This document shows, in pieces, positions 1-64,000 of a stretch of 64,000 bases of DNA (its first letter is position 1; each line of letters starts with the position of its first letter). The stretch comes from Paramoeba atlantica (Eukaryota > Protista > Discosea): positions 1-64,000 of the forward strand of contig CDRNVI010000074.1 of NCBI GenBank assembly GCA_977017575.1, written 5' to 3'. The notes under the pieces were generated by a model. That model saw nothing but the letters and a program-made list of their open reading frames with translations. It was not told the DNA's origin and did not search any database. Position numbers and translations under genes: made by a program.

Positions 1-511
1 TAAGAATAAAATAACGAATCAAAGGATAACAACAAATGAAAACTTCGAACCGCTACGGGTACAGAAATTTATGGGTCGTTCCCTGCTGTTCGCTCCCGGG
101 GTTCTGTTTAAGGAAGTCCCGTTGGATCCCTATTTGGGATTTCTCTTCGAGGGGGGACCGCTGCTGTATGGGATCCGGGCCTGGACCGCGGGGTGGCACC
201 TGGTGTGCCCGCGGGAGGTGACACTGTGCCACGTGGGGTACCGCACAGAGGCCCCAAAGGTGTGGGATTATTTAAACCCGCAATGGAAGGTGAAAAGGAG
301 AAGGTCGATACTGCGGCTGCAGTATTTGTTAGGGGTACGGGAGGTCAACCAAACGAGGGAGGAGTGGGAGGGGAAGATGGAGAGAGGGGGGCGGGAGGAG
401 GTGCTGCGGGAGATTGGGAAGTATGGGCTCGGGAACGAACGGTCGCTGGAGGCGTATTGGAGGTATGTAGGGGTGAGGCCAGAGGAGCGTGTGGTGGTGG
501 GAAATGAGTGA
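1..511 (+). CDS. 3' part of a GT60-family glycosyltransferase (polypeptide/hydroxyproline alpha-GlcNAc transferase-like); gene starts before the window
   Basis: Frame is open from base 2. LLFAPGVLFKEVPLDPYLGFLFEGGPLLYGIRAWTAGWHLVCP...HVGYRTEAPKVW matches the GT60 C-terminal pattern FLFAxG...VPxDP.L.FLFxGEE..Y..R.WT.G....P....H.Y.R...PK.W. Ends at TGA 509-511. Confidence 0.75.
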   Translation, partial: KNKITNQRITTNENFEPLRVQKFMGRSLLFAPGVLFKEVPLDPYLGFLFEGGPLLYGIRAWTAGWHLVCPREVTLCHVGYRTEAPKVWDYLNPQWKVKRRRSILRLQYLLGVREVNQTREEWEGKMERGGREEVLREIGKYGLGNERSLEAYWRYVGVRPEERVVVGNE

Positions 512-540
512 AGAGGGGGGTCACGTTTAATTTTTTTCAG

Positions 541-573
541 GCGGTTGCATAGCTACCACTCTTCCCTCGATTA
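541..573 (+). mobile_element. Degenerate terminus of the dispersed hairpin-ended repeat family
   Basis: gcggttgcatagctaccactcttccctcgatta resembles the family end GCGGTGGTTGTATAACTACCGCTCTACCCTCGATTA seen at 42202 and 50198. Confidence 0.55.
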
Positions 574-1760
574 GAAGAATCGAGAATTAACTGGTAGTCA
601 ATGATTCTTATTGAAGTTGTTTAATACAAAAGAAAGTAAGATGAGAAGTAAGCGGAGAATTCGAGCAATAGTTACAATGTCATGTAACTAGGTACAGTAG
701 CACAATTATAGTACAAGATCAATGATATATAATAGGTGACGTAGAGCTAAAAGTATCATGAGGAAAAGATTCACTTTTTGAACTTTAAGTATGGAGGGGA
801 AACGCATCACATGAGAGGAACGTGACTTCAAAGGTGCTTCCCCATGCGAAGGTTGAGTGCGTGAGCTGTGTGACGAGCTCACTGTGGAAGAAAGTAGTTT
901 CTCTGGGTCGCTTTTTTGCTGTTGATCCCTCTTTCTCTTACACCGCTGTAGACGATCGCTGTAAGACGATCGCTTCCCTGATAAAGAGCGCTGGGAACCA
1001 AACGAAGTTTTACCTTTGAAAGGGTACGTATGCGATGCGACAATGTTGATGAGGTGCAATCCTTGTTATTGTCCAAGGGGACTCATACCGCGCTCTCATA
1101 ATGCGACCACGCGTATTTTCATACCACGTGACCTCGACCTTAACGTTTCATAGTCACTTGATTTCCGCAATACGTGCCTCTATCTTGAGGAGTGAACAGG
1201 TCCGCACTACTCTCACCAGTTCCCAGTTCTAGGCGGTACCTCGGTTTAACACTGACCCGGTTGGATATAATCGTTTCTCTTTCGTAGTTTCGTCACCTCC
1301 AGTGTTTCGAGTTTTAATAGCAGACGGATGATCAAAGAATCGTTTCCTAGACTCGTTGTAACCGCTTGCGCTTTTCGTGTTGTTGTTTTCTGTGTGGCCG
1401 GCGCGACCTGGCCATCAAGGAGGCCGCATCGTATTTCCCACGGCCCCCGCAACATTCCCAGGGAATGATTCCCTAGCTTTGCAAGCCGAGCTGGGCTCGG
1501 CAAAGCACTGTGTCGTTCCGTGTTGTGTGAACTGGTTTCAGCAGGTTTCTCGGCCTGGGGATATAAATTCCGCTGTGCACTGGGAGGAGGCATTGATTCG
1601 GGGCGTCGCGTTTGTAGGTATGGATTTCTGTACTGTTAAAAGTGAGGAGTCTGCGGGAATTGGATCTTCACCTCGTTCAAGTAGGGGAACACTAAGTAAC
1701 TTACTCCCCCCTCCATAAGTAATTATAAGTGTAAATTTTTTTTTTTTGAATTTATAATTG

Positions 1761-2085
1761 CTGTACCCCCCCTGTTTATAATAGCCTCGACCCCTCCCCC
1801 CCTTTATAGGTTCTTTTTTTGGCAAACTGGGAAGGATTTTTTTTAATTTTCTTGCACTGTCTTAAACATTTTGATATTTTCATATGGTTCGAGGTTTGGC
1901 GCGTGTTCGTGCTGGACATTTTACTTTGGAAGAGCGCCGGGGCCCACTTAGCAATTGAATAATTCCTGGTTCCTCGCTCCCAAATGTAGGGCGATTTCTG
2001 TGCCAACTCTTAATCTTCAATCGCCCTCCCCCCTTTATACATCATTTGGGCAAAAGCGATGCTATTATAAACGGGGGGGGTACAG
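1761..2085. mobile_element. MITE, about 325 bp
   Basis: TIR CTGTACCCCCCC(T)GTTTATAATAGC at both ends. TA on the right flank, TG on the left. No transposase. Confidence 0.7.
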
Positions 2086-2554
2086 TATAATCCAGTACGG
2101 ATTCTCCCCAGGCCTAGTCGAACCTAGATTCGATACCGGTCGGGGACCGGACATTTGTTTCCTTTTGGGGCGGAAACTAGTCCTAGTGGACGTGACGGTG
2201 GTGAACCCACTGGCACCGTCCTGTGTGTGGATAAGGAGGTAGCTGAGCCCTCCTTCACCGTGAGGCAGGCAGAGCGTCTCAAAAGGCGCACTCACGAGAA
2301 AATGGCGGGGTCCAGGGAGATGGATTTCTTCCCTTTGGCCTTCACCACGTACGGTGTCCCCAGCCCCGAGACCCTCCAGTTTCTAAATCTGGTCGCTCGG
2401 AAGGCCACCGGCGAGAAGAATGGTTGCCTCAGCCATTTTATTATGGCAATCAGGGTAGCCATCCAAAAGGGGAACGCCTAGATAGCGCATGCCGCGGTAC
2501 AAAACTGGTACCGTAGGGGCGTGCGCCAATGGGCTCGGGGGATGACAAAAAAAA
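2086..2554 (+). pseudogene. 5'-truncated 3' end of an RLE-type (CRE/SLACS/CZAR-like) non-LTR retrotransposon
   Basis: Stitched translation G..EP....GPDI...LVDVTVVNPLAPS / ...AE..K...FFPLAFTTYG...FL...IRVAIQKGNA matches the restriction-enzyme-like endonuclease C-terminus. Frameshift at the TG run near 2221-2229, TAG at 2479-2481, A8 tail at 2547-2554. Confidence 0.75.
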
Positions 2555-2965
2555 TATAATTATAATTATAATTACTTATGGATGTGAACCTAGTGAACCT
2601 GGAGAGGGGTAAAAAATTGGAATTTCGCACTAATACTCTTCATGATGTTGATGATTCTGGACAGGCGGGCGAGGAGGGCGGCAGACAGGGCGGGCGAGGA
2701 GGGCGACAAAGCGGGCGTGCGAAACAAGGGGGGTCTTCCTCTCGGGGTGAAGGGGGCATGGGGGGGGGTAAAATTAAGTTATCCAGTTATAAACCCCTCC
2801 GCACCAAAAAGGCACCCACCCTTATTTTTTGCACGAGGGGGGCTAGGGGGGTTATCGCACCACTTTATCGTGCAAAATTTTGAGATCTGTTCGTTCCCGT
2901 TGTCTTTAGGTCATTTCGGAAAATAAAAAAAAGTTGAATTTATATTTTAAAAAAAATCACTTTTC

Positions 2966-3410
2966 ATGCCAAGAAAGACGTATCGACTCCCCAGGGTTGG
3001 TCTTACAGAAAGTGGAAAAGTGTTATTGCGCATGAGGCTTGGCCAAGGGGTTGCGATAAGGCAAGTATCCCGCGAGTTTAATGTCAATGTGAAACATATT
3101 CGAAAATATTTGAAAAAATTTTCGCCTGAAAATGTTTATACTCTGAGCCCTGAAGTAAAAAACAGAATCAAAAGACACCTTGTTGTTCTCCCACCCATCT
3201 CAATTACATGTGTTTCGTACATTAAAACATTAAAAAAAGTACCATTCCCCTCAAACTGTATTTTTCAGCAAGATGGGGCAACACCTTAGACTGCCAAGGA
3301 AACAAAAGCGTACCTTGAGGACGGCAACATGAAATTATTGAAAAATTGTCCGCTCAACTCCCCCGATCTCTCTCCAATAGAAAACGTTTGGAGCATGGTT
3401 CAGTCAAACT
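2966..3410 (+). pseudogene. Internally deleted Tc1/IS630-like transposase
   Basis: HTH N-terminus homologous to the ORF at 52149, joined directly to VVLP...FQQDGA, an in-frame TAG, and NSPDLSPIENVW. First catalytic D region is missing. Confidence 0.85.
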
Positions 3411-3515
3411 AAAATGTAGTACGAACGGGCGTTCCGCGCCCGGCCGGCGTAGGGGGCCGGTGGGTGGGCACGAAAATGCGAAAAGAGAATAAATGAACTA
3501 TGAATCTAGATCTAG

Positions 3516-4390
3516 AAAATTTCTTTTTTAGTCTCTTCGTTAAACGCAGTGGTTGTTTCCAACTTAGAAGTCACTCATGCTGCGCTCTTCGCGTTGAAAA
3601 CTACCACGGGGTTTAACGAAGAGCCTAAAAAAGAAAATTTGGCGTGGAAAGCTGAAGAAAATTGAAGTATTATAGCCACAATTAGCCGATTCTCCGGTAA
3701 AAATGGGGTCATTTTTGTGTATTTTTGCTCTCAGAGCACTAAATCCGACATTTGCTGTGTTGTGGGAAATCGCTCGTAGGCGTGAAAGAAAGCCTACCGA
3801 ACGTATTGGGCAGAGAATACGACTCCAACCATACCATTCTTTCGACACAAAAGGGCCCCTTGGGGTCCGAAAAATACTTTTTCACCTTTTTTAGTCAAAA
3901 ATGGGTCATTTTGAGGGGCGCACCACGGCTCGAAGACGGGATATCTGGCGAAAACAACTGCGGAGAAAGCTAGTATAGGTCCCAAACTCTCAAAATACAA
4001 TAGGGAAAACGATTTTGTAAAAATATTTTTTTCGCCATTTGTTTCGCCAAGTTGAAATTTGTTTCAAAAATAAATTTCCGAAAAAATACGAACTTGGCGG
4101 ACCCGTCCTGCGCATACGCGGGGGGGTCACCCCCGGGTAGGGGGGTGGAAAATACGCGACAAGACCCCGGCTACCCATTCTGCGGGTTTTTTTCGAAAAA
4201 AAAATTTCGTGCGGTATGCCCCCCCTAGACCCCCCATTTTTATCAATTTTTTTTTTCAGTTTTAGACCACCGGAGCCCCCTTTTATTTTTTCTTCTATTA
4301 TATTACTGTGTTCCTCTTTATATTTTCACTGTTTTTGTTCACTTTTTTTTCTATAATCGAGGGTAGAGCAGTAGTTTTACAACCACCGCA
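3516..4390 (-). mobile_element. Hairpin-ended dispersed element, copy 1 (candidate non-autonomous Helitron2/Helentron)
   Basis: Long hairpin at about 3520-3635 and short terminal hairpin ending at 4390. Homologous to 37058-37526, 42202-42360, 43320-44390 and 50198-51700. Confidence 0.65.
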
Positions 4391-5180
4391 ATAATCACTT
4401 ACTACAACACAATAAAGCCCAACTCACTAATCGTTGCACATCTTTAAAATTCTTATCATAAACTTATATTATCTTAGACAATTGTTATCATACAGAGGTA
4501 AGTTCACAAATAACAGATAGCTAATCGTCTATACAATATTCAGATAGCTAATCGTTCCACTCCAATCTCAGCAAGGTTGTCAAGCTCATCAGAAATCAAG
4601 AAAAAAGAAAACAAAAAAAATACGAGGCAAAAAAAATTATCGATCGAATCGATCGAAGTTGCTTTTATAATTACTTATGAAAGGCATAGGAATTATAAGT
4701 CACAAGGGAGTAAAAGTGCTAGTTCGAGGTGTATTTATAATTACTTATGGAGGGGGGAGTAGTGTTTAATTTTGCCTAATTCTACTAATCACTGAATAGT
4801 GCGGGGAGACGAAATTGTTTTTTGGAAGTGCATTCACGGTCCCCTGTTTTCCGGATAAACCTTATGGAACTCAGGGATTACCCATGAATGCTAGATTTGA
4901 TCAAAATTTAGCGAGGAGAATTCCGCCTTGGGGAAAGAAAAAAGGATAAGAAAAAAGATAACGTTCATGTTCATGGCCCGTTTGGCCTGGAAAGGTTGCG
5001 GGCCCTCAGCCATCCAGACGTGTCCGACGATTCGGGTATAAGTTTCGAGAAGCACTTTTTTACGGGCACTGTAACGAAAAGATCAACAATATCCAACCGA
5101 CAACCCTTTCCCTTTCTTCATAAAAGAAGATCACCCATCCTTACATCATCTCCTTCTCCTCTCTCCCCCCCCCCTCCCCC

Positions 5181-6869
5181 ATGTATCTCCGTTGTCCCCC
5201 CCTTCTCCTCCCCCCTTCCTCTGTTCCCCCCTCCCCCTCCTCCCCCTCCTCCCCCGACCCCCCTGTCCACTACCTCACCCCCGGCACCACCTCCCTGCTC
5301 CCCCCACGGTGGCGCCTCAACCACAAATCCGCCTTCCTCCTCCCCCGCGAGGAGTTCAGCCCCTACGCCTACCCGAAACAATCCCACCGCACCTGGCAGC
5401 CCCCCGCCCCGTGGGTCGACACCTCCCCCCCCCGCGCCCCCTCCCTCCCCTGGCAGTCCCGCGCCACGGACTGGGACGAGAAGGAGAAGCCGCTCATCGA
5501 CCTCGCGTTTGACAAACCCGAGGCGATTCCGCTGTTTCTCAAAGACCTCTCCATTCGCGGGTACGCCGATGTGATGGCCCCGAGGTGGGTGGAGAAGGCA
5601 CAGGTGTGGGTGCGACAGGCCCGGTACTGGAGGGTGATCGGGGTGTACTACCCGTTCTACCACCCCCACCGGCTACGGATACATCTGTGGAGGCACGATG
5701 TGAACGGGAGGGCGGAGAGAGAACACGAGCAGGGGGAACAGGGGGGGAGGAATCCCTATGAGAGTGGACCCCAGATTGGGGCTCCAAAGTTTTCGATGCC
5801 TATGGTGGATGCGTTGTATGATTTGGAGAAGGCGTACCGGCGGAAGGAGCTGGGGTTGCCACCGAATTACCGTTGGGAGGGGTGGAGCCCTGTGGGGTTT
5901 CGGGATGGTCGGATGAATGATTGGCTTCCAAGGCTCCCGAGTATGCGTTGGGATCCGGATCCGGATGGGGTGGTGCTGCGTTATGAGGAGCTGGGGTTTG
6001 TGTTGGACGCTCCAGAGAACACGGAGAACCCTATGGCGGTGCACGAGATGCTCCAGAAACGGTACTACGAGTTTATTTGGACGGACACCACAGAGTATGA
6101 TGAGTGTTTCCGTGAGACCACGGGGGTCGGGGGGTTGATTGCACGGGATGTGGTGTTGTCGCCTGAGTGTGAGTCATTGGGGTTAACGGACATGCGCGAC
6201 CGCGTGTATGCGGCAGCGCTGGAAAAGCATCTCTACCCCAGGGGAATCTCCGCGGGCAGGACGAAGGAACAAGTCCAGGAATTGATTCAAAAAGTTAGAC
6301 AGGACTCCGATGCCAAGGTCGAGGGCATGCGACTGTTCTACAACGCCTCATCGGACCTGGACTGGATTCGAGGTTATATTGAGGAGCGTACCGGGATTGG
6401 TAGTTTTGTACACACCCCGGACAGAACACTGACGCAGATTATTGGCCGGCTGCTTGCGGAGATGCATCGTGTGATGACGGAGTACGAGTGGGGACCCGCC
6501 CTGGCACGATGCTCCACGTTGTACGAGTACGAAAAAGCAATTGGCCCTGTTCCCTTTGAGGTGGCCATGGCCATACAAAACGCTAACCTTGACCGAAGAA
6601 GGGAGAAGTGGAATGAGCGCTTCTCTGGGGAGGGCAAGGAGGAACAAACGCTCAACATGGTTCTACAAAAGATGTCACGCAGGCCGCAGTCGCAGCCCGA
6701 TGTGAATAACTCCGGGGACCAGTTTGATCGGGAAACAGAGCCCGTGGGAAGACATACTCAGCGCCGCGTACTGCCTGCGGACAAGCAAGGTGGGAAGGGG
6801 AAATTCTGGGAAAGGCGAGAGCAAAAACAAGTTGATTTCGAGGACAACATTGTGGCAAGAAATCTTTAG
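5181..6869 (+). CDS. Hypothetical protein, 562 aa, Trp/Arg-rich, possibly mitochondrial
   Basis: Long ORF with ATG after a pyrimidine tract and a globular-looking body. Basic Pro-rich N-terminus. No family recognised. Confidence 0.75.
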   Translation: MYLRCPPLLLPPSSVPPSPSSPSSPDPPVHYLTPGTTSLLPPRWRLNHKSAFLLPREEFSPYAYPKQSHRTWQPPAPWVDTSPPRAPSLPWQSRATDWDEKEKPLIDLAFDKPEAIPLFLKDLSIRGYADVMAPRWVEKAQVWVRQARYWRVIGVYYPFYHPHRLRIHLWRHDVNGRAEREHEQGEQGGRNPYESGPQIGAPKFSMPMVDALYDLEKAYRRKELGLPPNYRWEGWSPVGFRDGRMNDWLPRLPSMRWDPDPDGVVLRYEELGFVLDAPENTENPMAVHEMLQKRYYEFIWTDTTEYDECFRETTGVGGLIARDVVLSPECESLGLTDMRDRVYAAALEKHLYPRGISAGRTKEQVQELIQKVRQDSDAKVEGMRLFYNASSDLDWIRGYIEERTGIGSFVHTPDRTLTQIIGRLLAEMHRVMTEYEWGPALARCSTLYEYEKAIGPVPFEVAMAIQNANLDRRREKWNERFSGEGKEEQTLNMVLQKMSRRPQSQPDVNNSGDQFDRETEPVGRHTQRRVLPADKQGGKGKFWERREQKQVDFEDNIVARNL

Positions 6870-7084
6870 AGGCGCCTGTGGTGACAAATATGTACATATG
6901 ACTGTAGTTCTACGAGATGTCTTTTATCTACATGTCCATGCGTGTTTTTTATTGCCAACAGGCATACATGTATGTGATAGTCTTTATCGCGCACCACCAC
7001 GTTTAGAAAATGTACGTCCCATAATCGAATCCCAACTCCCGAATAGCGCACCATTTTACACCTACTTTCGCTCTTTTCCTCCCT

Positions 7085-7121
7085 ATGTCCCATATCCTTA
7101 CCTCTTCCTAAACCCCCGCAG
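7085..7121 (+). promoter_or_regulatory. Polypyrimidine tract plus AG, candidate trans-splice acceptor for the p44 gene
   Basis: ccttacctcttcctaaacccccgcAG, with the AG at 7120-7121, 10 nt before the ATG at 7132. Confidence 0.45.
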
Positions 7122-7131
7122 TCCCCTCCTT

Positions 7132-8439
7132 ATGCCTCACTGCATTATCCGCCGTCTGGTTCTCATCGTCGACTACTCCGCGGCAGTCCTCCGAAAAGAC
7201 TTTCTCCCTGACCGGCTTCATCTGCTACGAGACTGTGCCCTGCCCTATCTCATCCATTCCTACCTTCACCTCCATGCTGTTTCCTATCTCGCGGTTATAG
7301 CCACGCGTGAGGGGGTCGCCGAGCTTATCTGTGATTTCCAAATGTCCCCGGAGACTGTACTGAATGAAGTAGAAAAGTATTTTGCCAAGACCTCACCTTC
7401 TGGCACCCCCTCGGTTGAGAATGCGCTGCGACTCGTGTTGCATTTATTTACCCGAAATCAAGCGACCTCAACAACAGCCACCCATGAGATTCTCTATCTC
7501 GCCTCCTCACTAAACTCTGCAGACCCTGGGGATGTGACACAAGTGATTGAACAGACCCATCAAGAAAAAATTCATACCACAGTGATTGGATTTGGGGCCC
7601 AGACCCAAATGCTTTTTTCGCTAGCTTCCGAAGGACATTATTATGTCCCTTTACAGGAAAAACATTTGGAAGAGATTCTACATTTAGTGATGCATCGCGT
7701 ACCGTATGATTCTACAACCAATTCGGTCTATCCAGAGGGTGTAAAGCTACTCCCATTCGGGTTTCCCACAGTAGAAGAAAGGAGAACCCCTCAAATTTGT
7801 GTTTGTCACTTAAATTATGTACAAAACGTGATTCATTGTCCGCAATGTGAGGCCGTACTGTGTGGATCTCTCCCGCGTACGTGTGTGATTTGTGGGTTAG
7901 ATTTGCTCTCCAGTGCGTTCCTGTCGCGAGCTCAGATGCAACAGAACAGTGAGAAAAAAAACTTCATGGTGAAAATGAGCTCAACTGCAGAAAAAGCAGA
8001 GATATCGGCGTCAAGCTTAATACAAGTGGAGGGGCTAATGTTGCGAAGACAAGAATATCCACTGGGCCAGGGGGGCCCATCGACGGTTGATAAGAGCAAC
8101 TTAGCAGGTGACCAGGAAAATACAGAAACATTAGAAGACGATAGTAGGATATGTCACAAAGGCGGTCAAATTGAAAACGACTCGAAAAGTCCTATTTCCG
8201 ACAGAGAACGTTACCTTTTGACAGTGAAAAACATCTATTGCTTTCTTTGTCATTTCCCACTGTACTCACTCCACGGAACTGCCAGGGCAGGAGGCGCGGA
8301 TACGGCTACCAATACAAGTGAGCTGGAACTAAAGGATACACATCGGTGTATAAAGTGTGGGGTGAGTGCGTGCCGGTCTTGTACGCAGTTTTCGCAAAAG
8401 GTTCTCATGTGCTGTCCAAACTGTCCAGTGGATGAGTAA
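7132..8439 (+). CDS. SSL1: TFIIH p44 subunit (Ssl1/GTF2H2)
   Basis: vWA start IIRRLVLIVDYS...KDFLPDRL, C4 finger CVCH...CPQC...C.SLP..C..C, and C-terminal C1-like finger CFLC...CIKC...CRSC...CPNC. ATG 7132 is in frame with ORF 6724. Confidence 0.9.
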   Translation: MPHCIIRRLVLIVDYSAAVLRKDFLPDRLHLLRDCALPYLIHSYLHLHAVSYLAVIATREGVAELICDFQMSPETVLNEVEKYFAKTSPSGTPSVENALRLVLHLFTRNQATSTTATHEILYLASSLNSADPGDVTQVIEQTHQEKIHTTVIGFGAQTQMLFSLASEGHYYVPLQEKHLEEILHLVMHRVPYDSTTNSVYPEGVKLLPFGFPTVEERRTPQICVCHLNYVQNVIHCPQCEAVLCGSLPRTCVICGLDLLSSAFLSRAQMQQNSEKKNFMVKMSSTAEKAEISASSLIQVEGLMLRRQEYPLGQGGPSTVDKSNLAGDQENTETLEDDSRICHKGGQIENDSKSPISDRERYLLTVKNIYCFLCHFPLYSLHGTARAGGADTATNTSELELKDTHRCIKCGVSACRSCTQFSQKVLMCCPNCPVDE

Positions 8440-8574
8440 TATCTGTTACAACGGTAAGCATAGCAAATTTTTACATTAAACAGGCTTCTACAGAATTTTT
8501 ACGATTGACCAAACTATAAAGGTGCTCGTCTTGAAATATTCAAAAATTAACTTTTTCGCCCTACAATTTTAACA

Positions 8575-9333
8575 ATGTTGCCTGGTGCGTCTTCCACGAC
8601 CATCACTCCCAATCCTCTCCCAAAATTGATCCAATGGGACGAAAGGTACGACAAGAAATCTCAAAACTGTCCGTTCCGGTCATTTCTTTTTAGCATATGC
8701 CCCACAGAACAGGCCAATGCGCAAATCGCGTTTTATCGCAACCAGCTCGCCTCCGAAGGTATTCACCTGACTGATGAGCAGTGGACGAAGGCCGCTGAGT
8801 CCGTCCCTGACGCCTCCCGAATGTTTCCTTTGCCAGTCCATTTCTTCTCCGGACTGCAGGAGCGGATTCAGTTACAAACAGAGACACTTCGCGGATACGT
8901 GAAGCTTGTTCAGCAACTCTATTCGGTGGCTGAAAGTACCAAACAAGCCCATGACGAGATGACTTTTCGTCTGAGAAAGCTATCAGAAAAACATACAGCA
9001 CTGCAGCGCTCCGTGTTGCTGTTGTTAGGAAAAATACAGGTGCTTCGACGTGTGGAAAACCCACTGACCTCCGAGGCCCCGTTACTCAAAGAAAGCCAAA
9101 ATTTATGTAGCACGATAGAGGATACGCAACCCCAAACTGTAAACGCGCTGGATAAATTGGAGAAGACACCAATACCAGCGGGTAATACCGAGAGTGAGGA
9201 GACGCACGCTGTGCAGTGCGATATTCCGATATCAGAGGTGGTTGATTACTTACGAGAAAAACAACATGGTATTCAGCATTTGTCTGATGTTTTGGAAAGG
9301 GACATGAAGGAGGTGAAGAAACTTATTCGGTAA
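8575..9333 (+). CDS. NUP54: Nucleoporin Nup54/Nup57-like, alpha/beta plus coiled-coil core only
   Basis: W..A....PD...MFP.PV.FF..L.ERI..Q followed by coiled coil and H..L.R..L.L...I..LR...PL matches the Nup54 core. Confidence 0.7.
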   Translation: MLPGASSTTITPNPLPKLIQWDERYDKKSQNCPFRSFLFSICPTEQANAQIAFYRNQLASEGIHLTDEQWTKAAESVPDASRMFPLPVHFFSGLQERIQLQTETLRGYVKLVQQLYSVAESTKQAHDEMTFRLRKLSEKHTALQRSVLLLLGKIQVLRRVENPLTSEAPLLKESQNLCSTIEDTQPQTVNALDKLEKTPIPAGNTESEETHAVQCDIPISEVVDYLREKQHGIQHLSDVLERDMKEVKKLIR

Positions 9334-9532
9334 CGTTTTTTCATGTGAACTTTGTCATGGCATCTACACTGTATGGCCGTTCATTTTACGCTTGATACAG
9401 AAAAACATGAGAAATTAGATTAACCAAAGATCGTAATTTCCTCTCGGTTTTCACGAATTCGATACTCCTTTAAAAAACACAAAGTGCAACGCTAGAGACA
9501 AAAAACGAACCTTTTTTGCAAACTAAATTTTC

Positions 9533-12457
9533 ATGTCCGAAATTCTCACTACCCCCCGTTCACCACCCACGACCCCTCTTACCCACATAAAAAATCCTTC
9601 CCCCCCTCTCCCCCTCGACGACCGCAAAGCCCAGACCCTAACCAGGGTCCAGAACCAACTCCGCCAACTCTGGAACGACTATCCTCTCCCTAACCCCTAT
9701 ACCGATTTCCCTTCCACCCTCCACTTTTCCCCAGCCTCCTACCCTCCCACTTCTTCGAATCCTCAGGAATCTTCTCACCTCCTTCGCCCACAAAGTAACG
9801 ACAGCAACAACCACAGCCACAACCCCAGCAACAACAACCACCATCACGATCCCAATACCAACCCCAACCCTAACCATAACAACACGAATAGTAGCAACGA
9901 CAACGACAATCACAATGATACGAATCATAGCCACCACAACAACACGAATCATAACCACCACCACAACAACAACCCTACCACTACCACTACCACCACCACC
10001 CCCTCCTCTCCTCCCCCCCTCCCCTCCTCTACCTCTACCGACACCCCCCCTCTCTACCCCCACCCACCCCCCTCCTCTTCCCCCTCTCCCCCCTCTCCCC
10101 CCTCTCCCCCCTCTCCCCCCTCTCCCCCCACTCCCCCCTCTCCTCCCCGTTACTCCCCACCTGTTCGTATCCCCCCCTTCCCCTCCTCTCCCCTCACCCC
10201 TCCCACGCCCTACCCCCCACCGCCCCCTCCCCACGAATCGAACGCAAAGACTTCAACCCCTCCACGCCCCCACACGACGAACCCCACCACCACCACTACC
10301 ACCACTACCCCTACCCCCACGACTACCCCTACCCCCACGACTACCCCTACCCCCACGACTACCCCTACCCCCACGACTACCCCTACCCCCACGACTACTC
10401 CTACCCCCACGACTACCCCTACCCCCACGACTACCCCTACCCCCACGACTACCCCTACCCCCACGACTACCCCTACCCCCACGACTACCCTTACCCCCAC
10501 GACTACCCCTACCCCCACGACTACCCCTACCCCCACGACTACCCCTGCCCCCACGACTACCCCTACCCACACCACTACCCCTACCCACACCACTACGCCT
10601 ACCCACACGACTACCCCTACCCACACCACTACGCCTACCCACACGACTACCCCTACCCCCACGACTACCCCTACCCCCACGACTACCCCTACCCCCACGA
10701 CTACCCCTACCCCCACGACTACGCCTACCCCCACGACTACGCCTACCCCCACGACTACCCCTACCCCCACTACTACGCCTACCCCCACGACTACCCCTAC
10801 CCCCACTACTACGCCTACCCACACGACTACCCCTACCCCCACGACTACCCCTACCCCCACGACTACCCCTACCCCCACGACTACCCCTACCCCCACGACT
10901 ACCCCTACCCCCACGACTACCCCTACCCCCACGACTACCCCTACCCCCACGACTACCCCTACCCCCACCACTACCCCTACCCCCACGACTACCCCTACCC
11001 ACACGACTACCCCTACCCCCACCACTACCCCTACCCCCACGACTACCCCTACCCCCACGACTACCCCTACCCCCACGACTACCCCTACCCCCACGACTAC
11101 CCCTACCCCCACGACTACCCCTACCCCCACGACTACCCCTACCCCCACGACTACCCCTACCCCCACGACTACCCCTACCCCCACCACTACCCCTACCCCC
11201 ACGACTACCCCTACCCCCACGACTACCCCTACCCCCACGACTACCCCTACCCCCACGACTACCCCTACCCCCACGACTACCCCTACCCCCACGACTACCC
11301 CTACCCCCACCACTACCCCTACCCCCACGACTACCCCTACCCACACGACTACCCCTACCCCCACCACTACCCCTACCCCCACGACTACCCCTACCCACAC
11401 GACTACCCCTACCCCCACCACTACCCCAACCCCCACGACTACCCCTACCCACACCACTACCCCTACCCACACCACTACCCCTACCCACACCACTACCCCC
11501 ACTACCACCACTACCCCTCCCTACGCCTACTCCCCCTCACGCCCGGCCAACCCCTCCCTCACCTGGGAGGGACCCCCCACGGCGTCCCTCAGCACCCTGC
11601 TGTGTGACTACGACGACGCCGCGATGGAGGTCTCGGGCTACGGCGACATCATCCAGTTCCTCGCCCGGACCCACCCCGTGGGAGGGGGGGAGGGGCGCTC
11701 GATTTCGCTACAGGAGAGCTGGAGGTTTTATGACCGCATCGAGGGGGTGGAGATTCCGTTACGTGCCCCCCACGTGAGTCATCTGTCCCCCACCCGGAGT
11801 TTGTTCTATGTCCCGCTGTTGAGTGGGGTGGGGCTGGAGACGGGGGAGGGGAGACGGTTTGAGTGTACCCCGAGTAGGCCCCCGAATGAGCGTGCGCCGT
11901 TTTTTCTCCATGTGAAGGAGTTAATGGAGAGTGAGCCGGTGTTTCGTGAGCTGTGTGAGGTCCCGCTTTCTGGGTTTACCCCCTCCAGTTGGTATGCGGT
12001 GTTGTGGAATCCGATTTACTGTCAGCATCACTCTCCGCAGAGGAGTGCGGGGACGTTTCTCACCTTTCATTGGGTGTCCTATGCCCCGCAGTTTGGAAAT
12101 TTTCGCCTGCCCCAGGTGATTCAACAAAGGTTGCAGCAATCCGTCAAAGGATTAAGTACGGAAGAAGCTCAGTTAAGTCCCCACGAGACCACAGCCAAGC
12201 TGTCGGCCTGCCAATCGGCTTTTTCGGAGCTTGGCAACTTGTTCGCGTTTGTGCCCTATCGCGTCCGAACCAAAATTTGGTACCGGTCGTTAGGCTCTGG
12301 CATTCACTGCGCGCCGCTTCGGCTGGTTCGAAACGTCAAAGTCTTATTGAAGAGTATGGAGGATTCGGATAGCCCAATGAAACACTATCACGACCTTAAA
12401 CATTACATACGTTACGACCGAGCGTTGGCCAATTTCTTGGAGAATTGCTCTGTTTAG
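9533..12457 (+). CDS. DUF789-like protein with long low-complexity N-terminus (Asn/His-rich, Pro/Ser-rich, PTTTPT repeat)
   Basis: C-terminal SLQESWRFY...GVEIPL...FYVPLLS...PPNERAPF...PSSWYAVLWNPIY...GTFLTFH parallels DUF789 motifs (L.DLW, G.GVPL, YVPYLS, PP..R.PL, SW.SVAWYPIY, FLTYH). Confidence 0.7.
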   Translation: MSEILTTPRSPPTTPLTHIKNPSPPLPLDDRKAQTLTRVQNQLRQLWNDYPLPNPYTDFPSTLHFSPASYPPTSSNPQESSHLLRPQSNDSNNHSHNPSNNNHHHDPNTNPNPNHNNTNSSNDNDNHNDTNHSHHNNTNHNHHHNNNPTTTTTTTTPSSPPPLPSSTSTDTPPLYPHPPPSSSPSPPSPPSPPSPPSPPTPPSPPRYSPPVRIPPFPSSPLTPPTPYPPPPPPHESNAKTSTPPRPHTTNPTTTTTTTTPTPTTTPTPTTTPTPTTTPTPTTTPTPTTTPTPTTTPTPTTTPTPTTTPTPTTTPTPTTTLTPTTTPTPTTTPTPTTTPAPTTTPTHTTTPTHTTTPTHTTTPTHTTTPTHTTTPTPTTTPTPTTTPTPTTTPTPTTTPTPTTTPTPTTTPTPTTTPTPTTTPTPTTTPTHTTTPTPTTTPTPTTTPTPTTTPTPTTTPTPTTTPTPTTTPTPTTTPTPTTTPTPTTTPTHTTTPTPTTTPTPTTTPTPTTTPTPTTTPTPTTTPTPTTTPTPTTTPTPTTTPTPTTTPTPTTTPTPTTTPTPTTTPTPTTTPTPTTTPTPTTTPTPTTTPTPTTTPTPTTTPTHTTTPTPTTTPTPTTTPTHTTTPTPTTTPTPTTTPTHTTTPTHTTTPTHTTTPTTTTTPPYAYSPSRPANPSLTWEGPPTASLSTLLCDYDDAAMEVSGYGDIIQFLARTHPVGGGEGRSISLQESWRFYDRIEGVEIPLRAPHVSHLSPTRSLFYVPLLSGVGLETGEGRRFECTPSRPPNERAPFFLHVKELMESEPVFRELCEVPLSGFTPSSWYAVLWNPIYCQHHSPQRSAGTFLTFHWVSYAPQFGNFRLPQVIQQRLQQSVKGLSTEEAQLSPHETTAKLSACQSAFSELGNLFAFVPYRVRTKIWYRSLGSGIHCAPLRLVRNVKVLLKSMEDSDSPMKHYHDLKHYIRYDRALANFLENCSV
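10301..11500 (+). repeat. 18-bp coding minisatellite (CCCACGACTACCCCTACC)n, roughly 65 units
   Basis: Directly visible tandem array encoding PTTTPT, with occasional HTTTPT variants. Confidence 0.97.
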
Positions 12458-12504
12458 GCCGCATTAGTTACTGTGATGCTCATGAGCATTGTCTTGTTTC
12501 CTGA

Positions 12505-12580
12505 AATACGTACAAGGTTCCTTGCAAGACGTATTAGGAAACACGTACAAGGTTCATGCAAACGTATAAGGTTCATGCAA
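12505..12580. repeat. Short degenerate intergenic tandem repeat (ACGTACAAGGTTCATGCAA-like, 3 copies)
   Basis: acgtacaaggttccttgcaa, acgtacaaggttcatgcaa and acgtataaggttcatgcaa. Confidence 0.7.
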
Positions 12581-13013
12581 AAAATTCAGAAGAAGAGCTC
12601 CCATTCTACCGGACAGTAGTTGTGCTGTGCTGCATGAATCTTGATAAGCCTTATTGGTTGACGTACAAGTGCCCTTGAGAGGGGCTAGAGATTGATCAAA
12701 AAAATCATTTCAATGAGTGGCTTTTGTTTCCGCGCTCTCAAAAATGGGACAGGCAAGTCACAGATTCTCTTGTACAGGATAGATTCTCTTGTACTTTTAT
12801 CTCAGCACCTCTATCTGTATAGTTTTTGCAAAGAACAGAGGCCTCCCTCTTCCGTCTATCATTGTTGTCTCTCAAATTTACTCCCAAAAATATGTTCTCA
12901 TCTATTAGACCGGTTAACTAGAAAGAAAGTGTACGACTGTAGGATACGATCTAAAAAACTGCCACACCAGAACCTATCTCACCTTCCTTTTTCTTCCCTC
13001 CCTCTCTACCCCA

Positions 13014-14600
13014 TTGTCGCACTTCACCTCGGAACGTTGCATCGCCCTCGACGCGAGCTCCATCCTTGACTGGCATCACCAAGCCGCCAGTCGCACCCCT
13101 TACGAACGGGAGCCCTGGAATCCTCACGGGCGGCTCGTCCTGGAGCGACTCCTCCCCTCCCCCTCCCTGTCCCAGTCCGAGGCGCTTCGAGCCTCGCTCG
13201 CCCAGCTCCTGGCGGTTTGCAAGGCCGCAACCTCCAAATATGTCGCCCTGGACCCGATGCTACGTAATATGCCCTGGAGCCGTCTTCCGAATTCTTATTA
13301 CGCCGCAGCGCTCCCCGATGACATTCGGGTTCGGTTGTTTGCTGCCGGGTTGCGTCATTTCGGGACAAAGATCGAAACTCAATGGGGCACAGGCGCCAAA
13401 GCCATGGTGATGTACCCCTCCGAGATTGCCCCACCCGTGATCCATGGAGAGAGTCTGCACAGAGCTGAAAACGTGGCAGAGGGTTCGGAGAACCAAAACG
13501 GGCAACATGAGGCTCCCTCAAGTAAGACGAGTACAACCACGACAGGAAGTGAGGGCTCGAACAGTTTTGGGTATGTTTTGGAATTCTTCCCCACAGAGAA
13601 TATTCAGCTGTACATCGACCGGGCATTGTATATTGTAACCTATGGTGCACGTTCGAATACGGAGGAGACTGCGGTACGGAAGAAGCATGTACCTCCTGGA
13701 TTCGACTCCTCCCTGTGGCGTTCCAGCCCGCAGGATCGTGCGATTCGTACCGCTGTGTCCTCAAAATCCCTGCCAGAGATTCTCCCCGCGGAAAGCCCTT
13801 TTCGCTACCGCTCAATGATCTCTTTAATGTCTACACGAGATTTGGAAAATGGAGTGAATCTGTTTGCCGGATTCGGGGTGACGTTTCAAAACAATGTGTC
13901 GCTCTCCATATACGGCGATGCGTTACGCCGATGGAATAGTGCACTATTTTACAAACCGTCAGAGAAGGTGCAGCTTGCCCTACGCATTCGTGGAAATGCG
14001 ATTACCCACCAAGGCACTTTACTGGAGTTCGGGGGAAAGTATCAATGGAATGTGACTTCGCACCAAACATCGTGGTCGGGATCCGACAGAACAAAACGAG
14101 CCGAGTCTTTTGCGAATCAAGAGAATACCAATCAAAAAACCAAATCGTCCACCCCCTCAATTCATGCCTTGCACGGTTCCTACTCCGGGGGTCAACTCGC
14201 GCTGGGTTGTGAGACGGATATCCAGTCCTTTGTCTCGGTCTGCACGCACACCCACCAGTGGCTGCGAGAAACCGAAATGCACCACCGCATTGCGCAATAC
14301 GCAGAGGAGGGAAGCTCCTATCTGGTGTATAAAGAAATGGGGCAATACGTCCCGGCGTCCGTCCTACAGCTGGGGTCACTGTGCCATCGGTATGTCTACC
14401 GCTATGGGTGTTCCCTGGCCCAGTGGACGTGGGAGATGTGGGAACGCTCCCCGCAGGGTACATGTACCTTTGGTGTGGTGATCGGAGGAAAGGAGTGCAC
14501 TGCCGGGAGTGGTGCATCGAATGCGAGGGTAAACTATGCGAAAACACCCTCGTGGGGCGAACTTCGGTTTCGACCTTTTTTGAGTTTGGTGTGGGAGTAG
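13014..14600 (+). CDS. Predicted beta-barrel membrane protein (mitochondrial porin/Tom40/TAC40-like); start uncertain, first in-frame ATG at 13257
   Basis: Many segments with alternating hydrophobic residues and Gly (AGFGVTFQ, VQLALRIRG, LEFGGKYQW, TFGVVIGG). Terminal strand RFRPFLSLVWE resembles a beta-signal. Family is inference. Confidence 0.5.
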   Translation: MSHFTSERCIALDASSILDWHHQAASRTPYEREPWNPHGRLVLERLLPSPSLSQSEALRASLAQLLAVCKAATSKYVALDPMLRNMPWSRLPNSYYAAALPDDIRVRLFAAGLRHFGTKIETQWGTGAKAMVMYPSEIAPPVIHGESLHRAENVAEGSENQNGQHEAPSSKTSTTTTGSEGSNSFGYVLEFFPTENIQLYIDRALYIVTYGARSNTEETAVRKKHVPPGFDSSLWRSSPQDRAIRTAVSSKSLPEILPAESPFRYRSMISLMSTRDLENGVNLFAGFGVTFQNNVSLSIYGDALRRWNSALFYKPSEKVQLALRIRGNAITHQGTLLEFGGKYQWNVTSHQTSWSGSDRTKRAESFANQENTNQKTKSSTPSIHALHGSYSGGQLALGCETDIQSFVSVCTHTHQWLRETEMHHRIAQYAEEGSSYLVYKEMGQYVPASVLQLGSLCHRYVYRYGCSLAQWTWEMWERSPQGTCTFGVVIGGKECTAGSGASNARVNYAKTPSWGELRFRPFLSLVWE

Positions 14601-14968
14601 AGTGGAAGAAAGGGAGGGAGATCAAGGGGAGTGTTCAGCTTCCCCGTGTGGAATATTCAGAATTACTTTCCCTTTTTAATGATAGATAGAAATGCTTTGG
14701 GGCATGTATAGTATTAAATCCATTTTCCTTTTTTTTTTGCAAAAGGTATTCTATGCAAAGCACACAAGAGGGTTTCGAGTCAAGGAAGCGGCTTCTTGTA
14801 CAAAAATAAGCTGTGCGATAAGCCAAAAGATGTAAAAGCGTCATAAGGTGTGTTTTGCGTAATTGTTGTTTATTAACACGAAGAAACTTTTTAAATATTC
14901 TCTCAACAACGAGACGCCAACTTTGGCGCTTTTTATCACGCCCTCTGCTACACCCTGTCAAAGAGTTG

Positions 14969-17497
14969 ATGCCACCAAACTCAGACAAAGTAACCGATGC
15001 CATGAATAAGATAAAAGTTGATCACAAAGACGATGTTGAAACCCGTGAGCAGCATGAAAACACGAATATCCACACCAAAACAATGGATTCATCCAAAGGC
15101 CCCACCTTTTGGTCTCCACGACTGGAACTTTTCAAAACGTTGTTTGCCAAGCAAGAACTCGAATACAAGCAGAAAGAACGTCCCATTACGGTTGAATTGG
15201 TTGGCGTATCGTTCACAGAAACAGGCAATGAGTCTGAACAGGACGTGCCTCATGTAGTACAGTTAACTGGGACTGCCTATTGCACCACCCCATTCGATTT
15301 GTTGGAGTATTACAAAGACCGTGTGCCTCGTAGCGCCCTTAAAAAGGCGACCGAGAATTTTATTGTTGCCAAAGTCGACGACGCTGTGTGGGACCTCACC
15401 CGTCCGCTGGAGCGGGACTGCACGGTGGAACTTCTGGACTGGGAATCCGGGAGTGAAGCACAGTACGTGTTTTGGCACAGTTCTGCCCACGTTCTGGGCT
15501 ATGCATTGGAACAAGTGCTTGAGTGTAAGCTAAGCGTAGGCCCACCGCTTGCCGAGGGCGGATTCTTTTACGAAGGCGACGTGAAACGACCCATTACGGA
15601 CCAGGACTATCCCAGTCTGGAAAAGTCGGTACGTGCGATCGTTCAAGGGACGCACCCTTTTCAGCGCCTCGTGCTTACAAAGGAAAACGCCATCGCAATG
15701 TTTGGTTACAACCCCTTCAAAAGTACCATTCTCTCAAGTAAAGTACAAGACGGTGCTCACTGCGTGGTGTATCGTTGTGGAAATCTTATTGACCCGTGTC
15801 GAGGACCCCATCTACCTCACACTGGCCGCGTTCGTTCGTTCTGTGTCACCAAAAACAGCTCTAGTTATTTCCAGGGCAACGTCGAGAACGCTTCCCTGCA
15901 GCGTGTCTATGCCATGTCATTTCCGAAAGAGTCCCTTATGAAGGAATGGAAGGCACGGGTCGCTGATGCCGCGTTATACGACCACCGCGTGCTGGGAAAG
16001 AAGCAAGAACTATGGAACTGGAACTCCGACCTCAGCCCAGGTTCCACCTTTTGGCACCCCTACGGCGCACGCATCTACCTTGCTCTCGTCGATTTTATGC
16101 GCAAACAGTACCGACGCCGTGGGTTTGAAGAGGTGATTACCCCAAACATGTACCACACAAAATTATGGCAAATCAGCGGGCACTATGACAAGTACAAAGA
16201 GAATTTATTCTTCTGCAATGACGGGTGCAAAGCAGCTTCCGAGAACGAATCCGCGGCGTATGCCCTGAAACCGATGAACTGTCCCGGACACTGCCTATTG
16301 TATAAAATGCGTCCTCGTAGCTATCGTGAGCTTCCGATGCGTTTGGCCGATTTTGGGGTGTTGCATCGCAATGAAATCAGCGGGGCGCTCTCCGGTCTTA
16401 CCCGCGTGCGACGGTTCCAGCAGGATGACGCCCATATCTTTTGTACCGAAGGCCAACTTGGGAAAGAAATACGGGCCGCACTGACGTTTCTTCGCGACGT
16501 GTACGAAATCCTGGGGTTCACATTTTCCTTGGCCTTAGCCACACGACCGAAACTCTACCTTGGTGAGGTGGAGGCGTGGAATCGCAGCGAAGACCACTTG
16601 CGAAAAGCGCTCAACGAGTTTTGCGGGATTCCCGAGACACTGCCAGATCCAAACTCGTCGGGGGCACAATTTCAATACGATGGCACCCCCGACGCCCACC
16701 GGAAGCTACGAAAGCTGGTCGCCCACCGACAGACGTCAGCAGTCGTGCGCACATGGGAACTCCACCCCGAGGATGGTGCCTTTTACGGTCCTAAAATTGA
16801 TTTATGCGTGACCGATGCCCTGGGGCGTAAACATCAATTGGGCACGCTGCAGTTAGACTTTCAACTCCCGCTGCGCTTTAACCTTACCTACGTGTGTGCC
16901 TCTCCAAATACTGTGGTTTCAAACGAAAACGGCGAGGGAGGTCAAACGACAAACTCCGATATGAGTACACCCACAAACCCAGCTAATGAAACGAGAGTAG
17001 TAGAGGAGACGAAAGAGACAAAGGAAGAGGTTAAGGAATCTCATTCATTGGAACGTCCACTGGATGCGTCACACAAACGCCCCGTCATGATTCATCGCGC
17101 CATATTCGGCTCCCTGGAACGTTGTGTGGCAATTCTTGCCGAACACTATCGCGGCAAATGGCCCTTTTGGATTAGCCCACGTCAAATTTTAGTGGTTCCG
17201 GTGTCCAATGCGACCTATACGTACGCGCAGGAGATAAAGGACATCTTCCATGCGGAGTTCCATGCCGATGTGGACCTCAGCGAGATAAAGATGGAAAAGA
17301 AGATACGAAACGGACAAATGGCGCAGTATAATTTTATCTTTGTCGTTGGGGCACAAGAAGAGGCGAATCGTACGGTGAATGTGCGAACACGTGATAATGT
17401 CCGTCATGGCTGCTATGGTATTGATGAAATGGAACATAAATTAAGCGAGATCGCACGTACTTTTGCGAAGAATGACGCCATAACGATCAGTAAGTGA
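14969..17497 (+). CDS. TARS: Threonyl-tRNA synthetase
   Basis: TGS domain, editing motifs WHSSAHVLG and DPCRGPH, core motifs KPMNCPGH, RVRRFQQDDAH, QLGTLQLDF and MIHRA, and an anticodon-binding domain. First ATG at 14969. Confidence 0.97.
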   Translation: MPPNSDKVTDAMNKIKVDHKDDVETREQHENTNIHTKTMDSSKGPTFWSPRLELFKTLFAKQELEYKQKERPITVELVGVSFTETGNESEQDVPHVVQLTGTAYCTTPFDLLEYYKDRVPRSALKKATENFIVAKVDDAVWDLTRPLERDCTVELLDWESGSEAQYVFWHSSAHVLGYALEQVLECKLSVGPPLAEGGFFYEGDVKRPITDQDYPSLEKSVRAIVQGTHPFQRLVLTKENAIAMFGYNPFKSTILSSKVQDGAHCVVYRCGNLIDPCRGPHLPHTGRVRSFCVTKNSSSYFQGNVENASLQRVYAMSFPKESLMKEWKARVADAALYDHRVLGKKQELWNWNSDLSPGSTFWHPYGARIYLALVDFMRKQYRRRGFEEVITPNMYHTKLWQISGHYDKYKENLFFCNDGCKAASENESAAYALKPMNCPGHCLLYKMRPRSYRELPMRLADFGVLHRNEISGALSGLTRVRRFQQDDAHIFCTEGQLGKEIRAALTFLRDVYEILGFTFSLALATRPKLYLGEVEAWNRSEDHLRKALNEFCGIPETLPDPNSSGAQFQYDGTPDAHRKLRKLVAHRQTSAVVRTWELHPEDGAFYGPKIDLCVTDALGRKHQLGTLQLDFQLPLRFNLTYVCASPNTVVSNENGEGGQTTNSDMSTPTNPANETRVVEETKETKEEVKESHSLERPLDASHKRPVMIHRAIFGSLERCVAILAEHYRGKWPFWISPRQILVVPVSNATYTYAQEIKDIFHAEFHADVDLSEIKMEKKIRNGQMAQYNFIFVVGAQEEANRTVNVRTRDNVRHGCYGIDEMEHKLSEIARTFAKNDAITISK

Positions 17498-17849
17498 CAC
17501 GTACAGAATAACGTATAGAAGCTTAAGGTACTTCATTTTCGTCGTCTATTAACAAGAACGTTCCTTTCATGAAGCGCTCCGCTCGAAACACATTAACAAT
17601 ATAGCTAATTAAAAAAACCTTCGTACGACGTTATTCTGATTTTGAAATCATGTCTTATGCGTCAAATAATGATACTTGTGATTTGAAATACTACTACTGA
17701 CTTCTAGTACTAATTTTAAAACATTTTTAAGTGAATACATGTTTCATCGTAATCGTGGGAAAATGAGTTCGTTTCTAATTTTTCTACAATATCGAATCCC
17801 TTTAACAACGTAGTGTAATAGGTATCAAATATAATAAGCAACACCCTAA

Positions 17850-20800
17850 ATGGCTAGCGCTCGAGTGTATACGTGCATTCGCGTACGACCTCCACTATTG
17901 GCCCCGGATGAGCCGACCATACCACTTGACATTGACGCTACGCACACAAAGTTACGCATTGTAAAGGAAATACCCATGATGTCATCCGCACACAGCACGA
18001 AGTCAGAGAGCAAATACCTCTTCGACCGAATCTTTAACGCTGGCTCTCCTTCTTCTGAAGTATTTCTGCACTCGTGGCCTATGCTTCGAGAGAATCTTTT
18101 ACAAGGCTACCATGGCGTGTTCTGCGTGTATGGGCAAACAGGGAGTGGTAAGACATATACGGTAGACGCGTACCTCGAGGAGCTTCTTCCCACCGTTTTC
18201 GGAGAGATGCAAGACGGACTACTCAGTAGTGCTAAGGTCATCGCCATATCCTACGTACAAATTTACATGGATGGGATTTATGATTTGTTAAACGAAAATC
18301 GCTCCATTGCAAAATCTCGAGCCTCGGACACAACCGCATTTCCGATACCGGAGTCCATGTCGGCTCACAAAGTACACCACTTACTGCTGCAAGCACGAAA
18401 ACACAGAAAATTATCCGAGCACGCCTTAAACCGACGTAGCAGTCGTTCACACACGGTTTTCATTCTCCATGTGGAGCTGCAAACCGAAGAAGGCCAACTA
18501 CTTTATCCAAAATTATACATTGTAGATCTCGCCGGCAGCGAACGTCTCTACCGTACCCTCTCCGCGGGCAACACCTTCGATGAGGGCTGTAATATCAACA
18601 AATCCCTGAGCTGTTTAGCCAAATGTCTGGAGTGTATGGCACAGCGACAAGCGATGGTTCCCTATCGTGAGTCAGCGCTCACTTACTTTCTACGTGACGC
18701 CTTGTCAAATTCCTTATTCGTGCTCTTGTGTTGTGTTTCCCCGGAGGTGCTGGATGAGGACGAGACCCGATGCACGTTACATTTCGCCACAGTAGCTAGG
18801 AAAGTGGTCATACAGCGACACAGCGCAGCAGACCAAGCCCGACGAAGATCTCTGCGACTGCAATATGAGGAAAAACTGGAACAGCAAATCTCAAACCTCA
18901 AAGCGGTACACGAGCATGAGGTCCGGGTCCTGCAGGATCGGGCGCGAACTGTGCAAGCCTCTACAATGGACCACAGAAGGTCCTATGAGGAGTTGCATGA
19001 GAGATATGGGAAGCTGTGGCGACAGCTGGAAGCGACGGAGAGTGAGTTAGAGGCAGCAAAATATACGGTTGATGAGCTCCAAAGCGAGCTATCGGAGAAA
19101 CAGATAGAAGTGCAAGAGGTTACGTTGGAACTTCAATCGTTACGGGAGCGTGGCGAACATTCGCATACTGCACAGCGTGCCCCGAATGACGATCAGTGGT
19201 TCGGTTTACTAAGAGAACGTATGAGCCACGCAATAGACAGTTTACGGGGTGAATTAATCCACACTAACCTTCCCTCGGAGCCTCCGACGTCTGTGGTGTC
19301 AGATCTATCCATCGACACTTCACTTACTTATGTGTCTACAGACTCTGTGTATAGTTTTCCTCCGGAGTATGCCAAAGGAGGAAATGTACATCAAGAAATT
19401 CAGTCTGAGGAACTGAGGCTTGAAACCACTTTTGAAGGTGATAATATGAGATGGAGTCTTCCTTTGGGAGGCGCGGAGCCCTTTAATGTACCAACTGGCA
19501 CAAATTCTATAGAGTCTCCACCTCGAGCTCAGTTAACTGATCAGTACCACACATTCATCAGTATGTCACCCATAACAACACAATTGCGCAGTTGTCTTGA
19601 AGCTCACTACAAGGAAATCATTCTAACATTAGAATATGAACAGGAGAGTCGTAGAAATCTTGAACGTATGGAAGATAAGTGGTTTTCTTCAATTTCCCAG
19701 ACTTTCCGAGAAATACTTGCCAAACGTGAATTGTCTTGCATTTCAGCATCATTCTTAGCCACGGAAGAGAGCCACGAAGCTTCACAGGAAATTGGCTTGT
19801 TGAAAAATATTGGTCACATCCCATCTCTGTCTCTTCTAGAGGAATGCAAGAAAGTAACAGATCATCACAAATCGGAAATCTGCGATCTAAAACAAAGTCT
19901 TGCATACCTGAACTTAGGGTTTCAAGAATCCCAGGAACGTCAACAACTTCAATCGATAATGCACGCTTCAAATTTCGACTTTTTACTGGAGGGGACACAG
20001 CGGCTCCATTCGATCTCTGTAGATGAAGTAAAAAAGGATCGGGACGCGTCACGCAACAATCTTTTACTTGAAATAGCGGAGGTTCGCGATGAGTTGGATA
20101 TTGCAATGAACGCAACTGTTCGATTTCAAGATGAACTTTCTTTATCTACAGAGATGAACGAACTGGTGAGATTACAATTTAGTGAGGAAGAGGCGAGAAA
20201 TATACTGATATCCCAGCAACTAAATGTGGCTCAGACGTATTTTAGTGTGCATAGTGCTGAATTGCAATGGTTCTTGTGTAGCAATCACCTACTCTCCACA
20301 GTGGAACCTAGTAGACGAGCTCTGATCATGATTACCGCGTTTTCTACCTTTACAGAGATAATGCGTGCTCATGCGGCACAACTGACGAGTCAGTACGAAA
20401 TACAACTTCGAGAGACATCCAGTTTCAGAGTAGCTCAAACAGATATGACAAGTGCTTTGAACAACTTTGCCGCCTTGCAGGAGTCTATAGTCGACTTATC
20501 GGGCGAAAGATGGAATCTAGTAAGTGGCACCCTAGAAAAACAATTTGAAGTTGGTTCTTTTAGGCGGCATGAAAAGGAAACCATTCACGAACTTCTCTTA
20601 ACGGAGTCCGGTGAACGTGTTAGTGCCGTGTTTGCTGCCATGCTTGACATAAAGGAAGGAGCATTTTCAAAATTGGATAAAACTATAAAACACGCTGCTA
20701 CGTTAGAAAGATCGATCCAAAAGATACTTGAAGATCATACCTCTTTTCGCAGCATCCGTGAAAATGAAGTAGAAAATCTGAAGGAGCGCTGTAAAAAACG

Positions 20801-21485
20801 TGAAGACTCACTTCAGCAAGAGATACTGGCCTGTCGTGACATGTTGACTACGAAGGAGTTCGAATCCCACGCCATCCAGTCTCAAATGAACTTATGGAAG
20901 GCTCGGTGCGAGACTGTTGCCCGAGTGCTTCACGCAAAAGGAATCGTAGACTTGAACCCAGCCGCAGACACACCTGTCGACATCCTCCGGGGTGGTGGCT
21001 TTGAATCCTTTTTAAAATCCTTAGCCTGTTCCCCCCGTAGATCGAACTCTCGACGGAGCCTGAAACCTTACCTACAGGATGTAACCGAGAGCACTAAACA
21101 TCGACCCAGTACCGACCGCTACATGTCCTCTGCCTCCAGCAGCGTGGGAAGTCGTTCGCATTCTCCCAGTGTACGCTACCAGAGTAGACCATCGAATATT
21201 TCCTCTGCTCCGCGGAATTTGAATACTCGTGCGGGATATAGGGACGACTCCCCTCGTGCTTACAGCCCAACGGGTTCAGAATCGCTTCCCTTATCGATGA
21301 CACATTTGCCACGGAGTAACTCAGTGAGGCGAAGTACTTCAAGACCTGCGTACCACGGAGGGACCCCTCGGAGTTCACCTCGATTACATTACAAGCACTG
21401 TCGATGCTCCGCATGTGCGCTTGTGGGATTTCCTCCGGTCTCGCCGCTGTCACCACATCTGAATACGCGTTCAGAAAGAATATAG
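17850..21485 (+). CDS. Kinesin with N-terminal motor, coiled-coil stalk and Ser/Arg-rich tail
   Basis: P-loop GQTGSGKT, switch I NRRSSRSH, switch II DLAGSE. Confidence 0.95.
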   Translation: MASARVYTCIRVRPPLLAPDEPTIPLDIDATHTKLRIVKEIPMMSSAHSTKSESKYLFDRIFNAGSPSSEVFLHSWPMLRENLLQGYHGVFCVYGQTGSGKTYTVDAYLEELLPTVFGEMQDGLLSSAKVIAISYVQIYMDGIYDLLNENRSIAKSRASDTTAFPIPESMSAHKVHHLLLQARKHRKLSEHALNRRSSRSHTVFILHVELQTEEGQLLYPKLYIVDLAGSERLYRTLSAGNTFDEGCNINKSLSCLAKCLECMAQRQAMVPYRESALTYFLRDALSNSLFVLLCCVSPEVLDEDETRCTLHFATVARKVVIQRHSAADQARRRSLRLQYEEKLEQQISNLKAVHEHEVRVLQDRARTVQASTMDHRRSYEELHERYGKLWRQLEATESELEAAKYTVDELQSELSEKQIEVQEVTLELQSLRERGEHSHTAQRAPNDDQWFGLLRERMSHAIDSLRGELIHTNLPSEPPTSVVSDLSIDTSLTYVSTDSVYSFPPEYAKGGNVHQEIQSEELRLETTFEGDNMRWSLPLGGAEPFNVPTGTNSIESPPRAQLTDQYHTFISMSPITTQLRSCLEAHYKEIILTLEYEQESRRNLERMEDKWFSSISQTFREILAKRELSCISASFLATEESHEASQEIGLLKNIGHIPSLSLLEECKKVTDHHKSEICDLKQSLAYLNLGFQESQERQQLQSIMHASNFDFLLEGTQRLHSISVDEVKKDRDASRNNLLLEIAEVRDELDIAMNATVRFQDELSLSTEMNELVRLQFSEEEARNILISQQLNVAQTYFSVHSAELQWFLCSNHLLSTVEPSRRALIMITAFSTFTEIMRAHAAQLTSQYEIQLRETSSFRVAQTDMTSALNNFAALQESIVDLSGERWNLVSGTLEKQFEVGSFRRHEKETIHELLLTESGERVSAVFAAMLDIKEGAFSKLDKTIKHAATLERSIQKILEDHTSFRSIRENEVENLKERCKKREDSLQQEILACRDMLTTKEFESHAIQSQMNLWKARCETVARVLHAKGIVDLNPAADTPVDILRGGGFESFLKSLACSPRRSNSRRSLKPYLQDVTESTKHRPSTDRYMSSASSSVGSRSHSPSVRYQSRPSNISSAPRNLNTRAGYRDDSPRAYSPTGSESLPLSMTHLPRSNSVRRSTSRPAYHGGTPRSSPRLHYKHCRCSACALVGFPPVSPLSPHLNTRSERI

Positions 21486-21764
21486 GAAAAAGCTGGGGTT
21501 TCGATGTTTATATAGCAAGAGTACTTTATGAAAAGGCGTATCAGACGTTCGTTCTGACTTTTTTAAGGCATCTATGCTTAGTTCTGTACATCCCAAAAAC
21601 TAACCGAACAGATGACGTATACGGTTTTATTTCTTTTAACATTATTTATGCCTCCGAAACACCCAAAACAACTATAATCAACTTTGATTCAAAACTACAG
21701 TGCATGTAAATGAAGCTTGAAAGTCTGAGCACACACTCTTGATATTCATCGAATTTCTTGTCGC

Positions 21765-21995
21765 ATGAGCTCATGTCACCGGAATTTAAAACGAAGTCGT
21801 ACTCTATCCACTCCGTATTTCTCGATCGGCCACTATCTTGTGCCCATTAGCTCCATCATAGCATTTAGTATTGCTTATATGGTATGGTGGAATGAAGAGT
21901 ACACAAAAAGAAAAAGACACCAGTCCATTACTCGAGATATCAAGCGAGAAGCATGGAGACGATCCGTTCTTGGTCTAGAGCCTTCGCGCACTTAG
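21765..21995 (+). CDS. Small single-TM protein, PET117-like cytochrome c oxidase assembly factor
   Basis: Basic N-terminus, one hydrophobic helix, then HQSITRDIKRE, similar to the PET117 pattern HQG...RD..R. Confidence 0.55.
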   Translation: MSSCHRNLKRSRTLSTPYFSIGHYLVPISSIIAFSIAYMVWWNEEYTKRKRHQSITRDIKREAWRRSVLGLEPSRT

Positions 21996-22265
21996 TCACT
22001 AGAATAACTTTCTATTGCGTATTTAGGTATACATTGACAGAGCAATGCAAAGTTTGCACTTAGGCATACTATAAAATAAGTTCTGTTGTTGAACACTATT
22101 ACAAGACTGTAAATATTTGCGTGGACCTTGCAATGTGATTGCACGCCGAAACTCATCAGTATTTTTTGAATGAAGAATCTTTATCACTTTGTATACAGGA
22201 TTTTGCTGTGCTGATGAATTACCATTTTTCATAGTCTATTTCTTTTTTCAAAGTTAATCCGCATC

Positions 22266-25200
22266 ATGGATTCCTTTTCTGAGATCGACCACGACCGTTT
22301 ACGGGAAGAGCTTTCTCTTGTTTCTACTTCATTGGGGTCTGATCAAGAAGCGTTTTTTCAAGAAGAAAGCCGAATGTTTACTACTGTGTACCAGGGAGTG
22401 AAGTTATCTTTCCAAGTTCCTGACGAATATCCACACCATACGATCTCAATTCATCTAGACATTGATCCCCATCTTGAGGAATGCTACTTGCGATGCAACG
22501 ATGTGCTTAGCGACATTCTTCCTGGGGAATGCATGCTTTTTGTGATATGCCAAACATTTCGGTTTTCCGTGGACCAACACAAAAGCCAGATTCCCATGCG
22601 GCCGAAATCAACTCAAAGCACAGGAAAGAAAAACCCTTTCGAAAAGCCGTTAAACATAACCGCGTCGAATTCCATACCTTTTGGAACAGAAAGTGCACAA
22701 CTAAGCTCTGGCGCGCCGTTCGCAGATGAAATATTTATGACATCGAAAGAGAAATCAGTCGAAAATTCCGCTACAGTTTCGAAGCCACAAAGTTTGCAAA
22801 ATATTCATCTATCGCGCCCATTTAAGACTCATGGAGGATATCCATTAGTAGAGTCATTGCAAATGTTGACGTGCCCTCAAAACAGATGCCTCAGTAAAAG
22901 TTCGCTTTCATTGTTAAGTTGGAATGTTTTGTGTGATCTCTTTGATGAAAATAATTTGCGTAGGAGCGAAGAGCGACTCCCTTTACAACTTAAGTTTCTG
23001 GCTTTAAGCAACTGTGATATCATTGCGCTTCAGGAAATTACGCCCAAGTTTTGGAAGGCTTTATCGGATTATGAACCTTTGATATCTCAGTACTCTCTGA
23101 CATATTTACCTTCTGACGTTGCTATCGGGCAAGTTATTCTCTCTAGGCTCAAAATTTCGAACGCTCGAGTACTTCGTCTCTCACCCCAAAAGCATGCTGT
23201 ATTCATACTATTGGAATCCCAGAAGAACCGCACGCTTTCAATAGCAAACATTCAGTTAATTAGTGATTTTGCCCGCGAATCCAGCTCAAGACGTGTCGAA
23301 GAGTTAGCTGCAATATGCAAAACCTTTACGGATGGCACTGATCAGATTCTTCTCGGCGATTTTAACTTTGGTGACGCAGATACTGAGACAACGTCGGAGC
23401 CTTTAGCCGCTTTTCTGGACAGCTGGAAGACCCTCCGAGGAAGCGAGGCAGGCGTTACCTTTGACTATGAAAATAACCCACTGTCACATTTGTCATGTGG
23501 ACCACGAAAGGAATCACGCCGTCTGGATCGTATAATGGTGCGTGGTCTACTGATTCCTACGGAAACCCAGATTGTAGCAAGAACTCCGGATGCAAGTGGG
23601 TTATTCCTGAGTAGTCACTATGCTGTACGATCTGTAATACACATGGAAGAATCTTTCCAGCCCTTTGTGCGCCCAGTCCAACTGGATTCAAATACCGCGG
23701 TTGTCATTTTGCCACCCGTGGGAACGTGGAAATCTATTGACAAACTGAGACTTAATGGTGATCCTTATTATCCTCGTTGGATGCCCCATGTAAAGATCTG
23801 CCATCCTTTTATATCTTTACAAGGCGAACAGCTCCCCGTTGTTATGAAAGCTCTTTCATCCATCGCCGCCCGCTGTCCTCCTTTTCGAGCGCGGCTTCAC
23901 AACTTTGACTCCAAGACAAATTTCGGGTGTACCACCGTAGGGTTGAAACTGGAACCCCTGCCCCCCTTTGAGGCTGCGGTCCACAAATTACGTGAGCTTT
24001 TGCTCTGGGCCTACTCCATGTGTACTGTCGACCACAGCCCCGCGCTACTCTCCATTGGTCAATACCCCCCAGAGGAGGCCGAGCGTGTTCGCGCGGAGCT
24101 ATTCGCGAATTGGGTCCCTCTTATCTTTGAGGTCACGCACCTTCATCTGGTGTATCGTGAGAGCAGCCATCAATGCTGTAACATAATCCATTCCGTAGCT
24201 CTTGGCGCATTATCAGAATCCTCTCCTTCCTCGGTCACCGCCTCTCCCCTTGTCACGGTTCCCTCCGTGGACAACTTAGAAGACTTTCCCCCGGAACCGG
24301 AGCTTCCCCCTCCCATGGTCCTGGAAACTCTCCCCGGGACCTCGAAAAAAGCTCCAGAGAGTTATTGGCCGCGTGATGGTCTAGAGAAGTGGATGGCTGA
24401 GAACACCGTGCTGGAACTCGCAAGGCCTCAACCCACGCACGTGTCACAACGAGGGGCGATGTATCATATCCCAAAAAATAAATTAGGTTCGTATCTCCTG
24501 CAGTGGGAGAGTGCCATACGACACGCTGACCAGACACCATTCTGTGTCGAGGAGGTGCGCTCGGAGCTGTTTCGACTCTATGTGGATGTCGATTTTCGTT
24601 CCACGGTGGCACGGAAGGTACATCTGCAGGATACGAAATTTCCTGCGTTGCTGTTAACCCACACAGCGGCGTGTTTCCCCAATGTGGATGTCACGGTCGC
24701 GGTGACGGAGTGTCATGGAAAGTGGGAAGATCGGTCACATGACACAGCTGTGTTTAAGTCTGGGTATCGGTTTTATTTTCAGCATGTTTGGGTTGATACC
24801 AGTGCGTTTGGGGTGTTTCTTGAATCCCTCGCAGCTCTCTGTGACGAGTTGCTTCCGATTCCTCGAAACGCACCAGCGAACACGAAATGGCAAGAAATAG
24901 TGAACACGTATACAGTAGCATGGCCACGGGCCAGGCTTTTAGGAAGCATCAAGAGGCGGAGACATTTGTGGAGAAGATACCGATTATTGACATTTCTGGC
25001 GTCCGACAGCAAGGATTTGAGCGAGTTTTATGAAAAAAGAGCTATTGAGCATTTATCGGGGGTTACCACGGCTCAGTCCTACGTCAGTACTGCAATGGAA
25101 ACTATGAGTCGACTACTCTTTGCTGTTACGGTATCATCCTGGGACATTGACGACGAAACATTGGAAGGAATATCCATTTATCGCAACATGTGGACGGAGA

Positions 25201-25337
25201 GCAAGACTTTTACAATGGAAAAGATGAATCAGGAATACCTTCATCCTCTATTGGAGATGCGATCTCGGAAGCCGAAAGACCGCAAACGCGAGACAAAGGA
25301 TTCATCTGAGAAAATGTCAAAAGATCAAAATAGTTAA
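22266..25337 (+). CDS. Multidomain protein: RWD + endonuclease/exonuclease/phosphatase (EEP) + 2H phosphoesterase-like + AEP primase-like domain
   Basis: RWD FQVPDEYP. EEP SWNV, LQEI, GDFN, RLDRI, SSHY. 2H-like VILPP...RWMPHV and LSIGQ. AEP-like FRLYVDVDF, KSGYRFYF, RLLGSIK. Confidence 0.75.
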   Translation: MDSFSEIDHDRLREELSLVSTSLGSDQEAFFQEESRMFTTVYQGVKLSFQVPDEYPHHTISIHLDIDPHLEECYLRCNDVLSDILPGECMLFVICQTFRFSVDQHKSQIPMRPKSTQSTGKKNPFEKPLNITASNSIPFGTESAQLSSGAPFADEIFMTSKEKSVENSATVSKPQSLQNIHLSRPFKTHGGYPLVESLQMLTCPQNRCLSKSSLSLLSWNVLCDLFDENNLRRSEERLPLQLKFLALSNCDIIALQEITPKFWKALSDYEPLISQYSLTYLPSDVAIGQVILSRLKISNARVLRLSPQKHAVFILLESQKNRTLSIANIQLISDFARESSSRRVEELAAICKTFTDGTDQILLGDFNFGDADTETTSEPLAAFLDSWKTLRGSEAGVTFDYENNPLSHLSCGPRKESRRLDRIMVRGLLIPTETQIVARTPDASGLFLSSHYAVRSVIHMEESFQPFVRPVQLDSNTAVVILPPVGTWKSIDKLRLNGDPYYPRWMPHVKICHPFISLQGEQLPVVMKALSSIAARCPPFRARLHNFDSKTNFGCTTVGLKLEPLPPFEAAVHKLRELLLWAYSMCTVDHSPALLSIGQYPPEEAERVRAELFANWVPLIFEVTHLHLVYRESSHQCCNIIHSVALGALSESSPSSVTASPLVTVPSVDNLEDFPPEPELPPPMVLETLPGTSKKAPESYWPRDGLEKWMAENTVLELARPQPTHVSQRGAMYHIPKNKLGSYLLQWESAIRHADQTPFCVEEVRSELFRLYVDVDFRSTVARKVHLQDTKFPALLLTHTAACFPNVDVTVAVTECHGKWEDRSHDTAVFKSGYRFYFQHVWVDTSAFGVFLESLAALCDELLPIPRNAPANTKWQEIVNTYTVAWPRARLLGSIKRRRHLWRRYRLLTFLASDSKDLSEFYEKRAIEHLSGVTTAQSYVSTAMETMSRLLFAVTVSSWDIDDETLEGISIYRNMWTESKTFTMEKMNQEYLHPLLEMRSRKPKDRKRETKDSSEKMSKDQNS

Positions 25338-25910
25338 CCTAAACAAATTCCCCACATGCATGAATCTTGAAGATAAATTTTAATCTTGGGTGGACTTGTT
25401 GGACAGCTTTTCTACTGGGTTCTACTGGGTTGAATTCTGTTTTCGCATCTATTCCTTTCAACATACACACTTTTGCGTTTAAACGAACACACTGTAACAT
25501 GACTTTCAACGCAATTTTATTTTAGTATCAAACTAAACTCTATTCCTGAATCTATTTTTCTGCGTTAAGTATGTTTTGTGTTTCTGAAAATTTTCTACTT
25601 GAATTAGTCGTAGTTGTGCATGATTTCTTACCTCTAATCTAAAAATAATTATTCCTAGTTAGTGTAATATGTAGATCTGAGATTTAGATTAGTTCTTTCA
25701 ACTTTGAAGACTTTCTGTTGTAACATGCTCTTCATCTTTTAAACTTCCTATCTCCGAGAGATACTAAGAACACTGAAGGCTAAAAATCCGTTCGTTCAGA
25801 GTGTTACCGCCTGGTCGAGAAATCTAGCATGGCCCGAGAAGCAAGGCCTTTTTTGCACTCCGATCGCTCAGGGCTGCCGCACGGCGCTCAACCACACGAA
25901 TTTCATACGC

Positions 25911-27101
25911 GTGTGTCTCTTTTTTCAAACTGCTCCACCCGTCTTTTCGAGTTTAAGAAACGGATTTTCCGATGTCCAAGGACTGTGGCATCATAAGCCG
26001 AGCAACTCGGATTCTGCGGAACCTTCAGTGATTGCAAGATTTGGCACAGATGGAATGGTAGAAACCGAGAGGACGATATGCAAAAAATTCAACGAACATA
26101 ACGAGATCAATGTGCTTGCTGGGAAAAAAGTTGCCCTTGAGAACTACATTGAGGGAGCTCAAAATATACTGCGCTATGCCTGGCCTCCACTCTGTTCGCT
26201 GGTAATTGGCGATGAGAATGCCGGTGTGAGTTCAGCTACCATTTCTAGCTCTGATGACACCGTTTACATTCCTCAACAGGGAACCATTTCCTCACTGAAC
26301 GTCGTCACGGCGTTAGCCATCGCGTTGCATTGCCTGCACATTTCACACAACGTATCCCGAAGCCGCTTAATAATAGGGAATACTTCTGCGACGCAAAATT
26401 TCATGTGCGACGACTTTGCTGAAAAACGGCCGGAACGAAACGGAGATTTGCGCCCCGTTCGACCATCTCTTTATCAACGTCCGAATGCAGACGTGCTTAA
26501 ATATGCAAAGAAAAATCGATTAGGAAATTTTTCCATCTATTACGAAAATACTATAGATTTTAGAACTCTCGGAGGAAGCATCCGTAATGCCAACGCCTTT
26601 GGTATCAAAACAGTCTACTACTCTGGCAAACGTAAAATTAATCGACAAGGCGCCGTAGGATCTTATTTCTTCGTTGATTCTGTATTTCTAGACGATGCTA
26701 CTATCATTGAGGATATCCTAAAGAAACATGAAATTTTGGTTTTGCTACCAACTTACACCCCTTCGCAGAATTTTTCATTGTTGGACAATGACGTTAGGAA
26801 GGATGCCTGGGACAAAGCACAATTACCCTGTATATTTCTTGATGATACTCAAACACTTCTCTCGTATTTAGCCAACCGTCGTTCTGAAAAAGATATTCTG
26901 TTGGTGCTTTGCCAAGAAAACCTATATCCCTCAGAGACATTAATTCCTCACGCGCGATTTATTGTGCAAATAGTCAGTGACAAGTACAAAGAACAAATAT
27001 TCGCCAAGGGAAGAGGTTTGCCCGCATGCGTGGCCGGTGCTATTGCGATGTTTCACATTTCCCACGCTCTTCGAGGTTGCTTGGGTGGTATTAATGCGTG
27101 A
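25911..27101 (+). CDS. SpoU/TrmH-like SPOUT RNA methyltransferase with two tandem SPOUT-like domains; start uncertain
   Basis: Domain 1 ends LVIGDENAGVS...VYIPQQGTISSLNVVTA. Domain 2 begins YENTIDFRTLGGSIRNANAFG and has a degenerate knot. Frame is open from 25743, first in-frame ATG at 26055. Confidence 0.75.
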   Translation: MCLFFQTAPPVFSSLRNGFSDVQGLWHHKPSNSDSAEPSVIARFGTDGMVETERTICKKFNEHNEINVLAGKKVALENYIEGAQNILRYAWPPLCSLVIGDENAGVSSATISSSDDTVYIPQQGTISSLNVVTALAIALHCLHISHNVSRSRLIIGNTSATQNFMCDDFAEKRPERNGDLRPVRPSLYQRPNADVLKYAKKNRLGNFSIYYENTIDFRTLGGSIRNANAFGIKTVYYSGKRKINRQGAVGSYFFVDSVFLDDATIIEDILKKHEILVLLPTYTPSQNFSLLDNDVRKDAWDKAQLPCIFLDDTQTLLSYLANRRSEKDILLVLCQENLYPSETLIPHARFIVQIVSDKYKEQIFAKGRGLPACVAGAIAMFHISHALRGCLGGINA

Positions 27102-27229
27102 CGCAAGACCTAACTTTATTTAATAGGGAGTTGTGTTAATGTATAACATGTGTATTTTACACATTAAGATCATTTCACTACAACATTTAATCATTTAGTA
27201 TTCATCTCCCTTTTCAATTCTTCGCAACG

Positions 27230-28876
27230 ATGTCTATGGCCCAGCCTGTTGTCGTCCTCAATGCGAACACCCAACGTGAGAGTGGTCGCAAGGCGCAGCT
27301 CAACAATATCCAGGCCGCCCAAGCCGTCAGTGAGCTCATTCGTTCCACTCTGGGTCCCTGTGCGATGCTGAAAATGGTCCTCGACCCCATGGGGGGCATT
27401 ACCCTCACCAACGACGGGAATAGTATTCTTCGTGAAATCGACGTTGTGCATCCCTCCGCGAAGCATATGATTGAACTCAGCCGCGTCCAGGATGATGAGG
27501 TCGGGGATGGCACCACCTCTGTGATTGTGCTCACAGGGGAACTCCTAGGACTTTGTCCCGCACTCCTGGAAGACAGCATGCACCCCCTAACAATTGTCCG
27601 AGGCTTTTATCGCGCTCTACATGATGGGCTTGAGATTCTTCGTCTGCCGGATATGTCGGAGACGATTGATTTGGAAAATGAGACGAAGCTGCAGGAGCTA
27701 ATCCGTACCTGTGTGGGGACGAAGGTAACCTCCAGACAGGATATGATTATGTCGAAACTCGCCGTGACTTCTGTCCGATGTATCCAGAAGGGAGAGAAAA
27801 ATTCCGCATCGCTGGAAGTCGATTTAAAGCGCTATGTGAAGATCGAGAAAATCCCAGGAGGTTCATTAGAAGACAGTGAGGTTCTTGTCGGAGTGATGTT
27901 CAACAAGGATGTGGTGCACCCGAAAATGAGTCGTCGCATAGTGAACCCACGCATCCTGCTGCTGGACTGTCCTCTGGAGTACAAGAAGCCTGAGACAAGT
28001 TTCAACGTTGAAATAACCAAAGACACGGATTTTGAACTGCTAATCCGACAGGAAGAAGACTTTATCCGCGGATTGTGCTCTAAACTGGCGGCATATGAAC
28101 CATCCATTGTCATCACAGAAAAGGGAGTGTCAGATTTGGCAGCTCATTTCCTTGCCCGGGCTGGCGTTTCCGTGATCCGTCGACTACGAAAGACAGATAA
28201 CAACCGCCTGGCACGTGCCTGCGGGGCTACAATTGTAAGCTCCGTAGAGGATCTCACTGACGAGGCCGTCGGCACCCAGTGCGGTCTCTTCGAGGTGCGA
28301 AAAATCGGTGATGAGTACTTCTCCTACTTTGAGAAATGTGAAAACCCGAAGGCGTGCAGTATTGTGCTACGAGGCGCATCCAAGGATGTGCTTAACGAGA
28401 CGGAGCGAAATCTACGCGATGCGCTTTGTGTAGCACGTAATGTATTCGTGACTCCCCATGTTGTGTTTGGTGCGGGTGCATTGGAGTTAGAGCTCTCCTC
28501 ACGGCTGATGGAAAAGTCGAAATCCATTGCGGGGGAAGAACAACTTGCCTACCAAGCCGTTGCGAAAGCGCTGGAAGTGATTCCGCGAACGCTAATTCAG
28601 AACTGTGGTGCAAACACCATACGAACACTCACTGAAGTTCGCGCCAAGCATGCTACTCCAGGTAGGGGCGCCACTTGGGGAGTAGACGGTGTTACCGGAG
28701 AGGTTTCGGATGTACGAGAGTTGAAAGTGATTGAGCCCTTGGTCGTGAAACTTCAGTGCTTGAAGACAGCGGTTGAAGCGGCCTGTATTATGCTACGCAT
28801 TGATGATGTCGTTTCTGGCATAAAGGGAAAGGAGAGCAAATCCTCAGGTCCCTCGGCGCCTGTTGACGAAGCGTAG
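27230..28876 (+). CDS. CCT3: T-complex protein 1 subunit gamma
   Basis: LGPCAMLKMVLDPMGG, TNDGNSILREIDV, GDGTTSV, YVKIEKIPGG, LLDCPLEYKKPE. Confidence 0.96.
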   Translation: MSMAQPVVVLNANTQRESGRKAQLNNIQAAQAVSELIRSTLGPCAMLKMVLDPMGGITLTNDGNSILREIDVVHPSAKHMIELSRVQDDEVGDGTTSVIVLTGELLGLCPALLEDSMHPLTIVRGFYRALHDGLEILRLPDMSETIDLENETKLQELIRTCVGTKVTSRQDMIMSKLAVTSVRCIQKGEKNSASLEVDLKRYVKIEKIPGGSLEDSEVLVGVMFNKDVVHPKMSRRIVNPRILLLDCPLEYKKPETSFNVEITKDTDFELLIRQEEDFIRGLCSKLAAYEPSIVITEKGVSDLAAHFLARAGVSVIRRLRKTDNNRLARACGATIVSSVEDLTDEAVGTQCGLFEVRKIGDEYFSYFEKCENPKACSIVLRGASKDVLNETERNLRDALCVARNVFVTPHVVFGAGALELELSSRLMEKSKSIAGEEQLAYQAVAKALEVIPRTLIQNCGANTIRTLTEVRAKHATPGRGATWGVDGVTGEVSDVRELKVIEPLVVKLQCLKTAVEAACIMLRIDDVVSGIKGKESKSSGPSAPVDEA

Positions 28877-29161
28877 TATTAACGAACTGAATATTCCATT
28901 GTTGTCCGTAATTGTGGAAAAACATTTTAATTTACGTCAAAATTACAAGTTAATTTCCCGCTAAGAGATCATTAGTTAAAACTTTCTACTTCTTTGCTTG
29001 AGCTGAGCTAATACAAAAATGAATCCTTTATGTGTCGTATGCTTTCACGATTGCACATTAAATTCTCCAATATTGTGATTATGTCCTGTATACGATATCA
29101 CTAAAAAACATGGATATCAACCATTCGACATAAACTTTCTTTCCTTTGTCTACATTCCCCC

Positions 29162-31060
29162 ATGAACCTCTTCAACCGCGTTCTCAACATGGGCCCCGAG
29201 CGCTCTCGTGAACGCCTCCTCGCCACCCTCGCCCAAATCCGAGTTCTCCTCGCGGACCTCCCGGAACCCTCCCGTGCCGCGGATCTCGAAATGTGCGACA
29301 TGATCAGCCGTGTCGCGGACACCGAGCACCACGACCTCGGCACCATGCTCTCCGCCCACGAGGCCGCCCGCACCCTACTGCGCTCCGTGCGACGCAAAGC
29401 GCTGTGGCCCACCCACCCCCTGCCGCTCCCCAACAACGTCATCTGCCACGAGCTCATGTACTACCACCACCCGCGGTACGGCCTGATTGTGCTTCGCTTC
29501 TTCAACCCGCTGCCGGTCCCCAACGCGGATCTCATCTGTGACCAGTGCGACCACAAGCTCGTGCTGGGGTACCAGTGCGTGGATGACGCCGGGGAGCGCG
29601 ACGCGACGAGCTTCGATGTCGGCTTCAGTGGGTTCGACCTCTGCCTCGGGTGTGCCACGACGCACTGGCGACGACACTGGCGGCACTTTCTGAGCTGGGT
29701 CGGAGACGACCCCGCGATTCTGTTGGAACTCTCGAAAGAGGAGATGGAGGAAATCGTTCGTGCAGACGGGGAGGAGAGGTGGGTGGTGAGACGCCCGTCG
29801 AGGGCAGGGAGGGAGGGGGAGAGGGGGAGAAAACCCGTAGAGGAAGCACAGGTAGAGGGGACAGAACGTTCGTCGGATCCTGTAGCGGAGTTCGTGGCCT
29901 CAGCAGAGGATGTGTACTACCCGTGTGGGGATATTGGGCATAACATTCGACTGTGTAGCAATAAGTTGGGTACGTCATGGGTGGAGGATGTGATGGAGTT
30001 TGAGATCTTTCCCGTGGGGAAGAAAATTATTGTTGTACCCGACTTTCTGTTTCATCATTTAATAGACCATTGTCGGGATCGGGCAGCGCTAAATGAAAAG
30101 GTACAGACACAGCGTCTGGAAAAAGAAATCGAAATGGAGGAGAGAACTAAAAAGAAACTTGAGTTAAGCCCCTCTAAAGGTACAGAAGAAGAGCGCATCC
30201 GTGGAGCAAACAAGCGCGAGGAACCCCAATGCGAAGAGCCTACGAGCGACGCTTCCGCGCCGCAAGGTGACTCCGAGGATTGGGAAACAGAGGAATCCTC
30301 CAGTTCGGAAGATACAATTGTGGTCACCATGGAGGATGACGCACCGTCGAATAACCAGTCTGAAGGAAGCAGCATGTCTTCCGACGAAACCGGACCAATG
30401 AGATTGGAATCGCATAGGACGAGATCGAGTTCTCGCACGGAGAACACTGCATCTGATCAAGGGTTTTCTGTGATAGGGCAGAACAGCATTATTCCCCTTC
30501 CCGACCCTCGTATGGCTTGGGATGTGGTGTATTCTCTCTATCACGTTGACTATGCAGAATCGCCCACATCGGTTGAGGAATGTTGTTTGTGCACCGAGCC
30601 ACTGAGCGATGGAGCGGGTGGCAAACTAAGCGCTGTCGTCACGCCTTGTAAACATTACTTTCACGAGGGTTGTTTGCAAAAAGTCCGTCGTTCGGAACTT
30701 ACGTCTACACATCAGCTGTCTGATGAGTTTCGCTGTCCTCTGTGTCGTTCAGTTGTGCACATTGAAGAGATCCAGGGCGTCTACGCGCAGAGAGCCCGGG
30801 TTGCATGGAAAAACAATTGTGAGAGTCTTATACGGGTTAACGCGAGTGAGTTTCTGACCGAGGAAAGAACATATTGCGCACAGTTGAATCAGATATCTAC
30901 GACTGATGAAACCGATACCAAAGAAAATCGAAACGGAAAAATGTTAAAAGAGATTCCAACACCTTTATGTTATTATGTTATGTTGGTAAATGATTATCGT
31001 GCACCTGAAACGTCGTGTACTTTCGTTCTGTGCGTGCATCGTTGTACCGGTTCTGGTTGA
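29162..31060 (+). CDS. RING-H2 protein with a ZZ-like zinc finger (putative E3 ligase)
   Basis: ZZ-like CDQC...YQC...FDLCLGC and RING-H2 CCLC...PCKHYFHEGC...CPLC. Confidence 0.8.
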   Translation: MNLFNRVLNMGPERSRERLLATLAQIRVLLADLPEPSRAADLEMCDMISRVADTEHHDLGTMLSAHEAARTLLRSVRRKALWPTHPLPLPNNVICHELMYYHHPRYGLIVLRFFNPLPVPNADLICDQCDHKLVLGYQCVDDAGERDATSFDVGFSGFDLCLGCATTHWRRHWRHFLSWVGDDPAILLELSKEEMEEIVRADGEERWVVRRPSRAGREGERGRKPVEEAQVEGTERSSDPVAEFVASAEDVYYPCGDIGHNIRLCSNKLGTSWVEDVMEFEIFPVGKKIIVVPDFLFHHLIDHCRDRAALNEKVQTQRLEKEIEMEERTKKKLELSPSKGTEEERIRGANKREEPQCEEPTSDASAPQGDSEDWETEESSSSEDTIVVTMEDDAPSNNQSEGSSMSSDETGPMRLESHRTRSSSRTENTASDQGFSVIGQNSIIPLPDPRMAWDVVYSLYHVDYAESPTSVEECCLCTEPLSDGAGGKLSAVVTPCKHYFHEGCLQKVRRSELTSTHQLSDEFRCPLCRSVVHIEEIQGVYAQRARVAWKNNCESLIRVNASEFLTEERTYCAQLNQISTTDETDTKENRNGKMLKEIPTPLCYYVMLVNDYRAPETSCTFVLCVHRCTGSG

Positions 31061-32348
31061 CTCTTTGATTTGCGCTCGGTTAGTGGAAAGCATGTGTATA
31101 CTATGCTAACTGGTCATGTGACGGTATGTTGTTCAGTTTTACAAGATACATGAGCATTTAATCACGTACCAGTAACGACACAATTTTCGGAGTTCACGAC
31201 TACAATTTTATGGTGTGTTAGAAACGTTTATCTACACTCCCTTGCGGAAAAAGTTCCTCCCTTGCGAAAAAAGAGATCTTTGTTTCCACCTGTTGTTGTT
31301 GATGCAGTACCACCTTGCTCTCCCAGGGTGACGTTTTCCAAGTTTTCGGCCGAATTACCCATGCGAGAACGACCTTTTCCCAATCCTGCCGTATGATCGC
31401 ACTACTTGACATCATGATGGCAATTATACAAAGCGGTTCAGATATACGAATGTAGGCTGACTATCATTCCTGATAATATGTACAGTGTACAAGGCTTCTG
31501 TAGTGTGCTCAACCATTTTCTCAAATATTTAAGCAGGTAGTTTAATCAGTAATTAAAGCTCTGGTAATTCAAGCTGTGGTAGTTACAAGATGATGTGTAC
31601 TCACTACCAGTATAATGAGAACAAGAAAATAATGTTTTTATTAATATTGAACTACAAGGTTCTGATTATAATTTATGGTATGTAGTACAGAAGGCTTCTT
31701 CATTAGATTTGAAGACAAAGGCGCTCTGGAAATCATCAAGCATGCATTACTGAAAGTTGATGTGAAACCAAAGGTTCTGGACGATAGGCAATGTGTTTTT
31801 ATTCCAGTTTCGGTCGCTGAAACAGTGCTGGACATTATAGCAGCCGAGCAATTCGAGGTGTGAAAACAGAACTCAAATATGAACTGTACGAATATCATCC
31901 TTGGTATTGGAATATTATGGCATTGGATCCTTGGTATTGGAATATCACCACTGGTATTGGACGAGTGGAATCTGCGTTTCCCGAATTCTAGTGCATAGAA
32001 TAATTCGTAAGTTTTTCTTTCGTAAGAAGAAGAAAGATTTCTTTCGAAGAAGAAGAAAGATCGCTGAAAATATGTGGGATAAAAAATATTTTTTAATAAA
32101 ATCCATTCATTCCAATAGCAAATGTGCATACTCTGTCCTTCTTTTATGATTTCGGGATCCTCGTGACGCTTACGCTTGTTCACCGTTTGCAAAGACGAAA
32201 CCTCAAGCACCACCTTCAGAATCGTAAAGTTAACAAAATGGAAGAAATTTGTTTATTAAAGCAAAATTCGCATTTTTCAAAAATTTCAATTTTTTTAATG
32301 TTTTAAGTAGAAAAAACAACTTTCAGCTTCTAGATTCCAGCATAAATA

Positions 32349-33069
32349 CTGTCACCCCCCCTTTATACTTCAGGGGGGTGAACCCGCCCTTTATACTTTC
32401 GTTTTCATCCCGACTAAAAATCAGCACCCCCCCATTTATACTTCCGGTCAATTTTTTTTAAAACCATTTTCCACATGTTTTTGTATTAAAAGTTAGAGAT
32501 GTGTGTAGAGGTATTCCTAGATATAAATTTGTTCCCATGCCATTACTCACAGTCAGTTAAGCATTATACCCCTCTTCATCGCGTTGGGACTCCCAACGAA
32601 ATAATAGTTTCAAGCGCGGAGCCTTCGACGTTACCAGTGTCCATCGGTTCACCCCAGGGAGGAAAGAACCCAACAATGTAGGAGATGTTGAATGTGTGTC
32701 ATTCGAGTAGCAGTGCTCAACAAATCAGCGAGATGTACGGCGTCTGATCTCGAACCATCCGCTCCGTCCCGAAGAATGGTGTCGGTTTTTTCCAGAAAAA
32801 AATAAATCTATCGTGGTCGGAAGCGCGATGGGGTTATTATGCCCTGCATGTTTGGAGATTAGATGATTGATTTTTATCTAGAATAATAGAAAACCAGCGC
32901 CGCGAAGCGGCGCATTTTTTTTTTTTTCCCCCTTTTCAAAACATTTGTTTCGCGGATTTTTCAAAAAATCAGACCCCCCCTTTATACTTCCGAAAGTGAG
33001 ACCCCCCCCCTTTCTACTTCCAAAAGTACCGAAACCGGCGGAAGTATAAAGTGGGGGGGGGTATGACAG
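32349..33069. mobile_element. TA-flanked MITE, about 720 bp
   Basis: TIR CTGTCA(TA)CCCCCCC..TTTATACTTC. TA at 32347-32348 and 33070-33071. Subterminal CCCCCTTTATACTTC repeats. Confidence 0.7.
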
Positions 33070-33083
33070 TACGTACACAAGAC

Positions 33084-33914
33084 TTACAAATGAATACAAC
33101 GACAATGATCTTGCAGATTCTCTAAGATGCGCAGCATCACATCGCCGCCATTGCATCGTAGACTGCCGTTGCATTTTTCAGCATTGGCTTGCACACGATC
33201 TGCCCTTCTCACTTTTCTTCCAAACACATTTCCTTTTCGATTCAGGCGCTTTTTCGCCACAGAATTCGCACACTCTACGGTGTTCTTGTGAACACCCTCT
33301 GCCGTGACCCATTAACGGAGGTGATTTACACTGTTCCACTTATAACGTTCACCAAGACGGATATTGTGCCGCGCCCCATCGGTCCAAATTCTAGTACTCC
33401 CCCCGCACGCCAGATCTTCAATGCGAGGAATCAAAGTGCTCGCCTTGCGATCAGGTACTACTTCCATGAATATTTGAGATAATTTGTACGTTTGAGTAGT
33501 CACGGCAATGGTCTGCAACTTCTGTACCATCATCTCGCACACGTTTTGCACCGTAGGAACCTCGGTGACGTTTCCGCACAGAAAAAAACGTCTTGTCACA
33601 TAGCATGGAATCAACACTGCCTCGATTCCTGATACGCCGGCGAACGTGAGCTGTGACCATCATGCCATCCATCCATTGACTTAAGGATACGATGCTCTGC
33701 TTACTAAGCCCTATCTCCGCTGCCGAATCAGCGTGTCGTCCACCACGAGCGTACAAGATTATGTACTTTATAGTTTGCTATGTGCTCCGTTGTGCCCTTC
33801 CTGGTATGAGTGGTCCCAAGGTGGCGTACATTCCCTTGCACCTTTTAGTACACCTCCACTTCTCGCCAGTGATGTACATAGTGTAGGGCACCTTGTGCGC
33901 TGCCTTGTAACATG
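33084..33914 (-). pseudogene. Merlin/IS1595-family DDE transposase remnant
   Basis: Across frameshifts: WRC..RC zinc ribbon, CDKTFF..RK..RG, EVVPDRKASTLIP.I, IWTDG, VNH...GVHKNTVE. Internal TAA after VNHLR. Confidence 0.8.
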
Positions 33915-34180
33915 CAGTCCGCGTCATACTGACCCCCCCTCCCAGGAAATCTTAGTTTTCCTATTCGATTTTTCTCATCTATGCAGCATTCGAGAGATAT
34001 CGTTCCCATAGGAAAGTAGTGCTTTTGCCACTGTTTTTACCACTGTTTTTACCTTTTAGCCAGACGCTTCGAAAAAGTGGAAAATTGCACGTTTTTTTAC
34101 CAAAATTTTGAATAGATTTAAAAATTGCTTATTTTTTCATTACTTTTTTTCCGGAGGGGGGATCAATATGACGCGGACTG
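33915..34180. mobile_element. MITE, about 265 bp
   Basis: TIR CAGTCCGCGTCATA(C/T)TGA(T)CCCCCCTCC. TA on the right flank. Confidence 0.65.
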
Positions 34181-34890
34181 TACTTTTGCGGCCAAAGACA
34201 GATTTTGGGCTTAATTAAGTTTGGGCGTAATTAAGTTTAGACCGGTATTTCGGGATTGCGACTCCGTTGACAATCTGTGACCCTCAAGTTAGAAATCTGA
34301 TTTGGTGTGAATTTATGTCGCCGCAGAACTGTACTAATTGTTTCAGCGGATGTAGGCTTGAGTTTTACCACCATATCCTGAATAACATATCCTGATAACA
34401 CACTCCCAACTTTCATTGGGAATTCCTTTGATATGCATCAAATTTTCGATGACCATTATAAATAGGAATTTTAGCTAAAGTTATACACTTGATTCAAAAT
34501 TTATGTTGCGATTTGTATAAGCAATGGAAAGAGATCCTAAAATTGTGGGGCTATCAGAGTTCAACGCTGGATGGGGAGCAGCAAGAGATATTGCAGACGC
34601 CATTGAAATACTTAAAAAATTGTGTGATGCGACTGTACATAAACCATTAGACGAGAATGATTTAGCCACCTACGAGAAAAATTGGAATGCGGCGCTTCAT
34701 GTCATACATGACAATCTTTGCTGTCGGAGGGATCAGTTGCGAAGAATATCGAATTCCTCATTTTAAACCAATGAAATATTTTAACGTGGCACTACGCTAG
34801 GCTACCGCAGCGTTTTTTGCATGCTTCGCTATGCAATTTCCTGTATTAGCTGATTGTTGGTGGATCTTGAAAAGCTCACAATAATGAAAG

Positions 34891-36995
34891 TACCCCCCCC
34901 TTAGATATCCTAGTACGCTACTTATCCTCTTTTGTGATGAAACCTCTGGGTCACGAGAGGATAAGTAGCATACTAGTTTACAGAGAATCTTTTCAGAATC
35001 TTTTCTTAAAAAATCAGTAGTAAAATTTTAAGAGTTGTGCACAGTTATATTCAGAATAAAATTCTCGGTGTTCTGAGAACAATGAGAATCATGATTCGTA
35101 GATAGGAAGCAAACGTTTGTCAGTGAGTACGGCGTTCATTTTCGACGAAAGATACAGTGCTCGCAAAAATTAGTAAAACTTTTATTGTAAAATAATAAAA
35201 AAGTTTTACTAATTAAAAATTTACTAATTTTTGCACTGCCCCCAAAAAGTTTGCCAACTTGGTAAAATTAATTTTTGCAGATACGGTATTTCTGTCGTTT
35301 GAGTACGTTGTGCAAAATGTAATTCTGAGTAAATATCATCTGCAAAATGGTAGTGCCAGGGAAGACCGCGATGAGGTCCCGACCATGCTTCCCCATGCTG
35401 AGTTTGTCAGGCTTTAGTGAAGCATGTTTTTCAGAAAAGGTGTCTTTACTTTGCGAAAAAAATGGAGAGTATGTAGACGGTACCTATAGATCGCTGTAGG
35501 TCGCTGGCAGTTTCTGGCGGGAACTCGCGGACTCTGACAGTTTCTGGCGGATTCTGACAGTTTCTGTAGGTATTTTTTTAGAGTGGAGAGCTAGAGGGGG
35601 TGTACTAGACTAAATAAGGGAACCGCGGTGGTTATGCACAGGTACCGCGGTGTATGTATATTGTGTACAATATATAAATATATTGTGACTGGTGATGAGA
35701 CTTCGGTGTGCCGGGAGCCCACAAATGAAATAACCTAAGAAATCCGTGGCACAAAGAGGGTGAAGATTAAGACATGAAGGTTAAGACATGTATCAAAGAA
35801 AAGGCCATGGTAACATCTTGGTTTTGGACAATGGACACTATGCAGTTGTCCACTGCCATCTGGTGCCATGCGCTGCCATCCAGTGCCATCCAAAACGGAG
35901 ATATGAGCGAGGCCCGAAGACCTTTTTTTTGATTTTTTTGAGGACCGAAGAACTTTCCATTTCCGCCGGATGTTGTAGGACAAGTGATGGCCTTGATATG
36001 AAAAAGCGGCTAATGTCGGATTCAATTGTACTCATTTTTCAAAAACACGACTTTTCCTTTCCTTTTGCAAAATAAGATATTTTCTCGGTCTCTTCTTGTG
36101 CGTTCTCTGTCATGTACATGTGCGGGCCTGAGTTGAATTTTAAAGTGAAAGCATGATGGAGACACACCAAAAACTTTTGAAGATTTTTTGCGTTGTGACC
36201 GGAGAGAAATGTCTTCACGATCACGAGGGTGGGAAAGTTCTTGACTCTGTTTCCAGTATTTGTCGGAGGCGATGTAAGCACGTAAGTTTCAGAAAAAGAT
36301 TGTCTCGATTACTTCCTTACTTTTATTCAGATGTGCGCAAACCGTCCCACAAATTTTAGTTTTGGTTACTTGTAGTACACAAGTTTTTTAGTACACAAGT
36401 ACATAATTTTTTTTTAGACACAAAAATTAGTCATCCAGTGCCATCCGCTGCCATCCAGTGCCATCCAAATCTTCATAGTGTCCAATGTCTGTGCTTTTTC
36501 CCGGTTCCTCCCCAGAACAACGTACTTGGGAACATCGTTTGTTTCCACTGCACCTGTTGTGGAGCGCTCAGTCTTGTCAAAGTCGAGTTGCACGGGAAAC
36601 GAAAGCAGCATCAGATCTGTACTGTTGCACTTCAACCGTTACAGGATCAGGTTGGATAACAGGAGCTTCCTTTTTTCAATGAATGATAGAGGATTTATTT
36701 TGACACGAGCAAGTATCCACCCGGCAAGACTTTATTCGTGCTAGACTTGTACGCAATTCCTTTTTCTTGATTTTGATGCCTTACTTGGACAGCGTGCAAC
36801 TCCGTCCAAAAGAACACATCGGCGAATACTTTCGGCGCGGTTGTATCATGCTAAAAACAACTTCTGGAGCAAATGTCGCGCGAACTTCTTCTAGTACGCT
36901 ACTTATCCTAGTATGCTACTTATCCTAGTACGTTACTTATCCTCAAACTGCCCATTTCGGAGACGGAATGCGGGATATCTAAGGGGGGGTAACGG
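34891..36995 (+). mobile_element. pogo/Tc5-like (DDE_1) element, copy A, degraded, with nested insertions
   Basis: TIR (CCGT)TACCCCCCCTTAGATATCC and 17-bp subterminal repeats TAGTACGCTACTTATCC. Remnants IVTGDETS, GSGWITG and TLFVLDLYA. Confidence 0.8.
35833..36483. mobile_element. PIF/Harbinger-like MITE nested in pogo copy A
   Basis: TIR GGACACTATG, 3-bp AAT duplication (35830-35832, 36484-36486), internal GTGCCATCC repeats. It splits a region that is contiguous in copy B. Confidence 0.6.
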
Positions 36996-37057
36996 TATTG
37001 TAATTTCATCCATAAGCATCTTCAGAAGTTTTTGACTTTTCTACATTTTGATTACAA

Positions 37058-37526
37058 AATTCTTTTTTAGGCTCATCGTTAAACGCGGTGGTTGTTTTCA
37101 ACTTAGAAGTCACTCATGCTGCGCGCTTCGCGTTGAAAACTACCACGGCGTTTAACGAAGAGCCTAAAAAAGAAAATTCGGCCTGGAAAGCTAAAGGAAA
37201 CACAAAGATTATAGCCAAAATTAGCCGATTTTCAGGTAAAAATGGGGTGATTTTTTGCGTATTTTTGCTCTCAGAGCACTAAATCCGATATATGCGTGTG
37301 AGAAATCACTCGTAGGCGTGAATGAAAGCTTACTGAACGTATTGGGTAGAGAATGCGACTCCAACCACACCATTCTTTTGACATAAAAAGACTCATTTAG
37401 GTCCGAAAATTACTTTTTCGCAATTTTTGGTCAAAAATGGGCCATTTTGGGAGGCGTTTTCACTGTTTTTGTTCACTTTTGTTTTATTATAATCGAGGGT
37501 AGAGCGGTAGTTTTACAGCCACCGCA
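37058..37526 (-). mobile_element. Hairpin-ended element, copy 2 (internally deleted)
   Basis: Close direct repeat of about 3520-3920, fused to the family terminus ...GGTAGTTTTACAGCCACCGCA. Confidence 0.75.
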
Positions 37527-37581
37527 ATTCTTTCTATAATATTGGGGGGATAACTACGTATTGGGGGAATTATTGGGAGTA

Positions 37582-39649
37582 CCGTTACCCCCCCCCTTAG
37601 ATATCCCGCATTCCGTCTGCGAAATGGGTAGTTTGAGGATAAGTAACGTACTAGGATAAGTAGCGTACTAGAAGAAGTTCGAGTGACCTTTGCGCCAAAA
37701 ATTGTTTTTAGCATGTTACAACCGCGCCGAAAGTATTCGCCGATGATTTCTTTTCGTCGGAGTTGCACGCTGTCCAAGTGAGGCATCAAAATCAAGAAAA
37801 AGGGATAGGACTCCCTCGGTTGGGTGACTTGCGTACAAGTCCAGCACGAATAAAGTCTTCTCGAGTGGATACTTGCTTGTGTCAAAAAAATCCTTTATCA
37901 TTCATTGAAAAAAGGAATCTCCTGTCATCCAGCCTGATCCTGTAACGGTTGAAGTGCAACCGTACAGGTCTGATGCTGCCTTCGTTTCCCGTGCACCTCG
38001 ACCTTCACAAAATTGAGCGCTCCACAACAGGTGGTGGAAACAAACGGTGTTCCCAATACTTTGTTCTGGGGAGGAACCGGGAAAAAGCACAGACGCCCAA
38101 AACCAAGCTGTTACCATAGCCTTTTCTTTGTGACATGTCTTAACCTTCACCTTCTTTGTTCCACGGATTTCGGAGGTTATCTCACTTATGGGCTCCCAAC
38201 CCACCGAAGTCTCATCACCAGTCACAATAGTAGTGTACCCACCGCGGTCGGCATTCATAAGAGCGATCGTATCAAGCAATTTGCTGACTGATTCTTCGGG
38301 GTCGGTAGGAACAAGTTGTGTACAACCGTTCACCCGGCGTCGGCAAATTGACAAAAGCGTAGCCAGAACTTGTCTTTGCCGGACTCTGACAAGACCCGAA
38401 AGTGAGCTGAGTTACCAGAGAAAAACGAAAACATCATTCTCTTCGTAACTCTAGTGAGTAATATTCTCTGGGGCAGTACCAACAACGACAGGGTCTTGAG
38501 GCATTAGAGCACCCCTAACCTGATTCGCGCTAAAACTAAGTGGAGGCAATGGTTGACGCATTTGGTAGTAGTAGAGTTGTAGTATACAGTGTAGAAATAG
38601 TATAGAAGCATCTATATAGTGTATGGTGAACAGAAGTTTTTTTGGGTAATATGCAGTGTAAATATAAGTTGAAAGTGAAATTTTTCAATATTTTTCGAAT
38701 TCAATTTTTTTGAGGGAAATGTGCAGGAGAAATTATTTCAATAGGAATTCGAACATCTTTGGAAACATACTCCCTATATTTCGGACCTTTTTTACTTCTC
38801 AAATGTTCTGTACAACGTGTACTACTTTGGCCTATTTGCTGCCAGCGCCCTCAATTTCGCCGTTAAAGGCGGTAAAAACGGTGTGTTGGCCGCGAAACCA
38901 CTGCTTCGGGTTAAACACCCCTTGCGAATGTTGTGTCCACCCTGATAAAAAAGCTTCAAGTAGGGGGCTGCGGGTAAAACCTCGAGAAACTTCTCCCAAA
39001 CTTTGGTGAAACCTGGATGCAGCCTCAAGAAACCTCGATGACACCTTTCGGAACTTCGATGAAACTTCGCGAAACCTCGGTGAAATCACGCGAAACGTTG
39101 AGAACATAATAATAAACCCCTGGTGAAGCTTCGCGAGATGTCGTGAAATCGCGCCTCCCGCAGCCCCTCAAGTAAGTGATGACATCTAGAGAGCAATATT
39201 TGAGGGAATCAAGAAGGAATCTAAAGAAGAATCTAAACACTAAATAGGGGGAGACAGTCAGTGTAAAGTCGAGTGTAAAAGAGTTGAAATGCTACTTTGA
39301 ACGCCGCTAAAACCGTTTACCGAACGTTTAAATACAATAGAACAACCATTTTAGGGTAAAAATTATTAAAAGATTTTTTTCCAAAAAAATTTTTTTTTCA
39401 ACCTACATTTATACTGCCGGTGACCCGTTTTTTTTGTACATGCGCATGTTACATGATGTATCTATCGATGTATTTCTATTCTGAATATAACTGTGCACAA
39501 CTTTAAAAAAAATACTACTGAATTTTTTTTAAGAAAATATTCTCAAAATTTTCTCTGTAAGCTAGTACGCTGCTTATCCTCTCGTGACCCAAAGGTTTCA
39601 TCACAAAAGAGGATATGTAGCGTACTGGGATATCTAAGGGGGGTAACGG
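37582..39649 (-). mobile_element. pogo/Tc5-like element, copy B, with both TIRs and TA flanks
   Basis: CCGTTACCCC...TTAGATATCC at both ends, TA at 37580-37581 and 39650-39651. Minus-strand remnants FWLRF, IVTGDETS, SGWMT and LFVLDLYASH. Confidence 0.85.
38963..39167. mobile_element. 205-bp MITE with GG-starting TIR and 7-8 bp target duplication
   Basis: GGGGCTGCGGG...CCCGCAGCCCC flanked by TCAAGTA on both sides. Internal degenerate GAAACCTCG repeats of about 11 bp. Confidence 0.65.
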
Positions 39650-39751
39650 TAGTTACAATATTAAATAATATCTATATTCAAATCAAAAAAAAATTGAAAT
39701 TAGAAGCAATAGTACTAAAGTACGAATTAATATTCGCGCTCCACTCTTCCG

Positions 39752-42133
39752 ATGCAGTCCTCCACCACTTTTACAACTCATTGTCGTGACAGAATACACA
39801 CATTTTTCTCTAAACAGCTTTGGAAAGAAATATACTCGCCAGAGTTTCCACTGGGCACTCGTGGCATTTTTGAATCACTCGTCAGAAAGCCACGTATTCT
39901 AGATGTGTGCGAACTTGAAATCCGCAGCACTAGGAAGAAACATGTATGTCGGGAAAATAATCCCCGACTTTCTGTAATACGAGATCAAATAAGATCAAAA
40001 TGGCGAAATACCGTCAAATCAGTGCTTGACTATTGCATTTGTAGCAAGAGCGATTATCTGCCCATTGAAGGTTCCCTAGAATACAAGATTCATAAATTGT
40101 TTCGTTCTCCGCATAAAAGAAGTGCTCTCAGACACCTGCAGGACATAAACTTGCTCATTGGGAAATCAACGTTAAAATCTATAACGTTGTTATTTGCTGT
40201 TGCAGCCCATCATAATTTAATTTTTCCATCTGTTCTCCAAAAAGCCATCGAAGCTCAACTCAAAGACCTCTTACGTACGAGTTCTGCGACGGATGCCGTC
40301 CACATTCTCCGTTATCATTCGTCCAAATTTCCCCTGTCAAATTCCATGTTAATGCTGTTGTTAAATCGTGCAACGGCGTGCAGAGAAGAATTAGGTGCGG
40401 ATGACTTAACTGTAATACTATACGCGCTTACGATTCAGCCACTACGTTATGGGAGCACCAGTAGAGAATGGTTTCCACTGTTGCTGCAGAGTCTTCTATC
40501 GGTTTCGTGGTCACATTTTGATCACAGCAGCACACTTCGAGTGATATGTGCTCTATCCCGCTCAACTCATTTACTCTTTTTTACAGACCGCGATTTATTC
40601 GCGCTCTACAGCACAGTTCTTCAAAGTGTGTGTAGCCATCTAAAATCTCAAATTTGGGATGATACCTTCGGATTGAATAGTGTGCGTTTAGAGCCTAATG
40701 AGTGGCGGCATTTGTTATATGCTTCACGAGTTCTCTTAGCTTGCGGCCAACTGCAGTACGAAGGAATCAAAATACCCCGCAAGATGTTGAACGATATGAC
40801 GCGGACGATGTCGTACGCATTATTCAATAAGGTACGAAAGCACCTTGCATTTCCAAACGAAGATTTAACTTGGAGGTCGTACTCAGCACGTGCATTGCTA
40901 GCGCTTTCCTATTTTTGTGAAAAAAGAATCGTTTTGTTGTTATATGATCTCTGTTGTTCCCGAAACGCTTCGGAATTAAATCCGGGAGATGCATCCCGAA
41001 TCTTACGCGCCTTAAACAATGTCGGAATAGACACGCATAAGGAACAATACGATCTGTTATGGTATTGTCTCTTTCAGTATTGCTGTACATCTGACAATTT
41101 TGACAGGCTATTGCTTGCTAGTGGATCCTTATGGAACGCAAGCCACGTACGCCTTGACATTACTAGTCAACAGGGGACTCCAAGCATAGAAGTCTACAGA
41201 AGTACGCAACGGACAGTCGCTCTTCTACTGCACAGTTTCTTGTACTCTCCGGAGAGCGCTTCCCTGGATTTCGAAAATGCTGCAATCCGCAGGATGTTTT
41301 TGGATATTGGGGAGTACAGCGCTACCTACTTGGTTCAACCTGGGATGCACATCGAATCCAAGAGCTTTTACCTTTTGATTCAGCTAATAAACCCAAAATC
41401 TCTCGTAGATGTTTTGCGCACGCTTCGAATCAATCCATCATTGCTCGCGGAGGCATCCGAAGAAATTGTTAAGGGTTTAGAACGAGAAATGCTGGACGGA
41501 AGGTTTGTGTCCCAATTCATAGATTTTATTTATCATACTGCTTGCCAGAGCAATGAACTTTTAATGCGTCAATGGCCATATGGCATTGTCTCCTCTGCAT
41601 TGTATCTTGTGGAGAAGGAATTAACTTCTCGAGGTTCCCTATCGGTGATAGAGTTGGTTTTATCATGTGAACTCGTGTTTGCGATAGGCAAGTGTTTTCT
41701 CTTTAATCATGATCAAGCCCAGCCAATCGGAGTGGGAGATAGTCAGTTGCCTCATTCTGAGAAACTTTCATCCTTGCAGGAATCTACGCGTCGAATTTGC
41801 TATTTATCGTGTGGGCACGTGTACAGGTTGTTAATTCACTTTACAGAGAACATTCAGCGGGAACGCCCAGTCGATAGATCCACTTTTATTCTCACGTCAG
41901 TACCTAATCGTATACACGACATAAGAAATCGCGATTTCTCTTGCACAAATCACTTCCTGGAGAATGAAAAAGAAGACACCTCAAGTGCGTTTCAATATGA
42001 ATTTCGTTACTTTATTACATCGATCTTACCGCGACTGCTAAAATTGTTCTCCCAGATAAACTTTTGTCCCCCGCTTCACTTTCAACGAGAAATCGAAAAA
42101 CATATTTCGGACCTTGATAAGAATTTTATGTAA
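39752..42133 (+). CDS. Hypothetical alpha-helical repeat protein, 793 aa (FASTK/OPR-like character)
   Basis: Uninterrupted ORF. Leu-rich helices such as DLTVILYAL, TLRVICALSR and DASRILRAL. No firm family. Confidence 0.7.
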   Translation: MQSSTTFTTHCRDRIHTFFSKQLWKEIYSPEFPLGTRGIFESLVRKPRILDVCELEIRSTRKKHVCRENNPRLSVIRDQIRSKWRNTVKSVLDYCICSKSDYLPIEGSLEYKIHKLFRSPHKRSALRHLQDINLLIGKSTLKSITLLFAVAAHHNLIFPSVLQKAIEAQLKDLLRTSSATDAVHILRYHSSKFPLSNSMLMLLLNRATACREELGADDLTVILYALTIQPLRYGSTSREWFPLLLQSLLSVSWSHFDHSSTLRVICALSRSTHLLFFTDRDLFALYSTVLQSVCSHLKSQIWDDTFGLNSVRLEPNEWRHLLYASRVLLACGQLQYEGIKIPRKMLNDMTRTMSYALFNKVRKHLAFPNEDLTWRSYSARALLALSYFCEKRIVLLLYDLCCSRNASELNPGDASRILRALNNVGIDTHKEQYDLLWYCLFQYCCTSDNFDRLLLASGSLWNASHVRLDITSQQGTPSIEVYRSTQRTVALLLHSFLYSPESASLDFENAAIRRMFLDIGEYSATYLVQPGMHIESKSFYLLIQLINPKSLVDVLRTLRINPSLLAEASEEIVKGLEREMLDGRFVSQFIDFIYHTACQSNELLMRQWPYGIVSSALYLVEKELTSRGSLSVIELVLSCELVFAIGKCFLFNHDQAQPIGVGDSQLPHSEKLSSLQESTRRICYLSCGHVYRLLIHFTENIQRERPVDRSTFILTSVPNRIHDIRNRDFSCTNHFLENEKEDTSSAFQYEFRYFITSILPRLLKLFSQINFCPPLHFQREIEKHISDLDKNFM

Positions 42134-42510
42134 TTGTTCTAGGCATGTGCACGCAAACGCTGTAAAAGACCATCAGGTGACATTCTGGTATTAAAAAATA
42201 TTGCGGTGGTTGTATACCTACCGCCCTACCCTCGATTATTGAAAAGAAAAGTGAGCAAAAACGGAGAAAATATAAAGAGGAACACAGTAATATACAATAA
42301 AAGAAAAATATGTAAAAGGGGGCCCCGGTGGTCCAAACTGAAAAAAAATCAAAAAAATGAGGGGCCCTCCGCCTTCTCCCTTTTTGCCTTGCCCCCCCTC
42401 CCTCCTCTACTGCCTTGCGTGTCACACATTTCCAGGTAAATTTTGGCCTTTGTAGGTGTATTACCGGCACGGTGAAGCAATATCAAATGAAACCAAAGTG
42501 TATACAGGTA

Positions 42511-43172
42511 CCTTTACCCCCCCTTAGATATCCCACATTCCGTCTCCGAAATGGGCAGTTTGAGGATAAGTAACGTACTAGGATAAGCAGCATACTAGGA
42601 TAAGTAGCGTACTAGAAGAAGTTCGAGCGACCTTTGCGCCAAAAGTTGTTTTTAGCATGATACAACCGCGCCGAAAGTGTTCGAAATTTCTGGGATGACC
42701 AAAATTTTTTTTGACCCCAAAAAAAGCAAAAAGTATTCGCTGATGTATTTTTTTCGACGGAGTTGCACGCTGTCCAAGTGAGGCATTAAAATCAAGAAAA
42801 AGGGATAGAGCTGCCTCGGTTGGGTGGCTTGCGTACAAGTCTTATCATGGCCTTTTCTTTGATACATGCCTTAACCTTCATGGTCTTTACCTTCACCCTC
42901 TTTTGCCACGGATTTCTTAGGTTATCTCTCTTGTGGGCTCCCAACACCGAAGTCTCATCACCAGTCACAATAGTAGTGTACCCACCGCGGTTCCCATATT
43001 TAGCCTAGTACACCCCCTCTAGTTCTCCACTCGAAAAACTATCAGAGTACCTACAAAAACTGTCAGAGTCCGCCAGAAACTGCCAGAAACTGTGCACAGC
43101 TCTTAAAAAAATTATTACTGATTTTTTTAGGAAAAGATTCTGAAAATTTTCTCTGTAAACTAGTACGCTACT
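42511..43172 (-). mobile_element. pogo-like element, copy C (deleted derivative)
   Basis: Left TIR and three subterminal repeats as in copy B. Colinear fragments matching 35500-35810 in reverse. Confidence 0.75.
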
Positions 43173-43448
43173 GGGTAGGGTACCCATCGAAATTGTTTGA
43201 AAAACTAATGATTTGTCACTCAATTCGATTCGTACACCTTTGTTAATTTGTTTTTGTAAACACATCTGAAACAATATCGGGCACGAAATCGGGCCACAAA
43301 TCGGGCATTAAATCGGGCACTACCGCTCTACCCTCGATTATTGAAAAAGTGAACAAAAGCAGTGAAAATAAATATAAAGAGGAATACAATATTTACAATA
43401 TTTATTATTAAATATTTACAATATTTATAAGAGGAACACAGTAATATA

Positions 43449-44121
43449 CAGTGAACGTCACTATTCTGATAGTCGCTAAAAATGAGAATTGGGCTGTCAA
43501 CGTGCAACTCGCTAAAATGAGAATGTACCTTGAAAAATGAGAATGGGGCTTCGGCCACACATTTCAACGTTCAATTGAATTCGATACTTAAAAATGAGAA
43601 TAGAAAAAAAAAGCTTTCGTTCTCTCACTGATTAACTCACTGCTTCATCTTCACTCACTGGAGCGTATGCGAGAGATCAGTCCCTTCTCTTCTCCCACTC
43701 ATGAAAGGCACACAAATGTCTTAGTGAGACCGAAAAAAGAAAAGGAAAGAGAACATTGATTCAGGTGGCTACGAGTAATGAAACTTTGTTTTTCTGGAAA
43801 CAAAACGCTATTACACAAAAGGAAAACTGGCGCTGTTTGACTGCGCGGTGTTATTCTGATAGAGCGGCGGCTCTGTAAACCAAGGAGATAGTTGGAGATC
43901 TCTGGGGGTCATTTTTGTACACCCAAAGCGGCCAGTTGCTCCGTTGCTAACAATTTTCTTGCAAAACGTTATTTTTTTTTAAATGAGAATTATGATTTGA
44001 CCTCATGAACAAGTGCCTGTTCAACAGACCAATTCTGAGAATAGTGACGAAAAACGATAAAAAAGCCGTTTTTTTTGTGTCAACGTACAACTGAGCATTC
44101 TGAGAATAGTGATGTTTACTG
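43449..44121. mobile_element. TA-flanked MITE inserted into a hairpin-family copy
   Basis: TIR CAGT(G/A)AAC(G/A)TCACTATTCT with TA flanks. The host repeat resumes colinearly with the copy near 42283. Confidence 0.7.
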
Positions 44122-45591
44122 TAATAAAGGACAAAAGTATAAAAGGGGGCCCCGGTGGTCCCAAACTGAAAAATTCAAAACAATGGGGGTTCCATGGGGA
44201 GGTCCATGTTTTTGAAGCGTTATTTTCTGAAATTTTCAAAATCTTGATTTTCAAAATCGAGCGCAAGGAAATGGTAGAGTATGCCGCGGCGATGACTTTC
44301 CACCCCCATATTTGGGGGTGACCCCCCTGGTACGCGCAAGAGGGGTCCGACAAGGTCAAAATTTCCGAAACTTTTGGGATGACCAAAAAAAAAAAGTACG
44401 CCCTTTTAAACGAAAAACTCTGCCCCCTCTGAGAAATTCAGCTTTTTTCATGTGTTTTTGCTCATTTTTGTTGCAAACGAGAGATCTCGCTTCCCTCACG
44501 AAGGTGATTGCTGCCTTTTTTTCATAGGGAGACCCCTCGTGTCCCTGATCACAGAATTGAGCATTCCTGGAAAGCAGAAGTGGAAAGTTTTTTATATATT
44601 TTTTGTTCCAAGGTTTTAATCGACTAAAAATGGCGGGAACGTACAGATCTCAAAAATCTGAACGAAAATATGGTATCATAACCCTGCCATGCTCCCTCGT
44701 GCAAAAGATGAGGGGGGAGGTGCCTTATTGGTGGCCAGGGGTTTATTACCACTCCTTTCCATATTTCGAAAGGATGTATTAAATAGGATGCAAAAAATAC
44801 TGTCCCCCCTCCCCTTAAGTGCACCCAGTCAGACCCCCCCGTTTAAGCGCACATAAAGTTGAAGGGAAGAGTCCGGCGCCACAAAGCGGCGCCAATTTTT
44901 TTTGGTTCACCGGCACTATAAATGTAAGTTGAAAACAAAGAAAATCTGTAAAAATAATATGGCCCAAAAAGATTCAGGAAAAGGTTTTTGATTTTTCGTT
45001 GATTTCTTTTCTTGGTTTTTTTGCAGAGGTCCCTAAAACTATTTATAGATAGTTTATAGTGTTTCAAGAAAATTTATAGTACTATAAACCTCGTTTATAG
45101 TACTATAAACACTATACTATGAAATCTATATGGTGTTTATCAGTGTTTCATGTCCAGAAAGGCGCGCGGTAGACAGATCGTCGATGGACCTGGAGGAATT
45201 TCGCGGGGCAGGAGAGAGCCGACGAAGGTGTACAGGCTTAGAGGGGTCACGTGATGTCAGGTGGAGCAAGTGGTGTGCACACGCTGACGCGTAGAAAAAA
45301 GTGAAAAGAGTTGTAGTTTTTGTGCAGAAATGGAAAAAGACGGGAAGCTATAGCTCACAACAAGTTCTTCCCATAATGCTCTTTCCTTGTACCGTGCAAA
45401 CCGCGTTACAGTTGTACTTCAACCAGTTCCCGTTAGATCACTCGTTGGATCCTAGACGTGGCGTAATCAATGGCAAGATAAAACACAAAAACACATCGCA
45501 GAGCCTGCAAGATTCAATATCTGCAAAATTCATAATCTTTTGAAGAAATTTGAAGAATCACTTACCCGCTATTTCACATTTACACATTATA

Positions 45592-46768
45592 TAGTGGTTT
45601 CAGTTGATCTTGCCCCCCCTCGGAATTTTGATTTTTTTATCCATTTTTGCTCATCTTTGCAGCGTTGGAGAGATCTCGTTCCCCTAGCGAAGAGCTTTGC
45701 CGCCTTTTTTTCATAGAGACCCCCTGGTGCCCCCTGGGTCCGAAAAACACTGTTTTTTTTGGACGTTTTCTGTGTACACAACCATTTTTTGTCACATTTT
45801 CCCGATTTTTTGTACATTTTGAACATGTAAGTACGAGTAATAGTGTTCTAAATTGAGCATTTGAAAGCTCTATGTCTAGTACCATCCCTATCGCCTAATT
45901 TAATATAGTCAACACCTCTACATTATGCAGACCACACCCTCTAACCCCAAACAGGGGGAGTACAAGGATGAAATGACAAAAGAGAAGACAATCCCCCAAT
46001 ATCCCACAAAGGAACCGTGGCATTACCTCTTTGCGAGAGAAAAGAAATAATAAAGCAACACAAGGGATTAAGCATACATAAATTATCTAATAATTTCGGA
46101 CGTGACCGTCGCACCAGAAGAAGAATTGTTAACCTGTGGAAGGAAGAAGAAGATCTTACACTCCAAAAATCCCCAGGAAAAAAATCATCAAGGCGGTTTA
46201 AGGACCTTGTAAAAAAAATTGTGGATGATGAAAACGAAACGTACGATGAATACGAAATATCGTATTAAACAATTGTCTTGGCCAGCGAATTCGCCTGATT
46301 TAAATCCAATAGAAAATGTTTGGAAACAAATGAACGGTATCATAAAGAAAAAAATTAAGCCCCACAATCATGCTACCCTCGCCGATGCCATTAAAAAACC
46401 TTTTCAGATTCTAAAACATCCTCAAGAAAAACGTAAAGTGTGCAACACAATTGATTCAGTCCCTAATAGACTTCAAAAAGTGTTGCAAAACAATGGAGGC
46501 CATTCCGGATACTAGTTCTTTTCCTTCAGAGTTAACTTTTGGACATAAAATCCGTTTTTTGTTCCATTTTTGATAAGGTAAAAAAATGTCATTTTTTTTA
46601 TTTTGGTCAACTTTCGGGTCACCCAGGGGGCACCAGGAGGTCTCTATGAAAAAAAGGCGGCAAAGCTCTTCGCTAGGGGAACGAGATCTCTCCAATGCTG
46701 CAAAGATGAGCAAAAATGGATAAAAAAATCAAAATTCCGAGGGGGGGCACGAGCAACTGAAACCACTG
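45592..46768 (+). mobile_element. Tc1-like element with long TIRs (about 150 bp) and internally deleted transposase
   Basis: TIR begins (C/T)AGTGGTTTCAGTTG with TA flanks. HTH from 46017 and SWPANSPDLNPIENVW...GGHSGY ending at 46515. Confidence 0.85.
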
Positions 46769-47033
46769 TACTTCGGCAGGAAAGGCGACCTAAGAAGATA
46801 AGGAGTCTGGGCTGGAACACATCTGAAATTAAAGTAGGCCGACTTCCCCATCGACTTCAACGAAGTGTGAAACCACGACGCTTGTTGGGCATAATGATGA
46901 GAAAAATAGAGAGAAATCTTTCAAGAAAACGGGAGCGCTAAAAATTAATTGCGTCGAGTCGGCATTTCAAGCAATACTGTAAGCAAAACTTACTAAGAAA
47001 AATAGTAACAAAATATAGTTTTTATAAACTCTA

Positions 47034-47858
47034 GACACCAATAAGGCGCCCCCCCCCTTAACTTTTCAGTAAAATGTCCTTTTGAGCTGATTTTTGTTGT
47101 ATTTTGCAGATCTCAACACAAAGACTTTGCGCGTGAAGAAATGAAACAAAAAAGACGAATGCGTATAGTTGAAACAATAATTACCATTTTTTCACCTTTT
47201 CTCCTTTGTTCGCAACACAAGACTTTAGGCGAGCATCGAAGCTCAGAACCGAATCATCGATATAATTTTGGGGTAATTTAAGCCAAGCTTTACGTACAGT
47301 TTTTATTAGCTTTTCCTTAGTTGAAGGATTATATTCATCTACAAGATTTTGAACCGTGCTCCAAACGTTTTCTATTGGGGAGAGATCGGGGGAGTTGGGT
47401 GGCCAATTATTTAACAATTGCATTTTGGTTTCCTGAAGATACGCTTTTGTTACCTTGGCAGTGTGTGGTGTTGCTCCATCTTGCTGAAAAATACAGTTTT
47501 GAGGGAATTGTACTTTTTTTTAATGTATTGATGTACGAATCGCATGTAATAGAGTTCGATTGGAGAATAACAAGGTGTCTATAACCTACTCCCACGGCAC
47601 CCCATACATGACATTTGGGTGCCCAACGCACTCTTTGCCGCTTTGCAGGCGTTTTCCCAGGAGCTACCCACATTTTTTCTCGATGGTCATTTGTATCAAA
47701 CAGTTTCTCATCTGTAAAAACTAAACGAGAGGTGTCCCACTTTAATTTTTCCCAATGTATAGCAAACAACACCCTTTTCTTTTTCTGAACCTCCGTCAGT
47801 CCTTGAGCCAAAGGCCTTGACGCATACTTGTAGCCGAGGGTAAGTATACACTGTCGTT
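47034..47858 (-). pseudogene. Tc1/IS630-like transposase, 5'-truncated and frameshifted
   Basis: VFTDEKLFD, KCHVWGAVG, frameshifted FQQDGA, NWPPNSPDLSPIENVW. Homologous to 52680-53426. Confidence 0.85.
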
Positions 47859-48590
47859 CAGCTATCAGTCCCCCCCCCTTTATTTTTCGGTCCCTCGTCC
47901 GTTTGACCTAATTCCTGCGGCAAACGAGAGATCTCGATCCCTAGCCTATCTTTGCCGGTCTTCCTTTTTTGTAAGAACTTAATATACGCTTTTGGCACTC
48001 AAAATACTGTTCAAAAATGACATTTTCCAATGTACAGTCAAATTTTCCCTTTTTTTGTCATTGACACTACCCTTTTTATACCCATGGTGAGGAACCACAG
48101 AGCGAGTTACCTCAACTCGGAGCGTACGACGCTGGCAATGCGCATTTCGTTTGTTATTGAACGAAAATGCGGTGCTTCCACCACTTCCATCTCTAAAACA
48201 TATAAAATTGATAAAAAAACGGTACAAAAATGGGTAAAAATGTACGATGGAAAAATAAATGTGTTCAGAGTATTTAAAAAGTATGAACAAGGTGTTGGAG
48301 GACGGAGGGTGACATATTGGATATTAAGCTTGTCTTTGCGTTATCTTCTTTTCCTGCAGTGATTGTATTTATGGGGTTTTACTCGGCAAATATATCAAAA
48401 AATGGAACATTTTTTTAAAAAAATCATTTGTTCGGCTCCTTTTTTTCAAAAAATAACTCGATCCTAATGAGTCGAGAAAAACCAGTTTAAACAGCGGGAA
48501 ACGCACCTATGTAAAATTCTCTACACGTTCAAAAAAAAGATGATAAAAAACATACCAGTTTTTCAAATTTCGAAGGGGGACTAATAGCTG
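47859..48590 (+). mobile_element. TIR element carrying only a transposase HTH remnant
   Basis: TIR CAGCTAT(C/T)AGTCCCCC. SISKTYKIDKKTVQKWVK in ORF 48030. Confidence 0.6.
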
Positions 48591-49189
48591 ATTGCTAGTG
48601 TACATCATCTCAGAAATAGTATTTCTGAGCGGCGGACATGGTGGCATCTTTCTCTGTGGTTGGAAAGTCAACCGAACTCAAAGAAAATTTCCTCGTACTT
48701 TCTGTGACAATTTATCGAAAGTTCTAGGTCAGTGAGAATGCTACTCGCAAATCAAACGATACATGAGTATTTTCCCAAGTTTTATTTCACACCGGAAAAG
48801 AGCTGAAACATTGTTGGGGCGGTCCTCGTTTTCCGTGGAAGGTGCGCTTAAACGGGGGGGGGGGGTGACCGGGTGCGCTTAAGGGGGGAGACAGTATATT
48901 CATAGTCATAAAAAGTCATGAGAGCGGCTAGAAAAAAGTCGTGCTTGGTGGTCCAGCGTGGTGGAAATAGTGCCTAATCAGCGACAAGCTGGGGTGAAAA
49001 GTGAAACTCAGGGCCCTTGTCCGAAGTGGGGACTGAAAGGTTTAAGAGTATTCAGGAAAAAGGTGCTCTAATAATGTTCAGAAGATAAAAAAATGTTTGC
49101 AAAAAAATAAATTTCTCAAAAGAATCATTTACAAAATTACTGAGAGGAGTAGTAGTTGTTTTACCTTAAATTTCAGCATCAAACTTTGG

Positions 49190-50116
49190 ATGTTTCAATT
49201 TTTAATGTCGGATCTTCGTCCCTCAAGGATAGGTAAGATCACCGGACTTCATCCCTTGGAATTCAGCCTGTACTCTTTTTTCACCAACGTAACGCCAAAG
49301 CATACCTCGTGGAATCCATCATACGAAGGATGCACGTGGAAGGGCATAACGTGCAATTCCCAGCGCGTGATAACGCAAATTAGTTTGATCGGCCTTGGAT
49401 TTGGCGGCGAACTGAAGTGGTCTTCCATGCCTCAAACGGTTCAGCACCTAAAACTTCAATCTGAAGTGCGAGTCAACTGCTTTTCAGGAAACATCCCGTT
49501 TGCTTCAGTCTCACACGCACTTCTTGAGTTTTTTGTTCAGGGCAATCACTTTTCTGGGGAAGCTGACTTGGGTGCTTTACCCCCGTTTCTTCGCTCTTTA
49601 GATATCACATGTAACGATTTTTCTGGAAGCGTAGTGCTCAGTTCTCTCCCTTGTGATCTAACAGAACTGCGTTTATCGGAAAATCAATTTAAAGGAGCCT
49701 TGTTGTTTCAATTTCTTCCTCCAAACCTTCAAAAAGTCTTTGTCTTTAATAATCGATTTACTGAGTCTTTGCGACTCTTTTCTTTACCTCAAACGTTAAC
49801 CATGCTAAACGTGTCACGTAATTTTCTTAGTGGCAATATATCTCTGGATAGTCTTCCAAAGAGTCTTGAAATACTGCGGCTAGATTTAAATAACTTTTCT
49901 GGATGCGTAGATCTTCAAAAATTACCCGAAGGACTTTCACTTCTAAATCTTCGTGGGAATCAATTTACTGGGATTCTTGATCTTGGCCTGTTGCCCGGCA
50001 AAATGTTTTTATACGATTTTCGTGAAAACAGTTTCGACTCCATAACACCAATGTTTGTGCCAAAAGGAGTGCGAGTAGATGAAGCAATCTGCGATTGTTT
50101 GAGAACGACACAATAA
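49190..50116 (+). CDS. Leucine-rich repeat protein with plant-type LRRNT cap
   Basis: CTWKGITC cap and about 9 repeats of LPxxLxxLxLxxNxFSGxxxL. ATG at 49190 or 49205. Confidence 0.9.
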   Translation: MFQFLMSDLRPSRIGKITGLHPLEFSLYSFFTNVTPKHTSWNPSYEGCTWKGITCNSQRVITQISLIGLGFGGELKWSSMPQTVQHLKLQSEVRVNCFSGNIPFASVSHALLEFFVQGNHFSGEADLGALPPFLRSLDITCNDFSGSVVLSSLPCDLTELRLSENQFKGALLFQFLPPNLQKVFVFNNRFTESLRLFSLPQTLTMLNVSRNFLSGNISLDSLPKSLEILRLDLNNFSGCVDLQKLPEGLSLLNLRGNQFTGILDLGLLPGKMFLYDFRENSFDSITPMFVPKGVRVDEAICDCLRTTQ

Positions 50117-50197
50117 AATTACTGTGGAAGGAACACGGGGGGGGCAAGAAAATTGTTATATCTGCCATTTTTGGTTCGTCTGGACGTTTAGGCTAAC

Positions 50198-51700
50198 TGC
50201 GGTGGTTGTATAACTACCGCTCTACCCTCAATTATTGAAAAAAAGTGAACAAAAACAGTGAAAATATAATACAATATACACCCCTTAAAGGATTGCAGCC
50301 CCCCGCCCCTTCATTTTTGCCTCGTACGAGGTTTTGACCTAATTCCTCCGGCATTCGATAGATCTCGAAATTTGTCGTATGTTTGCCGAAGGAATCAGCG
50401 TAAAAAGACTCAAGATAAAAAAAAATGAGATTAAAAATACTGGTCAAAAATCGTCATTTTGACGAAACACCATATATTTTCCTAAAAAATAGTTTATGCC
50501 CGATATTCATCTTTTTAACCCACGACAAAAACATTTCTCTCGACCCCGGCACCTTCACTATGGACCTATTACTTATGATATGCGCGTAAAAATTGTTGTG
50601 GAGTGCAATAATTTACTTTCCATAAGCAAAGTGGCAAAAATTTTAGAAATTGACAAAAAAAACTGTGAAAAAAAGTGAAAAGTTACGAAGATATACAGAT
50701 TCTGTAGAAAACATTCTGTAGATTCTGTAGAAAACATGTGTAAGAATTATTTGAAGCTTATGCATCTGGTAATAGAGAATATAGGGGATCACGCAGGGTA
50801 CTAAATTGACGGTTTCGGCGCACTTTAGATTTTCTTTCACGAAACAATTGTCAATTTTTGGAGAAAAAAATTGTCAAAAATCCATATAATTTTTTTTTGA
50901 CCTAAGCCCGGCGTTTGGTTTTATGTGAACTAAACTGAGCTAAAAATAGTGGGAAACGCTCTATTTTTTTATTTTGCACATTCTTAAAAAAAGGATGAGC
51001 TCTCAACTCCACCTGTACGAAAATTAAGGGGGGGGGACTGCTATCCTTTAAGAGGTGTATAATGAGGAACACAGTAATACAGTGTATAATCGAAGAAAAA
51101 AAATTAAAGGGGCCCCCGGTAGTCCAAAACTGTCAAAAATATCGAAAAAATGGGGGGTCCAGGGGGGGGCATACATCACGATTTTTTTTAGATTTTTTTG
51201 CTTTTCAAAATCCAGCGCAGGGAAGTGGTAGAGTATGCCGCTGTGATGATTTTTCACCCCCGCCCCCCTACATTCGGGGGTGACCCCCCTGGTACGCGCG
51301 GGAGGGGTCCGACAAGTTCGAAAATTTCCGAAAATTTCGGGGTGACCAAAAAGAAACGAATTTTTGACCAAAGTAAAAATATTATTTTTCCAAAATCGAT
51401 TTAAGTGTTTGGGACCTCAGCTACCGTTCTACGACGTGTTTTTAACAGATTCGCTTCCTACCACTACTGGTAAGGTATCAAAAACGGCCCAAATTTGGGG
51501 AAAAAATTTCGCAATTCTCCCCTAAAAAACGGGCTTTTTCACGAAAAAAAGGAAATAGATTATTCATGATCTTTTGGTGAGCTTTCTTTTTTAGACGCTT
51601 CGTTAAACGCGGAGGTAGTTTTCAACGCGAAACGCGCAGCATGAGTGGCTTCTAAGTTGAAAACAACCACCGCGTTTAACGAAGCGTCTAAAAAAGAATT
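50198..51700 (+). mobile_element. Hairpin-ended element, copy 3, interrupted by a nested TIR element
   Basis: Terminal hairpin at 50198, body homologous to 4060-4390 in reverse, long hairpin at about 51585-51697. Confidence 0.65.
50279..51057 (+). mobile_element. TA-flanked TIR element with transposase HTH remnant
   Basis: TIR CACC(C/T)CTTAAAGGAT(T/A)GCAG(C/T)CCCCC. SISKVAKILEIDKK in ORF 50496. Confidence 0.65.
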
Positions 51701-51971
51701 ATGGTTACAGTTTGCAGATCTCAGTGTTAACATCGTGTTCTGAATACAAAAGTAAACGGCCTAGGGTGATTCTTTGAACGCCGAAAACAAGGATTTTAAT
51801 GTTTTTGCGAATCCTAAAATGGCCGTATGAACCTAATATGCCAGGTGTAACAGTTTTCGTGCCCCCCCGCCCTGTGTAGAGGGCCCGTCGGATGCTTCCG
51901 TCACTTCGTGGTAGTACAGACCGCTGTGCAAACGATCCTTGCACCACCCTTAGGGTGACCAATTATCTTTG

Positions 51972-53579
51972 AACCTAGGGACACGAATAAGTTAGCCCCT
52001 TACTTTTTGCATGAAGGGGCCTAAGGGGTTTATGACACCACTTTGTCGTTCACAATTTCGAGATCTACACGGTCCCGCTGGTTTTAGCCACTTTCAAAGT
52101 ATTAGAACAAAACTTTTTTTTTTTTAAATCCGACACGATTTTTTTTCCATGGTGAAATCCAAGTACCGTCTCCCAAAAGGGGGGTTAACGCAGATGGGAA
52201 AAGTCTTGTTGCATATGCGCTTTCAAGAGGGTATTCCAAAGAAGCGACTAGCACGGGATTTCAATGTTTCTATCAAAATTGGGGTTCAGGGCACGTTCTT
52301 TGAATGTTCAACGAACGGGCACTCAGTTCGTTGAAGACTCAACGAACGGACACTCAGTTCGTTTAACACTTAACGAACGGTTTTCGGAAAATTCAACTTT
52401 TCAAAAACCGTTCGAAAAAGAAAAAAATATTTGTTTTTTTAGAAAAAATGGCTCCATTCGTTTTCGAAAGTGTAAGCATTCTATAAGAGATTTTCAGAAA
52501 TTTCATTTTCATCGAGCCCTAACAGCGCCACAATTCCGCAGTGTTGAAGACAACTTCGTAGTTTCGAAGCAGATCCTTGCAGATTCCCATGCGAGGAAGT
52601 CGTCGGCGCAGGGTAAAAAGGCAGAAGGCGTATAGTAGTAGGGGGGGGTAGTAGTATTTCTCCTAAAGATATTGCTGGAGTGCCCATACACAGCAGCGCT
52701 AGAAAGATAGCAGGTAAATTGAAAAGAAAAGGTATTTTCGTTAGCAAAAAGACCGTAAGGCGTGGCTTAGTAGCTATGAAGTACACGTATTCCCCACGAC
52801 CTATTACTATGGCTTTAAGTACTCGCCAAAAGGAAAGAAGAGTTGATTTTGCTTCCACTTGGAGTGGTGATTCAAAGATAATAATTTTTTCTAATGAGAA
52901 GATTTTTGATACGAATGATAAACGACAAAAGATGTGGGTTGCCCCAGGAGAAAAGGCCGTTCCCAGGCAGAGAATGCGTTGGGCGCCCAAATGTCATGTG
53001 TGGGGTGCCATTGGAGTTGGATGGCGTTACCTTGTGGTTCTACCATCCAACAGTGCAATCACAAGTGAAACTTATGTAGAAACGCTGCGTAAGGTTCCCT
53101 TTCCCCGTAAATTTATTTTTCAGCAAGATGGGGCGGGTGCACATAAGGCCAAAAATACGAAAAACTATCTTCTTACTTCAAAAATTGAATACATAACAAA
53201 CTGGCCGGCTAATTCTCCCGACCTTAATCCTATTGAGAACGTGTGGGAAATGATTCAACAAAGTGTAAATGAAATGAATCCGTCTTGTACTATTTCTCTA
53301 ATTAAGTGCGTAAAGAAAGCTTTTGCGAATATTGGTGAATCTGAGCTTGACCGCACTGTTTTAAGTTTCGACTAAAAGCTGGAAGTTTGCAAAAAAAATG
53401 GTGGCGAGAAAGTGAAAAAATGGTAATACTAAATTCATATTTTATTGGTTCCCAGTTTTATTCGCTATATGATATGCGCAAACAAGCGTCACCGAGATCT
53501 GCAAAATGCAACAAAAATTAGCCCAAACGAAGACTTTACACAAATTTTAGAGGGGGGTGACTTATCATGTCCCTAGGTT
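51972..53579 (+). mobile_element. Near-complete Tc1/IS630-like transposon; transposase about 52149-53426, disrupted
   Basis: TIR AACCTAGGGACA..ATAAGT at both ends. IIFSNEK (D to N), FQQDGAGAH, NSPDLNPIENVW. Insertion at about 52280-52470 and premature TAA at 53373. Confidence 0.85.
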
Positions 53580-53782
53580 TATACCTGTATTTATTTTTAT
53601 ACTTGTATCTATCTGAGCTGATACGTTTAGTGATCACAACGCGTAGCCTGTAGATTGTTGAGATGCATTGTAAAAAAGATTTGGTACACTCTTTTAATGA
53701 AAAAAAATATATTTCAGTCAGAGCATTCTTTACTTTGTACATTCGGTTTTCACTGGAAACTACTTATCTAGAGGTATACCTC

Positions 53783-55672
53783 ATGACCGAATTTAATACT
53801 CGAGACGAGACAAAGCAATCCGGAAGCGTCGTGTTGTCCTGGGAACATTTGAACTACTCGGTTAGAGTAAACAAGAAGACAGCACCTTGCAATATATTAA
53901 TAAATGTGAGCGGTACAGCTCGACCTTTTCGATTGCTCGCCGTAATGGGCGCTAGTGGGGCGGGGAAGTCTACCCTCTTGAATGTTTTGAGTGATCGGTT
54001 ACGTACAGATCAAAATCACGTACTGTCTGGTAACATTTCGTTAGATCAAGAGCCCTGGGCTTCGAAACATCGCTCCCTAGCTGCCTTCGTAACTCAAGAC
54101 GATATCCTGTTCGAAACTGCAACTCCATTCGAAGAGTTGTATTTCTCGGCTCGCGTTCGAGCAGGAATGTCACCCGAGCGTGCCAAAGCGCGTACGGAGG
54201 AGGTATTAAAGCAACTGTTGCTTTCAGACTGTAAGAACACCGTTATTGGGACCCCAGGATTGGTTCGAGGACTCTCGGGAGGGGAACGTAAGCGCACCAA
54301 CATCGCTGTGGAACTCATCACGAACCCCAAGATTTTATTGCTTGATGAACCAACGAGCGGGCTTGACTCTGTAACAGCTGAAACAGTTATGCAACTTTTA
54401 CATGATCTGGCACGCAGCGGACACACCGTTGTGTGCACGATTCATCAACCGTCGGCTGATGTTGTTGCTACATTTGACGACCTGCTTCTACTCGTGAAGG
54501 GACAAGTAATATATGATGGGCCATGTCGTCACGCAATACAGTATTTCGCAGCATTGGGATTTGTATGTCCGGATCATCATACTCCAACAGATTATTTTAT
54601 GGTACTCATGCAAGATGAGAGCATAGGCGAAAAACTGATAATAGACTGGCAGAATCGAAAGAAAGGCGACTTATCCGCTGGATCCACAACAAGAGTTGAT
54701 GAAAACGTGAAGACGCAAAAACCTCAAAAAAACAAATGTACAGCTACTTTCTCTGCCGCAACCGCTATCGATACACCTAGTTCCACGCTAGTAGAGAAAT
54801 GCAGCAAGACTTCAACCCCAATGACACAACTGTACGAGCTCACTACACGTTCATACCGCAATCTCCTACGCGACCGGTTTTTTATGACGGCGCAAATGGT
54901 ACAAGCCATGGGATTCGGTTTGATCATTGGTCTGGTCTTTATGAAGTTGGGAACCGATCAGACTTCGGTACAAGATCGCATGGGATTGCTCTTCATGTTG
55001 ACTACATTCACGATGTTCTCCGGAGCAATGGGTGTTGTGAATACCATCTCCAAAGAAAAAGCTGTTTTTCTTCGTGAACAACACGCAGGAGCGTACTCCC
55101 CGTTGTGGTACTTCCTGGGAAAAGGAATCGCTGAGACCCCTTTCCACATTGGTCTTGCCGTTCTCATGTTCACCATAGTGTACCTTATCACAGGTCTCAG
55201 TCCCACAGCCACGGTATATTTTGCCCTCTGTGGTACGATGGTACTCTCCTACCTCTGTGGCACAAGTCTTGGCATGTTAGTGAGTACGTGCTGCCCGAAT
55301 TTCCATGTCGCCTCTGCGGTAGTTCCTGTTGTAATTGTACCCATGCTACTCAGTGGGGGACTACTCGCGAGTTCGGGACGATTAGACCCTTACTGGTTAT
55401 GGCTAGAAAAGATTAGTATTGTGCGATATGCCTTTGTCGCAATGTCGCGTCTGGAATTTACTAGTCTGCATCACATTGACTGTGACATCGAGAAGTACGG
55501 AAGCCTCTGCGAGCGTATGTTTCACAAAGGGTCGGATGTGATTCGCTCATACGGATTTGATACCCGAGTCAACGAGTATTGGGTATTGTATTTGTCAATG
55601 GCAGGGATTTTCGTGCTGTTGCGTGTACTGGCATTTCTTGCATTACATCGTATCGCGAGGAAAAAGTTGTAG
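53783..55672 (+). CDS. ABCG: ABCG half-transporter (White family)
   Basis: Walker A GASGAGKS, signature LSGGERKR, Walker B LLLDEPTSGLD, TIHQPS, followed by a TM domain. ATG at 53783. Confidence 0.95.
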   Translation: MTEFNTRDETKQSGSVVLSWEHLNYSVRVNKKTAPCNILINVSGTARPFRLLAVMGASGAGKSTLLNVLSDRLRTDQNHVLSGNISLDQEPWASKHRSLAAFVTQDDILFETATPFEELYFSARVRAGMSPERAKARTEEVLKQLLLSDCKNTVIGTPGLVRGLSGGERKRTNIAVELITNPKILLLDEPTSGLDSVTAETVMQLLHDLARSGHTVVCTIHQPSADVVATFDDLLLLVKGQVIYDGPCRHAIQYFAALGFVCPDHHTPTDYFMVLMQDESIGEKLIIDWQNRKKGDLSAGSTTRVDENVKTQKPQKNKCTATFSAATAIDTPSSTLVEKCSKTSTPMTQLYELTTRSYRNLLRDRFFMTAQMVQAMGFGLIIGLVFMKLGTDQTSVQDRMGLLFMLTTFTMFSGAMGVVNTISKEKAVFLREQHAGAYSPLWYFLGKGIAETPFHIGLAVLMFTIVYLITGLSPTATVYFALCGTMVLSYLCGTSLGMLVSTCCPNFHVASAVVPVVIVPMLLSGGLLASSGRLDPYWLWLEKISIVRYAFVAMSRLEFTSLHHIDCDIEKYGSLCERMFHKGSDVIRSYGFDTRVNEYWVLYLSMAGIFVLLRVLAFLALHRIARKKL

Positions 55673-56034
55673 AAACTGAAAAAACAAGTGAGTTTTTATT
55701 TTAGTATCTGTATATTAAGGCGTTTCTGCTAATATCTGTGTATACAACGACGAAACCTACATGGAGGGTGATATTGCGACCTCATGAACTTCAGTACATG
55801 ACGGGTTAGAAAGTGTGTATAGCCACCGTTACATGTATGTCATCGGCTACATGTATTTGTGTCATCCATTCAGTAAATCCATACAAAATTGGAATTAACG
55901 AAAGATTGTGGTGCAATGAAGTAACTTTCAATCATTGTTTTTTTTTTGCTTATTTGTCTCTATAGAAAATCCTTTTATAAATATCATTGTTCTTGAATTT
56001 TAGTTTATCTAACACGCGGTTTTATAAAATTTCC

Positions 56035-56685
56035 ATGAAAAGGAAAGAGTTTCTCTCCTTTGATGACTACTTTATGAGTGTGGCACTGTTGTCTGCGCAA
56101 CGCTCCAAAGATCCCAACCGTCAAGTTGGGGCATGTATCGTCAACGCCTCTCAACGTATCGTTGGGATCGGGTACAACGGATTTCCCACGGGTTGCTCGG
56201 ATGATGTGTTGCCCTGGAAGGGACGGGAGGATCCAACTCGCAAGGAATCCGCCCCGATGACCGTCACACATTCCATGCTTGAGACGAAATATCCTTATGT
56301 ATGTCATGCAGAGCTGAACGCGATTATGAACTCCAACATGGAGTTGCGCGGCTGTGTTATTTACTGTACTCTGTTTCCCTGCAACGAGTGTGCTAAGCTG
56401 ATTATACAAAGTGGAATTTGTGAGGTGATATACTTGAGTGATAAGAACCACAACGAGCCCTCCTGGGTGGCCTCTCGCAGGTTACTAGAACTTGGAGGAA
56501 TCAAATACGCGGCCCATTCTCCTGAGACACATTCCATTAGTCTCTCCCTGCAAGAGTCGGCGGAACCAGCATGCATTAAACGTGCTGTTCACCATCGGAG
56601 AAGATTCTCGCGAGAAGAATTCGTGTTGTTAAGTATGGTGGCTATTGTCTGCTGTCGGTACGCGATCGACTACTTCAGGAAGTAA
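56035..56685 (+). CDS. DCTD: dCMP deaminase with a hydrophobic C-terminal tail
   Basis: YFMSVALLSAQRSKDPNRQVGACIV, GYNG, CHAELNAI, TLFPCNECAKLIIQSGI. Confidence 0.93.
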   Translation: MKRKEFLSFDDYFMSVALLSAQRSKDPNRQVGACIVNASQRIVGIGYNGFPTGCSDDVLPWKGREDPTRKESAPMTVTHSMLETKYPYVCHAELNAIMNSNMELRGCVIYCTLFPCNECAKLIIQSGICEVIYLSDKNHNEPSWVASRRLLELGGIKYAAHSPETHSISLSLQESAEPACIKRAVHHRRRFSREEFVLLSMVAIVCCRYAIDYFRK

Positions 56686-56862
56686 AAATGACAACTTCTT
56701 GAAATTTCTTTCACAAATGTGCGCTATCGTGTATTCAATGAAGGTACGAAAAAGAACTACTGTACACTCTTACGATATAACGTACTGCTCAGTTTCACGT
56801 AATTCTTTTTCGAGGTATATGTTGTTTTTTAAGCTTTTGTCTCTGCTTAAATATTTCGTAGA

Positions 56863-58002
56863 ATGACAAGCTCAAGAGCATCCCGTTTGCGCATTCTTGA
56901 GCTTCTTAGTTCTAAGGCACGAGATCTAAAACTTGATATCACCCATCATTGGCGACGTAGAAATACAGACTTCATGTCTACATATTTTCACCAAGGTTGG
57001 TCAAAAGCTGAAAACCTTCTAAACATTACAAACAACTCCATGCGATCCATTTCACGCGGATCCTTAAGTCTGCACAGGGTCGTGACCGGAATAGGAATTA
57101 CAACCATCTCACTAAGCTTGTGGCAACAAAGGTCGTACGGGGGTGCTGCCTGGGAGCATGCTTACACTAAATATTTCCCCCAATACACAGACTCAGGGAA
57201 AAGAATTTTAATACCTCCGAAAAAGAAAGATACACAATTTCGGCGTACCTTAGTCTTAGACATGGATGAAATGCTTGTGGGAAATGCTTCCGATGCGAAC
57301 GTGTCCCCCGACGACATCAGTTTTCACAAATTTAGAGACAGGTCGTACATTCATATTCATCGCCCTTACCTTGCTCAATTTCTCCAGTATGCGTCAGAGA
57401 ATTTTGAAGTTGTTCTTTGGACAGCTGGAACGCCCGGTTATGCAAATGAGTGCGTAAGAAATATTCTTCGCGCAACGAAACTGCCTGAAGCTGTGTTCGA
57501 TCACATTATTGCTCGCGATTCTGCATGGTTTCAAATCACCCCTAAAAGGTGGTATCGCAAAGACTTAGCCCAACTTGGGCGCTTGCTAGAAGATACAATG
57601 ATGATTGAGAATGCCCCCGTAGTGGAGCCTCACACTCATTGCATTTTGGTCCCAGATTACCGGTATCCTATTGTGATGGATAATCACGTTCCAAACTCCC
57701 CCCTAAGCCTAACAGCGCAAGGTTGGCTTTCAACTCTTCGAAAGCCGAAAAATGGGGCAAGCATTGATAGAAATATATCCAATTTCGAAGCTGTTAGCAA
57801 TGTTCATGTGAATTACGATCAAACACTGCGAATGCTCATTCCAGTGTTGGAGCGATGGAAGGATTCTTCCTTAGACACATCCGAGTTTCTTAGAAAGGAG
57901 TCTACAGATGGTGCACTACGCTTATCGCCTATAAGAGTTCCTCGCGAAAATGATCCAACACTATTCGTGACTTTGCCGCTTTACAAAGCAAAAGTAGAGT
58001 AG
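56863..58002 (+). CDS. NIF/FCP1-like HAD-family protein with one TM segment (TIM50-like)
   Basis: TLVLDMDEMLV, RPYL.QFL, FEVVLWTAG..GYA, KDLAQLGR. Basic N-terminus and a hydrophobic segment near residues 70-88. Confidence 0.75.
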   Translation: MTSSRASRLRILELLSSKARDLKLDITHHWRRRNTDFMSTYFHQGWSKAENLLNITNNSMRSISRGSLSLHRVVTGIGITTISLSLWQQRSYGGAAWEHAYTKYFPQYTDSGKRILIPPKKKDTQFRRTLVLDMDEMLVGNASDANVSPDDISFHKFRDRSYIHIHRPYLAQFLQYASENFEVVLWTAGTPGYANECVRNILRATKLPEAVFDHIIARDSAWFQITPKRWYRKDLAQLGRLLEDTMMIENAPVVEPHTHCILVPDYRYPIVMDNHVPNSPLSLTAQGWLSTLRKPKNGASIDRNISNFEAVSNVHVNYDQTLRMLIPVLERWKDSSLDTSEFLRKESTDGALRLSPIRVPRENDPTLFVTLPLYKAKVE

Positions 58003-58509
58003 AAAACTAGTTATTTTTTCCGATGAGGGCATCGATATATGATAAGCATATTGAGAATATGACAATAATTGTGGATGTGTCAAAATCTGGTTAATTCGCA
58101 TTACCGAAGTCCTGGGGTTTTCAAAAAAGAGTGCCAATTAAATATTATTAGAGACATGAGAGCGAACCTAAAATGTTCGTATAGGTTTCGTGGGCGATAT
58201 TGTGCTAAAACTACGAAAAATCAGCTAAAAATTGAACTTGTATACTATACTTTGCCTGTAATATCATCTTCTCTAATCAACTTAGTTTTCGGTAACATTC
58301 TTATTGTGTGATAGCAATGTTCGGGAGACGTTTTAGACCACTGAATCAAACATTGTTCGTTTATGAAGTGCTATCTCGACCTAGGGTCAAGCGTGTATCC
58401 GTGTCATGTAATTCCTTTTAGAAGTATCATGCACTGCGATCGATAAATCAGTCCGCCTATGATATAAAATCCTGCCTCTGAAATTTCTGAAGATCATTTG
58501 GCACAATTT

Positions 58510-59328
58510 ATGACTCAACCGAACTTTGCTGACCATTATTGGGAAGTGTTGCGCAATGTATCGCTTCCCAATCACATACGTGATAGTTACTTACGCGTTT
58601 ACCGAAGTAAAGAGAAGTGGATACCACCCGGAGAACGCTTGTCCTATCCATTCGTTCGCTGCGTGTGTTTCTTCCCCGACACTTCTCCGGAACGTGTTCT
58701 GAAAGCTATGTGCGATATATCTTCTCGATTGGCCTGGGACATTAATTATCGCATGTTTCGCCGAGTGGGCTGTGACGACGTGAAAAAGACAAATTCTGAT
58801 TCTGAAACGTTAGAGCAGTCAAAGGGCATGTACGACACAAAGTCTTTTATATCACCACGCGATCGAACTCCCATTTTTTGCCATCGTGTGGGGTTACCTC
58901 ATGTCGGATCCATTGGATTTCATTCTCGAATATTCTGCTACGAACGGTTTATTTCATGTTTGTCGAATGAATTCCCCGATGCGAAGAAAATTCTTTCGGA
59001 GGCAGAGAGTAATCCCAAAACGAAACCCACTTGCGCTGAGCATGCATCAAATGGCCTTTCTGGCTATTGTGTTCAATTTAAGAATCGTACTCCGGATTTG
59101 GAATGGAATATCCACGAGTCGCACGACGTTATGGCTCAAATATATTACCAAGAATATCGAATATGCGGCAGTAAGCGAGATGACATACTTGGAACAGAAC
59201 TTACGATGACTTCGTGCGCGGATGTCGAACCCCCTTGGTGGCTCCCGGATGGGATAAAAAAGACGATTATGACACACCTGACAACGCGTTCTTTCCTTTC
59301 ACTTTACACATATTTGGAGAACTCCTGA
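58510..59328 (+). CDS. START/SRPBCC-domain protein
   Basis: W.....LRVY...PFVR....FPD.SPE.V..A..D...RL.WD.NY and a terminal D...PWWLP motif plus amphipathic helix. Confidence 0.65.
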   Translation: MTQPNFADHYWEVLRNVSLPNHIRDSYLRVYRSKEKWIPPGERLSYPFVRCVCFFPDTSPERVLKAMCDISSRLAWDINYRMFRRVGCDDVKKTNSDSETLEQSKGMYDTKSFISPRDRTPIFCHRVGLPHVGSIGFHSRIFCYERFISCLSNEFPDAKKILSEAESNPKTKPTCAEHASNGLSGYCVQFKNRTPDLEWNIHESHDVMAQIYYQEYRICGSKRDDILGTELTMTSCADVEPPWWLPDGIKKTIMTHLTTRSFLSLYTYLENS

Positions 59329-59619
59329 CGCACAGAAGACTTCGTCATATTCTGCGGTATTTCAAATACCGTTTTTGTTTATACAAATACGAGCTTCAGG
59401 AACGGCCGGACGAAGCCAGTTTCACTTCTCTTTTTTCCTCATGCGAAATAAAATGTTGTCATTCGTCAGCCGTCATTTCAAATCAAGAGTTTTTTTTCAC
59501 TTCTAGCCTGTAAACCAATCGCCTAATTTGTTTTTCGGAGAAATACATTTATTCGAAGTCCTAAAAAAATTGTAGAAAGATTTTTCTTGATATTTGATGA
59601 CAGCGCTCCTTGTCATTTA

Positions 59620-60645
59620 ATGAAATCCGTCATACGATGCGCCCTGGACTACGCCGCACTGCCCCCACTGGAGCGAGGCACGGAATTTATTCAATCCCGA
59701 TTTCACTCCAAACACCATGCCATTGTGACCTATGCAGTGCCTCCAAAATATTTGGAAAAATTCTTTCACCAGCGTTACTGTTGTGATGTCTTCACACGAG
59801 AAACGGGCGAGCAACTCGGTTTCGTGAGTGTCGTCCTGTCCGTTTGTGAACCGCTACACCGCACGCGGCTTCAAAAACTCATTGATCCCCCGAGCTACAA
59901 TTGCATCAACTACCGTTGTCTCGTCCAGGACAGGGTGTTTTGGTGTCGAAGCTCATGGCAGTTTGGTACTTTCCTGAAGAGTTGGTACCATTGTCGAATT
60001 CCCCGAGTCGTCTATGGGTTGCCGCTGTTTGACGCAGCCGTGGGAATCGACGCCAAATTCAACGAAAAAGAGGAAAAATATGACCACTACGTAGCAAAGT
60101 GCGACGGACAGAATGGAGTCGGCAAGCTTGACCTGCAGATTTCGGACACAGGCCAACGATTGCTTGATTCTCCCACTCTTGAGGGTTTTGACTGCAACGA
60201 GTCTAGCCTCTGCGCACTGGCGTTTCCCACAGAATACGTTACCCGAGGGGAGGGGAACTGGGTGTATCGCCAAGCCGTCCAATGTGTGCCATTTCACCCG
60301 AATGTGGGAAAGCTTCAAGGAATACCTGAGTTGCCGTTCCTGACAGAACAACTTGAACTGGACCAGGCGGTGGATTTGAGCAACCCCCATAGTGTACTGC
60401 TACAACACACGGTTGAGGACGTGCAGGCGCTTACGCTGGAGAGTCATGTGGAGGACGACAATGAGCCGAACAGTGCGTCGGCGGTTTCAGGCGTGGATGA
60501 CCGTATCCAGCGCAGGGCCATGAATCGTAGTTTTCGTTTGCAAGGAGAGATTCGGGAGAAGACGTATGACGAGATGGATAGCGTACAAAAGCACAGATTT
60601 CGCACACATAACTATGTCCCGTCCTCTCTGGGGCGTCCGTTTTAG
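59620..60645 (+). CDS. DUF2071/YqjF-like protein
   Basis: IVTYAVPP..L...DVF...G.LGFVSVV...INYR..V...R.VYGLP..DA resembles DUF2071. Confidence 0.55.
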   Translation: MKSVIRCALDYAALPPLERGTEFIQSRFHSKHHAIVTYAVPPKYLEKFFHQRYCCDVFTRETGEQLGFVSVVLSVCEPLHRTRLQKLIDPPSYNCINYRCLVQDRVFWCRSSWQFGTFLKSWYHCRIPRVVYGLPLFDAAVGIDAKFNEKEEKYDHYVAKCDGQNGVGKLDLQISDTGQRLLDSPTLEGFDCNESSLCALAFPTEYVTRGEGNWVYRQAVQCVPFHPNVGKLQGIPELPFLTEQLELDQAVDLSNPHSVLLQHTVEDVQALTLESHVEDDNEPNSASAVSGVDDRIQRRAMNRSFRLQGEIREKTYDEMDSVQKHRFRTHNYVPSSLGRPF

Positions 60646-61112
60646 AGAGTCGTGTCGGTGGTATTACGTCACTGATTGCAGCGAAGTTACGCCATCCCTT
60701 AATTCCAAGATTAAAGCTTACAGTTGTAAACAGCTGCATTTACCCTTATCAAGTCATATTACTATTCTGTTCGATTGAGGTAAGTTTTGTAGCGTACCAT
60801 TTCGGCTATGTCTTGAACGTTCCGCTTGCGATGGAAGCAGAAAGGCGGAGCGGACCGTTTTCCCGAGACAGATCCTCCAATTTCATGAATGTTTGAGAAC
60901 GCTTGTCTCCTTTAATACTTACACTTCAATACTTACACTTTCGTCAAGGATGCAGGAAATGTTGATATACAGATTAAAATTGCTTTATAGCTGACACTCA
61001 TCATATTGAAGTTTCCTCTGAGAGTAAAAGAAGTGTAAAAAAAGAATCTACGCTCAAAAAAGAAAATACCCTCTTACTTTCGTCGTACCTCTACTATTTT
61101 CTCCTTTTTGCA

Positions 61113-63071
61113 ATGGTTTTTCCAAATACATTATCCCCGAGTAACCGTGTATGGCTACATAAGACTCGAACCATAGCCGTCCGCGCCGCGAGAAAGGTTT
61201 ATGGGGATGTTTTTTCATCGAACGATGCCACTCGCGGAGGACACATGCTACCATGGGAAGTACTCAGAAGCACACAAAATCGAAATGAGGCGAAGCGAGA
61301 GATCACACATCCGGCCCCTATTTACGAAACGTTTGAGCAGTATCACGTTCCTAAAGCAATTCGTGTAATGCTTGAGAAAGAATTCGGGATTACCACCCCA
61401 TCTCAAATACAAAAGCTTACCCTTCCTACTTTACTTCAGAGAACTAGCGTACTCGTAGCGGCCGCCTCCGGAACTGGTAAGACGATGTCCTATCTTCTTC
61501 CTATGTACCTTTGCATGCAGAAGGATCGGGACATATACAAAGTTCCCACACGAGAGTGTCGTCCAAGAGCAATTATCTTGGTTCCCACACAAGAATTATG
61601 CAGACAGATTTCTCGGTGGTGTAAAGAATTTGACAACGCAACTGGGCTTAAATCCGTAACGTTTATGGGAATGAAACGCTCTGGCCATCACTGGAATCGC
61701 CTACGTCAGTCCTCACATCGGCTTATGGATGTACTTATTACCACTCCTGCAATATTGAGTACCCGGATAGAGAATCGTAGGCTGTTTCTCGATGACATTC
61801 GCCATGTCGTTGTGGACGAGGCAGATACCCTTATATCTTATGCCCATGACTACACCGCACAACGGATTCTTAATCGAATTCGGGATAGAAACATCTATCA
61901 ATGGCTCTGGGAAGTAAACACACAGATCGTGTTGGTAAGCTCAGTCGTCACAGAATCCCTGACTCGATTTCTCGACAAATCGTTTCCCAAAATGCCACGT
62001 CTTGTCTCATCGGACCTTCATCGCCCAGCAGCCAACACGCGTCACCGATTTATCGAAATGAGACGCGAAAATTACAAATTGGATTGGCTGGCGTATATAT
62101 TACGTCGGTGTGGTTACAGACCACAGCAACGTAATGCACCCATAAGTCAGCTCTCAAGCGTTCCCCAATCCAGCGAACAGAAATCATTAGCCCCTATTGG
62201 GAGCACGTCTCGAACAAGTAGCACGGGTACTGGCTCCAAAACAAGTGTCCAGGACACGAATAAAAAGAGAATCCTGATTTTTAGCAGCGACATCAAAACT
62301 ACGATCGGTATCTTTTATAGGTTACAAGGCCGAGGCTATCCTGTGGCACAATTTCATGCACGTTTACCACTAAAAGAACGTGCCGAAACGTATGAAAAAT
62401 GGCTAAAAGGGGATGTAAATATTCTTTGTACGTCCGACATTATGTCTCGAGGCTTAGACGGGGGTGTGAATGTCGTTATAAACTACACGATGCCTAATCA
62501 TAGCGCACTGTATTTACAACGCGCCGGACGCACTGGTCAATGTGGAAGACCTGCAGCGGTTATTTCTCTATTTACATCTCGGCAAAGAACGATCGTCGGC
62601 GCGCTAAAGAATCTCCTTTTTCGAAATTTGCCTCTTACAAATGTGAGCAACTGGTGGGGTTACTACAAACCCACCGTTAAGCAATGGATCAAAAAACGAC
62701 GAAATAAGATGACGCGTAAGTTTGTTCGAATTATTCTTCGGAGAGCCGTAGCGCCCCATTTAGAGAAGACGTATCTCAAAACGAGCGGAACATTTGCTCC
62801 TCCGTTTCACCCAAGGACGGTAGAGTTTCACAAAGGTGTCCCGCCTCGTCAGACGGAAAAGAAACAGGACCGAGAGGCGTATAGGGCCTGGGAGGCCCGA
62901 CGTGGGCATCTTGCCGGAGTCAAGAAAGGGAGTGCGAAATTTGGCTGCGCGCGTCACGGACCATTCAATCGGAGCTTTAAACACATTGCCAATGGCACCG
63001 AAGGAGGCGACGTTGCCTTGATGCAGTCGCGACGAGAAGCGTACCGCCCATCTATCACGTCAAAATATTAA
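61113..63071 (+). CDS. DEAD-box RNA helicase, probably mitochondrial (DDX28/Mrh4-like)
   Basis: Q motif PSQIQ, AASGTGKT, PTQEL, DEAD, SRGLD, YLQRAGRTG. Basic N- and C-terminal extensions. Confidence 0.88.
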   Translation: MVFPNTLSPSNRVWLHKTRTIAVRAARKVYGDVFSSNDATRGGHMLPWEVLRSTQNRNEAKREITHPAPIYETFEQYHVPKAIRVMLEKEFGITTPSQIQKLTLPTLLQRTSVLVAAASGTGKTMSYLLPMYLCMQKDRDIYKVPTRECRPRAIILVPTQELCRQISRWCKEFDNATGLKSVTFMGMKRSGHHWNRLRQSSHRLMDVLITTPAILSTRIENRRLFLDDIRHVVVDEADTLISYAHDYTAQRILNRIRDRNIYQWLWEVNTQIVLVSSVVTESLTRFLDKSFPKMPRLVSSDLHRPAANTRHRFIEMRRENYKLDWLAYILRRCGYRPQQRNAPISQLSSVPQSSEQKSLAPIGSTSRTSSTGTGSKTSVQDTNKKRILIFSSDIKTTIGIFYRLQGRGYPVAQFHARLPLKERAETYEKWLKGDVNILCTSDIMSRGLDGGVNVVINYTMPNHSALYLQRAGRTGQCGRPAAVISLFTSRQRTIVGALKNLLFRNLPLTNVSNWWGYYKPTVKQWIKKRRNKMTRKFVRIILRRAVAPHLEKTYLKTSGTFAPPFHPRTVEFHKGVPPRQTEKKQDREAYRAWEARRGHLAGVKKGSAKFGCARHGPFNRSFKHIANGTEGGDVALMQSRREAYRPSITSKY

Positions 63072-63629
63072 TAGACGATGGTCAGTGTATCATACTATGG
63101 TGATATTGAGTACAAGTCGGACTTCTTTATATGAACTTCCTTTCTGGTAACCGGCACTATAAATGTAGGTTGAAATCCATTTTTTTCTGTTCAAAAAAAC
63201 CTTTTCGTGACTCTTTAAAACGTTTCCACTCATACTCATGACGTTTCAACTTATATTTCAATGATTGGAATACTCAATGGACCGCCCAGGATGTACTACA
63301 TTGGTCTGCTTGGTATTGGTGGCGTACAAAAAGGATAAGGTGCGGCTCTCAGGCGCTCCCAGACACTCCCACCCAGTTTCTTAAGGAGCACATTCTTCAT
63401 GTGCCGTATAACCCAAAGAAGCCAGGTAAAGGTAAGAAGAAGAAGGAGTTGTCTGAATAGAAATATGATCGTATTTAAGTTTAATAAGATAACTACACCA
63501 TACGAGTAGATGTCGGCACGAATAAAATAACTACAGCTTACTACACCATACGAATAGATGTCGACACGAATATTTTTATTTTTCACATTTTTTAGCATTC
63601 TTTTTAGTACAATATTCCTTCTGTAGGAT

Positions 63630-64000
63630 ATGGACGCAGAGGACAACAAATCTTTAAAGAAAACGATCCTTCGTGAATTTGAAGACGACGAGGTGGCAGA
63701 AGATGATATCAATCAAACGACGAGCTCAATGATATCATCATATCATTGAGCTCGTCGTTAGCTCGACGAAAAAGGTTTTCACGAAACGCGTAACTGTGTT
63801 TGATAAGCCAGTCCTCCAGATTTCTCCTGAAGAGCTTGGTGAGAAGGTGACAAGCATCATGGAACGGGTAAACAGGGCCCTGTAATGTTTTTCAGTGGGA
63901 AAGAGGAGCATTGGTAATGTTCCTGTTGGCTCCTCTATCCTTCGTCGCACAGTTCTTTTCCTGTTACAGCACCGAGGACATCTCCTACTCGATGTGCGTC
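63630..64000 (+). pseudogene. Disrupted ORF of unknown product
   Basis: AG acceptor at 63625-63626 before the ATG. Frame is restored by removing the 34-nt insertion at 63711-63744. One further TAA. Confidence 0.45.

What the first reader, a model, noticed from the sequence alone, without database searches (positions are those of the whole stretch)
22266..25337. RWD-EEP-2H-AEP fusion: possible novel nucleic-acid end-repair protein
Seen: four modules in one ORF. Established: EEP plus 2H end-healing modules occur in eukaryotic RNA-repair proteins, usually fused to a poly(A)-polymerase-type nucleotidyltransferase. Here the C-terminus instead looks like a PrimPol/NCLDV-type AEP (LYVDVDF, KSGYRFYF, RLLGSIK). 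Several catalytic positions deviate: EEP SDH to SSH, 2H HxT to HVK with the second His absent, AEP motif II His to Arg, motif III Asp to Asn. Inference: a heal-and-extend enzyme analogous to LigD, or a partly inactive scaffold linked to ubiquitin or ribosome signalling through RWD.
Basis: partly seen in the sequence, partly recalled or inferred. Interest (0 to 1): 0.75.

Follow-up and report, generated by a model that had tools for sequence, protein, structure and literature searches.

The report
Degenerate RWD-EEP-2H-PrimPol RNA-end repair protein

Summary
Window 22266-25337 (+) is one intact 1023-aa ORF with four modules: an RWD-fold N-terminus, a TDP2/ANGEL-like EEP domain, a LigT-like 2H domain, and an NCLDV-type AEP of Pfam family PPL4 (PF18188).

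The novelty claim does not hold. (RWD)-MJ1316-EEP-2H-PPL4 recurs in euglenids, diplonemids, prokinetoplastids and the trypanosomatid Angomonas, whose database name already lists MJ1316, 2H and Prim-pol 4. Sister proteins in other organisms, including actinobacteria, carry a poly(A)-polymerase-type transferase where the Prim-Pol sits here.

- Motif II Arg is the family norm, not a deviation.
- Motif III Asn is shared by five of the six prokinetoplastid sequences.
- SSH in EEP and loss of the second 2H histidine are shared only with Perkinsela and one metagenomic relative (clade support 100).
- The window protein also lacks the MJ1316 cyclic-phosphate-end reader, and I found no MJ1316 match in its genome.

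The altered domains remain as conserved as the AEP domain, so the gene is not decaying. Most likely it is a reduced RNA 3'-end processing factor: EEP possibly active, 2H a non-catalytic binder, Prim-Pol altered, RWD a docking module. I found no experimental study of any family member. Verdict: new member of a known kind; interest about 0.3.

The parts
22266..25337 (+). Complete ORF, 1023 aa plus stop
   Evidence: A 99.6% identical copy lies on an ENA metagenome contig, and a 99.1% identical copy lies on contig C24 of the same genome.
22287..22583 (+). RWD-fold N-terminal domain (about residues 8-106), with an invariant Pro in the 'EYP' motif at residues 54-56
   Evidence: Pfam RWD is sub-threshold in three orthologues. 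AF2 model pLDDT 84.8. Foldseek and VIA top hits are RWD domains, Z up to 10.1.
22584..22880 (+). Poorly conserved linker (residues 107-205). Relatives carry the MJ1316 domain here; it is absent in the window protein.
   Evidence: Alignment A1. No Pfam hit. No MJ1316 match found in the genome. Identity to relatives is 12-23%.
22899..23639 (+). EEP (endonuclease/exonuclease/phosphatase) domain, TDP2-like (residues 212-458). N220, E257, D365, N367, D421 and H451 are retained.
   Evidence: Pfam. PDB sequence hits to TDP2: E 4e-5 with the protein alone, 2.5e-16 with the family profile, and ANGEL2 at 2e-4.
23610..23618 (+). EEP terminal motif S-S-H (residues 449-451) in place of S-D-H
   Evidence: Motif table: SDH in 15 of the 18 family sequences with a match. 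SSH occurs only in the window, P0002 and Perkinsela.
23712..24164 (+). 2H phosphoesterase domain (LigT/YjcG-like, residues 483-633)
   Evidence: Pfam 2_5_RNA_ligase2, 55.6 bits. The family profile hits B. subtilis YjcG 2d4g at E 6e-13.
23787..23795 (+). 2H motif 1: H508-V-K (the consensus outside the prokinetoplastids is H-x-N; classical 2H enzymes have H-x-T/S)
24045..24053 (+). 2H motif 2 position: L594-L-S, where relatives have H-[LMC]-T. The catalytic His is lost.
24348..25010 (+). PPL4-family Prim-Pol (AEP) catalytic domain (residues 695-915)
   Evidence: Pfam PPL4 94.4 bits and AEP_C962R 46.3 bits. AF2 pLDDT 91.2. Foldseek to ASFV C962R AEP E 3.7e-8 and to MPXV E5.
24585..24593 (+). AEP motif I: D774-V-D776 (metal ligands). 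Invariant in the family.
   Evidence: C962R D97/D99 are the equivalents (PMC10516667).
24756..24779 (+). AEP motif II: KSGYRFYF, with R835 at the usual His position
   Evidence: KSG[FY]R in 18 of 19 matched relatives. The position is more than 90% conserved in A5. The spacing to motif I (59 residues) matches C962R D99-H157 (58).
24903..24905 (+). AEP motif III: N880 in place of the metal-ligand Asp
   Evidence: Asn in five of six prokinetoplastid sequences; Asp in all other family members. The spacing (104 residues) matches C962R D99-D200 (101).
25011..25265 (+). Helical C-terminal extension of the Prim-Pol module (residues 916-1000), with a conserved 'LLFA.T...W' element
   Evidence: AF2 model. 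Alignments A1 and A5.

Best explanation
The ORF is the prokinetoplastid orthologue of a multidomain protein found across Euglenozoa. Its full form is RWD, MJ1316, TDP2/ANGEL-like EEP, LigT-like 2H and PPL4 Prim-Pol.

Inferred mechanism for canonical members, from domain logic:
1. MJ1316 reads an RNA end carrying a 2',3'-cyclic phosphate.
2. 2H opens the cyclic phosphate.
3. EEP removes the remaining phosphate.
4. The Prim-Pol adds nucleotides to the cleaned 3'-OH. It occupies the place that a poly(A)-polymerase-type transferase holds in sister proteins.
5. RWD docks the enzyme on a partner, possibly one associated with the ribosome.

The window copy belongs to a derived subclade with Perkinsela and one metagenomic relative. 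It has lost MJ1316, lost the second catalytic His of 2H, changed the EEP motif SDH to SSH, and carries Asn at the third AEP metal ligand. It is still under purifying selection.

My committed reading is a reduced RNA 3'-end processing factor. EEP keeps six of its seven catalytic residues and may still clean ends, as ANGEL2 does directly. 2H is a non-catalytic end-binding module. Prim-Pol activity is weakened or changed in metal use.

Shown here: domain identities, folds, residue states, phylogeny and conservation. Inferred: RNA as the substrate, the order of reactions, and the role of RWD.
For: - Domains.
- Folds: RWD; AEP.
- Same architecture in Papus, PhF-6, Perkinsela, Ploeotia, Entosiphon, Angomonas and Diplonema.
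- MJ1316-EEP-2H-PAP sister proteins show that the nucleotidyltransferase module was swapped.
- MJ1316 is described as a recogniser of RNA 2',3'-cyclic ends that is fused to RNA-repair domains in eukaryotes (PMC6514570).
- The family's EEP is closest to TDP2 and also hits the cyclic phosphatase ANGEL2.
- Motif table.
- The clade (window, P0002, Perkinsela) has 100% SH-aLRT support.
- The EEP and 2H domains are as conserved as the AEP domain within that clade: 54/48%, 45/42% and 52/37% identity to P0002/Perkinsela.
- The ORF is intact in two 99% identical copies, with 14 synonymous and 8 non-synonymous differences.
- Synteny is conserved (kinesin, this gene, SpoU, CCT) with a relative that is 47% identical.
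Against: - No biochemical data exist for any family member in the library I searched.
- Motif III Asp is a direct B-site metal ligand in C962R, so Asn may abolish polymerase activity.
- The 2H domain lacks one of its two essential histidines.
- The RNA assignment rests on associated domains that this particular protein has lost.
- The role of RWD is pure inference.
- The EEP domain's closest solved relative, TDP2, acts on DNA 5'-tyrosyl adducts.
Confidence: 0.6

Rival explanations
1. Pure pseudoenzyme or scaffold. All three catalytic modules of the window protein are inactive, and it works only by binding, for example as an RNA-end sensor or adaptor tethered through RWD.
For: Key residues are lost together in all three enzymatic domains: SSH in EEP, no second His in 2H, and Asn at AEP motif III. 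Perkinsela has additionally lost the first 2H His. MJ1316 is also lost. The domains nevertheless stay conserved, as expected for binding modules.
Against: EEP retains N220, E257, D365, N367, D421 and H451. The AEP DxD motif and the family-specific invariant residues (THxSQxGxxYH, KSG, RxRL) are intact. Asn is maintained in five prokinetoplastid lineages rather than varying freely, which suggests a still-functional site.
Confidence: 0.25
2. DNA end repair or damage tolerance. A TDP2-like EEP would clean blocked DNA ends, and the Prim-Pol would fill or reprime DNA, as PrimPol/PPL enzymes do.
For: The EEP domain's best solved relative is TDP2. The AEP domain's best structural relatives are the DNA primase-polymerases ASFV C962R and MPXV E5. 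T. brucei PPL1/PPL2 are DNA translesion polymerases (PMC3898837).
Against: The family architecture includes MJ1316 (a cyclic-phosphate RNA end reader) and 2H. The Prim-Pol alternates with a poly(A)-polymerase-type transferase. There is no ligase, no UL52-type zinc finger and no helicase. PPL1/PPL2 have a different architecture.
Confidence: 0.1
3. The gene is decaying and no longer does anything.
For: It has accumulated losses of catalytic residues and of the MJ1316 domain.
Against: The 1023-codon frame is intact in two copies of the genome and in a 99.6% identical metagenomic copy. Orthologues are intact in Perkinsela and P0002. The domains are 42-54% identical across that clade, against 20-23% for the linker. 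The synonymous excess between copies is modest.
Confidence: 0.03

Closest known systems
Pfam PF18188 (PPL4, 'Prim-pol 4') proteins of Euglenozoa, e.g. Angomonas deanei CAD2220916.1 and Perkinsela KNH09658.1
   Same: Same EEP-2H-PPL4 order. The protein sits inside the family tree and shares the family-specific motifs FRxYxDxD, KSG[FY]R and RxRLxG[TS]xK.
   Different: The window protein lacks MJ1316 and has an RWD N-terminus (also seen in Entosiphon and other prokinetoplastids, but not in Angomonas). It has SSH in place of SDH, no second 2H His, and Asn at AEP motif III.
MJ1316-EEP-2H-poly(A)-polymerase-type proteins, labelled 'poly(A) polymerase' or 'RNA repair domain-containing protein' in eukaryotic sources and in the actinobacterium Nonomuraea
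   Same: The EEP and 2H modules are homologous (hundreds of hits at E 1e-36 to 1e-58 over profile positions about 23-465), and the 'reader, healers, extender' layout is the same.
   Different: The C-terminal extender is a Pol-beta-fold PAP there and an AEP-fold Prim-Pol here.
ASFV C962R and other NCLDV-type primase-polymerases (AEP superfamily)
   Same: Closest solved fold (Foldseek E 3.7e-8). Pfam AEP_C962R hit. Motif I DxD and the motif spacings match D97/D99/H157/D200.
   Different: No D5-type helicase and no zinc finger. Motif II is Arg and motif III is Asn. No sequence-level match to any PDB chain.
TDP2 and ANGEL2 (EEP enzymes)
   Same: The EEP domain aligns to TDP2 over its full length with the catalytic N, E, D, N and H in register. 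ANGEL2 also hits the family profile; from my own knowledge it is a 2',3'-cyclic phosphatase.
   Different: The Asp of the terminal SDH motif is Ser here. The substrate is untested.
   Same: One polypeptide that combines end-healing modules with a nucleotidyl-transfer module. LigD uses an AEP polymerase; Trl1 uses a 2H cyclic phosphodiesterase.
   Different: There is no ligase domain here. The LigD phosphoesterase is unrelated to EEP and 2H. Trl1 has a kinase and a ligase and no polymerase. This is functional resemblance only, not membership.
T. brucei PPL1/PPL2 (PrimPol-like proteins)
   Same: Kinetoplastid AEP-superfamily enzymes of the NCLDV/herpesvirus clade.
   Different: PPL1/PPL2 have an N-terminal AEP plus a UL52-type zinc finger and act on DNA. 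They have no EEP, 2H or RWD, and belong to a different Pfam family.

Membership tests
PPL4 Prim-Pol (PF18188), AEP superfamily | Match to the family HMM above the curated cut-off | tested here: met
   94.4 bits against a cut-off of 25, residues 702-856
PPL4 Prim-Pol (PF18188), AEP superfamily | AEP fold | tested here: met
   AF2 pLDDT 91.2. Foldseek to ASFV C962R AEP: E 3.7e-8, probability 1.00, TM (target-normalised) 0.60
PPL4 Prim-Pol (PF18188), AEP superfamily | Motif I DxD metal ligands | tested here: met
   D774 and D776, invariant in 25 sequences
PPL4 Prim-Pol (PF18188), AEP superfamily | Motif II His (generic AEP feature) | tested here: not met
   R835. Arg is the PPL4 family consensus (18 of 19 matched relatives), so this does not argue against PPL4 membership.
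PPL4 Prim-Pol (PF18188), AEP superfamily | Motif III Asp metal ligand | tested here: not met
   N880. Asp is present in all non-prokinetoplastid members and in P0004. The equivalent D200 binds the B-site Mn in C962R.
PPL4 Prim-Pol (PF18188), AEP superfamily | Nucleotidyl-transfer activity | not testable with these tools
   Needs biochemistry
2H phosphoesterase superfamily | Match to a 2H HMM above the cut-off | tested here: met
   2_5_RNA_ligase2: 55.6 bits against 27
2H phosphoesterase superfamily | Two H-x-T/S catalytic motifs | tested here: not met
   Motif 1 is H508-V-K. The motif 2 position is L594-L-S, with no His. The fold is a member; the catalytic definition fails.
EEP (Exo_endo_phos) superfamily | Match to the HMM above the cut-off | tested here: met
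   39.9 bits against 24.5. TDP2 hits in the PDB.
EEP (Exo_endo_phos) superfamily | Catalytic N, E, D, N, D and the terminal D-H | tested here: inconclusive
   N220, E257, D365, N367, D421 and H451 are present. The Asp of the SDH motif is Ser450. The effect on activity is unknown.
RWD domain (UBC-like fold) | Match to Pfam RWD above the cut-off | tested here: not met
   16.8 bits against 22.8 (E 0.008). Orthologues score 19.9 and 22.4 bits.
RWD domain (UBC-like fold) | alpha-beta4-alpha2 fold closest to solved RWD domains | tested here: met
   AF2 pLDDT 84.8. VIA Z 9.1-10.1 to the RWDs of Knl1, GCN2, SEA complex, Listerin and RWDD1/2; most E2 enzymes score about Z 8 or lower, with Ubc9 at 8.9. 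Top Foldseek hits are RNF25, Listerin and GCN2 RWDs.
MJ1316-EEP-2H-nucleotidyltransferase RNA-repair architecture | MJ1316 cyclic-end recognition domain | tested here: not met
   No hit in the linker and no match found in the genome. It is present in P0003, P0005, P0007-9, P0011, P0013 and P0016-17.
MJ1316-EEP-2H-nucleotidyltransferase RNA-repair architecture | Orthology with full-architecture members | tested here: met
   Nested in the prokinetoplastid clade of the family tree (support 100 and 99). Synteny is shared with P0002.

The most novel reading that the evidence does not exclude
The RWD domain tethers this protein to a ribosome-associated partner, in the way the GCN2, Listerin and RWDD1 RWDs are used. 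The family would then be a translation-coupled RNA 3'-end repair or tailing system in which an AEP-fold Prim-Pol acts on RNA. In the Perkinsela-like subclade, the dead 2H domain would have been repurposed as the end reader that replaces MJ1316, and the D-D-N Prim-Pol would still be active with altered metal use.
Probability: 0.12. Interest if true: 0.7.

Novelty: new member of a known kind. Interest (0 to 1): 0.3.

Why it matters
No PPL4 Prim-Pol has been assayed in any paper I could find, so the family is still an untested prediction of an AEP-fold polymerase that works on RNA ends in eukaryotes. This window adds two things. It shows an N-terminal RWD module on the prokinetoplastid and Entosiphon versions. 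It also defines a natural set of variants: full-catalytic versions, versions with Asn at motif III, and versions with dead 2H, SSH and no MJ1316. Those variants could guide mutational tests of which activities the family really needs. The finding is not a new kind of system.

Tried and rejected
- **T. brucei PPL1/PPL2.** I considered that the protein might be one of these and rejected it: they have a different architecture (N-terminal AEP plus UL52 zinc finger) and are DNA enzymes.
- **Source paper.** I tried to read the likely source of PF18188 (Burroughs and Aravind 2016, NAR 44:8525) and Iyer et al. 2005. Neither is held. What I say about their content is from memory and is marked as such.
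- **Literature on family members.** Searches for PF18188, PPL4 and MJ1316 together with kinetoplastids found no experimental work.
- **ESM Atlas.** No usable hit.
- **NCBIfam.** Only one weak 2H hit.
- **AEP region against PDB sequences.** No match even at E 10; only fold comparison found relatives.
- **Paralogue in the genome.** I looked for an intact paralogue that could explain relaxed constraint. The only other PPL4 locus is a 99.1% identical copy on contig C24, either a haplotig or a recent duplicate.
- **MJ1316 remnant.** I looked in the window linker and in the P0002 linker and found no Pfam hit. P0002 aligns with the MJ1316 region of P0003, but only as a vestige.
- **dN/dS across orthologues.** Not attempted, because at 47% protein identity synonymous sites are saturated.
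- **Earlier notes of this scan.** None concern this gene.
Full report
**1. What is there**

Window 22266-25337 (+) is a single uninterrupted ORF of 1023 codons. It lies in a run of long same-strand ORFs: a kinesin at 17850-21485, this gene, a SpoU-type methylase at about 25911-27101, and a CCT chaperonin subunit at 27230-28876. The layout, together with earlier scan notes of spliced-leader sequences in this genome, fits a kinetoplastid-type eukaryote. The assembly is 45.7 Mb in 248 contigs.

**2. Domains**

Pfam places four families above their curated cut-offs:
- Exo_endo_phos, residues 217-435
- 2_5_RNA_ligase2, residues 483-633
- PPL4 'Prim-pol 4', residues 702-856, E 8.6e-27
- AEP_C962R, residues 724-902

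The N-terminus gives only a sub-threshold RWD hit (E 0.008). The same family is hit independently in the 47%-identical orthologue P0002 (E 8.5e-4) and over its full length in the Entosiphon orthologue P0008 (E 1.5e-4). An AF2 model of residues 1-106 (pLDDT 84.8) has the alpha-beta4-alpha2 topology. Its best structural neighbours are RWD domains:
- Foldseek: RNF25, Listerin and GCN2.
- VIA-align: Z 10.1-9.1 for Knl1, GCN2, SEA complex, Listerin and RWDD1/2, with most E2 enzymes at about Z 8 or lower and Ubc9 at 8.9.

I accept 'RWD fold'. Sequence-level membership stays just below threshold.

That test fails to refute. The AF2 model of residues 675-1023 has pLDDT 91.2. Its top Foldseek hits are the ASFV C962R Prim/Pol domain (E 3.7e-8, probability 1.00) and the MPXV E5 primase.

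**3. Catalytic positions**

Comparison with 19 family members changes what they mean.

| Position | Window | Family | Meaning |
|---|---|---|---|
| AEP motif II | KSGYR (R835) | Arg in 18 of 19 matched relatives; only P0002 has His | A PPL4 trait, not a lesion |
| AEP motif III | N880 | Asn in five of six prokinetoplastid sequences; Asp everywhere else | A clade trait |
| AEP motif I | D774, D776 | Invariant | Intact |
| EEP terminal motif | SSH | SSH only in the window, P0002 and Perkinsela; SDH in the other 15 matched | Shared derived change |
| 2H motif 2 | L-L-S | H-[LMC]-T in 15 of 18 matched; lost only in the window, P0002 and Perkinsela | Shared derived loss |
| 2H motif 1 | H-V-K | H-x-N outside the prokinetoplastids | Already atypical |

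- In C962R, the Asp equivalent to N880 (D200) binds the B-site metal together with D97 and D99, and H157 contacts the nucleotide (PMC10516667). The spacings match: D776 to R835 is 59 residues against 58, and D776 to N880 is 104 against 101.
- The three proteins with SSH and no motif-2 His form a clade with 100% SH-aLRT support inside the prokinetoplastid group, so each change probably happened once.
- Perkinsela has also lost the motif-1 His of 2H.
- EEP otherwise keeps N220, E257, D365, N367, D421 and H451, in register with TDP2.

**4. Relatives and architecture**

The word-index search found only four proteins. Because the novelty claim rests on the absence of relatives, I ran the exhaustive HMMER search with an alignment from EEP to the C-terminus. 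It returned 3420 hits.

The full EEP-2H-PPL4 architecture occurs in these groups:
- Prokinetoplastids: Papus ankaliazontas, PhF-6, and Perkinsela KNH09658.1, which is mislabelled 'polynucleotide adenyltransferase'.
- Euglenids: Ploeotia and Entosiphon.
- A diplonemid (Diplonema japonicum), whose long form has an extra Walker-A-containing insert between EEP and 2H.
- The trypanosomatid Angomonas deanei. Its UniRef name already reads 'MJ1316 RNA cyclic group end recognition domain/2'-5' RNA ligase superfamily/Prim-pol 4'.

Other patterns:
- Most of these proteins carry an MJ1316 domain ahead of EEP. Entosiphon has RWD plus MJ1316.
- Short MJ1316-PPL4 proteins occur in a cluster that includes a Percolomonas sequence.
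- Many of the remaining hits cover only EEP-2H. The three I scanned are MJ1316-EEP-2H-poly(A)-polymerase proteins, and the same architecture occurs in the actinobacterium Nonomuraea.
- No Trypanosoma or Leishmania protein appeared in either search. The architecture is therefore catalogued but patchy.

The window protein has no MJ1316: none in its linker, and no match found in its genome.

**5. Is it alive?**

- The frame is intact in the window, in a 99.1% identical copy on contig C24, and in a 99.6% identical metagenomic contig. Differences between the copies are 14 synonymous to 8 non-synonymous, and 6 to 6.
- Within the degenerate clade, the EEP and 2H domains are as conserved as the AEP domain. 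Identity to P0002 and Perkinsela is 54/48%, 45/42% and 52/37% respectively, against 23/20% for the linker.
- Gene order is shared with P0002.

This is a maintained gene, not a wreck.

**6. How it most likely works**

The family-level logic is inferred from domain functions. MJ1316 is described as a reader of 2',3'-cyclic ends fused to RNA-repair domains (PMC6514570). My recollection, not checked here, is that Burroughs and Aravind 2016 defined 'RNA-acting prim-pol' families in kinetoplastids. The proposed order is: read a cyclic-phosphate RNA end, open it with 2H, dephosphorylate with EEP, and extend the 3'-OH with the Prim-Pol, which substitutes for the PAP-type transferase of sister proteins.

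For this copy:
- 2H cannot run the classical two-histidine mechanism.
- EEP is nearly intact and could clean ends alone. From my own knowledge, ANGEL2 removes 2',3'-cyclic phosphates directly, and ANGEL2 also hits the family profile.
- The Prim-Pol has a D-D-N site whose activity is uncertain.
- RWD is a protein-docking fold. A ribosome link is attractive because the GCN2, Listerin and RWDD1 RWDs work on or near ribosomes, but I have not tested it.

Rival readings are a pure binding scaffold (0.25), a DNA-end repair enzyme in the LigD/TDP2/PrimPol sense (0.10), and a decaying gene (0.03).

**7. Comparison and verdict**

By HMM, fold, motifs and phylogeny the protein is a member of the PPL4 family. 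It fails the catalytic definition of 2H and one generic AEP ligand, and it lacks the family's usual MJ1316 reader. It resembles LigD or Trl1 only in having end-healing and transferase modules in one chain; there is no ligase.

Verdict: new member of a known, computationally defined and experimentally untouched family. Interest is about 0.3.

Noticed in passing
window 10001-12000 (inside ORF 9533-12457, +): A 2-kb stretch has GC 0.655 and GC skew -0.65, far from the window average of about 0.45 GC. It is a strongly C-rich coding or repeat segment, and long antisense ORFs overlap it.
   Followed up: no
window 31060-39752 and 42133-49097: Two long stretches have no ORF of 200 aa or more on either strand and lower GC (about 0.40), in an otherwise densely coding same-strand array. 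They may be repeat or retroelement regions, or divergent or very short genes.
   Followed up: no
G000:C24:339954-343418 (L003): A second copy of this gene is 99.1% identical at the DNA level, with an intact frame. It is either a haplotig or a recent segmental duplicate, which suggests the assembly holds both haplotypes for at least this region.
   Followed up: partly
P0016-P0019, P0027, P0079 (P0017 is Diplonema japonicum; the others have no named source): These long (884-1632 aa) forms carry an extra Walker-A-containing insert (for example '...RG.Q.SGK[ST]TL...') between EEP and 2H. That would add a kinase-like healing module, as in Trl1. Pfam gave no hit for it at E <= 0.001.
   Followed up: partly
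P0158, P0159 (Nonomuraea, actinobacteria): Two bacterial proteins share the MJ1316-EEP-2H layout of the eukaryotic sister proteins, and P0159 also carries the PAP domain. This points to lateral transfer of the whole cassette between bacteria and eukaryotes.
   Followed up: no
P0006 (Perkinsela KNH09658.1): The public annotation 'polynucleotide adenyltransferase' is probably carried over from the PAP-containing sister family. The protein has a PPL4 Prim-Pol, not a PAP domain.
   Followed up: yes
window 25911-27101 (+): The neighbouring SpoU/SPOUT methylase ORF is listed with a GTG start. In the 99.6% identical metagenomic contig the called gene is shorter (357 aa).
   Followed up: no
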